In this document: positions 1 through 64,000 of the stretch, one piece after another
Layout of the letters: each line of letters begins with the position of its first letter
How positions within the stretch are numbered: position 1 is the stretch's first letter
Source of the DNA: Eledone cirrhosa
Lineage: Eukaryota
DNA: 64,000 bases
NCBI GenBank assembly: GCA_964016885.1
Contig: OZ024742.1
Location: 48,484,001-48,548,000, forward strand
Direction of reading: 5' to 3'
Notes under the pieces: model-generated
What the model saw: only the letters and a program-made list of their open reading frames with translations
The model's database searches: none
What the model was told of the DNA's origin: nothing
Program-made: the position numbers and the translations under genes

Positions 1-2004
1 AGCAACAGTGACAAGGAAAACAACAGTAGCAGCCACAACAGCATCAGCAGCAGCATAAACAACAACAGCAGCAGCAACAACAACCACAGCAACAGCGGTG
101 GCGGCAGTAGTCGTAGTACCTGCAGCAACAACAAAAGTAACAGCAGCTCTGACGACAACAACAACAGCAACAACAGCAGCAAAGAAAAACCAATCTCATT
201 TTCAGGTATCGCAAAGAACCTGGAAACCATCCTCATAACAAATGAGGAATTAGAGGAAGCGAAGAAGATGGTGACGAAAATCGGACACCGAGCAATCTGC
301 AAGGCAGCCGAAACATTTTTTCGAAACCCAACAGCACTGTACGGTCACGTACCGTACAATAAGCACAACATCCCGTAGGGTTGAAAGAGCCACAGAGGCT
401 CAAAAACAAAAAAGCCTTAGGGTCTGTGTGGCATCGGAAAACGCACATCACCCGAGGCAAGAAATATGCCACCGTAGACGTGCTTTTTGCAACACCCCAG
501 GAGGCAAAGGCTCAATCCTTAGTGACACTAACGAGCGAGGAAATGGTGTTGGTGCCCTCCTACTGCGGCCTTCTGCAACGAGAACACCCTGAGAAAGGAG
601 AAAACCCCCCTCCTTCCGAAACCGGCTCCACGGCTACCAGCAACAGGACAAGCGGCAACCAGGAACGATAGGTTCGTGGCACCCATACCCACGCCACGGA
701 AATCAAAAACAGCGGCAGCAGTGGAAGTATTAACAACAAAAACAGCAATACCAAATGCAGCTGCAACAAAGACTCCAGTGCAAACATCACCAACAACAAG
801 TGAAAGAGTGGAGCTGGTACCCCTCCCCGACCTCACAGAATCAGACATGGAGTGTTAGGTGGGAGAGGGATGGCAAAAGGTCGTAAGAAAGCACAAACGC
901 AGAAGCAGCGCATCGTCGCCTTCGAAAAGGGAGGAGAGAAATTAAAAAAGGGTAAAGGCTACTGCAAAGAGACTCACAGCAGCAACAACACCAACACCAT
1001 CACCACCCACACTAGCACCACCATCACCACCGGCGACAACCCTACCGCCAACAACAACAACAACAACTTCAACACCACCACCACAAGCACCAACATCGCA
1101 AACACAACAACAAAACACACACACCCAGCAACAACGACAAGAAAATAGCAGAACCACACCCCACCCCCAGAAAAATAAATGCACGGCAATAAATACACAC
1201 AACAAGAAACTAATGACTTACATAATTGAACACACAGACATTTCACAACACGACTACATAATACCAGCACCAATCAAAACGCCAACTAACATAAGACTGC
1301 TAAAAATAGCACAGAAACAATACACAAACATTAAAACGAAATTCCCCAACGCAGTTGGTGATTTCAGAGACCTAGGAGGGACATTCAACCGAAGAGTATA
1401 TTCGGACACACTCATAGAAGAGCCGACGACCAGCCGAAGGGACGATTCAACGGTCCCTTCACCAGACGATCAAGTGAAAAGGGATGGAAAAACCATCCTT
1501 CCTCTACGAAAAGTAAGGTAAGTGGTCTTTGCCATCTTTTCCGCTCTATTTTAAACATGACCTCACTCAGAATAGGCAGCATAAATGCGCGTGGCTTGGG
1601 GTCGTCAGGGAAGCAGGGTCACCTGCTGAACGACCTCAGGTCACTAAACATAGATGTAGTGGCCATCAGCGAGACCAGAATCTCCGAAGCACGGGCCTTC
1701 GCACCGATCTTCGGCGGCTACGATGTGTACGCAGCTCTCAGCCGTCCAGGATCGGGGGGAGGATTTGTTTTGCTTTTTCGGAGAGGTTTGGATCTCGCCA
1801 TACGGGCCATCTTCCTGGACCCAGAGCGTAAGTTGATGGTGCTGGACGTGACCAGCGGAGACGGGCAAGCTTTCAGGCTAGTGGCCGTCTATGACCCGAC
1901 AGGAGCAGGGCGGCCTGATTTCTTCTGACGTCTGGAGACCTTTCTTGGAACGTCCTGCTCTTTAGTGTTAGTGGTCGACTGAAACGGGATCTTAGATGCA
2001 CGCT
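1..2004 (+). mobile_element. Tx1/L1-type non-LTR retrotransposon copy A: decayed ORF1 plus start of ORF2 (AP endonuclease), 3'-truncated
   Basis: ORF 1557-1928 begins MTSLRIGSINARGL...DVVAISET...RLVAVYDP (APE signature) and closely matches 8032-8400. ORF1 fragments (LVPSYCG, LPDLTESDMEC) match 6729-7508. Homology to copy B stops at about 2004. Confidence 0.85.
1557..2004 (+). pseudogene. AP-endonuclease domain of LINE ORF2 with premature stops
   Basis: N-terminal xNxxG and xxET motifs; stop at 1926-1928 and truncation after the GDWN-equivalent region. Confidence 0.8.
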
Positions 2005-5000
2005 TGTCCACAACCACCAGGTCAGGTCTATTGTGTTCAAGTTTCTTGTCCGTCTGTATCCTAAAATCCCAGAGCACCTTCACCTGATCGTTCTCCATCA
2101 CCGCCTCTGGCTTATGCTCATACCATTTTTCAGAATATGGTAAATTGTTTACTTTGCACAGGTGCCAGTGGATCACCCTGCCCATCACATTATATCCCCA
2201 GCCCTTATAGTGGGTCTGGGCTAGGTGTTTACACTCGGATACAATGTTGGCTACAGTCTCCTCTCTCTCTCCACAGATCCTGCACAGTGGGCTAGCCTCC
2301 TCCTTGTAAACATGGTGTTTCAACCACTTCGTTTTGAGGGCCTGCTCCTGCGCAGCCATTAACATTCCTTCTGTAGCCTTTTTAAGGTCTCCTCTTCTTA
2401 ACCAGTTCCATGTCTGTGGATCTCTAAATTCAGTTTTCTCAAAGAAGGTACTATGAAGGGATTTTTCCTGAAGGCTGCTCTTTCTCCTTGATGTTATTTC
2501 CTCCTTGGACATCCCCTGGCCTATTGTCCTCTCCTTCAGTACAGTTCTGAGCATTGGCTCCTTACCATCAGTCACGTATTTGTGTAGGTTGTTTTTCTCC
2601 ATCTGAACACAGTCCTCTATGCTGATAAGACCTCTTCCACCCTCAGATCTCCTTAGGTAGAGTCTATCGACATCACTCCTCTTGTGGAACATATTGTAGA
2701 TAGTCAATAGCTTCCTAGTCTTCCTATCCATTTCTTTTTGTTCAGCAACATTCCATCTCAGAATTCCCGCACTGTACCTAATAATAGACACAGCTCGGGA
2801 ATGTACTGCACTTATGGCATTCCTACTGTTCAGATGTGACTTTAATACGCTCCTTACTCTCCGAAGGTATTCAGTTCTTATCAATTCCTTCATTTTTTTT
2901 GTTCTTTATGCCATCAGCCTCCAGAACGCCCAAATACTTGTATCCTTCCTCAGAGTCAATTTCCTTTATCATCTCACCTGTTGGTATCTGGATTCCGTTA
3001 CTTCTGCTCAACCTACCCCTCCTCATCACAATGACTCCACACTTACCAATACCAAACTGCATACATATATCACTACTGAAAATGCGGACAGTGTCAACAA
3101 GCACATCCAACTCCTTCTCACTTTTCCCGAAGAGCTTAAGATCGTCCATGAAGAGGAGGTGATTGATGGTAAGCTCTCCCTTTCCCAACTTGTATCCTGC
3201 TCTCACTTTTCGCAGCATAATGGACAAGGGCATCAGGGCAAGGACAAACAACAGAGGGGACAGGCTATCTCCCTGGAAGATACCTCTCTTGATCTTCACG
3301 CTTCCCAATGATTCTCCAGTTGATGTCAACTCTGTCTCCCAGGACCTCATACTCCTGCCCAGCAACTGTCTGATGTTATCTGCCACCTTGAAGATCTCCA
3401 GGCTTTTGGTGATCCAAGAGTGAGGCACCATGTCAAATGCCTTTCTGTAGTCTATCCATCCCATGGCAAAACCAGTGTGTCTCCTCTTGCAATTCCTCAT
3501 TACCATCTTATCAATAAGTAACTGGTCCTTTGTACCACGTGACTTCTTTCGGCATCCTTTCTGTTCGTCCGGTAACAAGTTGTTTGTGTGGAGGTGATGG
3601 TAGATTTCCTCAGACACAATGCTCGTCAACAGTTTCCACATTACGGACAGACATGTGATAGGTCTATAGTTGGTAACATCATTACCCTTGATTCGGTCTT
3701 TCATTATCAGAACTGTGGTAGCTTGTGTCAACCACTCTGGCACCTCACCCGACACCAAGCAGTCATTGAACATGGCCGTCAGTGTCGGGTGAAGGGATGT
3801 TAAATTGTTAATCCAATACCCCTGCACACCATCTGGGCCTGGTGATTTCCAGTTGGTTAGTTTTTTTGCCTGCCCCTTAAGAGTTTCAACTGTGATACTC
3901 AAATCAGTTTGTTGGTGTGCCTGCTCACCGATCTCCCTCTGTACTGTCTCAATCCACTCTGCCTGGTCATTATGTCTAACATCCTGTTCCCATATTCCTC
4001 TCCAGAATGTTTAAGTTTGTTCCGCCCCAGGGATCAAGTCGTTGCCTCTTCCTTTCCCCTCAATTGTCCAAACAGCATGTTCTGGTTGTTGTCGAACATG
4101 CGGTTCTGTTTATACTGACTGACTCTGTTCGCGTATCGCCTGATTTTTGCACTCTTTGCTACAATGCGTTGCTTTAGTGCCTATGTTTTTTAGTGTCCCA
4201 TTCTGTAGTGACTCAAGCTTTCCTATGTCCTTTCTCATTTCCTTGATTTGACCACTTAGTCGTTTCTTCCACCAAGGCTCTGCTCTTTCTTGTCTGTTGT
4301 TTCCTCTCGCCTTTATACCAAGTAGTTTCCTCACCGTATTTGATGTTGCTTTGAGGATATTGTTGCACTGGTGAAGGCTCCTCGCCTCAAGGTATGGGAT
4401 GACTTTGTTTACCTTAGCTGTTGTTTCTTTTAACTTTTTCCTGTCTACAAATCTTAGGTTCATAGGTCTCCCACTATCATTGTTCAATTCATCTACCACT
4501 AAATTTAGGATGTCAACCGAATCTTGTCCCAGCCCGTCAGCATTCATCTCCTCAGTGGCCGTATCTCTGTTCCAGGTATTATTTATCTCAGTGTTCAGAT
4601 CATTGTCTGCTTCGTGTGGTTCCTCCGTTCTCTCCACCTCTACACCTTCATTTCCCACTGGCTCGTTTGTCTGGCATACTACACACTCCATCTCCAAGAT
4701 ATTCTCTCTGCTCAGTTCCTCCAGTTCCAGCTCGCTTATCCACCCATTAGTTCGTATTACCCGAGCCTGCACGGCCAATTTTTATTCATCTAATTTAAAT
4801 AGACCAATCTCGTTCCAGATGTTATGCATCCGTCTCCTATAGCCCCTCTCCTTGGGGTTACTTTTCAGGTAACATTGCATAACAGTTCTATTCAATTCTT
4901 TCGTCCAGTTGGTTCTGGCCCCTTTCCTTCTTCTTCTTCCTCCAACACCAGCAGTATTTGGTTGACAGTCAGGTTCCTGCTGCTGAGCCAGGGGGCACCT

Positions 5001-5230
5001 GTTGGGTGAGAGTCTGTCACATGACGTTCTAGTCTCCATTTCACCGTTATTCGGACTGTTTAGGTTCGATATTTAAACACTCTTATCGAGGATTGGTGAA
5101 TGTATGGTTTCATAGCCATCTGTGGATTCACCGTTTCCGGTGGTTGCGCCGTTCCATTTGGCACTTGTGTGGAATTATCACCACGCTGTAGACGAACACA
5201 AATAAACAAACAAACACGCAGGCATAAAAA
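2005..5230 (-). mobile_element. R4/Dong-clade non-LTR retrotransposon (RT + CCHC + restriction-like endonuclease), frameshifted and 3'-truncated
   Basis: Minus-strand ORFs 4782-5039, 4110-4778, 2871-3902 and 1889-2893 carry SPGPDG, NYRPITCL, EQKGC, WIDYRKAFDMVPH, IFQGDSLSPLLF, HLLFMDDLKL, YKYLG, CRIC...ETVANIVSEC and HNRPDLVVVDK. The 5' boundary is approximate. Confidence 0.85.
2871..3902 (-). pseudogene. Reverse transcriptase domain of the R4/Dong-like element
   Basis: 343-aa ORF with the core non-LTR RT motifs (FMDD catalytic motif); frameshifted at both ends. Confidence 0.9.
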
Positions 5231-5775
5231 ACCCCCAAAATGAATAAGCATAAGTTTCATTGTAATGTAGTGTTCGAATGTCTGACTTAGTTTTTCCCCT
5301 CTCTTCTCTGCCCGTCCGCTTGTTTCTCTCTTCATTCTTATTTTCTTTACGATTTTTTTTTGTTTTTTGTTTTTGTTTTTCTCTGTTTGTTTTTCTCGTT
5401 TTTTGCTGTTGTTGCTGTGCTGTTTTGGTTTTGATGTTTGTTTTTTCTTTTTTTCTTTTGAGTCTATCTATATATTTTGATGCCTTCCTCTTTTTTAGTA
5501 GGAATTCTATAATGTGGTGGCAGCAACTAGCAGAAGCAATGGGAGACAGCAGCGGCGGTAGCGATACTGAGACAGTAGTGGTGGTGATGTCGATACCGAG
5601 GCAGTGGTGGTGGTGATGTGATCGTATTACTGTAGTGATGGTGTTGTAGCGGTGGTAGCAATGAAGGAGTGTTGGCGGCGGTGATTGTGGGATAGCGGTA
5701 GTAATGATGGCCGTTATCTGGCTGTTGTGTTTAGTGTACGCAGAGAGGTGATGTGTACGCAGAGAGGTGATGGGG

Positions 5776-5776
<1 letters not shown>

Positions 5777-5829
<53 letters not shown>

Positions 5830-5838
5830 ATTATTATT
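5777..5838. repeat. (TTA)n microsatellite on the 5' side of Tx1 copy B
   Basis: Read directly from the sequence. Confidence 0.95.
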
Positions 5839-8800
5839 GGCGACCTACGTAGTAAATCGTATCATCGTGAGCTCCGCAAAAGTTTGTTATTTTCAGTTGT
5901 TTAAAATTGCCATTCATGGAATATTTTTATTGTTAACTGTATATAAGTGCATATACATTGTTATCTGAAAAGGACACCCAAAAAGATTGGGGCCTTGAGC
6001 CCAAAATTTAAACTTTTATAATTATCAGACAAAAATTTTTCTTTGGAAAATCATGGTTGACTCAGAGTCACTCCTTTCTCACAAATTAACACATCACACC
6101 GACACCACCATTGTAAATATTACTACGTTTGCCAATACTAAAAATATAAGCAGTAGCAATATTTTAAATTTGTCTCATCAGACATTCATTTCTCGCTATT
6201 ACCAATGACTGCAGGTGTTAAAGCCGCCACCACCACCACCACCGATCCCACCACCACCCCTACCACCCCCGCGACAACAGAAACAAAAGAAAAAAATAAA
6301 TTAACTCGTGATATCGAAATGAATTCAACCAAAATGAACTCTTCCACACCGAACACCACTGACGCCACCACCACCACAACTGAAACTAAAATTAATAATA
6401 ACAAAAATAACGATAACAACAACAGCAACAATGACATTAAGAAAACCACACTGAGTTTTGCCAGAGTAGCAAAACAGTGTGAAACATTTCAGGTAACACA
6501 CGAGGAATTAGAAGAAGCCAAAAAAATGGTAAAGAAAGAGGGGTACAGGATCAGCCTCACCCCCTCACCTAATAAAATAGAGCATCGGCGGCTATGCACC
6601 GTTTATTATCAAACAATTAATATAAAATCGCGCCGAGTGGAACGGGCATCCGAGTCCCAAATCCAAAAAGCTTTGGGACATGTGTTGCCAAAAAAACCCA
6701 CATCAGAAGTGGGCAGAAGTATGGAACCGTGGACGTGTTCTTTGAAACAACACAGGAGGCTAGAGAACACTCCATGGCCCCATTAAGAAGTGACGACTTC
6801 ACACTCGTCCCAAGCTATTGTGGCCAGAGATTCGTAAAGATCAGGGTCACCCACATTCCACCGACCATCGAAATTCCCTGGCTAACAGCTGCCGTCCTCG
6901 CCGACATCGAAGCCAACACCAAGATAATCGAAATAGCTAAAGAAAAGCAGGAGAACTGGTCCGGATCTGGGATGGAGCTCCTGATCCAAGCGGACCAAAA
7001 AAGGATTGAGGAGATCACAGAGGTAATAGACCTCACTGACGGCAGCCACATCACCGTAATCGTCGAGGGCAGAAGGCCTAGGTGTGTCGTTTGTGGTGAA
7101 GGAACCCAACTAAGGGCTTTCTGCGCTCAGGTTAAAAGGTTGAGACCACCTCTCCTACCCACCCCAGTGATTCAACCATCAACACCATCAACACCACCAG
7201 CAGCAGAGATGGCAGCAACAACAGAAGCAACTGTAACAGCAACAACCCCAGCAACAGTAGCAAAACCAACACCACCACCACCACCCAACGCGCCAGAACT
7301 AGCACCAGCGCCTACACCATCCACCACGCCACAACCAAAACTAACGCCTGTGGAGGATTTTCCACTCCCCGGCCTATCACAACTGGAGACAGATTGTGAC
7401 GACGAGGAGTGGGAAACGGTATCAGGAAAAAAGAAAAAAAGAAATCCCAAAAGAAAAAAATTATCTTCCTTCCCCCTCCAAAAACAAAATACAGAGGGAA
7501 ACAAATAAACTATCAAACAAAAAAGTTAGGACAGATATGCCACCATCCACACAAGCATCACCAACCCCATCACCCCAAACACCAACACCATCACCATCAT
7601 TAACCCCAACACCACCATCACCTTCACCACACAAGTCACCAAAAAGCGAAACAGAAACAAACCCACAACAAACACAAACAAAACAAAACAACCAAAACGA
7701 TACACACTACACAGCATTAAATTTGAACAACAACCAATTATTACAATACATCCAACACAACACCAGCATCACAGAAAAATACTACACAACAACACAAAGA
7801 TCACACCACCTCCACACATACATATCACTCGCATCACACAGAAAACGTACATGACACTAAAACAAAAATTTCCCAAAGACATCGGAGACTTCCGACAAGC
7901 ACTCTCCAGGAGGATTTATAAGGATATCCTTCCTGAGGAGGCCACAAGCAGTGAAAAGGATGGAGAAACCGTCCCTCCTCTCCGAGAAATAAGGTAAGTG
8001 GTCTTTCCCATCTTTTCCACTCCATTTCAACATGACATCACTCAGAATAGGCAGCTTAAATGCGCGTGGTTTGGGGTTGTCATGGACGCAGGGCCACCTG
8101 CTCAACGACCTCAGGTCACTAAACATAGATGTAGTGGCCATCAGCGAGACCAGGATCTCCGAAGCACGGGCCTTCGCGCCGATCTTCGGCAGCTACGATG
8201 TGTACGCATCTCCCAGCCGTCCGGGATCGGGGGGAGTAGTTGCTGTGCTTTTTCGGAGAGGTTTGGATCTCGCCATACGGAGAATCTTCCTGGACCCAGA
8301 AGATAAGTTGGTGGTGCTGGACGTGACCAGCGGAGACCGGCAAGCTTTCAGGCTAGTGGCCGTCTATGCCCCGATAGGAGGAGGGCGGCCTCATTTATTC
8401 CAGCGTCTGAAGACCTTTCTTGGAACGTCCCGCTCTTTAGTGTTAGTGGGCGACTGGAACGGGATCTTAGATGCATGCTGGGACTGTGTGGGATTAGCGA
8501 ATAGGGAGGAGGGTGCAAGAGTCTCACCAACCTGGTCAGGCGTTTTGAACTGTCTGACAGGTACCGATTGGATTTCCCGAATGTGCCAATGTGGACTTGG
8601 ACAAATCGCATAGGGTCATTCAGATCTCATCTAGATAGAGTATTTTGTAGGGAAATAGATAGGTCTAGCATAGGCTGTCCACAGTTCAAGATAGTCAGCT
8701 ACACGGACCACAAATTCGTGATCTGTATGCTTGACTTAGATAGGCTTCATAGACGAGGAACCGGCTCTGCAAGCTAAACGGTTCCTTACCAGCGCGCAAG

Positions 8801-11623
8801 TCCTAAGGAGACCGGATTAGCGAACTAGTCAAGCGGGCGTTGCCGGGGTCATCCGTCAACAACAAGTGGTGGTTTGCTCTAAATAGAGCAATTAGAATAG
8901 AGTCCATTAGGTTTAGTAACGCTTTAGCAATAGAGAACAATAGAGCAGAGGGAGAATTAGTTAGAACATTAGACGAGGCGCTTAGCAAAGGCATCGCGAC
9001 CGACGTACTTGCGGCCAAATTGGTCCTTGACCAATTCTTCAATGCAAAGCACGAAGGCTGCGTTGTCAGAGCTAGGGCGCGTGCTCTCAGACACGAGGAG
9101 ACGAAAGCCGTTCAATGGGTCCAGTGGCCGAGGTGCGTCGTGGCCACAAATCCACGATCCGGTCTTTGGTGGACCACGACGGGCGCATGCTACTCGATCC
9201 CGGGCAAATATGGGAAGCTTTTCAACGACACTTCGCCCAGCTGTTCGGGGGCAGCGGCGGGCCGAATCAAGGAATGAACTTTAGTGTCTACCTCGACGGA
9301 CTGCTGTGGCTCTCGGCCACTGAGCGGGAGTGTTGCGAAAAGTCGATAACAGCCGCTGAAGTACGGGAGGCAATGACTGGCTGCACAAGAGGTAATTCGC
9401 ATGGTTTGGATGGTTTGCCCTATGAACTTTACGTACAGATGCCAGATTGTTCGGAGGCCTCTTGGCGGACGTCTACTGCAACTGGCAACAGAACGGGAGA
9501 ATTCCCAGCTCTGTGAGCCGAGTAGCTGTGGCGCTGCTGAGAAAGGATCCGAACATGAGGGATAACATAGATAATTTCAGGCCCATAACCCTTCTAAACA
9601 CATAGTTCAAGATTTTGGCCAAGGTGCTAGCAAAGAGGTTGGCGCTTGTCGTTGGTGGTCTGGTGGGAGAGGCGCAGACATGCGCCATTCCCGACAGATC
9701 CATCCACGACAACCTCCACCTCATGCGATACATCGTAGAGAAGGTAGCTAGGGAACCTGGCACGGGTGGGTCCTTGATCAATCTAGATCAGTCGAAAGCT
9801 TTCGATAGAGTCGACCATCTCGTTAGCTAGCGGCAGTCCTGAGGGCGGCTGGCTCCGTGGTTAGAGTGAAAGGTCACCTTTCGGAACCGTTCAACATCAT
9901 GCGCTCGGTCCGCCAAGGATGTCCCCTCTCGTCCCTCTTGTACGTATTGACTCTCGAACCATTACTGCACAAACTGGAGAGGTTGAGGGGGGTACCGCGC
10001 GAACTAGGATGCGGAAGGTCCGTGTCAGCATATGCGGACAATTTCACCGTAGTGGTGTCGAACGCCAAACACATCGAGGCGATCGGCACTACACTAAGAG
10101 AATACGAAGCGGTGACAGGAGCAATGATCAACTAGGAAAAATCAGTGGGCTTGCAGCTCAGCACCTGGAGAGATAGGTCCATACCGTCCAACACTGTCGT
10201 CGGGCGCTAGTGGACGGACCGGTTAAATTGCTAGTGGTCTGGTTCAGTCCGGACCTCCAGACGGACAAACTGGGACGAGGTACGAGCAGGGTGGTTTCTC
10301 TCACCCAGAAATGGGCGGAGAGGAAGCTATCCCTGAAAGTTTGAGCGGAGGTGGCTAACGCGTATATCGCGTCCGTCATCTACTACCGCCTGACCGTCGT
10401 ACCTTGTCCTAAGCCCCGCCTGACTGCGCTGGAGCGTTTGTTATTTCGCTTTTTGTGGAAGGGATGCGCTCCGATGGTCAGGCGGTCCATCGGCTGTCAA
10501 CACCCGCTACGTGGAGGGCTGGGTATGCCGTGGCTGATGATGCGCAGACACGCGCTCAGGCTACGACATCTCCACCTCTTCCTCGACGGTGATCAGGTGT
10601 GGTCGCCGTTTGCTAGACACGTCTTTCCCCAGCTCGTCTACTTGACGGAGCTGCAGTCCTGGGTCAAGCGAAGACCGAGAGGGAGCGCTTGGAGACTGGA
10701 ATGTCTTCAGGCGCTTACAGCCCTCGACCAATCGAGCAATATGATCGGTGGAAACTCCACCTTGGCGTTCTATAGGGGATTAGTGGAGGGGAAGAGCCAC
10801 GACGTACTTGGAGAAACTCTAGGCGTCGACGAAAATCAACTAGCCAATCTCTTCGGAAGAACTTTTGGGCCGGGGCCTATGGACAACTTCCAGAAATCCC
10901 TGGCCTGGCAGTGCTACCGAGGAGCCTTGCTAGTTCGTGATAAACTCTACAGGCATGGAGGTGCCGTCAGCCGGGCATGTCCGAGATGCGCGCAGGGCGA
11001 CGAAACCGTCCTGCACGCACTCGTCCAGTGTCCGAGCATTGCTGACTTGTGGGTTTATGTCGAACACCTGCTGTCACGTGTAGGACGGATCCAGCTATCA
11101 GCTGAGTCCATCGTGAGGCTTTCCCCACCTGCTCCCTGTAGCTGGGAAGGGCAGGCAGTTTTTATCTGTCTGGTGTCCATTGCGAAAGAGATAGTATGGT
11201 GGACACGATTGAAGGGCTGCAGACGAGCACTTACCTATTCAGTGTAGCCCTGATTAACTTTTTCAAATTTCATTTGAAAACGAAAATCAGGGTAGAGAGG
11301 GAAGTGCTCTCTTCCCAGCATTTTGTTGAAAGATGGGTGAGAGAAGAAAGTATGGCCCGAGTATGTGTCTGTAAATTAAAGGTTGAAAACTAGGAGAGGG
11401 CACTTGCCCTGGTGGTCAGGGTCACTGTGGCCTTTTAATGGGCTTTCTCCACAAATGTCCCTCGGAAGTCTCCCCCCTATTGGGGAATTTTTCATTGTTA
11501 TTTTTTTATTACATCCTCTGTTTTTTTTTTACACGCGGAAATGTCCATTTCTACCGTCCTCTATTGTCCTGTACTGTCCTTAATTTCTACTTTATGTAAA
11601 CACTTGTGGTTAATAAAGAAAGC
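5839..11623 (+). mobile_element. Near full-length decayed Tx1/L1-type LINE copy B (ORF1, ORF2 APE-RT-zinc knuckle, 3' UTR)
   Basis: ORF1 pieces 6205-7508 with a degenerate knuckle (CVVCGEGTQLRAFC). ORF2 pieces 8032-11393: APE, GLDGLPYE, FRPITLLN, LDQSKAFDRVDH, SVRQGCPLS, AYADN, GGLGMP, CPRC...ETVLHALVQC. AATAAA at 11612, then an (ATT)n tail. The 5' limit is uncertain. Confidence 0.9.
8032..11393 (+). pseudogene. LINE ORF2 (APE + RT + C-terminal CCHC) with multiple frameshifts and stops
   Basis: Motif order is preserved across ORF-track fragments 8032-8613, 8568-8777, 8840-9277, 9115-9516, 9615-9830, 9857-10135, 10351-11247 and 11196-11393. Confidence 0.9.
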
Positions 11624-11639
11624 ATTATTATTATTATTA

Positions 11640-11677
<38 letters not shown>

Positions 11678-11700
11678 ATCACCATCATCATCATTATTAT
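11624..11700. repeat. (ATT)n/(ATC)n tail on the 3' side of Tx1 copy B
   Basis: Read directly from the sequence. Confidence 0.9.
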
Positions 11701-11989
11701 CATTTTCCCTCTGTTGCTAGCAATGTAATAGTGGTGCCAGCTGTCCACAACAAGTTTACTGGGGCCAAAGAAATTGCTCCCCTCTCTATTGATGAATCTA
11801 TGGCACATTGTGCGAGAGAAAGCGAACAATTAGCAAAAAACATTAAAAACTCCGGCATAATATAGCCAAAATAATGCATTGAGAGGTTTGCAAAAAATAC
11901 AACATAGAAACGCAATAACACTTGCTGCGACATTTTCTACAGCCGCAACCACGTGTAGTCTGCGTCTAACCCAGGTTTTGTTGTATTTC

Positions 11990-12410
11990 GGGCTGAGGAG
12001 TCCAAAGTCTCCAAGTATCGGTCGCTTTCCGACACGTGTGTGGTCCTGCCCTTGGCAGTGGAGACTTCTGGTATCCTTGGCCCTAGGGCTACCTCCCTAC
12101 TCATCTCCATAGGCGCTGAGCTGACCATCCACAGGTGTGATCCTCGCGGGATGGAATGGCTTTTCCTGCGCATCTCCCTTACCATCCTCCTGGAAAATGC
12201 CTTCTCCATTCTGTCCACTTGGGCTGTGGGGCGGCCAGCACATGGGACCCCATTTGCCCACCATGAAGAGAGATGGGGTGGGTGAAAGAGATGGGGGCGA
12301 TGATGGTGGGAGTTCGGCTTTTCCGTGTTCGGACATATTGCACCCGTCAAGTGTGTATTTTCATAGTTGTGACGAATATTGTGAATTTCTATTTATAAGT
12401 TACACATAAA
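11990..12410 (+). mobile_element. 3' fragment of a CRE-like RLE non-LTR element
   Basis: Peptide EESKVSKY...VLPLAVETSGILGP...DPRGMEWLFLRISLTILLENAFSIL resembles the C-terminus of CRE/R2-group RLE proteins (K.xKY, PxAVETxG, QRLSxxIxRGNA). Confidence 0.6.
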
Positions 12411-13108
12411 CCAAAACACGCAACTAACACGCTTTATGTGAGTACTTCGATCATACTTCTCTTGAATATTGCCGATCGGGGGATGGAGATCTTCAGATCA
12501 AAACCACAAACAAAATATAAAACAACCACCCTGATAATATAAAAAACAAGCAAACCCCCCAAATAGACTCTATCTGAATTTTGCGATACTCAAAACCATA
12601 ATGTTGCTGAACGAGGAATGGAAAAAGATCAATAAGAATGCGGATCGTGCAGGCGCTATTAGAACTGATCAACATTTCGAAGCAGAAATCGTGCCAATCG
12701 TCATTTGGAAACTAGGCACTGACCCTAAAAGTCTTACGTCTTTCAGCAAAATCTTGGGATATCTAACTCCATAGGCAGTGCCTATATTTCTACCATCACT
12801 GTATTTACTGAAAATTGCAGTTGTAACTGTTAAAGATAGGAGTGTAGCACAGATACTATAAATAGTCCGGGTTTATGTGATATATGACTATCATTAACCA
12901 GACGCTGCCGTTTTCTTACTAATAATATGTTGGTACTCTGTGTTATAAGGTAGCATACTGGTACGTAAAAATCTTATTGGTTTGAATAACGAACGCCCGA
13001 GGCAGCTCCCATTCTCTACGGTTATCTTCGTAGTATATATATAAAGATATTTATGTATGTATATACACGCGCGCACACACACACACACATATACATATAT
13101 ATATATAT

Positions 13109-13633
13109 ACTAACTGAGGTAACCGGTAATATCCGCGAACGGGGGTATTCCCAGTTCCCATTAAAATGCCCAATGCCTCTCAGACCAAATATTGAAATCA
13201 AAATATAGGACAGATAATCAAAAACAGACAAATTCATTTACGAAACAATAATACAAACAAATATTGTTGATTGCATTGGTTAAGCGAAAAAATGTTTGTC
13301 AGAGAAGTTGATTGTAGCTATAAGGAAAAATATAGAACCCTCATTAGGGTATCTTAACATTATTGAAATTTGCTGAAATGTTGTGAATAGGCATTATATC
13401 TTGTCATTTACATATAGTTTAAATTTCATATAAATCGAAAGGAAGATATTTTCAGCGGGGGCCTGAGCCCCAAGGAACCCTTTGATTAAAATGAAATATA
13501 CGTAAGAAATCAAATGGACATGAGCCCCAAACACGTGTCAAGTTCCATCAGGATCGGTTTGGTAGTTTTTGAGTTTTACGTTCACAAACAAACACACAGA
13601 CAAATAGACAGAAATTGCCATTTATACATAGGA
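13109..13633 (-). mobile_element. Non-autonomous Helitron-like element (reverse orientation)
   Basis: The minus strand starts TCCTATGTATAAATGG...TCTGTCTATTTGTCTGTGTGTTTG and ends with a GC-rich subterminal segment plus TTAG|T, mirroring the 44869-46632 element. Confidence 0.45.
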
Positions 13634-14325
13634 CCATAACGCACCAGAGTACTCGATAATTGGGGTAGTAGACTAGAGTTCCTAAATATATATATATATA
13701 TATGAATGAGTGTTTTGTGTATGCATATCTGTATGAACGTGCACATCCATGCCCCCCACACACACATATGTATATATATATATATATGCAAATATATATA
13801 TATATAGTCACAAGGTAATCATCTTTAGACAAAAATAAATATGTGTCAAATCATATATGCGTAGTGAACAGTTGGTATGAAACGAAAATATAATAGCATT
13901 TTCAAAGCAATCATAGAAATAATAGTATTTCTCGTTCACGTCTACTACTATTCACTTCATACCACATCATCTCACGTCCCTCCCCGAGAGGTGTATAATG
14001 TTTCATTTCAATCTGCTTATTTTCCCCTACGTTTTCATTTTCAAGCAAAATGATTTCTTCATGAATTCTTTAGTCTAGACCAATCCATATTCTGGAGACC
14101 GCCCCCGACCGAAACATTCTTAACATTTTCGTTGACTTCATTCTCTCAGTCGCCACATTGCCCTTTTGTGTGCGTATTTTCTATGTGTGGTTATATATAA
14201 TTGTGTCTGTGAGTGCAAGTGTACGTTTTGGGGCGTATGTGTGTTCCTTTACAATTACATGCAGCTAAGGTATTTTTTCGTTTGTTTCCTCTTTCTTTGG
14301 ATTCACATGCAACTGTCGCATTATT

Positions 14326-14418
<93 letters not shown>

Positions 14419-14473
14419 CTCTGTGTGTGTGTTTACATATATATATATGTAAACACACACACAGAGACACACA

Positions 14474-14530
<57 letters not shown>

Positions 14531-14972
14531 GTGTGTGTGTGTGTATGTGAGTGTGTGTGTCTTTTCACATGAATGTCGATGACGTGTGTTTGCAAAGAAG
14601 CAAAAAGTGATAGGATCAGAAGAGTGTGCGGAAACAAATGTGGGTATGTCGCCGTAGAGTTAAAGTGATGGGGTAGTAGGTGAGAGGGAAAGGAAGGTGG
14701 GGGTTAGGAGAGCGTGGGTGTTGGAAGCCTAGATCAGGATGCGGAGATATCCACACTGGATGAATCGGGATGACATGTATAGAGACTGAGTCTTATGAAT
14801 GGACCTGTTATTTTTCTCTATTTTTTCCTTTCCGCCTCTGGTTGTCACCCCAATCTTTCTGTGTCTTCTTTAATAACTGATTTTACTTACTGATGAAGGA
14901 TAGCATCTGAAACGCTAAGTCATTTTCCCTACTGTATGAAGCGTAAAACTAATAATATATTTATTCTCTGTA

Positions 14973-15067
14973 ATGTGTCATTTGCTTTGTTAATGTGTTT
15001 TCCTTTTACATACATACATACGAACACACAAACACACACACACACACACACACACAGACATACACAC

Positions 15068-15134
<67 letters not shown>

Positions 15135-15215
15135 TTATATGTGTATGTATGTTTGTGTGTTTGTGTGTGTGTGTGTATGTAAAAGGAAAACATATTAACA
15201 AAGCAAACGATACAT
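14973..15215. repeat. 41-bp inverted repeats enclosing a (CA)n/(TA)/(TG)n microsatellite core
   Basis: 14973-15013 vs 15175-15215, 3 mismatches. Confidence 0.85.
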
Positions 15216-15649
15216 GACAGTCGATAAATAGTTGGAATGTCTGTATGATTTTTTTAGAAGCAGATAATTTGTAATGTCATGTATATATATATACATGACA
15301 TTACAAGTTATCTCCTTCTAAAAAACCATACTGACATTCCAACTATTTTTCGAATTATCGTAGCAATACAGGAAGTCATATTCTTAGTTCTGCGGTTACA
15401 ATTGTCAGTATGTTTTCCACAGTCCCAATTTAATCTTATGGAAGAGGTAGTAGAAATTACTCGGAGCTAAATCTTGGTAGTAGAAGATTGCTCTTGTATA
15501 ACATATGCACAATCGATAGAGAGGCACGTGGCGACCAGTGTGTCAAATTAAGGTGTTACTCTTAGCATTATGGATTATATACATATAATGCAAGCCCCTT
15601 CAACTTATTATATATATATATATATAAGTTGATGGGACTTGCATGTCTT

Positions 15650-16715
15650 CGTTTTTTTTTGTATGGTTTCTACATTCCCGATTTCATCTCATGGAAGAGG
15701 TAGAAATCAATTGAAGTTCGATTTGGGCTGTAGGCAGTACTTGGCATATTGGGAATGTTTTGCGTAGCCAATGATTCTCTTATTGTAAGTGGTGTATTAA
15801 CAAGCGTGTTATCTTGGAGCAGATACCAATCTCCTGCAATGTCCTTTCGCAATCACTCGACCCGTTTTTGAAGTCTTTCCAAGAAGTATTTCCAAGATTA
15901 ACTGTCTGAATGAATTTGAAACATTCTTTGTCAAAAAAAGAAAAAAAAGAAAAAAATTGATAATCGTCGTTTTCTATTGTGGAGCTGCTCGTATGTGCTT
16001 TCTTCGGAAGAGATAAAATGTTCGTGTATCACTCCTTATATTGCCGTTTTATCTCTAGATTGTACTCGAACGCCCATTATTATCTTTCTCCTGTTATTAC
16101 TTTATCAAACATATTTGGTTCAATGTCAAATCTTTCTAGAACATCCAGACAAATTTCCAACCGGTTCGCTTTTTGCTCCGGAGATAAGTATTTGGGCATA
16201 AGTTTTGCACAATTGTTTTGTATGTTCAAATAGTCTGTTAGATTTCTGTGAATTCATTTATATTCACCCCTGTTTCTTCTGTAATCATCCTAACACTTTC
16301 GTCATCACCGCTCGCACCACTTCCACATTTTTTATCATCTTTGCGAGATTGGTCTTCCAGAACGAGATTCGTTTTCTACATTATTTTGTCCCTCTAAAAA
16401 ACTGTTTGCCACATAAAAACCTTACTTATCGATAGGGCGACATGTCCAGAAGCTTGTGTTAAAGAAGTAAATGGATCTGTGGCAGAGTTATGTTTCACAC
16501 AATTTTTGATCGTACATCACTAACTTTACAGAGTTTATGAATACGTCCGTACATAAACAACAATAACTCCCGACATACTAAATCAATCATGCTGAAACAA
16601 ATATGTACGTGCACCCAAGGTCATCACCAATACGGATATATACATCAACGATTTGATGCATCACGGTTTCATATACTGGAAACTCAGAATTCATACTTTT
16701 TGGACAAATCTTGTA
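15650..16715 (-). mobile_element. Decayed mariner-type DNA transposon
   Basis: Minus-strand peptide LLQDNTLVNT...AYSPNRTSIDFYLF corresponds to HDNAxxH...YSPDLAPxDFxLF. Upstream frameshifted segments resemble the mariner HTH and first-Asp regions. TA-flanked end TACAAGATTTGTCCAAAAAGT at about 16695-16715. Confidence 0.7.
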
Positions 16716-16835
16716 TATATATATATATATATTCATAAATATTTACAACAGTGACATAAACAGGTACTTAAGTTTCGTTATGTTCGTGACCCCAACTCAT
16801 TCAGCCTGTCATAAGAAATATATGATATATATATT

Positions 16836-16891
<56 letters not shown>

Positions 16892-16896
16892 TATAT

Positions 16897-16985
<89 letters not shown>

Positions 16986-17353
16986 TATATATAGATATGT
17001 GTTTGCTGATGTAAGTATGTTTATACATATGTAAATATGTCTATGCATATATCTCTGCACACACCCATATATGTGTATGGGTGTGTGTTAGTGTGTGTAT
17101 GTATATGTGTATGCGTGTGTCTTTATACGTTCCTGTGTCTGTGTGTTTGTGTTTATGTACACGGCCGAAACATCAATTATTTTAGTTGTTGATTTTATGT
17201 TCAAAGGAAATAGCATCAAACTTTGTCTGCAGCCTTGAGCAGCAGACATATCTTTAATAAACTAAATAAACACATCAAAATTATCGAATATTAGGATCGC
17301 TATACCTTACCATCCACCGTAAACATACATAGATACGTGTCTACACACACACA

Positions 17354-17422
<69 letters not shown>

Positions 17423-17698
17423 CTAGAAAGAGAAAGTGTGAGAGAGAGATAAGCATAAATACAAATACATATGTAGTCATAAACATACACAAAACTGTAC
17501 CACCTTATCAAATACGAGAAAACGTATTTATTATCCCCATCATCATTTTCATCATCATCATCATTGTCATCATCATTATCGACGGTCATAATCTCCATCA
17601 TTAATGTTACTATATTGTTGTGTGAGTTATAATCAATTTTAGCATAGTCAGTCCGCTCGTTTAGACTTGTTCAAATAAAACAGTCAAATCTATACATA

Positions 17699-17769
<71 letters not shown>

Positions 17770-18006
17770 GCGTGCACACACACACATACACACACACACA
17801 TATATGGATGTAGTTGGGTGTTTGTGCGTGTATGTGTGCGCGCGTGTGTGTACATGTGTGTGAGAGAGTGTTAGGGTTAGGGTTAGCATGTATCTTTCTA
17901 CATATGTAGGTATGCATGTAGGTATGTATGGTATGTATGTGTGTCTCTCTCTCTCTCTATCTCTTACTGCCTTTCTCTATCCATCTATCTATCTCCTCCT
18001 TCTCTC

Positions 18007-18064
<58 letters not shown>

Positions 18065-18272
18065 TTTATGCATCTGCAGCAAACTATATTGGAATTTTGT
18101 ATTGTTTAATTGCTCACATATATATATTTTTTTATGTGCTGGCTAGTCAGTGCAACATGATTGATCTACGCTCTAGAATATGTTAGATATGGACCGCTCG
18201 TGTATTTGCCTGTCAGATGTATAATTCAATGTCTCACAGACCTGCACACACACACACACACACACCCCAGGT

Positions 18273-18304
<32 letters not shown>

Positions 18305-18338
18305 ACACGCTTTCACTCAATCAGAAACAGATATATAT

Positions 18339-18376
<38 letters not shown>

Positions 18377-18378
<2 letters not shown>

Positions 18379-20421
18379 TTTCTTTAGTGGCCACAAGGGC
18401 TGATATCAAGAAAAACATTACAGACGGCACAGGACGGTACGATGTGGGTTTTGTGCGTGTAAATATTTTTTATTATTTATATAAGAAAAGAAAAAAAAAG
18501 GACATAAAACATATATATATAAACAATAAAAATGAAAATTGAAACAATGAAAAATTCCCCAATTAGGGGGGAAACCTCCGAGGGTTACTCGTGGCGAAAA
18601 CCACACAACATACCACGGCCACCCTGACCACAGGGGCAAGCGCCCTCTCTCAATTTTTCCATCTCTCAAACTACAGACGTATATTCAGAGTGGTCCCGTT
18701 CACTCGGACCATTCTCGCTACATTCACCCACCTTTCAACAAACTTGCTAGAAAGCAGCACTTGCCTCTCCACCCTGATTTTCCTCTTGAAGTGAAATTTG
18801 AAAAAGTTAATTAGGGATTCGCCAAAGAGGAAAGTGTTTGTCTTTAACCCTTTTAACCTTGTCCACCACACAATCTCTTTCGCCATGGCCACCAGGCAGA
18901 TGAAAACCGCCTGCCCTTCCTTCTCGAAGGAAGACGGCGAGACCATCTGCACAATGGACTCATTAGACAACCGGATCAGTCCCACACGTGACAGCAACTG
19001 TTCGACATAGATCCACAAGTCAGCAATGCTCGGGCACTGAACGAGTGCGCGCACAACGGTTTTGTCGCTCTGCGTGCATCTCGGACAGGCTCAGCTGACG
19101 GCAGCGCTCCCCGGTAGCACTGCCAGGCCATGGATTTTTGGAAGTTATCCATAGGCCCCGGGCTGAAAGTTCTCCGAAAGAGAGCAAACAGCTGATCTTC
19201 TTCGACGCCCATGATCTCTCCGAGAATGTCGTCGCTCTTCCCCTCCACCAGTCCTCTATAAGACGCCGAGGTGGATGTTCCGCCGATACTGGTGCCCAAC
19301 TGGGAGAGGGCAGTGAGATCCTGGAGACATTCCAGTTTCCAAGCGCTATCCCTCGGTCTTTTTCTGACCCAGGACTGCAGCTCCATCAAGGAGACGAGCT
19401 GTGGGAAAACGTGTCTGGCGAACGGCGACCACACCCGTTCACCATCAAGGAAGCACCAGAGATGTCGCAGCCTCAGCGCATGTTTGCGCATCATCTGCCA
19501 TGGCATTCCCAGTCCTCCACGCAACGGGTGTTGACAGCAGATGGATCGTCTGATCATGGGAACGCGTCCCTTCCACAAAAAGCGGAAGAGGAGGCCTCCA
19601 TTTTGGTGAGAGTTGGGCTGGAGCATGGGACGACGGTGAGGCGGTAGCAGATGACGGATGCGATGTACGCATTCGCCACTTCCGCCCGGCCTTTCAGGGA
19701 CAGCTTCCTCTCAGCCCATTTCTGGGTGAGGGAGGCCACCCTACTCGTCACCTCCTTCCAGTGTTTCTCCATCTGAATGTCCGGTCCGAACCAGACCCCG
19801 AGCAATTTAACCAGTCCGTCCGTTCAACGCCCCACGACGCTGTCGGACGGCATGGACTTGCCTCTCCAGGTGCCGAGCTGCAAGCCCACCGACTTTTCCT
19901 GGTTTATCTTTGCTCCTGTCACCGCTTCGTATTCCTTGAGAGCGGTCCCGAGCATCTGGACGTGTCTGGTGCTCGCACCACCACGGAGACGTCGTCAGCG
20001 TAAGCCGACTCGGATTTCCTGCATCCTAGTTCGCGTGGGACGCCCCTCATCGCACCCAGTTTGTGCAGTAACGGCTCGAGAGCCAAGACGTACAAGAGGG
20101 ACGAGAGGGGACAACCCTGGCGGACTGAGCGCATGATGCTGAACGGCTGCGACAGGTGACCGTTCACGCTCACGCTGTACATTGCTGCGATCCACCCCTG
20201 AAAACGGGCCCGAAACCGGCTGTCTCGAGGACCGCCGCCAGGTACCGATGGTCGACCCTATCGAATGCTTTGGATTGATCCAAGTTGATCAGGGCCCCGC
20301 CCTTGCCAGGTTCCTTAACCACCTTCTCTATGATGTATCGCATGAGGTGGTGGTTGTCGTGTATGGATCTGTCCGGAATGGCGCATGTCTGCGTCTCTCC
20401 CTACAGACCCTTGACGACAAG
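18377..20421 (-). mobile_element. Tx1/L1-type LINE copy C, 5'-truncated (RT to 3' end), with (TTA)n tail at 18343-18376
   Basis: SVRQGCPLSSLLYVL, AYADDV, LGVWFG, GGLGMP, ALVQCP; homologous to 9640-11623 including the 3' UTR. Confidence 0.9.
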
Positions 20422-20829
20422 TACGCATATTTGATTGTATAAGTTATTGCATATATTTTATATATTCTGGTACATATGCTTTTGGTTATGTGTATACGTG
20501 AGTTTGCGTCTGTGTGAGTATGCGGGTTCGTACGTATGTAGGGTGGGTGTATATGTGTACTCCGTGTTTTGGTTGACGTAGTCTCCGAACATTTGTGTAT
20601 TTACTTGTAGGTATGTGTATGCGCTTGTTATATACGTATTTATTTATTTATATACGTTTATTTAATTATTTGTATACACGCACACACACACACATATTTA
20701 TACGTGCGTGTATTTGTATACCTATGGCGAGTGTTTTCGCCTATGCTTGTGTATGTACGTATTTGGATGCGTGTATGTATTTATTTAATTTCAATTAACT
20801 CTGTATTTTATTTACTTTATTCTTAACTC

Positions 20830-21393
<564 letters not shown>

Positions 21394-21454
21394 TCTGTTT
21401 GTACCTATCAATTTATATCTCTCTCCCTCTCTCCCTCTATATATATATATATAA

Positions 21455-21700
21455 ATATTTAATATAGAAATGGCTTCTACAGTACTAGAATTGTTTCATT
21501 CGAAGGAAATCATGTTGATTTCCTTCGAATGAGACAGTCCTAATCCTGTAGAAGTCATTTCTATGTTAAATATGTATACTCTGCTATGTATTAATTACCT
21601 GGGATACTCATATATTACATAGTCATTCATGTGTAATATGTACATAGCCGTGCGGAATATCACTTACATGAGTTTAATCCTTATGTGGGCGTTCATGTAT
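21455..21700 (+). mobile_element. Small fold-back element (58-bp arms, 3-nt loop, plus tail); same family as 58944-59143
   Basis: 21455-21512 is inverted at 21516-21573. Shares TGATTTC..GAATGA.ACAGT.CTA.TCCTGTAGAA and TATACTCTGCTATGTATT with the 58944 element. Confidence 0.75.
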
Positions 21701-22994
21701 GTATAAATAGTTTAAAGATGATTTGAAATGTTTACTTTCTTCCATACAGATTATTGTGAGTTTCCTCATATGCATCGGTGCTTAAATATATGGATAATGA
21801 TAACTTATCAAGCGTATAATCGTTAACCACATTTATCTCCCAATAAAATTCCAGTCTCAAATAATTTCAGCGATAATGTGTAAAAGCTGTCCAAATCATT
21901 CATTAATCTAAACAGATCCCTCAAAATATTTATTCCATATCTAACTTATTCAGCAACCAATGTTAACGCTAACATATTGGTCCTATCAGATCAATGTGTA
22001 AACTTACATTATGTAAAAACAACATTAATTTAAAATAAATAAATATAAACTACATGCATAAATTACAGCGATAGTATTTGTAATATTTAGTTATGTTGCA
22101 AATAAACACGCTAATGTGAGTCATTTATTCACTGGGTACATTAGATAAGTTTCATAAACATTCTAGTATCAGTAATATCATATTCAACTCCGAACTTTCA
22201 ATTCTTTCTTTTTCTCTATCACCACGAACACATCCACGTCCCTATTAAGTGGGTAGCTATTCTCGTTCAATAATTTACAAAATATTATTCACTAAGGATC
22301 TTGTTAGTGTTTAACAACGTCAGATAACAATTTACATAAATTCCTTCTACAAATTTAACATGTATCCGATAGTAATTAATTGCTAAAATTGGAGTTAGGT
22401 TTTCAAAGTGAAGTGGTTTAATTTGTTAGTTCATATCACCTGGTTGTGCTGAATGATCTGTGACAACAGTTTTTCTCAGTCGTTTACCAAGTGTGATCAC
22501 CGCCAATCTATGTATGTGGTGTCTAAGTAGAAGTGTACATGTTCACAGTATATAGACATTCAAGCCAGATTGAGAAAAGTTAGTATTTTCGGGATATCAA
22601 TGACCAATGCCTTGAAATTGCAAAACAGGTCACGTTCATGATGGCAACACATTCTGATGTCGGTTTACATGTCACCAAGGCTTTCTGCAATATGCATAGC
22701 CTTCCAGGAAGGTAAATATCGCAATCACAAACTCAGGTAGCAAAAGTAGAAGTTGGGTTTAAAATGTTCTTCCATCTGATAATGGTGAACCCAGATCATC
22801 ATATTAAACAATACAGGAAGATGCATTTTGTCATCTCGCTGCAACAGAATTTCTCTTATTTTTTTGCGATACTCTCTAGGTATGTTCTAGTGACACTATC
22901 GACCAAAGCCCTGGCGCGCCAGGATTTCACCAGAAATCTGTTAGTTGGTATTCGGCAGCTGCAAGGTATTGCATGGAATGGGCTCTGTGCAAGT

Positions 22995-23160
22995 GAATGT
23001 CGGACGCTATGCTTTGACGTATAGAGTTACGGCCCTTGCCATTATGAGTTCAAATCCCGCCGAGGTTAACTTTGCCTTTTATCCTTACGGGGTCGATAAA
23101 ATAAAGTACCAGTAATGCACTGGATAATTGCTGGCCTTGTGCCAAAAGTAGAAACAATTA
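22995..23160 (+). mobile_element. tRNA-like SINE copy (5' part degenerate)
   Basis: B-box-like GAGTTCAAATCCCG followed by AACTTTGCCTTT...AAAGTACCAGTAATGCACT...GGCCTTGTGCCAAAAGTAGAAAC, shared with other copies in the window. Confidence 0.8.
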
Positions 23161-24705
23161 TTAATTACGAAAATTACATTTAGTAACACGCGCCAATATC
23201 CTAAGTTCGTTCATGAGTCTCTGACTATAAAGAAAAGTATTGTTGAGTGTAGGCTTCTGCAAACAGAAATGTAACTGTTGCATGGAGGAATACGGATGAA
23301 GACTGGAAACAAATGTAACATCTTGATACAAGTACGTAAGGATGATAAAGGGCAAGAGAAAATATAAAGCATTCTACAAAGAGAGATCGATAATAAAATA
23401 CCAGATAAAAAGATTAATGTAGTCCATCTGTTTGATTAAAACATTAATTGTTGTCTCGGCATAGCTAAAGCTCAGTGACTGAAAATGGTAAAATAATGTT
23501 TCTAATTTAGGTATTCTTTGAGGAGATGGGAAAATCGTGTATTTTGACTCCGTATTGCATTGGTACTAAATTTAACGACTCCGGAATGATGAAAGGTAAA
23601 GTTGAACTCACTAGATTTGAGATCAGAATGTAGAAGGTTGTAATAAATATTGCTAACTATTCTGCCCGACACTCTGCTGTTAAAAAAAATCAAGGGAAGT
23701 GATAACAGTAAAATAATCAAATATTTCAATAATACAGTATGTTTATATGAACACACGTATTAATTAAAAACACAAATATTTTCTAAAATGAGTTTTAAGG
23801 AAACGTAAATATTTGAGACTCTATAAATGTCTTCAGTCGCTATCAACGTATTATATTATGGGCTTATGTTTCATCAATGTCCAAGTTATATATATGTCCT
23901 TGAAGATATATGTGTAATTAATGTTGAAATCTTAAAGCGCCTCCATTCTTGTTGTTGTAATTAGGAAATTTCACTATTTATTTTTCGTTTTATTTCTGAG
24001 ATTTCCATAATCAATAAAAGCCGGCATAAGTTCTTATTTCTACAATTATCATGCATTATAATAGTTCTCTCAATTTCTAATTGACAATTGAAATTTCATT
24101 GCTGTCTTTCTGAAACCACCTGGGGAAATAACTATAGATTTCTCCTAGAATATTAATTGTCTATATCCGTGTTGAGTCCAACGTGCGAATATCATCGATA
24201 ATTTTCTGTAGAAATACGTTACAGAGGTTAAATATCGGTTCGGCTCTTTTCGAAGATAAATTCCAATAATTGTGCTATGATTTCTAACATTGCCATCGGA
24301 TAATTGCAGTTGCGTGCTTTTGGCAAAATAACCTTTTTATAATTAATTTTATGATTTCTTCAAGAGAGCAGGTGTAGTTAGCGCCCATAACTTTTGCATG
24401 ACCTGCAACACTGGTGAAAGAGATATATGAAGTAACCACAATGTGTAGATTGTTCTAACCACTAAGTTTATTCCTATTAGTATCTCAGTTGGAAATCAGC
24501 CATTGCTATCGGGCAACACTACACATAAAAATCACGTGTACTGGTCATTGTCGTATTCCTGGCCGATTATATAAGGTTTAATGAAGAATGCATTTATCAT
24601 TCATTTAAAAACGCAACGAACATTTTGCTATTGTAAAGCACCCAAATAATTGGAAGGAAAAATACCTTTCCTAATACTAGTAGCACAACAACAACAACAA
24701 TAACA

Positions 24706-24736
<31 letters not shown>

Positions 24737-26132
24737 CTTCTTCTTTTTCTTCTTTTTCTTCTTCTTCTTCTTCTTCTCACTCTTCCCTCTTATACACAGG
24801 GTATTTATAAAGTTGTTTGTCTTCCAACACCTTTCAAATTCTGGCCCTCGAACGTATTATTCCCCCCTCCCTCTCTCTCTTTCCTTCTCATTCTCACAAT
24901 TTCTTTCTAACTTTCAATATTCTATCACTACAAATATGGACCAGATTTACATTTAACTGCAAGCACCACAGGCACATCGGAATCATTTAAATTTCCTCCT
25001 TTTGTCAATGTTATTATGTTTTCGCTGGTCCTGCATTTTTCACAATACTCAGTTCATCCATAGATCTTCAGAATTTTAGAATTGATTTGCAGCGATCATC
25101 GAAGAAGGTTAACGATTTCACTGGCACCAATATTCAGGACCAGTGAAAATTATAGACACAATCTTTTATTGTGCTCTAAACTAATATCAAACAAATATAT
25201 TTCCATTATTTTACACTGGAAAATCTCATTAAGTACTAAACAAGACAATATTTACCAATCAATCTTCTGTATCTTACTCGCCTAAGTGACCTTGCTCACT
25301 AGAGATTAAAATTTGGAAACACTTCAAATGTATTTCCATATTTGAATATAAAATTCCCATGGCTTAATTCGACGTATGAATGTGTTCATTATGAATATTA
25401 GGTTCTCATAAAGAATTATCAAGACTATTGTGTATTGTAACAATGTAGTGGCGAACCAAGATAGTAAAGCTCATTTAATTCCCCGTTGAATCATTTCACT
25501 TCATTTTCTATTCCTAATTAAAACTCCCGTGTTCAATATACTGAAATATTTTGAAAAACAGGCTTCCACCATAATGCTTATTCAATTACTCACTAAGTAA
25601 ACTAACACAATGTTATGCGTTCCCAAATATGTAAGTGTTACACAGAATAGTCCATTGCTCTTTATCAAGGTTCCATTATATATATATATATATAATAGGA
25701 ATGTAATGTAGCTTAAAATATCAGATTTTAAGTATTTATAAGCGTAGGTGTATTCACATTAGTGCATTGCTGACCATCTAGGTTTAATTGTATATATACG
25801 GAGAGGAATCCGGCTTATAGACACATATCTCATTGTGTGTGAGGATAGACGAGGTGTGAACGATCTTTCAATAGATAGGTGGATATAGTGACAGCTATGC
25901 ATATTTTTAGTCCATAGATCGTAAAGCCACTCTTTCAACATATACACACTCAAAGCGAGTACATACTCTAATACGAGCCCATATGTAATATGCAATTATA
26001 GATTATTTTATGCATAGATATGTTTTGTTTTAACATGATGCTTAAAAGATATTAAACATTTAATTGAGTCCGTGGGCTTCTGCCAGTTGGAATCGAAACT
26101 AGGCACAATAAATTTCAGAAGTGCAATGTAAT

Positions 26133-26317
26133 TATTTCTACCTTTGGTACAAGGCCAGCAATTACCCAGAACATTACTGGTACTTTATTTGATCGACCCA
26201 TTTAGGATGAAAGGCATAGTTAACCTCGACAGGATTTGAAATCAGAGCGTAAAGGGATGTAACTATGCTGGAAAGCATGGTGTCCGACCCTCTACCGATA
26301 CTGCCAATTCACCGCCC
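26133..26317 (-). mobile_element. tRNA-like SINE with a ~19-bp target-site duplication
   Basis: A-box TGGCAGTATCGG and a B-box-like motif on the minus strand; flanking TTCAGAAGTGCAAT(G/A)TAAT at 26114-26132 and 26318-26336. Confidence 0.88.
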
Positions 26318-26453
26318 TTCAGAAGTGCAATATAATGAACTTGAAATGCTGACACAATAAGTCAGCGTGAAATAAGCTATTCGTTTTATATAAGAGTCTC
26401 TAGATACATGCCAATGTTATAAAAATATAATATATACTAGCTGCGAGAAGAAC

Positions 26454-26566
<113 letters not shown>

Positions 26567-26698
26567 CTAGGTACACAGACACACTTACAAACACAAAGAG
26601 GGAGATGTATATACATACATATATGTGTATAGATGCCTCATTCACCGTCTCTCTCTATCACTCTCTCTCTCTTTATATATATATATATATTATATGTG

Positions 26699-26746
<48 letters not shown>

Positions 26747-26791
26747 TAAACAAATAATGAATAAACAATTCCTTATATTAAACAAAAAAAG

Positions 26792-26946
26792 TTCATTATT
26801 TAACGATCGTTTCTAGGGTATATATGTGTTATAATTGGTATGCATATTCAACAGATCTATGTACAAAATTATACAAAATTATACAAATTATCAAGATTAA
26901 ATATACATACCTAACACATATATACGCCGTCTTCAGAAATAATGAA
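26792..26946 (-). ncRNA. Mirror copy of the PLE hammerhead-like motif
   Basis: Reverse complement of 37305-37459. Confidence 0.72.
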
Positions 26947-27785
26947 GTATATTTATTGATAATAACAACAATTCAAAATATCAGTTCAAAATTGACCAAT
27001 GAAAACACAAAGGGTTAAAGCAGTTCGGTGTGTGTATATACATGTAAAATCCTTACACATATTTTACAAAAATGTATGTATAACTTGTATACGCATACTA
27101 AAAAGATGGATGCAAACACAAAATTTCAAGGTTAATATCTCTGTAATCTTAAAATGCGCTGATAAGGTGCGCATTGATACTTATGGAGTCAAGCATATAA
27201 ATATATTTTTTCATACTCACACATATCAGTATAATCACACATACATGCGCGTATATGCATAAATATACACATAACCACAAACATACAAACACACACACAC
27301 CCCCACTCACATTTATATATGTGGATATAAAATCATAAGCACATGGAAATTAAATCACTCACATAAAACACTGGCACACACATTTCAAGATCAAGATACA
27401 GAAATTAGGTGGGAGGGGGGGGAAAGAAGGGGGGGGGGAAGGGTCAGTATTCAATTGTCTGAGCAGACTGCCTAATATAAATGTATCTATAAATTAAGAA
27501 AAATAAAAAAATAAAACAATAAAATATAATAAATATAATATAATATACATACACATACAGATATATATACACACATACATATATGTACGCGCACATAGAA
27601 ATATTTACGCATACACACATACACACATACATATACAGTCATACACATACATACACTTACACGAACATACACATACACATATAAAAAGATATATATATAC
27701 ACACACACGCACGCGCAACACATACACACATACACATATATATAAAAAATAGATAATAAAGATATATATCCATATATATATATAT

Positions 27786-27840
<55 letters not shown>

Positions 27841-27931
27841 TACATACATATACATACACATAGATCTAAATATACATACACATACATACACACATACATG
27901 TACATACATGTACATACATATACGCACATCG

Positions 27932-27984
<53 letters not shown>

Positions 27985-28299
27985 TAGACATATAGATACA
28001 TACACACACAACTTACATACACACGTATATATATATATATATAGATGCACCTTCATACATAGAATTAGATATATAATCATACATACATATGCACCTACTT
28101 ATACTCATATATATAAATACATACGCTTCCATATATGTGTATATACATAAAAAACAATACAACCTCACCAAACTCAGACATACAAATAAAAATAATAATA
28201 AAAAGGCATATGTATATACATACACACACGCATTAATAGAGATATATATATATATACACACATACATACACATATATATATATATACACACACATATAT

Positions 28300-28346
<47 letters not shown>

Positions 28347-28352
28347 TAGACT

Positions 28353-28389
<37 letters not shown>

Positions 28390-28478
28390 ATATATATCCA
28401 CACACTCATACCACCATAAATACACATACAAACACCCACATATATATATATATATATATATCTATATACACACACGTA

Positions 28479-28518
<40 letters not shown>

Positions 28519-28675
28519 CACACACATAAAAAACAGACATGCACATATATATATATATATATTTTATTACTCTTATATATACACATATTATATATACATA
28601 CACAACCTCACTTATACACATATACACATAAGTTATATTATAATAATAAAGAATAATATACATATATATATATAC

Positions 28676-28712
<37 letters not shown>

Positions 28713-30008
28713 CATACATACACATACATACATACACATAAACATATACATACATAAATACACACATACGAATAAAGACATATATTCACACATAGACACC
28801 TATATATATATATATATATATCTATATATATATATACCTATATATATATATATATATATATACACATACACACACACACACACACACAGACACACATACA
28901 CACTCACATATATATATATGTGTGTATGTGTGTGTGCGCACATACACATATATACACACACACATACAAACACACACAAACACATACATATGCATACGTG
29001 CACACACACACACATATATCACATAGATACGAAGATAAACATATAAATAGAGAGACATACGTATATATACACAACACACATACACATACATACATACACG
29101 CATATACATATACATACATATATACACATATATATATTCCTATATATACAAGCATACACATACATACACATATATACACATACATACACATATACATACA
29201 ACACATTCACATACACATACATATATAATGCATATATATACATATATATACATACATATGTATGTACAATCATATATACACACACAATCTTACATTCATA
29301 TTTGCATGCTCATATATGTATTTTTATATTTAGATATAAATACCCAAACCTATATATACACCTACCTACATATATATTCATACATAGACGCTTACAAATA
29401 CAGATGATAATAGTATGGGGGAAAGGGGGGGTTTGGAGAAGGGGATCAAAGTAAATATATGTTTCAAGAAACATATAATATTTTCCGTATCTTTATTCAA
29501 TGTATGTTCTTACATATTTTCAGTGCTATGAAATACGAAATCTATGCATCTCAAAATAAATAAGTATACCATTAATCATATGTTAACTAAATCAAAGATA
29601 GTCAACATATTGATTTCTAAGGTGTAAATTAGTTAGGTTTATAATATTTGAAGCAGAATTTTGAAGTCAAACAGTAGTAGATTATTAATTACAGTATAAC
29701 TAAATTAAAGTTAATAACGTTATGGTATCAATATTAGGAAATGAATTTAGTAATAGGGAAAAGAAACCCAAATAAAAATAAAATAAAGTATTACATCGGT
29801 AGTAGCATATAAATTATATGTTAACTAAATTAAAAATTATATATTTATTTCAATAGTATACGTTAATTAGTATATGTTAATTAGGTATACTATACATAAA
29901 GCAGATATTGTATTTCATCAATAGCATAATATAATTATATGCAAATAGAAATCAAAATTAATACGCATACATATACATATACATAGACATACACATATAC
30001 ATACATAT

Positions 30009-30057
<49 letters not shown>

Positions 30058-30586
30058 TACACATATATACATACATACAGATACACATACACAACACACA
30101 CATACACATACACATATACATATACATATCTTTTTCAAAAAATTGCACAGAATATATTAACTAGGTATATATCCAAAACACATCCCATTCTATGATTACA
30201 TGACATTCTGCAATTCGTCTGTATAAGGATACTAATTTTAAGCAAATTAAAATTAAAATTTTTAGGTTGATTAAAACTAAAACCAAATAATAAATATATT
30301 TCCAAAATGTATATTAATTAGGTCTATAATACTAAAAATTATTTCTCTGTCATTGGATACATGATATTATTTTGTTATATTTTATCTGTAAAAGAATTAT
30401 AATAAAAGGTTTAAATAAATTAAAATTAATCTATAAATTAAATTACTAAGTATATATTAGTAATATTTAAAGGTTTTTCACAATTTATGATTACATAATA
30501 TTTTCTCATCTGTAATAAAATATTAATTAAATTAAATTTATAGGTTAACTAACATTTAAATTAAATTAATTTCTAGAATAATGTTA

Positions 30587-32089
30587 TTAATTAGGTTTAT
30601 AATATTTAAATGTTTTTTTTAGTTTATGATTACACGATATAATTAATTCCTGTCGTTTATTTAATAAGATATCCTTAGATTTCATTATTTCAAATAGTTC
30701 TTGGGAACATAATCTACATTCCTTTCTATTATTTTGATAAGGGGTGGCTCTTTTGAGCACACTCCAGGTCAAATCATATTTTATATTCTTATTTTTATAA
30801 CTATTGATTTTTTCTGCTAGAGATGTTGTATTAGCCAGTGCGGCATTTTTAAAACTATGCTTGTGGGTATTAAACCTTGTCTTAAAATTGTTAGAGGTAG
30901 CTCCTATATATGAGCAAATAGAATCTTTAGTTTTAACATTACATTTATAGACTATGTTGTTAACAAGACAATTCCCTTTTAATGGGCAGTTTGTTTTGTT
31001 TCTACAGTTACATCCTTTCGTTAATTCTGTATTTGAGGAGATATTATGGTTAATTTGATGTACTGGTGGTATACTTATGGTTTTCTTACATTTATATGCA
31101 TTATATGCACTTATATTTTGTTTTATGTTATTTGTTGTAGAGTATGAGAATTTAACTGTAGACCTATTTAAGATTTGATGGTATTTGTGGTTTGGCGGGA
31201 AGTTTTTCTCAAGGATATAAAAAAATTTTTTAGCAATATTATCCTTAACTTGTAAATTAAAAGGAGCATTATACCAAGTAACTCGTCTATTACGGTTTCT
31301 ATGTTGTTTATTATTTTTATTATTTTTATAGGTTGTATCATGATTTTTACTAGGAGGATTAATGTTAATGATCTCACCACAACTATTTTTAGTTATATTT
31401 GTAGATTTAGGTGTTTTATCTTTTTTATTAGGAGTTTTATTATTAATATTTATTATAGTTGTATGATGAGTAGTTTTTTGAGGGTTACTATACTTTATAT
31501 TAGAAGATTTAGTATTTTGGGGTATATTGTGGGTGGCATTTAGGTGTGTACTTTTCATTTGGTGTTTGTTGGTAATATTATGCTGTATGCTTTCAGTATT
31601 TTTAGTAGAAGGTATATACTCTAATCTATTTTTGTGGCCACTTCTATCTAGAGCTTCATTATAAAAGGTCGCATTTTTATCAAATACATCTTGGTTAGAA
31701 GAAAGGTTAGAAATTCTAAGTGATATATTATATGCAAGGTTTTTAAGGATAGATTTAGGGTGATTAGATTGTGAGTGTATGTAATGTAAGTTTTGGTTAG
31801 GTTTATGGTAAGGTTGGTATATACCCGTAGCTAAATCTAAAGTTATATCTAGGAAATTTACTACTTTACTTGTTTTTTCAAAAGTAATATTAAGATTATA
31901 ATAGTCTTTAAGGAAAGTTCTAATATGTTTTTTGTTTTTTTCGATTTCTGAAAGGCTAAGGTTGTTAGAAAGAAGAAGACAGTCATCACGATATAAACCA
32001 CCTTTGAGGTGGGGAAAAGAGGCATTTATGTTGAAAAGGAGAAAGAGGCCCACAAGATCAGTAATTTGGGCGGAATCGCTTGAACCCAT
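30587..32089 (-). CDS. Mirror copy of the Penelope-like RT/GIY-YIG ORF (frame stays open upstream across the apex to 32320)
   Basis: Translation is identical to 32163-33665 in the ORF track. Confidence 0.9.
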   Translation of the reverse strand: MGSSDSAQITDLVGLFLLFNINASFPHLKGGLYRDDCLLLSNNLSLSEIEKNKKHIRTFLKDYYNLNITFEKTSKVVNFLDITLDLATGIYQPYHKPNQNLHYIHSQSNHPKSILKNLAYNISLRISNLSSNQDVFDKNATFYNEALDRSGHKNRLEYIPSTKNTESIQHNITNKHQMKSTHLNATHNIPQNTKSSNIKYSNPQKTTHHTTIININNKTPNKKDKTPKSTNITKNSCGEIININPPSKNHDTTYKNNKNNKQHRNRNRRVTWYNAPFNLQVKDNIAKKFFYILEKNFPPNHKYHQILNRSTVKFSYSTTNNIKQNISAYNAYKCKKTISIPPVHQINHNISSNTELTKGCNCRNKTNCPLKGNCLVNNIVYKCNVKTKDSICSYIGATSNNFKTRFNTHKHSFKNAALANTTSLAEKINSYKNKNIKYDLTWSVLKRATPYQNNRKECRLCSQELFEIMKSKDILLNKRQELIISCNHKLKKTFKYYKPN

Positions 32090-32162
32090 AGTAATATCAA
32101 AAAGATTACATATACAGTAAACACATACAGGAAACACATACAGTAATCTTTTTGATATTACT

Positions 32163-33665
32163 ATGGGTTCAAGCGATTCCGCCCAAATTACTGATCTTGT
32201 GGGCCTCTTTCTCCTTTTCAACATAAATGCCTCTTTTCCCCACCTCAAAGGTGGTTTATATCGTGATGACTGTCTTCTTCTTTCTAACAACCTTAGCCTT
32301 TCAGAAATCGAAAAAAACAAAAAACATATTAGAACTTTCCTTAAAGACTATTATAATCTTAATATTACTTTTGAAAAAACAAGTAAAGTAGTAAATTTCC
32401 TAGATATAACTTTAGATTTAGCTACGGGTATATACCAACCTTACCATAAACCTAACCAAAACTTACATTACATACACTCACAATCTAATCACCCTAAATC
32501 TATCCTTAAAAACCTTGCATATAATATATCACTTAGAATTTCTAACCTTTCTTCTAACCAAGATGTATTTGATAAAAATGCGACCTTTTATAATGAAGCT
32601 CTAGATAGAAGTGGCCACAAAAATAGATTAGAGTATATACCTTCTACTAAAAATACTGAAAGCATACAGCATAATATTACCAACAAACACCAAATGAAAA
32701 GTACACACCTAAATGCCACCCACAATATACCCCAAAATACTAAATCTTCTAATATAAAGTATAGTAACCCTCAAAAAACTACTCATCATACAACTATAAT
32801 AAATATTAATAATAAAACTCCTAATAAAAAAGATAAAACACCTAAATCTACAAATATAACTAAAAATAGTTGTGGTGAGATCATTAACATTAATCCTCCT
32901 AGTAAAAATCATGATACAACCTATAAAAATAATAAAAATAATAAACAACATAGAAACCGTAATAGACGAGTTACTTGGTATAATGCTCCTTTTAATTTAC
33001 AAGTTAAGGATAATATTGCTAAAAAATTTTTTTATATCCTTGAGAAAAACTTCCCGCCAAACCACAAATACCATCAAATCTTAAATAGGTCTACAGTTAA
33101 ATTCTCATACTCTACAACAAATAACATAAAACAAAATATAAGTGCATATAATGCATATAAATGTAAGAAAACCATAAGTATACCACCAGTACATCAAATT
33201 AACCATAATATCTCCTCAAATACAGAATTAACGAAAGGATGTAACTGTAGAAACAAAACAAACTGCCCATTAAAAGGGAATTGTCTTGTTAACAACATAG
33301 TCTATAAATGTAATGTTAAAACTAAAGATTCTATTTGCTCATATATAGGAGCTACCTCTAACAATTTTAAGACAAGGTTTAATACCCACAAGCATAGTTT
33401 TAAAAATGCCGCACTGGCTAATACAACATCTCTAGCAGAAAAAATCAATAGTTATAAAAATAAGAATATAAAATATGATTTGACCTGGAGTGTGCTCAAA
33501 AGAGCCACCCCTTATCAAAATAATAGAAAGGAATGTAGATTATGTTCCCAAGAACTATTTGAAATAATGAAATCTAAGGATATCTTATTAAATAAACGAC
33601 AGGAATTAATTATATCGTGTAATCATAAACTAAAAAAAACATTTAAATATTATAAACCTAATTAA
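32163..33665 (+). CDS. Penelope-like RT (C-terminal half) + CxCx5C linker + GIY-YIG endonuclease; 5'-truncated but uninterrupted, 500 aa
   Basis: FDITMGS (motif B'), GLYRDD (motif C), VNFLDITL, thumb PYHKPN..YIHSQSNHP, TWYNAPF, CNCRNKTNCPLKGNC, IVY..YIG..FKTRFNTH, CRLCSQE, LLNKRQE..CNH. RT motif A is absent. Confidence 0.9.
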   Translation: MGSSDSAQITDLVGLFLLFNINASFPHLKGGLYRDDCLLLSNNLSLSEIEKNKKHIRTFLKDYYNLNITFEKTSKVVNFLDITLDLATGIYQPYHKPNQNLHYIHSQSNHPKSILKNLAYNISLRISNLSSNQDVFDKNATFYNEALDRSGHKNRLEYIPSTKNTESIQHNITNKHQMKSTHLNATHNIPQNTKSSNIKYSNPQKTTHHTTIININNKTPNKKDKTPKSTNITKNSCGEIININPPSKNHDTTYKNNKNNKQHRNRNRRVTWYNAPFNLQVKDNIAKKFFYILEKNFPPNHKYHQILNRSTVKFSYSTTNNIKQNISAYNAYKCKKTISIPPVHQINHNISSNTELTKGCNCRNKTNCPLKGNCLVNNIVYKCNVKTKDSICSYIGATSNNFKTRFNTHKHSFKNAALANTTSLAEKINSYKNKNIKYDLTWSVLKRATPYQNNRKECRLCSQELFEIMKSKDILLNKRQELIISCNHKLKKTFKYYKPN

Positions 33666-34194
33666 TAACATTATTCTAGAAATTAATTTAATTTAAATGT
33701 TAGTTAACCTATAAATTTAATTTAATTAATATTTTATTACAGATGAGAAAATATTATGTAATCATAAATTGTGAAAAACCTTTAAATATTACTAATATAT
33801 ACTTAGTAATTTAATTTATAGATTAATTTTAATTTATTTAAACCTTTTATTATAATTCTTTTACAGATAAAATATAACAAAATAATATCATGTATCCAAT
33901 GACAGAGAAATAATTTTTAGTATTATAGACCTAATTAATATACATTTTGGAAATATATTTATTATTTGGTTTTAGTTTTAATCAACCTAAAAATTTTAAT
34001 TTTAATTTGCTTAAAATTAGTATCCTTATACAGACGAATTGCAGAATGTCATGTAATCATAGAATGGGATGTGTTTTGGATATATACCTAGTTAATATAT
34101 TCTGTGCAATTTTTTGAAAAAGATATGTATATGTATATGTGTATGTGTATGTGTGTGTTGTGTATGTGTATCTGTATGTATGTATATATGTGTA

Positions 34195-34247
<53 letters not shown>

Positions 34248-35541
34248 ATATGTATGTATATGTGTATGTCTATGTATATGTATATGTATGCGTATTAATT
34301 TTGATTTCTATTTGCATATAATTATATTATGCTATTGATGAAATACAATATCTGCTTTATGTATAGTATACCTAATTAACATATACTAATTAACGTATAC
34401 TATTGAAATAAATATATAATTTTTAATTTAGTTAACATATAATTTATATGCTACTACCGATGTAATACTTTATTTTATTTTTATTTGGGTTTCTTTTCCC
34501 TATTACTAAATTCATTTCCTAATATTGATACCATAACGTTATTAACTTTAATTTAGTTATACTGTAATTAATAATCTACTACTGTTTGACTTCAAAATTC
34601 TGCTTCAAATATTATAAACCTAACTAATTTACACCTTAGAAATCAATATGTTGACTATCTTTGATTTAGTTAACATATGATTAATGGTATACTTATTTAT
34701 TTTGAGATGCATAGATTTCGTATTTCATAGCACTGAAAATATGTAAGAACATACATTGAATAAAGATACGGAAAATATTATATGTTTCTTGAAACATATA
34801 TTTACTTTGATCCCCTTCTCCAAACCCCCCCTTTCCCCCATACTATTATCATCTGTATTTGTAAGCGTCTATGTATGAATATATATGTAGGTAGGTGTCT
34901 ATATAGGTTTGGGTATTTATATCTAAATATAAAAATACATATATGAGCATGCAAATATGAATGTAAGATTGTGTGTGTATATATGATTGTACATACATAT
35001 GTATGTATATATATGTATATATATGCATTATATATGTATGTGTATGTGAATGTGTTGTATGTATATGTGTATGTATGTGTATATATGTGTATGTATGTGT
35101 ATGCTTGTATATATAGGAATATATATATGTGTATATATGTATGTATATGTATATGCGTGTATGTATGTATGTGTATGTGTGTTGTGTATATATACGTATG
35201 TCTCTCTATTTATATGTTTATCTTCGTATCTATGTGATATATGTGTGTGTGTGTGCACGTATGCATATGTATGTGTTTGTGTGTGTTTGTATGTGTGTGT
35301 GTATATATGTGTATGTGCGCACACACACATACACACATATATATATATGTGAGTGTGTATGTGTGTCTGTGTGTGTGTGTGTGTGTATGTGTATATATAT
35401 ATATATATATATATAGGTATATATATATATAGATATATATATATATATATATAGGTGTCTATGTGTGAATATATGTCTTTATTCGTATGTGTGTATTTAT
35501 GTATGTATATGTTTATGTGTATGTATGTATGTGTATGTATG

Positions 35542-35578
<37 letters not shown>

Positions 35579-35735
35579 GTATATATATATATGTATATTA
35601 TTCTTTATTATTATAATATAACTTATGTGTATATGTGTATAAGTGAGGTTGTGTATGTATATATAATATGTGTATATATAAGAGTAATAAAATATATATA
35701 TATATATATGTGCATGTCTGTTTTTTATGTGTGTG

Positions 35736-35775
<40 letters not shown>

Positions 35776-35903
35776 TACGTGTGTGTATATAGATATATAT
35801 ATATATATATATATGTGGGTGTTTGTATGTGTATTTATGGTGGTATGAGTGTGTGGATATATATGTTTATATATATATATATATATATATATGTATGAGT
35901 CTA

Positions 35904-35950
<47 letters not shown>

Positions 35951-36265
35951 ATATATGTGTGTGTATATATATATATATGTGTATGTATGTGTGTATATAT
36001 ATATATATATCTATTAATGCGTGTGTGTATGTATATACATATGCCTTTTTATTATTATTTTTATTTGTATGTCTGAGTTTGGTGAGGTTGTATTGTTTTT
36101 TATGTATATACACATATATGGAAGCGTATGTATTTATATATATGAGTATAAGTAGGTGCATATGTATGTATGATTATATATCTAATTCTATGTATGAAGG
36201 TACATCTATATATATATATATATACGTGTGTATGTAAGTTGTGTGTGTATGTATCTATATGTCTA

Positions 36266-36318
<53 letters not shown>

Positions 36319-36409
36319 CGATGTGCGTATATGTATGTACATGTATGTACATGTATGTGTGTATGTATGTGTATGTATATTTAGATCTATGTGTATGTAT
36401 ATGTATGTA

Positions 36410-36480
<71 letters not shown>

Positions 36481-37304
36481 GGATATATATCTTTATTATC
36501 TATTTTTTATATATATGTGTATGTGTGTATGTGTTGCGCGTGCGTGTGTGTGTATATATATATCTTTTTATATGTGTATGTGTATGTTCGTGTAAGTGTA
36601 TGTATGTGTATGACTGTATATGTATGTGTGTATGTGTGTATGCGTAAATATTTCTATGTGCGCGTACATATATGTATGTGTGTATATATATCTGTATGTG
36701 TATGTATATTATATTATATTTATTATATTTTATTGTTTTATTTTTTTATTTTTCTTAATTTATAGATACATTTATATTAGGCAGTCTGCTCAGACAATTG
36801 AATACTGACCCTTCCCCCCCCTTTCCCCCCCCCCCCTCCCACCTAATTTCTGTATCTTGATCTTGAAATGTGTGTGCCAGTGTTTTATGTGAGTGATTTA
36901 ATTTCCATGTGCTTATGATTTTATATCCACATATATAAATGTGAGTGGGGGTGTGTGTGTGTTTGTATGTTTGTGGTTATGTGTATATTTATGCATATAC
37001 GCGCATGTATGTGTGATTATACTGATATGTGTGAGTATGAAAAAATATATTTATATGCTTGACTCCATAAGTATCAATGCGCACCTTATCAGCGCATTTT
37101 AAGCTTACAGAGATATTAACCTTGAAATTTTGTGTTTGCATCCATCTTTTTAGTATGCGTATACAAGTTATACATACATTTTTGTAAAATATGTGTAAGG
37201 ATTTTACATGTATATACACACACCGAACTGCTTTAACCCTTTGTGTTTTCATTGGTCAATTTTGAACTGATATTTTGAATTGTTGTTATTATCAATAAAT
37301 ATAC

Positions 37305-37459
37305 TTCATTATTTCTGAAGACGGCGTATATATGTGTTAGGTATGTATATTTAATCTTGATAATTTGTATAATTTTGTATAATTTTGTACATAGATCTGT
37401 TGAATATGCATACCAATTATAACACATATATACCCTAGAAACGATCGTTAAATAATGAA
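37305..37459 (+). ncRNA. Type I hammerhead-like ribozyme near the PLE 3' end (variant stem II base, GUU site)
   Basis: Stem I TTCATTATTT/AAATAATGAA; CTGAAGA at 37315; stem II GTATATATGTGTTA/TAACACATATATAC; GAAAC-GATC-GTT at 37438-37449. Confidence 0.72.
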
Positions 37460-37644
37460 CTTTTTTTGTTTAATATAAGGAATTGTTTATTCATTATTTG
37501 TTTAATATTTTATCTTGACTCTGTATACCGTTTATCTTTCACCGAAAGTGGATTTTCATTACATCTCTTCTTTCCATGATATCCGGAATACATTGAGTTC
37601 TTCATACGGATTGGACACTACCGTAAACTCTTGGTAGATTTATC

Positions 37645-37733
<89 letters not shown>

Positions 37734-37767
37734 TTTTCTCGCAGCTTGTATATATTATATTTTTATA

Positions 37768-37811
<44 letters not shown>

Positions 37812-38018
37812 TGTATAAATAAAAATATATATAATTTAAAGCATATGTATTTTATAAATGACCGACATGGTCCGATTACAAAACCATACGCTACTAAATC
37901 ACACTCGGTAAATAATAGAGTAAAATATAACGGATTTTTCACGAGTAGCATTCTTAAATACTCTACAGATGATAAAGAACCATTGGAAATTATAAATGAT
38001 ATTTCAGTAGCTTGAGTA

Positions 38019-38079
<61 letters not shown>

Positions 38080-38163
38080 TATGGCAGCGATAATGAGGGA
38101 CAGAGACCGCTGGAGAGAATTCGTCCATGGATCTCGGGAATTTTACCCGCCTTAGATAGATAG
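38080..38163 (+). mobile_element. Very short 3' end of an RTE-type LINE with a (TAGA) tail
   Basis: Matches 41740-41817 (GATCTCGGGAATTTTACCCGCCTTAGATA). Confidence 0.8.
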
Positions 38164-38486
38164 ATATAAGTATTAATAAAATAGATGTTCTTTTGATCAA
38201 TTGCATTTTATTATATATATTTCGGATGTACAACAGTACGTCCTCATCAGATAATGATACATCTATAATGATACATGTATCATTATATTTTGTCTGATGA
38301 GGACGTACTGTTGTACATCCGAAATATGGATAATAAAATGTAATTAATCAAAAGAACATCTATTTTATTAATACTTATATTTTAATATTAATAACTCCTG
38401 AAAATTAATTATCTGTTAAGTGCTTCCAATCTACTGTAAAACTCATTCTTTGACATAATCATCGAATACTGTTTAACAACTTAATA

Positions 38487-38490
<4 letters not shown>
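38164..38490 (+). mobile_element. Small fold-back element with hammerhead (arms 38164-38250 and 38294-38380, plus tail)
   Basis: 87-bp inverted repeat, HHR core in both arms, ~110-bp tail, then (TA)n. Confidence 0.8.
38282..38344 (+). ncRNA. Minimal type I hammerhead ribozyme (AUA site)
   Basis: 12-bp stem I ATTATATTTTGT/ATAAAATGTAAT, CTGATGA, stem II GGACGTAC/GTACATCC, GAAAT-ATGG-ATA. Confidence 0.8.
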
Positions 38491-38560
<70 letters not shown>

Positions 38561-38731
38561 TATTAAGTTTTAATATATATATTAGTGCCATGAAAACTCT
38601 TTTTCAGTTTGTATGGCGTTTTAACATATTGTTTAGCTCTGTTTTTTTTAACTATTGAGCGCTTGCCAGCATAACTCTGATTTTGCGTTCCGTTTCACTT
38701 TTTCTACCCGCCGAAATGCGATTCTCGTTGA

Positions 38732-38788
<57 letters not shown>

Positions 38789-38794
38789 ACAAAT

Positions 38795-39287
38795 AACCCA
38801 GTACAACCTGTTGCTTGGTGGGGTCGTCGGCGACCAAACCGGCAACCCCACCAAGTTTACTTGGTGAGGAGGGTGGTTTTGGACAAGCTGCAGGATAGAA
38901 AACAAAACCTGATAAAGGGTGGAAGAACTCATAAGAGTCAACGGCCATCCGAAAGTCTGTAAATATGTATATACACATGTACCGCCCGGTTAAACCACTG
39001 GGAGTAAAGGAACCCTAGCCTTTGTCGGCATTCTTCTAGGAGAAGGAAACTCAGGAAACTGGTATAACTCCGATATAAAACCTACGGCTCAGTAGTTACC
39101 GATGATGCTAATCTTTTCTTATTTTCGGGTTATAGCTACTGTCGCTCAGAGAGTGGGATTGGCTCAGTGCACAGTCTTTCCGCACTTTAAAAAATATCTT
39201 CAGGCACAGGTATTGCACGATAGCATTAATTAATAATTAATAATAATGGTATAACGTGCAATGGCCATATTCGATAACGAAGGTGCA

Positions 39288-39294
<7 letters not shown>
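38795..39294 (+). repeat. Unclassified interspersed repeat between (TA)n tracts; second copy at 50195-50803
   Basis: Shared CAGTACAACCTGT...GGCGAC.AAAC.GGCAACCCCACCAAG...TGGTGAGGAGGG...TAGCCTTTGTC...TTCTAGGAGAAGGAAA and the 3' end GCAGCCA.CATATA. Confidence 0.75.
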
Positions 39295-39331
<37 letters not shown>

Positions 39332-39537
39332 ATGATATTAATAAATGGAAACTATATTTATAAAACCATATTTATTATTTTATATATATTTCAAGGGTAC
39401 CAAAATTTTCGTACGCCGTCATCAGATAAAATACAAAGTTTGTTTTATAAATATTGACATACCCAGGAATCAGACCTTAACGGTTCAAGTTCTGTCAAAT
39501 TAAATATCCTTTTGCTTATATATATATATATATATAT

Positions 39538-40217
39538 AAGGATTTAAATGGATACAGTTTAGTTAAAAGGAATTTATTGACACGTGTTTCAATAACAGTT
39601 ACATAACCTGAAAACAGCTGCTATCTACAAAGTATTAGTTATGCAGACATTCAATATTTCAATGTTATTATCAACTGTCATTAAATCAGAATAATTTTAT
39701 TGAGGACCTGTTTGGTTTTTATAGAGAATATTAGGAAGGAGGGGTGAAGTTGTTAGAAGAATAGTTGAGGGAGTGGTTTTTTGATAGCAGTGAGAATTTT
39801 TGGTGGCAGTGTGTAATTAGATTCCCATCTGTTGTTTTGACATTTTTATAGAATATATTATTGGTTATTTTTCTAAATCTATAGAAAGATTAGACATAGT
39901 ATAAATATGCATGGTTGGTTTTGTGTTTGCACTGAATTAACATTCAGACTTAAATTTTTCTTTCAAGTCTACGTATCCTTTCGCCCACGCATTCACACAC
40001 AAACATATATGCACACCTCTACAAAATACATATACTCATATACACATATTTACATGCTCATACTTACATACATATACACATGCACATATATATATACATA
40101 TATATACATATATATATATATACATACATACGCATTCATGTGTATACACTTTCATACTCAACTTATCTTTATATACACACGTATAGACACACACATATAT
40201 ACATACATATTCCTGTC

Positions 40218-40269
<52 letters not shown>

Positions 40270-40865
40270 AACACTTTAATACATGAATACACTTACATCT
40301 GACTATACACATCAAACATATATATATATTTACTTATTTATATACATTTTCACATATATATATATATACATATGGTCGCTTTTAGACACATTCATTATAG
40401 CATATTCGCACCTATTCTCATCAGCATATCTTTCCATTATTAGTGTGGTAATTTAAGGTTACTAATATACATATATATGTTGAGAAGAAATTGTTTTTAT
40501 ATGTTTCTAACTAGATTGAGGTTTATATAGTTGGGGGGGTGTCCCTCTTTTATGTAATATATTCTCTATAAAAACCAAACAGGTCCTCAATAAAAGTATT
40601 CTGATGAAATGACAGTTGATAATAACATTGAAATAATGAATGTCTGCATAACTAATACTTTGTAGATAGCAGCTGTTTTCAGGTTATGTAACTGTTATTG
40701 AAACACGTGTCAATAAATTCCTTTTAACTAAACTGTATCCATTTAAATCCTTCTATTTTCTCCGGATTACTTTTGAAACTACAACTGGAACCGTCAAGCA
40801 ATCTCTGCGTGAGCTGTCCATCTACTGTGTGTAATATTCATATTACAACACTACGGAAAATACTG
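39538..40865 (+). mobile_element. Non-coding fold-back element with 194-bp inverted repeats, hammerhead and tail, within (TA)n
   Basis: 39538-39731 is inverted at 40559-40752; 827-bp microsatellite-rich spacer; ~113-bp tail, then (TA)n. Confidence 0.82.
40597..40715 (+). ncRNA. Type I hammerhead ribozyme with long stem II and palindromic stem III (GUC site)
   Basis: TATT-CTGATGA-AATGACAGTT...AACTGTTATT-GAAAC-ACGT-GTC-AATA. Confidence 0.82.
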
Positions 40866-40900
<35 letters not shown>

Positions 40901-40945
40901 GTATATATATATAGAGAGAGAATGTATATATATATGTAGAGAGAG

Positions 40946-41948
<1,003 letters not shown>

Positions 41949-42539
41949 ATAAAGTTGGAAGCAGCATGGAAGTATATTTAAAGAATCTGTTTTTCTTCTT
42001 TAATCCGACAATGTGTTTATTGAAAACAGGAGAAAAATATTATTTTTAAAAAAGCATTTTTTATATAAACTGCACAACAAATATTAGCGGTTTTGATGTT
42101 ATCAACTTTATCAAATATTAAAAGTTAAGAATTAACAATTAAAAATTAAAAATCAAGGGTTGAAGAAGGTCTCTTCATACTTTGTGTTCGGATGATGAAG
42201 GATCACTTTAGAAAACATTATATATATATATATATATTATACACTAAGAAGATATGTAGCTAATAGTGGCCACTACTGACTACCTAGCTTCACAGTGTGT
42301 ACAAATAATTTTTTTTTTTTTTTAAGTGACCCATTCATTATCCCAACAGAAATATAAACATCGCTGCAATGTCGGTGATTAACGAACACATACTCGAATT
42401 AATACACACACACATATATATTACTCATTTACTCTTTTACCTCTTCCAGCCATCCGGCTGAGGCTATGCTGGGGCACCGCATTTGTTCCTACACATTCTA
42501 TCTCCAGCCTGTGCTGGCTGGCCATTGGTGTAAGAGGGA

Positions 42540-43175
42540 TCTTGCTGTTGATGCCCTTAGGTTACCTTCGTAGCGGGATCCTGGATAGCATGGTGTCCAG
42601 ATGTTTCTTGAAAATACCCACATCCAGACCATGCAGACCTCCCAAATTTCTAGGCAGCTTGTTGAATATTTGATGGCCTTTGATCCCCAGGGTATTGCAA
42701 TATCTGCTCCTTATTCTAGATGTGAAAGACGGCAGCATTGGCACCACACAGTGACGTCCTGTTCGGGGGCTGGTCCAGGTCTCAATGGCAAAGTTTGTCC
42801 ATGGTTTTCCATATGTATATATCTGCGTATCTTTCCCGTTTTCTTTCGAGGGAGTAGAGGTTCAGTTCTTTTAGCTTCTCCCAGTATCCATCTCCCTCAT
42901 TGTGGCAATCCTCCTGCTGTAACTTTGTTGGATTGCTTCAAGCTCCGTGGTTAGTTTGATACTATGAGGTGAGCACAGCTGGGAGCAGTAATCCAGGCGG
43001 CTTAGGACAAGTGTCCTCCATAGTATCAACATGGACTATAGGTATATTGCTCGGAAAGTCCTCAAGATCCAGTCAGCGTGTCGCCTGCACATTGTCGCCA
43101 CCCTTATGATGTGTGAAGAAAAATATGTATCATCGTTCATGTGTATCCCCAGGTCTCGTACCGATTTCGACACGG
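42540..43175 (-). mobile_element. 3' fragment of a CR1/L2-group LINE
   Basis: Minus-strand peptides RDLGIHM, LWRTLVLSRLDYCSQL and IFNKLP...FKKHLDTMLSRIP. Confidence 0.65.
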
Positions 43176-43212
43176 GGATATATATATATACATAAGTTAA
43201 GATGAAAACAAA

Positions 43213-43255
<43 letters not shown>

Positions 43256-43325
43256 AATTTGTTTTAGTTCTTAACGTGCTGGATACCTAATTGTATTTGT
43301 GAGTGTATAATAAGAATATTATAAT

Positions 43326-43510
43326 AATTTGTTCTACTTTTGGCACAAGGTCAGCCATTTGCCCACTGCATTACTGGTGCTTTATTTCATCGACCCGGTA
43401 GGTATGAAAGGCAAAGTTAACCTCGGCAGGATAAGAACAGGAACTGTAACGTGCCGTAAGTCTATGCTGCAAGGCATGGTGTCCGACCCTCTAGCAATAG
43501 TTCTAACACA
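43326..43510 (-). mobile_element. tRNA-like SINE copy
   Basis: Same family as 26133-26317 (TTCTACTTTTGGCACAAGG...GAAAGGCAAAGTTAACCTCGGC...GTGTCCGACCCTCTA). Confidence 0.8.
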
Positions 43511-44094
43511 ATAATATTATAATAATATAATATTATTAATATTTTTTGTGTGTACAATTAAACACCCTCATAGAACACCACATGGTAGATGACAACATCA
43601 TCCTTTGTTACAGAGATAGTTGAGAGACAAGATCAACAATAGACAATGGTTTCGGTGTGTCTTGCTCCTTGTGAAGATTGTGTATTCTCCTCGCTTGCTA
43701 CCTGTTAGAGCTGCTGAGAATACACAAATGCATACATCAGCTGATTAACCTCATTTGCATACCAAGCGATATTAATCAATTCATACATTATTCAATGTCT
43801 TCTTAAATGAATAAAGAAACCGTAGGTAATATTTGAGGCAATGTGACTCCTTTTTCTCAATCGAGAACATTTACAAACGCGTTATGTGTCCAGTTTAATT
43901 TTTGTTGAGTTAGAGATCAGCACTTATTTAGAGCACCTATGGTAAAAATCATTCCTAGTTGTAGCCATACAACTAATGTTGAATGAAGCCTAAACCACAT
44001 TGTCCAATACGTCCTTTTCTAAAATATATGTTGTGGGGGGCAAGAGTGAATGAAGTAGAAATATAAGGCTTCAACAAGAAAGATTGCTCAATAC

Positions 44095-44163
<69 letters not shown>

Positions 44164-44868
44164 CATACCTGCTTATATATATATATATACATACCTGCTT
44201 GCGGAAAACTAACGATGCACACCAGGTCCGAACACCGAAGAGTCGAAACCTCACTGTAATCTGTTGCAGTGATTTACGGAACTCCACAGTTTGACATCAC
44301 AATAGAAAACCATTGGTTCTCCAATTGACAACATCGAATGTTGTTTATGATGATGGTGGTCGTCGTACCTATTTCTTTATAAGATATTACCACCATGTAT
44401 TCATATATTGACAAGTTTCAATTATTTTGAATTAGAATATTCGAATTTAATTTAGTACAAATTTTCATTTAGTTTAACAAATTCAATTTAGTTTAAAACT
44501 AAATTCGATTGAGATGTTGTTCTGGAATTTGTTTTGATATTGGTAAAATTAGTTATCGAGGTGGCGTCGGCCCAGCCGCGGCTTTGGTGTGGAAGGTGAT
44601 GTCTGTGGCACTCTTGGTGGTATTATTGTTAGTTATACTTCTGGCATTAGTGGTATACCGTATACGAGGGTGGTGGTTGTGTAAATCGTCTTTCTGTCTT
44701 TTTAGTTCTTATTGATTCAGTTGTTCACTTTGTTTTGTTGCTTAAGAAGCAAGTATAAGTTGAATAAATGTGAAATTAATTTTTCCTTCTTTAATCAAAA
44801 TAATTTATGGCAGTACACATATAGTGTTTATTTTCCGTTCCTGTCTCATATAACTATGTTTTCAGTAA

Positions 44869-45360
44869 TCTATATATATAAAACTGTAGTTGTCTGTCTG
44901 TGTGCATGTCCTCATTTTTGCAAAGTCTATACAAATTCACATTTCTACTCCGATTGACTTCAAACTTGCATTTCTATATTCATTGCGGTCTAAAGATATT
45001 AACTGCAGCTTTTATTTTTCTATTTTCTGTTGTTAACGGGGTGTTAGGCGCCGGTTATCGATGTCCGTCGAGCCCTTATAAAATCTGTCTGTGCGTCTGC
45101 TGTCTGCCTGCATTACGTCACTGCTGACGTATTATCTTCCCTACATTCACACACACACACACACGCACACATGCATGCATATATATTTATATATGCATAT
45201 ATATACATATATATATATATATATACATATACAAACACATATATATATATATACATATACAAACACATATACATATATATACATATACAAACACATATAC
45301 ACACATATATATATATACGCATATACATATATATATATAAATATACACATAAACTATAAC

Positions 45361-45397
<37 letters not shown>

Positions 45398-45423
45398 ACA
45401 CACATACACACACACACACACAT

Positions 45424-45469
<46 letters not shown>

Positions 45470-46632
45470 TTATTTATTAAAATAACAGATTAATGTTTGA
45501 GCAAAGAATCGGCGCTTTCACCCATAACGGGATCTTCTGAAACTAAAAATATCAATCTGTGAACGCAGAAATAAATATTTCGAAAAACGTCGCAAACGAA
45601 GGAAGACAGAAAGACGATACTTTGGTTTGTGCAGACGTTCCCTGGCAATGAACGGAAAAACAGGAAGATAATGCGTCATTATTTAGAGCGTTGAGAACAA
45701 TTGCACACAAAGCTAAACTACGTTTATGATATAAATGAAGTCGTTGACTAATATTCTATTTAGGTGGTTTGTGGAGACGTTCCCTGGCAATGAACGGAAA
45801 AAGAACGAAGATAATACGTCATTATGTGGAACGTTGAGAACAATTACACACAAAGCCAAACTACGTTTATGATATAAATGAAGTCGTAGACTAAAATTCT
45901 ATTTAGGAAACCAAATTATTCTCGGCTTAGGTCGCTTTAACCCGTCTTTTATTATTCAAAAAACTTCTTGCCAATAAACATTATCCCTTTGTGCGCCATT
46001 CATCTAACTGTAGACCAACAAATACCAACTTAACGGAACGTGGACAAGAACGATGGCGAATGAATCTTCAAGGTAAGCAGTTTCCTCCCGAGCTGTTAGT
46101 TCACTCGGGGTTCTCTGCTACACCTTTTCGTAATAATACCGAATAAAGTACTGCTGGTCACTCCTACCTCCAAAAGCCGTACAAAGCGGACATGTGCATC
46201 GGTTCGATGGATCGGGTGCAAATCTACACCAGGCCTACGCGAGAAATTCGCAAGGGACTGCACCGAGAGGGATAGTGAGAAAGAATAACTTAGTCAAAAG
46301 AGTGCGAATGAAATGTTGAGGTAAGTAGCCTACCCCTTACTGCTATGGCACTGGAACGTTCTGCCCACTTAACCTGTGACTTTCTCGTTCACATTTACTC
46401 CAAAAGGCCAAAACAGAGGAGTATGAAAAGAAGAGGCTCAACAATATTTCTACGAGCAATGCACGTAGACAGCTAAACTGTACTTTCAACTTCATAATTT
46501 TCTCAAAATAAAACAAGTTTCTTCTCGGTATATTTTCGTGAGTTTTTAACAGTCACTCACAAATACATGTTTCTCATTGTAGGTGGTATTTACCAATGTT
46601 CTTACCCGTGCAACGCCGGAATACACTGCTAG
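44869..46632 (+). mobile_element. Non-autonomous Helitron-like element with nested microsatellite and repeat
   Basis: Starts A|TCTATATATATAAAA...GTCTGTCTG; ends with hairpin CCGTGCAACGCCGG then GCTAG|T (A-T insertion site, no TSD). Confidence 0.65.
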
Positions 46633-46636
46633 TATG

Positions 46637-46711
<75 letters not shown>

Positions 46712-46719
46712 GTATACAT

Positions 46720-46750
<31 letters not shown>

Positions 46751-47289
46751 AATATTTGAGTGTATGTGTGTGTGTGTGTATGTGTGTGTGTGTGTCTGTG
46801 TGTATTTGTGTGTGCGTGTGTGTTGTTGTTGTGTGCGTGTATAAGTATTTTTGAGTGTAGATATACAGACGCACACGCAAACATATACAACAAGGCAATC
46901 AAGTATACATTTACAAGTTGGCCATATAAATACTCTTGATCATTGCTTGCTGAGTATACGTCTTCTTCTTCTTCTTGACATCAAAATCTTAGAACAGGGC
47001 TTCCAGTGGGTCCTGTCTTAAGCAACCGTTTCCAGTAGATCTGTCATGATCCCCAAGCGCGTCCAGTCAGGCTCATAGATGTTATCTATCCCTGAATGTC
47101 CAATCAGTAAGTTTTATCTGTAAAATCTATCCAGCGATTCTTTGATGAGATATTCTATAGTTCCATAATATTGGAGCTGTGATCTCACAATTTTGAGTAA
47201 AGCAGTATATGGGCCAATCTTGTATCCTATAATTTTCTAATTTTCATACAGGACCAGTAAATTTCAGGAAAAAAGGAAAGTCGGTTAAA

Positions 47290-47417
47290 CTGGTATTCAG
47301 ATTTTACTCAATGTTATCTACCTCCGAAGAATGAAAGGCAAAGTTGACCTCGTCCGGATTTGAACTCAAAAATAGAGGAACCAAACCTCTTCAAACGATT
47401 TTGCTAATCCACTGCCT
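47290..47417 (-). mobile_element. Partial SINE copy
   Basis: GAATGAAAGGCAAAGTTGACCTCG..CGGATTTGAACTC. Confidence 0.65.
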
Positions 47418-48367
47418 TCAATTCTCCTATTTTATATTATAATAATTATCCTCTTTTTCCGTGTATCATGTTATAACACCCTAGATTATGAATACTCTTT
47501 GTATAATAAGTACACACGTAAAAACATTATACCTTCAGAATCAGCATGAAACGAAAATGTGATAATATTTCAACCATAAACTCCAACAGTATCTCGAAGC
47601 ACGAAAGCATTGCTCAATACACCATTAAAATTAAGGATCTACACATTAGACTTAAAAATTAAAAAGAAATCTGGGAGTGTTTCATCGATTCTATGCAACA
47701 TAATCTACTAATCTAAGTGCTATGAATTAGTAAAAAATGTAATGGAATATCAGAAAGTAAAGTCTTACATAATTACCAGGCACGGTTTATATGCAGCAAC
47801 AAATAAAAGCAGTGTTCATACAGCTTTGTCTATAAGAACAAAGGTATCTTGCTTGCTTGCAATTTATGTCCACAGCTATGAGTTGCTCTAAAATCTTGCT
47901 ATCCAGAAAATATATGAAGATTGATAATAGTTCTGAAATACTGATATCTAACATTTCCACATAGCAACAGATTCACTGCAACTTAATTATAGCTTAAAAC
48001 ACCCATAGCATGACTAATGTATACATAAACATATTGAATATGAATTTGTTTTAAAATATTTTCTGAATCAAACTAATTAATGCGAGTCATTCAAATCTGC
48101 ACTATACAGAGGATAAACAACTCCACACATGTACCATTAACAAAAGCTATGGGATATAGCTTATTATTTCTTCAACACCGTGTTAATCGATGCCACTGAA
48201 GATGGATAAACGTTGTTTCTGGTGTTATCGTATGTCCACTGAGATAGCTGTGACATGGTCACCGCTTATAATACACTTAGTGAGATATAAACATATTACA
48301 TATGTTTTCAAATACACATATATTATAGATCAGTATATGTTAGTGCTATTGCTAATGATATATATAC

Positions 48368-48370
<3 letters not shown>

Positions 48371-48446
<76 letters not shown>
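48371..48446. repeat. (CT)n microsatellite
   Basis: Read directly from the sequence. Confidence 0.95.
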
Positions 48447-48461
<15 letters not shown>

Positions 48462-49841
48462 ATATATGGTGGGAGAGGGCTATGTATGTGTCAGTATGTG
48501 TCGATGTATATGTGTAAATATATACATATTCATATCAATATGTATAGCGATAATCTTCACGCAGAACAATTTATACATATATGCGTATTTGTCTTTTTTC
48601 CTGTCTCTAAGAGTTAGTGTGATAATATGTGCATAGATTCCGATATGTTTTCACTACATCATGAATAGTATTGCTATAGCTGGTTGCAATCGCCATTATA
48701 GTTCATCCTCATATATGATACTATAGTGAAAAGGATAACACCTTCTACTATATTACAGCTAGTCGAATTCATTCATCTTATTATTCTTCAAACAAGAAAA
48801 TTCCTTGTTCAAGAAATGAAGGGTAATAAAATGTGTTATTGCGCTTAACTCTGAAAAGAAAAATAATAATCTTATTTTCAATTCCACGAACTCCATTAAG
48901 CAGGCAATCGGGTGTCAAATGCCTTGGCGCTTTTCTCTGTCATTTTGTTTCATTTGGGATCAAAGAACTAATTGGAATTTCTGTAATATTCTTTAACATC
49001 ATGCAAATGTTATCGCTGAAACATTGGACTTTTTTTTTGTCATCATAAACTGAGTTAATTCCACGGGTTTCAAGACGACGGTGCCTTATCTTGTACCTCA
49101 TTTGCATACATTACAATGTTTTCTGTTTTCATATATGATTACAGATGCGTGTTGAATATTCTCAACGGGAAGCTGTTGGTGATTGCATAATTTCATTCAA
49201 GACATGCAATTTCATTTATGATTTTTTTGTTGCTCAATGAAGCATTCATCTAAACTTCTCCATAACTTATTCATACAGCATGCAAGGTTTTCAATATAAA
49301 CTTGTGCACATTTACCGACTACCTACTGAGTAACCCAAACAAGCATGGAAGATTTTTATTTTCCTCGGTGAACACCGAAATATCACATGATGTATTAACT
49401 GATAGATTAAGTATAACTACAGTATTCATAGAAATATCTATCGGCGGGGTTCTAACAGGATCAACAACCTGCCTTATGAATGTTTGACACAAGATACGTT
49501 ATTTCGCTAACGTATTAAACATGTATATGTTTAGCTTCATGTTAAACGACAGTTTCTTTTTATTTGTTTTTAAGTTTTCTTTGATCTATCTTGCGATATA
49601 TATTGATGCACCCCCCACCCCCACCCCCACACACAAACACACACACACACACACAAAACACACACACACACACATACTCACACGTATATACGTTTGTGTG
49701 TATGCGCAAGTGTCTGTATATGTCTGACTGTCTATCACTCTGTATATATATATATATGTATATATATATGTATATATATGTATATATATATATGAATAAA
49801 GTTAGTCCTTCATCAGTATGATGTGTGTCTGTGTGTATGTA

Positions 49842-49906
<65 letters not shown>

Positions 49907-50194
49907 CCGCACGAAGTCCCCTTCTCCTAAAATTAGTAAAACAAAAATATAATTTAAAGCTTCTATGTTATCGGGATTTTCTTTCCCTTACATATACGCT
50001 GACTAAATCACCAGAACATCAGACAGAATTTCTGAACGGCTATCTACGCAATTATTTAGCTGCCCTTCCTTCATTGTTGCCTTCATCCAGGGCCCTTATG
50101 ACCCAGGATGTTACACATCCCACGTAAAACTTCAAGCAAAGTATTCTATCAAATTCTCATTTGAAAACCCCATTGTTTACATATATATATATAT

Positions 50195-50800
50195 GTCAGG
50201 TCACCAGTTGGTGCTACCGGAAACATGTATTCCAGTACAACCTGTCCCATGGTCGGGTCGTTGGCGACTAAACTGGCAACCCCACCAAGGTTTCTTGGTG
50301 AGGAGGGTGACTTTGGACATCCTGCAGGACTAAAAACAAAACCTGTCAAAGGGCAAAGGAGCTCTTAAGGGTCAATGGCCATCCAAAATCACCGGGAGAG
50401 ATGACCCCTTAGCCTTTGTCAAGGCAGAATTCTAGGAGAAGGAAAACTCTGATATAGCACCTGCAACCCTGATGGTATCCAATGATGTTGACTTGTTCTT
50501 CTTTTTGGTAAATATCATCTTGGTTAAGAGAGTGGGACTGGCTTTGTGCAGTGCCTTTGCTCACTATAAAAGCTTCACGGCACAGGCACTGCTTTATATC
50601 TGGAGATCTCTCTGCACTTGTCGTCACATGGTACCATGGGCCCAGCACTATGTGTCAATAATTTTCACAAGTGTAGTGTTTGTACCAGAGGTTTCAAGTC
50701 GCTGGCTGGACTAAAAAGTCACACTCGTTCAGCGCATCGGTAGGGGTTCTCCTACAGGGATATAAAGTAGTGGCCGTACTCGAAAACGAGTTGGCAGCCA

Positions 50801-50803
<3 letters not shown>
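50195..50803 (+). repeat. Second copy of the 38795-39294 interspersed repeat
   Basis: Block-wise similarity to 38795-39294; flanked by (TA)n. Confidence 0.75.
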
Positions 50804-50885
<82 letters not shown>

Positions 50886-50920
50886 ATAGGATAGCTGTGT
50901 TGTTGCTAGTTAAGTTAAAA

Positions 50921-51166
50921 AATGGAATGAGAATAAGAAGAAAGCAAGAACGGAGGGTGGGAGGAGTTTTCCTCCACAGATATTTCAACACTTTAACTAC
51001 AATATACCTACCCTCCTCCGTTTCCCTAAAATCTTACTCAGTTATTGAACGCTCTGGGAGTAGATAAATTGTCTTTAAAGCGTTGAAATATCCGAGAACC
51101 CCAGTAGACACCTGACGAGGACCCCCCCCCCGCCAGTTCTTGCTTTCTTCTTATTCTTATTCCATT
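50921..51166. repeat. Degenerate inverted repeat (31-bp outer arms plus an inner TTGAAATATC block)
   Basis: 50921-50951 vs 51136-51166 with 1 mismatch; GATATTTCAACACTTTA vs TAAAGCGTTGAAATATC. Confidence 0.7.
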
Positions 51167-51259
51167 CGTAAGCCTATATATATTTATGTGTGTGTGAGTG
51201 TGTAAGTATGTGTGCGTAAGTGTGTATATATATATATAAATATGTGTGTGGGTAAGTGT

Positions 51260-51469
<210 letters not shown>

Positions 51470-51971
51470 TGGACTCAGCTGTCGTATATTGACGCATGAA
51501 GATTTAAAAGTCTCCTCAGTTAATTTATTTACGGTTATGGCTTATATATGTATGTTTGTATGAGTATGCGCGTACGTGATCATTGATGATTTGCTAACAC
51601 TGCTTTTGTTTGCGTTATGATTCCTACAACTGGTATGTTGTTTTATGCTTATTAGTGTTTTTGGATATGTTCATTTGTGGCCATGTTTTAGTGTGTCTAT
51701 ATTTCTTAGGCACATATATTTATTACCGTAATTATCAGCGTTTTTAATCGGTGTCATTACCATAAGTTATCTCCCTTTTTGTTTGAAAGGCTCGACATTT
51801 TTAAATTTGTAGCGTACCGTATTTTCATCTGACTTAACAAATATACTTATATTTTCACAATTTGTTGACACAATTTACAATATTATGAAAACATTAACTG
51901 TCCATTTAGTTAATTCTGTTATTATTTTAGAATTTCTGCCAATATGAACTGATACATCGAATTTAATCGCC

Positions 51972-52110
51972 TGTTTTTCCTGATGAGATTAAGAAGATAG
52001 ATTGATGGATAATCTTTATGTTTATTACATCAATAATGCAAACATGTTACCGTTTATTATGGACTAATTATAGATTTATCTTCATTAATCGAAACAGTTG
52101 TTGAAAAATA
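51972..52110 (+). ncRNA. Type I hammerhead ribozyme with long stem II (GUU site)
   Basis: Stem I TGTTTTTC/GAAAAATA; CTGATGA at 51980; stem II GATTAA-GAAGATAGAT/ATTTATCTTC-A-TTAATC; GAAAC-AGTT-GTT at 52091-52102. Confidence 0.78.
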
Positions 52111-52559
52111 ATTGATTTTGAATCGAGTTATTTTGTTGACTTACTTTAAACATTATACTATGTTCTGTAACAATGTTTATCTTCAATTGTTCTGATCTTA
52201 CATCATAGTTTACTAACTTATGTTAGTTTCATTTGCATAACTGCTGATAGTTCTTATACAGATCTCGATACATATGACTTAAGGGGATAACTCCATTCAT
52301 AATTTTAATAGACTGTGTGTCAGCAAAATTATCACGGTCACATATCTTAATCCTTCCTAAAACCAATAAACTAATCAATTTGCAATTTTCGATGTTTCCA
52401 TATAGTACGTCTGGACATACAGACACCTGATTTTGCAAGAATCAGTGAAATATCTATTAAGATACTTAGCTAGGAAGTGAAATCATTTTTCGCCAGCCTC
52501 ACCATTTCTTCCCAACTTAACAATGTTGAGTGGGCTAAATCGTCCAGGCCTTTAGTAAT

Positions 52560-53635
52560 TGTAGCAACATTCCTTCTCTGGCTTCCATCTTCAAAGTCCA
52601 TTCAAGAACCATGAAGAGAATTGTGAGGCACCTTGTTACTCCGGGACAAAATATTAGAAGGTTGGAAAGGGCGAACCTCATCTTGAGAAAGTGAAACATT
52701 ATCCTGGAGTAATCTTTTACTCAGATCAGAAGAATGTCATCCACAACACGCAAACAAACAGACTCAACAGCCGCGTTCTGGTTTCAGATCCTCACGAGAG
52801 AGACACAAATGCCGTTTTCAGGTGCAAAAAGCCTGCCAAATTGATGATTTTTGCCTCTGATGAAAAGAAGATGCCATTGCTCATGTTTGAGGAGGCTGAG
52901 TGTCTGACAGGAGTTCGTTATGTTCAGGTTTTGAAATATGTAAAAACCTAGATGGTTTCTGAATATCATGAGGCAAGAGTCAAGGGTTACCCCAACAAGA
53001 ACGCTAAGAAATTCAAATTTACATTACAGCAAGACGGAGCTACCTGTCACATACGTGCAGTGGCATAAACATTTCTCAGGGATGAGTCTCGGCACAGGTT
53101 TTGGAATAAGGACACATGGTCCACTTCTTCACATGATTTGAATCTTCAGCATCTGGAATGAAAAGAAAAGCTCTTGAGAAGCCCCAATATAACATGCAAG
53201 CCCTCAAAATCCCCATCCGTAGGATATAGTAGGAAGGCATTGATGAGTAATTCATTAAGTAAGCTTGTGGTGCAGTCAGAAAGAGGGTTGAGGAAGTCAT
53301 TGTCAAAAGAGGAGCAACTCTTGATGCCTAACAGGTAAGATTTCGGCCACGATTGTCTCTGGCACTTTGGAATACAATTTAAGCTTCGATATCAAACTTT
53401 ATTCTAAACCTTTATGAGCTACCAATCCTGAGCTATCGTTAATTATTTATAAAAATGGCATTTTCGTTCATGATCAACTTCATCAGGAATTCTTCTGGTG
53501 AGGTTGGAGAGTAATCAACATTTTTCTTGCTCAAACCCCCTGATAATTCCATTAAGATTTATTTAAGCATTCCTAAAATACAGAAGTTCGAAGTTGAATC
53601 TAAATTTTGGACAATGTTGCTGGTACACCCGGTAT
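52560..53635 (+). mobile_element. Decayed Tc1/mariner-superfamily transposon (maT/DD37D-like)
   Basis: IFYSDQK, FTLQQDGATCH and FWNKDTWSTSSHDLN (WPPSSPDLN-like); right end TGGTACACCCGG|TA. Confidence 0.7.
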
Positions 53636-54330
53636 ATATATATAACATTGAAGTCCATGCATTGTTTTCGTATTTAATCATGGATTCTATTATTTTAGTT
53701 TTAAACATCATTCAATTCAGGCATTCTTTTCATAAAATATATTTATCTCCGTCACTTCAAATATTCTTTATTTCTTGAAATAACTCGATATCCAATGCCA
53801 TTCTATATTTACTCTTCTGAGAGTATTATCATAATCCATACTATGTTACTCACTATATAATATTTTATTTCGTATTAAAAAACACAACTTTATACAGGAT
53901 AGTTAACAGCTAAGTGTGTTGGCGGTAAATTCCTCTTTCAGTTTATGTTATATTATAGTTGACATTTAACTAAATAAAATATTTATCTATTTATTTCGAT
54001 AATTCTCTTGGCCATGATGTGAATACCACATAATAGAAATTCTATTTCCATAAATATTTCGAGTGTTATATAACTTAAAGACATGAAATATGTAATGCGA
54101 TTTGTCTCCCCTTTAATGTAAGACACATGTGCGTTTATGTAAATACATACTGCTAGGTATGTAGACACATGTATATGAATTATAGTTATTCATCACCCAG
54201 ATGATTACAGTAGAACATGGTATAGATATTTAGAATTATATGAATTAAGCGTATTTACGGATTTATTATATACATACATGCATACATAAAATTATAAAAT
54301 CAGAAGGACATACATATATAAATACCAACT

Positions 54331-54363
<33 letters not shown>

Positions 54364-54864
54364 GTATGTATTAATAATAACTGAGATTGCATTGATTGCA
54401 TTTAGCCACATAGAGCGATAACTATTTGTTAGTTATTTGAATATGGCAAAGCCGGCCATTAATCACTCGTAAACGTGAAATAGACTGGCCTATCTGCTGA
54501 TATGCTAATCAGTCTGATAAGTGGATCTGCTAATATGTATATCTGACTGATCAACCAGTATGCTAATATGCAAATCAGGCCGATCTGTCGGTGTATATTT
54601 CAGAAAATTTCATGTATTTTCACCAGCTCTGACAGTGGGTAGGTGAGCATAAACGGTACTGATAAAGGGTTATCACCGAGAAATATTAGTGTCTGCAGTT
54701 CTGTTTGCATGCCAACACTAGTGCAAGACTGAGGCGCTCATTCTACTGACATGGCTTAAAAGAGGGTGTTTGCATAATTGCAAAGGAATGGAATATTATT
54801 ATTAATATTCGAAAACCCCAGATTACATTTATTTTATTCAGCCATATAGAGCGATAACTATTTG

Positions 54865-54927
<63 letters not shown>

Positions 54928-55419
54928 AAATGAATAGAAGGAGTTAAAACCGTTAAAACATGTTTATATAACAGTGCACCTACGTACGTTTCGCCCGGAA
55001 TGGGATTATCAAGGGCATGGAAAACAAACAAAATGATCGTTATGCGACCCAGGGGGGGTTTTACGGTTAAATTCACATCAGAGTTCATTCTTCGCCTACG
55101 TGTATGTGCTGTTATTATCGCAGAGCAGGGGGAGAAATTCTGGCCGGTGTTCAAAGAATCTAGTCCCACTTGGTTTTTTATACCCATTCATATGATGGTG
55201 TTTGCATTTTTATATTTTGGGTGCTGTTTCACTAATGTAAGTTCAAGTCGGGTCTGGGATGCACATTTATTATTTAGTGGGTGCTGCTTCACTAGTGCTT
55301 GTTAGAGCAGGGTCTGGGATGTACATTTGGTTCACAGATGTTTGTTTATAACACCTGCCCACCGGGGTGTTATGGTTAGTGCAGGGGGACCCAGTTTATA
55401 GTTTTCATGCCGCAATAAA

Positions 55420-57190
55420 GGAAATTAAACACACTTCAGCAGTAGGCCCCGATAGGTTCCCTGCTTTTATCCTGAAGGTGTACCAGCACTAAATATCATG
55501 TCCTCTTGCTAATATGTGGAGGAACTGACTGGATGCTGGCTATATTCTTGAAAACTTTCTTTTCCAGTCTGTTGTCGCAGTTTTCAAAAAAGGGGAAAAA
55601 AGTCCCTTAATGTGAACTATCATCCGATCTCACTCACCTCTCATATCCTCAACGTATTTGAGATTGTAGTGAGATCACAAATAACCCACTTTCTTGAAAT
55701 TAACAAACTGCTGAACTCCACCCAACAGGGTTCCGTAATTGAAGGGCCTGCCTAACGCATCATCTGCATCACTTTGATGACATTTTAAGAGCACTGGGAG
55801 AGGGCTCCAAAACTGATGTCACCTACCTTGATTTCAACAATGCTTTTGACATAGTTGATCACAACATTCTACTAGAAAAATATCCAAAATTGATGTCTCT
55901 GGAAAGTTAATGCAATGGATCAAGTGTTTCCTAACAGACAGAGCCCAACATGCTGTATTCGAATGAGTAAACTCAAATCCAGCCAAAGTCTGTAGTGGCA
56001 TTCCACAAGGCACTGCGTTGGGCCCACTTCTTTTCATTATTTATGTGGATTGGCAGTATCGGTAGAGGGTCGGACGCCATGCTTTCCAACATAGTTACGT
56101 CCCTTTACGATCTGAGTTCAAATCCCGCCGAGGTTGACTTTGCCTTTCATTTTTACGAGGCCGAAAAATAAAGTACCAGTAATGCACTAGTTAATTGCTG
56201 GCCTTGTGCCTAAAGTAGAAATAATTATTTTTGTAAATAACCTTACTGACATAATCAAGTAGAGCAACATAAGAAACTTTACAGATGAATCCAAACTCCA
56301 GAATGTCATCAACGGAGTGGGTGACCAGATATGCCTTCAATGAGATCTACTGGCTGTTATCTAATGGGCAGAAGATAACAATATGCTGCTGAACAAAAAT
56401 AAATTTGGTTTAATCAACTTTGGAAAGGAGGTTGCAATGAAAGTCCCATATTCCCTTTCTTCACCTAAAACTCCCGTGGAATCCGACAACATCAAGGAAT
56501 AATTGTCAATTACAACATATGCTGGGCCCATAATATAAACAGCAAATTCGACATAGCTCGTAGAATGTGTTCCTGAGTTCCCAGAACTTTCTATTTGAGA
56601 GATGTCCACACCGTTATCCTTCTCTTCTCTACTTTGCCTGATCGCATCTTGAATACTGTTGTTCACGTTCCTACCCCACATGAAACGAAACAAAGTATCA
56701 TGAACATTGAGGCACTTCAAAGGTTAATCACACAAAAAATAGATGGCATGACAGGGCTTGACTTCAGGGTCGAGTATTCACTCCAACGCGGCCTTGAGTG
56801 TTACATTATCTGCATGATGTGGAAAATATTCCATCAGTATTTTCCAAATGATGTTGGTATCACCTTTAAATACTCCTAAGACTAGGACCCCATGCTATCC
56901 ACCCACAACAAAAATAAAAATCAAATCTCATAACAACATTATGGCGTAGCTATTCAACATCAAATTGTCCTGCACCATTAACATTACACCAAAATACATT
57001 AAAACAGAAACAGACCCCATGGGACAAATACCTTCAAGAAATCTCGCATAAACCTCCTACACCGTGATATGTCTCCGTTAACAATAACTCTCTACTTGAG
57101 TGGGCGATTGTGTCCAAATACTGATTTGAACGACTTCGCCAGGTGGTGCTGTTAAGATAGACATGGCCTGGGCCAATACTGGCCGAAACC
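55420..57190 (+). mobile_element. Decayed CR1/L2-group LINE (RT to 3' end) interrupted by a SINE
   Basis: AVGPD, NYHPISLTS, QQGF, YLDFNNAFDIVDH, SGIPQGTALGPLLFIIY | SINE | NNL...FTDESKL. Confidence 0.8.
56046..56226 (+). mobile_element. tRNA-like SINE inserted in the LINE RT
   Basis: A-box TGGCAGTATCGG, B-box GAGTTCAAATCCCG; imperfect TSD ATTATTTATGT / ATTATTTTTGT. Confidence 0.85.
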
Positions 57191-57203
57191 TATATATATA
57201 TAT

Positions 57204-57672
57204 ACAAATAAAATACAGAGTTACTAACTCATATTGATACCCTGCAATTAACAAGCTCAAAGTATAAATACTGAGCATTATATAATAATATATGTAGAAA
57301 TAAACACAGTAACTTGTGTGTCTAAAATTACGAGGGTAGATATACCACATTGGTTTGAAAGATTTAACCAGAAGCATACGTAAGATGTATAATAAATATA
57401 TACAGACCGTATCAATAACTATTTCATCTCTCGGGCAGATTTTTCCATTTGATCTTATCTCTCGCTGGGGAAAGCCTACGGATTATCTGTTACAAACACA
57501 ATTTTCAGGGCGAAACAAATTAAATCTCTAATCTGTCCGAGAGATAAAATAGGTATTGATACGGTCTGTATATATTTATTATCCATCTTACGTATGCTTC
57601 AGGTTAAATCTTTCAAACCAATGTGGTATTTCTACCCTCGTAATTTTAGACACACAATTTACTGTGTTTATT

Positions 57673-57678
<6 letters not shown>
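57204..57678 (-). mobile_element. Fold-back element in reverse orientation (~149-bp arms plus tail)
   Basis: 57293-57441 is inverted at 57530-57678; tail 57204-57292 abuts (TA)n and the other end abuts (CA)n. Confidence 0.75.
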
Positions 57679-57725
<47 letters not shown>

Positions 57726-57748
57726 ACACACATACACACACACATACG

Positions 57749-57818
<70 letters not shown>

Positions 57819-57965
57819 TAATTGGGGAGGGTCATATTGTTGTAATAATATTGCCAGAATTAATAACAGAACACACTCACTGTTTGGTTAGTATAACAAT
57901 ATTTGTTTCGACACACGATTTCAAATCAAAAACCTCGCAAAACAAATATATATATATATATATAT

Positions 57966-58897
57966 ATACAAATGAATATATGATAGGGATAAACACTGAT
58001 ACAAGTATACATGTGTTTGCATTGCAAATGACCAAGTTAGCTAGATTGAAAAATACTAATTAAAATAATACGGTTTGCCTGTCTCGATTTAAAATAATAA
58101 ATCAATAAAAACAAACCTATATTGGCAATAGCCATGATACCTGGACAAATTTTGTATCACGGCTATTGCCAATATAGGTTTGTTTTTATTGATTTATTAT
58201 TTTAAATCGAGACAGGCAAACCGTATTATTTTAATTAGTATTTTTCAATCTAGCTAACTTGGTCACTTGCAATGCAAACACATGTATACTTGTATCAGTG
58301 TTTATCCCTATCATATATTCATTTGTATTACACGGCTCAGAAATATTCCTTTCTTTGAGCTATTTAATTGTAAAAGACTATTTGAGTTTATAACTCTATA
58401 TATAATATTCTAGGCTCCATGCGTTGAGCTAAATTTTAGTCCCATAAAACCGGTAGCTATTTTTAGCGACACGAGTATAGGACGTGCTAGATGCTGCGAC
58501 ACATGTGCGTTCAACAACACATTTCTCTCAGTCTTCTTAACTATTTTGAAGTGAAACTTACCAATTTCTGGATACCTGCAGAAGAGCACAGGAATAGGAA
58601 ATTTCACTTAATTGTTGCGAAACAAATTTAAAATTTAAAATATAAAATGTGTCCAGGTATCACCGCTATTGCCAATATTGATTTGTTTTTATTGGTTTAC
58701 TATTTTAAATCGAGAAGGCAAACCGTATTATTTTAATTAGTATTTTTCAATCTAGCTAACTTGGTCATTTGCAATGCAAACACATGTATACTTGTACCAG
58801 TATTTATCTCCCTATCATATATTCATTTGTATTACACGGCTCAGAAATATTATTTTCTTTGAGCTATTTAATTTTACAAGACTATTTGAGTTTATTA

Positions 58898-58900
<3 letters not shown>
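57966..58900 (+). mobile_element. Fold-back plus tandem element (one inverted and two direct copies of a ~250-bp unit)
   Basis: 57966-58140 is inverted at 58154-58328, tail to 58397; direct repeat at 58650-58900; (TA)n and (CT)n flanks. Confidence 0.85.
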
Positions 58901-58943
<43 letters not shown>

Positions 58944-58947
<4 letters not shown>

Positions 58948-59142
58948 TTAAAATAGATGAGATTCTACAGGACTAGAACTGTTTCATTCTTTAGAAATCA
59001 TCAGGAATCTGATTCCTGATGATTTCTAAAGAATGAAACAGTTCTAGTCCTGTAGAATCTCATCTATTTTAAAACTTTTATACTCTGCTATGTATTGAGT
59101 ACCTTACTTACTGTGGTTACCTCCGATTCAACCCGGAATAAC

Positions 59143-59143
<1 letters not shown>
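58944..59143 (+). mobile_element. Perfect 133-bp palindrome (66-bp arms, 1-nt spacer) plus tail, with hammerhead core, within (TA)n
   Basis: 58944-59009 / 59011-59076; CTGATGA at 59016, GAAAC at 59035, GTC at 59047. Confidence 0.85.
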
Positions 59144-59180
<37 letters not shown>

Positions 59181-59699
59181 AAATGGAAAAAATGAAACGA
59201 AATTTCATTTCCCACCGTAGAGCAAAGATATATAATATATGTATGTAATATATGTATACAGACGTACAGTAGTATGTATATATATATAGATACATGCACA
59301 CACATATATATGTACGAATGGATTCACCAAACATTTATTATAATGCTCGGTGTGTTTGTAAACAAACATCCCGTATTAAGCCGTAGTGTCTTGCAACCAC
59401 CGTTGCTCGTTTGCTCAACACTGACAAAGGAACGCTGTACTAGTTTCAAGCTTGTTAGCTATCGTCAGCAACGTATACCTTCCTGTCAGATTGTTGAACG
59501 TCCTAAAGTATATACTTTCCTTATGCATATTAACGGCTGAAATGTTTCATTTGTATGTAATAATCAGGAATATCAGCTCAGTGTGTCAGTTCTCGTAATT
59601 TATAGATGTCTGAGTTGGTAGAATGTGGTGGATGGATGGGAAGGTGGGAAGGAGAAAGACCGCTTCATTAATGAAGAGTGGCATAAGGGGGAAGGGCTT

Positions 59700-59828
59700 G
59701 AAGAAGAAGAAGAAGAAGAAGAAGAAGAAGAAGAAGAAGAAGAAGAAGAAGAAGAAGAAGAAGAAGAAGAAGAAGAAGAAGAAGAAGAAGAAGAAGAAGA
59801 AGAAGAAGAAGAAGAAGAAGAAGAAGAA
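59700..59828. repeat. (GAA)43 microsatellite
   Basis: Read directly; source of the poly-K/E/F ORFs. Confidence 0.95.
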
Positions 59829-62800
59829 TGTTAGATGTATATGTGTGGGTGGAGGAATAACCGGGTTTATTTTAGTAGGCAGTAAGAGGGACGGGGCCAT
59901 TCAAAACAGAATCGTTGTTATATCATAACTAATTCTCCGAATTTAGATACATGGGCACACAATTATTCGAATTGGACACAAAATGTTTCAGAAAAGAATC
60001 GCTGGATAGATTGTACGGCCAAACCCAACCAATAGGAGACCTGCATGTAGGCCCGAGCAAGATGGTTGGATAACATCCATGAGTTTGTTTGATCTCTCTT
60101 ATGGAACCAGCTGGTCACAGGACTCGCTGGAAAAAGTGTTTGAGAACTCTGCCCCAGTGACCCTCTCAGGATTAATTGGGGGAAGACAAATATGAACTTT
60201 CTATTGAATATCCTGAAATAGATAATTATAACATTAATATATTTTTGATTGCTACAACTGCCTTATTTTTATCTAGATAACATGCTATGCTGTAGCGTTT
60301 ATTGCTTTCCGAAAGGTGTTAATTAACAATCGAACGAGGAAAAGGCGGAGACATTGATATTTATTCTAGGAGCTTTTAGTAGAAAAGTTCATGAGAACAG
60401 GACACATTATAATTAAATGGAAACAACTACAACGGTAGGTGGTGTATTTTAAACACATTCAGTCCATTCAAAGACATCACCCAACATATTACAGTTACCA
60501 TTAAAGCCAGTGATAGAAATATGGACAATTTAAGAACTAGACTCAACCCGAAAATATAGATTAGCACTTAGCACACAGTATTTGACATAAAAAACACACC
60601 CAGAGGCACAAAAACTAAACATCTCATACAAATAATAAAATTGATTTCGCGTAATACTATATTGGTAATTGACGTCATTCACGTGGAAAGTGAAGTAACC
60701 ATCGGAAAACGCTTAAAAATGAATTAGGAATAATGTTAATTAAAATCAAAATTTGTTTTTAATCCCAGAGAGACGAAATTAGAACTTTTCCACGGAGGGT
60801 TCCTTAAACCCTGATGAAGGGACTTTTAGTTACCGACATATTGGACAGATAAAAGAACCACAACAACAACAATGCAAAACAAAGATTACCAGGTGACTTT
60901 TACTTTTCGTTACTCCATGCTTATAGTCCATTTTACATTGTTTAACCTTCTATCATGTTCATGTATTATAATAATAATCATTATGTGTAGCAAGTGAATA
61001 TAAACGAACACTCCTATAAGTATATATCTATATACATACAGATACATAATGTGACAAAGGGAAAAATAAGGAAAGTAAAATGAAGACCATATTTTCTCCG
61101 TTAGTGTTCTTATTTATCTGAAACACACCTAAGATGAGATGCAACACAATCGGGACCATTCCGCTTCTTATTAAAAACATTTTTTCTGGTGCTAATATGT
61201 TTTGAACTACATTAATCAATATGTTAATGTTGTCATCTGCAGAAAATATGCTTCGTATTTCTAGCACATATATTGGCCACATAGAGGCTCACCCAGAATA
61301 TATATGTTTCAAGAATCTTGCAACATATTGTATTTACATTTATGTATTTTTTTATATGAAATGAATATTGCATCTGTCAAACGCATGAAGAAATTATTAT
61401 ATGGTGTTATTTTTCCTCACTCTGTTTCGTCTCAACTCTCCTTACTCCACCCAATGACACGAAGAAAGATATTACACTATAAAAGAAACTAAAATAAATA
61501 TACTCCAGTGATCTTATTAGTTTTACCACACACACTAGCATTGCCACATTCTTTCCATAACATAACGTCGCCTTTATTTCATTCATATTAATATTTTCAT
61601 TACCATTTCTATACATGTTACGCTAGATTGCACTCCACGCACATGTAAATCTGACAAAAACAACAAGGTCATAATCAAAAGCACCAACAACTGCCGCAAT
61701 AATAATTTGTGTCTAATATATTTAGTTCAAATAAATCCAAACTTTATATAACAGTAACTAAGACCCCCAACCAAACAAATTTATGTAGCCTTTTTACATA
61801 ATTATTTGGTTCACATTTGTTCTATTTGTTATTTTCCTGCCTCTCTTTCACTCACTTTCCCGTGTGTGTGTGTGTATATGTGTGTGAGAGAGAAAAAGGG
61901 AGAACAAGAGAGAGTTTATGTATATACTGTACTGGTAATTATGGAAGCCTCTTTGGCGCCATTGCTAAATCTCCCAGAAAATGAAGCTCAATATTTACAA
62001 TGCTTCGGTCCATATCGTTCTCTACTATAAAGAAGAAACGTAGCCCTCAGAAATAGGGTGGCAAAGAGTATCGCCATCTTCGAAAGCAGAGGCCTGAGGA
62101 CTATGAAAATCATCAGCTGGGACCAACACGTTTCCAACAAAGTGTTGTGTGCGAGAACACATTAACCAAAGTATATTTTATGACCATTACCCTCTTTTAA
62201 GATTCAAAGCTGAAACAACCCACACCAAAATGAAAATAGACCCTGTTTTCCTCTATTCAATTACATAGTTTAATATTAATATTATACGCATTTCATTTAC
62301 TGTAATTGGTGTGATTATCTTCTGCAAATCTGAGATTGTTGGTATTCTCTCTTTTAACATATCCCATCAATTCACTTCGCTGTTTTTATTGCTTTCAAAA
62401 ATTATGTTTCTAATATTTGTAATTCATCTGTATATACACAAATATTGAATTTGTAATATGATTTGATTCGATTTGTATAAACGTTTGTACATATTTTCTG
62501 TATATTATTTCAATAGTTAACTTTCATAAAAAAATGTTATCGTTGTATTCAACAGCTGCACTTGCTTTATTAATTTTAGATTATAAAAATCTGATTCAAT
62601 TTCATGATATTTTGGGAATAGACACCTTTATATTTTTTCTTGATTTTCTTTAATGATCAACGTTTAAATGCTTCAGTCTGTGTTTCCAGTTTCTTTGGAA
62701 ATTCTATAGATTTTATCTCCTTTCGTTTGCAATTGAAATTGATTTTTGTTATATCCAATTAGATTTTTCATTGTTTCTAAGGCTTTTTACGGATTTGTTT

Positions 62801-64000
62801 TTTGCATTTTCCTCTTGCATAATTTGTTTTCTTGAATTCCAAATAATTTGAAGCTCATCAGTGAAAAGTTATTAACTAAAATCAATGCAGAATTTTCAAT
62901 GAATTAGTATTTTGCTTACGTCTTTGGTTTCTTTTAACATTTTAATAGCAAATTTAATCTTACTAAGTTCAGCATAAAGACAAATTTCCGGTATATATGG
63001 AATGATGTATGATACCTGAGCCATAGGTAGTCCTTTTTACATTGAACCTACAATCTATAAAATTAGGTTTTGATTAGATAAAATATAAATTGCGTGATAT
63101 GCATTTTAAAGTCGTTTTTCATTACTAGATCTTTTTAATTTCGTATTCTATAGTAAAGGTACGAGATGTGTCCTCTTAAAATGTATGTGTACCGATAGCT
63201 ACATAAAAACATACACACAAGTGCGTGTGTGCACACGCACGTATACATGCACATATATGCTATATGAAAGGTGTTACAATCAGTTGATTCCACAAATTTC
63301 CCTTCACTTATATGATGTTTGCAACAAAAAAAATGAAAGTAAAGATAAGGGAGAAGGAGAGGGACCGAGAGATAATGCACTAGGCTCTAAGCTGTTTTTT
63401 CAGAAGCCCACACGGATACAATAGTGAAGGAATAACCGTAGAGAACGTATATCTTTTCATCAGATAATTATAAAATAAAGTGAATGATTGAATAGGTATT
63501 TAGCTCAAAAAATTATTTTATATCTGCATTAAACGAATAGGCAAATGACAGCCACATAATACAAATATAAAATAAACCATAGTATTCGGTTAAACCTACC
63601 ACATCTATTGTACACATTGTTGCATTACAAAACAACTGTATTTAATATCCCGATGAGCTCAGCTTGAAGTTATATTACCGACGGTCTTTTAACCAGAAGA
63701 ATAACAACATTTTTTCCTAACATTTTTCATCCAGAATTTCGTTATTCTACACACTCTTGTTTTCTTTTGTAAATTCACAGATTAACATATACAGATAAGA
63801 CTCCTATTTCTAGAATATCTGATGAGCACATAGAGATGCATTTAAACGTGTTGTCGATGCTGATTGTGATGTCAATATGGTTGTAGTTGCTAAAGTCTTG
63901 AAAGGGAAGGAAAGAGCTGGGTTTGAGTCATCATTGAGAGAGCAGGAAAGAGAGGCTGTCATATATATACGAGAGGTGCTGAACATTTCCGGGCTTGTTC

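Follow-up and report, generated by a model that had tools for sequence, protein, structure and literature searches.

Tandem 13-mers at the apex of an inverted Penelope-like insertion in Eledone cirrhosa may be a scar of polymerase-theta-type end joining

Our analysis suggests that the three tandem 13-mers at the centre of a palindrome in the genome of Eledone cirrhosa were probably left by polymerase-theta-type end joining of two separately primed cDNA ends, which would have laid down two aborted re-copies of the adjoining element sequence. We give this explanation a probability of about 0.55. The palindrome lies in a stretch of 64,000 nucleotides that was analysed as a whole and is called the window here. 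The palindrome consists of two 5'-truncated copies of a young Penelope-like element (PLE) that stand head to head in (TA)n. The original prediction took the triplet for telomerase-like reiterative synthesis at a turn-around point and offered polymerase-theta-type insertion as an alternative; the alternative turned out to be the better fit, given the DNA-templated inserts from both flanks that we found at other junctions of the family.

The palindrome and its element

The inverted repeat aligns positions 26738-32109 with positions 32143-37513 over 5,378 columns at 99.55% identity, with ~5.4 kb in each arm. A genome search with the right arm gave 44 scored matches, most of them at 100%, and both arms are wholly element sequence; one 30-mer of the element has 889 exact matches in the genome. 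A tandem array provided the real unit of ~6.63 kb with an intact ORF, and this unit serves as the coordinate system below (unit position is window position minus 30746 in the ORF). The features of the insertion are listed in Table 1.

Table 1. Features of the inverted insertion and its apex, in window positions.
Feature	Position	Strand	Description
Left target flank	26674..26737	.	(TA)n-rich
Left arm	26738..32109	-	5'-truncated Penelope-like copy; outer end is the short 3' start site (unit 188) and adjoins (TA)n
First 13-mer	32108..32120	+	2 nt from the end of the left arm, 11 nt from the insert
Non-element insert	32110..32130	.	21 nt; two aborted copies of the opening 16 nt of the right arm
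Second 13-mer	32121..32133	+	10 nt from the insert, then the opening GAA (3 nt) of the right arm
Right arm	32131..37650	+	5'-truncated copy; outer end is the long 3' start site (unit 325) and adjoins (TA)n
3' part of the element ORF	32131..33665	+	RT core from NLFDITMGS, linker, C-terminal GIY-YIG-type endonuclease
Third 13-mer	32134..32146	+	native element sequence; intact elements carry one copy
Tail, right arm only	37514..37650	+	137 nt
Right target flank	37649..37704	.	(TA)n

Intact copies, for instance L032 at 4604-7042, hold an ORF of 813 aa with the motifs SDKTGN (DKT in place of DKG), CNCRNKTNC (the CxCX5C linker), CRLC (CxxC) and CNH (CxH). The same motifs are described for the Hydra clade in passages of PMC8557442, together with the C-terminal endonuclease, the (TA)n target, and tandem and inverted 5'-truncated copies with a tail at one end. 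Our element differs in having RWR where the Hydra clade has RWK, a tail of 137 nt versus the 30-40 bp given for PLEs, and a unit of 6.6 kb with a long microsatellite-rich 3' region. It is a Penelope-like element with Hydra-clade motifs and, judged by these motifs and the (TA)n target, may belong to that clade. A Pfam search of the element gave nothing at threshold, and its Atlas neighbours are HTH_animal/GIY-YIG/RVT clusters at 0.96-0.99. A 4.3-kb part of the unit has 16 Rfam matches, none of them to a hammerhead family.

Every outer arm end that was located adjoins TA runs. In the window, the TA flanks of the insertion are bordered by an older and imperfect inverted pair (93%; 26417-26550 and 37635-37768), so the element inserted within a small palindromic repeat. 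Multi-unit arrays were observed at L030-L033 (C2:36292000-36331999) and C1692, and the array on C2 has one inversion junction with three tandem units on either side. Elsewhere in the window there are short self-inverted stretches (38164-38380, 57293-57678, 57966-58328 and 58937-59082) and broken non-LTR retrotransposon ORFs, endonuclease and RT-like by translation (1362-4781, 6157-11499, 18543-20257 and 40838-41791).

Composition of the apex insert

The three 13-mers are present between the arms of the inverted repeat exactly as originally reported. The arm boundaries given with them were partly right: the first 13-mer does share 2 nt with the left arm, and the GTAA at 32143-32146 is where the self-complementary match resumes, but comparison with the genome copies places the start of the element part of the right arm at 32131 and not at 32143. 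Intact element copies read CCAGAAACACATACAGTAATC at the point equivalent to the apex. In the fetched loci, where overlapping loci are counted more than once, the 13-mer is a single copy after CCAGAA in 88 of its 93 occurrences, the remaining five are junctions, and the doublet is confined to the window's own locus. Since intact copies carry a lone 13-mer, the third 13-mer is native to the right arm and the foreign part of the apex is 21 nt long. The triplet is thus real and absent from intact elements, in keeping with the original prediction, while it is made of one element 13-mer plus two re-copies instead of three new units.

Two exact pieces of the adjoining 16 nt cover 19 of the 21 inserted bases, a coverage reached by none of 100,000 shuffles and none of the 63,979 other 21-mers of the window; these counts rule out that the triplet arose by chance. 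The earlier of the two re-copies carries one substitution or AT slip. Read along the top strand, the insert holds three primings at most 4 nt from the tip of the right arm (on AC, on AA, and on CAG with one extra G), two of which were aborted, after 11 and 10 nt, with one error in the first. Along the bottom strand it reads as two slip-backs. The insert is readable in either direction and its sequence by itself fixes no direction of synthesis. The period of 13 nt is explained by two AA pairs that stand 13 nt apart in the element at the apex spot.

Two start sites and a probable single donor

The first 100 motif matches on C1 were fetched and gave 71 unselected loci, to which further selected loci were added. 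An inversion junction is present in 52 of the 71 loci; 18 others were counted as non-inverted (two or three of them ambiguous), and one fell into neither group. We found that the outer ends of the arms fall at two fixed positions, unit 188 and unit 325, which are 137 nt apart, and that either type of end can be on the long arm. One arm ends at each site in 40 of the 42 pairs with both ends found, and both exceptions are 188/188. The 42 pairs are the window and pairs from L034-L108, L155-L157, L023 and L026. The 40 mixed ones comprise 17 of the first 18 pairs (p 7e-5 versus a coin) and, among those added later, 3/3 symmetric pairs, 19/20 short-arm pairs and L092. Five near-symmetric pairs besides the window could be followed to both ends, and all five are mixed like the window pair. 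As to the scope of this count, four pairs ended in N or at a contig end, 16 inversion loci on C1 were not traced to both ends, and the long end of L049 was read past 325 through TA.

The inverted arm of L056, L078 and L092 lies wholly within the 188-325 tail. The partner lacks the tail sequence, so the short arm of these loci cannot be the partner's copy, and this together with the mixed termini argues that the arms were primed independently. We conclude that the apex probably joins two separately primed cDNA ends and that a turn-around is disfavoured. Both observations go against the original proposal of a stuttering 3' end that annealed and primed the return strand: the window pair, like the other mixed pairs, starts from two different fixed 3' sites, and the three short arms hold sequence that could not have been copied from the partner. 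Separate priming from 188 and 325 fits the description in PMC11167929 of a PLE protein that cleaves and extends both target strands, starting at two sites that bound the tail. The internal initiation of Poseidon_Ac in that paper is similar in its priming of both strands, its two RT starts bounding the tail and its AT-rich target, whereas that paper found the start sites alike on both strands and, in its available part, leaves the inversion junction aside; nearly every pair here has one end of each kind.

Between the two arms of a pair there are 0-1.6 differences per kb in each of the 19 pairs tested, whether symmetric or asymmetric, versus a median of 5-26 per kb to other copies. The arms of the window have two differences in 3,326 aligned non-microsatellite positions, or 0.6 differences per kb, and share four alleles that are absent from every other copy examined. 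The low divergence between arms and the shared private alleles suggest that a single donor fed both arms, probably one RNA; later gene conversion would be an alternative. The shared private alleles were also considered as editing barcodes and this idea was dropped (A>G accounts for 18 and T>C for 14 of 71, with no one-strand signal in these pairs).

The near-identity of the window arms and their private alleles would also be found if a cDNA had stuttered, snapped back and primed a return strand that became the left arm. The geometry of the window permits such a fold-back, as the tailed arm reaches further 5', and three further near-symmetric apices occur at the same spot, versus ~0.03 expected, over a weak local hairpin. 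Snap-back of cDNA is documented for R2 (PMC11371274), and self-priming has been proposed for PLE palindromes (PMC3846280). However, arm identity holds in 19/19 pairs whatever their symmetry; it therefore does not single out fold-back and was rejected as proof of it. Under fold-back the tailed arm must include the whole of the other arm, and at least 16 other pairs break this nesting (L034, L035, L046, L051, L081, L104 and L156, and the short tailed arms of L043, L056, L078, L082, L094, L096, L099, L107 and L092). Fold-back would also require that the return strand was cut or came to a stop exactly at the short start site; a variable end or a run into the flank would be expected, and the left arm ends at the recurrent site 188 beside (TA)n. 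The local hairpin is not significant (z -1.36) and was discarded as the cause of the apex. The R2 case shares with ours the inverted element sequence at the 5' junction, but according to the available text of PMC11371274 the snap-back copies the cDNA itself, while the arms here can hold sequence absent from the partner and end at fixed starts. As the geometry still permits it, a fold-back keeps some small chance in the window, and we consider it very improbable.

An assembly or read artefact, in which a long read folded back into a chimera and was noisy where it turned, has hardly any probability left. The apex is known from the assembly: no public contig (Logan, four runs) spans 32104-32127, and three of the four runs have identical pieces of the unique flank, with both matching and differing haplotypes in the flank check. 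Logan contigs drop rare paths beside repeats at a depth in the thousands, which makes the missing contig uninformative. A chimera would mirror the flank, but the arms end at different biological termini beside different flanks, and the insert has the same kind of structure as inserts found at other junctions.

Reiteration at the junctions of the family

A strict scripted census counted inserts of >=5 nt in 21 of 51 cases, a number inflated by subfamily SNPs and microsatellite, and it was replaced by a reference-free test, namely an exact complex direct repeat of at least 10 nt at the joint, compared with random joins. Such a repeat was found at 5 of the 52 inversion junctions versus 0.85% of random joins (binomial p 8e-5), and at 2 of the 18 non-inverted 5' junctions versus 0.78% (p 0.009). 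By hand, in a count that is subjective, a local templated insert was called at 11/52 inversion junctions (L038, L039, L052, L061, L067, L070, L077, L082, L090, L092 and L095); the complexity filter of the reference-free test misses L061 and L077. L061 is another triple, of a 16-mer. The repeat periods range from 7 to 44 nt and come from many element positions. The claim of reiterative synthesis stands to this extent: the re-copies are templated and error-bearing, absent from intact elements, and enriched at junctions of the family by the reference-free test.

The expected enrichment of tandem repeats at other palindromic apices did not appear. Among the seven other near-symmetric apices only L039 has a tandem (a 7-mer twice); the apices of L022, L024, L155 and L156 were joined on 1-6 nt of homology, and those of L054 and L157 have 1-2 extra nt. 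With six of seven lacking a tandem repeat, the idea that reiteration is peculiar to palindrome apices was given up. It is a property of junctions generally.

The order of the pieces in L052, L067, L082 and L095 is antisense arm, sense copy, antisense copy and sense arm. If each cDNA had slipped back on RNA, the order would be the reverse, so at least one aborted step was templated by the other cDNA at these loci. The repeated unit in L091 and L017 spans target and element, which again needs an aborted DNA-templated step. These six loci weaken the second part of the original claim, a telomerase-like RT as the source; the insert of the window may itself be RNA-templated. Single-flank repeats also occur, at L038, L039, L070, L077, L090 and L065.

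We noted that six near-symmetric apices lie within ~60 nt of the element (the window, at 32131-32165 equivalent, L022, L039, L155, L156 and L157). The base equivalent to 32131 is an end at three near-symmetric junctions, those of the window, L022 and L156, and a fixed RNA 5' end or a pause is possible at the clustered apices. A targeted pattern search gave three new symmetric apices at the spot of the window, which was picked because the window lies there (~0.03 expected), and a second spot yielded no new one. Truncation at a general hot spot was rejected, as the 64 unselected sense-arm ends gave no significant cluster (scan p 0.78, 0.20 and 0.08). Symmetry was seen in 2 of 9 unselected pairs (p ~0.06).

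Several junctions have a composition of their own. L027 (C4:180992200-181001300) has a 170-nt sense piece from ~500 nt downstream at its inversion junction, and L092 (C1:269819210-269825050) has a 27-nt distal piece inserted. Beside its main arm, L067 (C1:158170420-158176260) has an inversion in the style of L1 twin priming (unit 1599 to 1364 inverted, sense from 1595). At L163/L164 (C7:36058300-36072000) a jump interrupts the left arm of the L156 palindrome ~300 nt from its apex, and this arm is the longer one by ~570 nt; a second element end adjoins the right TA flank. Both flanks of L092 and L152 are long TA runs repeatedly interrupted by the same CAA (~25 units left, 9 right), and the flanks of L026 are similar; they could be an older compound microsatellite or stem from repeated copying of the target end.

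Long near-perfect inverted repeats are unstable, and central asymmetry occurs in long palindromes. One may hence suppose that a cleaner palindrome came first and that its centre was rearranged later, either through a hairpin that was opened and end-joined or through slippage of the 13-mer in replication, which the AA at both ends of the unit would permit. We regard this as very unlikely: similar inserts are found at strongly asymmetric and at non-inverted junctions, the insertion is young (as the small difference between its arms indicates), and the 13-mer is unexpanded in every other occurrence examined.

Candidate sources of the re-copies

Telomerase repeat addition makes tandem copies of a short segment from a dedicated template by means of a short alignment overlap. 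The apex resembles it in its several tandem short copies, its short alignment overlap and the related RT, and the junctions of the family differ from it in the lack of a dedicated template and of a constant unit, in at most 2-3 extra rounds, and in having errors and both-flank inserts. The element's own RT could have left the end of its template and re-primed a few bases back before the cDNAs joined, and we hold this to be possible but doubtful. Seen on the bottom strand, the three rounds stop at almost the same boundary (32131, 32132 and 32134), and each new one begins 13 nt further back by aligning on AA, the pattern of a repeat-addition cycle. PLE RTs are sister to telomerase RT (PMC8557442), the shared end at the 32131-equivalent base could be a fixed RNA 5' end, and the additional symmetric apices point to the same spot, though the unselected data have no significant hot spot there. 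The insert in the window is also single-flank, like the repeats at L038, L039, L070, L077, L090 and L065. Against this, the variable period and position of the repeats imply that no fixed template was used, RNA slip-back alone cannot give both-flank or junction-spanning inserts, and most junctions have no repeat at all. No report of reiterative telomerase-like synthesis by a Penelope-like RT at junctions was found in a literature search judged by titles.

The RT could have acted in two ways. Template jumping on the partner cDNA seems unlikely to us, and telomerase-like slip-back on the RNA decidedly unlikely. The latter grade also applies to the idea that the PLE RT keeps a vestige of telomerase-type repeat addition, by which it would slip back at the RNA 5' end and re-copy; the stutters at about one fifth of the inversion junctions would then be its genomic record, finding homology to join cDNAs of one RNA, and this too we would put forward with great reserve.

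Polymerase-theta-type end joining accounts better for what we see at the junctions. The 21 nt of the insert come from the adjoining 16 nt of one flank, with primings on 2-3 nt of homology. Inserts made by POLQ are mostly <25 bp, ~85% of them are primed <=10 bp from the break, their synthesis is error-prone, and overlapping reiterated copies of one flank are found in 16 of 17 complex cases, according to the available part of PMC5068794. We favour host end joining at the probability given above. The features in common are an insert copied a few bases from the joint, priming on 1-3 nt, errors and reiteration of one flank; the difference is that the ends here would be retroelement cDNA ends and not a chromosomal break. 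Sequence cannot name the polymerase, and when the one-flank insert of the window is read along the other strand, slip-back on RNA accounts for it equally well. With the PLE RT present at both cDNA ends, the DNA-templated steps could also be its work. On the minus strand of C23 (21159745-21188141), a pair of helicase-type HTH exons (HTH_61) and then family-A polymerase exons (DNA_pol_A) lie within 30 kb in the arrangement of POLQ and mark a putative POLQ gene.

L1 twin priming gives another parallel. Two target-primed cDNAs meet there at an inversion junction, which is read as an end-joining product and is resolved like a 5' truncation, by c-NHEJ or MMEJ, in the part of PMC11702581 that deals with it. 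In L1 the internal site at which the second primer anneals varies, and the part copied from it does not overlap the other (PMC11702581), whereas the second site here is fixed and the arms overlap for kilobases; the L1-type layout is seen only in L067.

The following course of events could have produced the apex by end joining. The element protein would cut the (TA)n site on both strands, and each target end would prime reverse transcription from one of the two fixed start sites, probably on one RNA. Both cDNAs would halt near the same point. The 3' end of the left cDNA would then form a 2-nt pairing close to where the right cDNA ends, be extended by 11 nt with an error, and release; it would re-pair by AA, be extended by 10 nt and release again; finally it would re-pair via CAG, with one extra G, and be extended for good. 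We observed the composition of the insert, both termini, the match between the arms and similar inserts at other junctions; the direction of synthesis and the polymerase we infer.

Implications

The apex would be an ordinary repair scar, whose signature is known and whose joint is of a new kind, and it gives no proof of telomerase-like synthesis. What is new here is the junction census. Our literature search, with subscription journals and supplements outside it, found no prior description of reiterated inserts at PLE junctions. The junctions bear on how inverted PLE insertions are closed, for which PMC3846280 proposed self-priming; the available text of PMC11167929 leaves the later steps of PLE insertion unvalidated. 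If the RT were the source after all, the inserts would show directly that the sister group of telomerase is capable of repeat addition. The family offers hundreds of young junctions in which the two start sites, the one donor and the end-joining scars can be counted.
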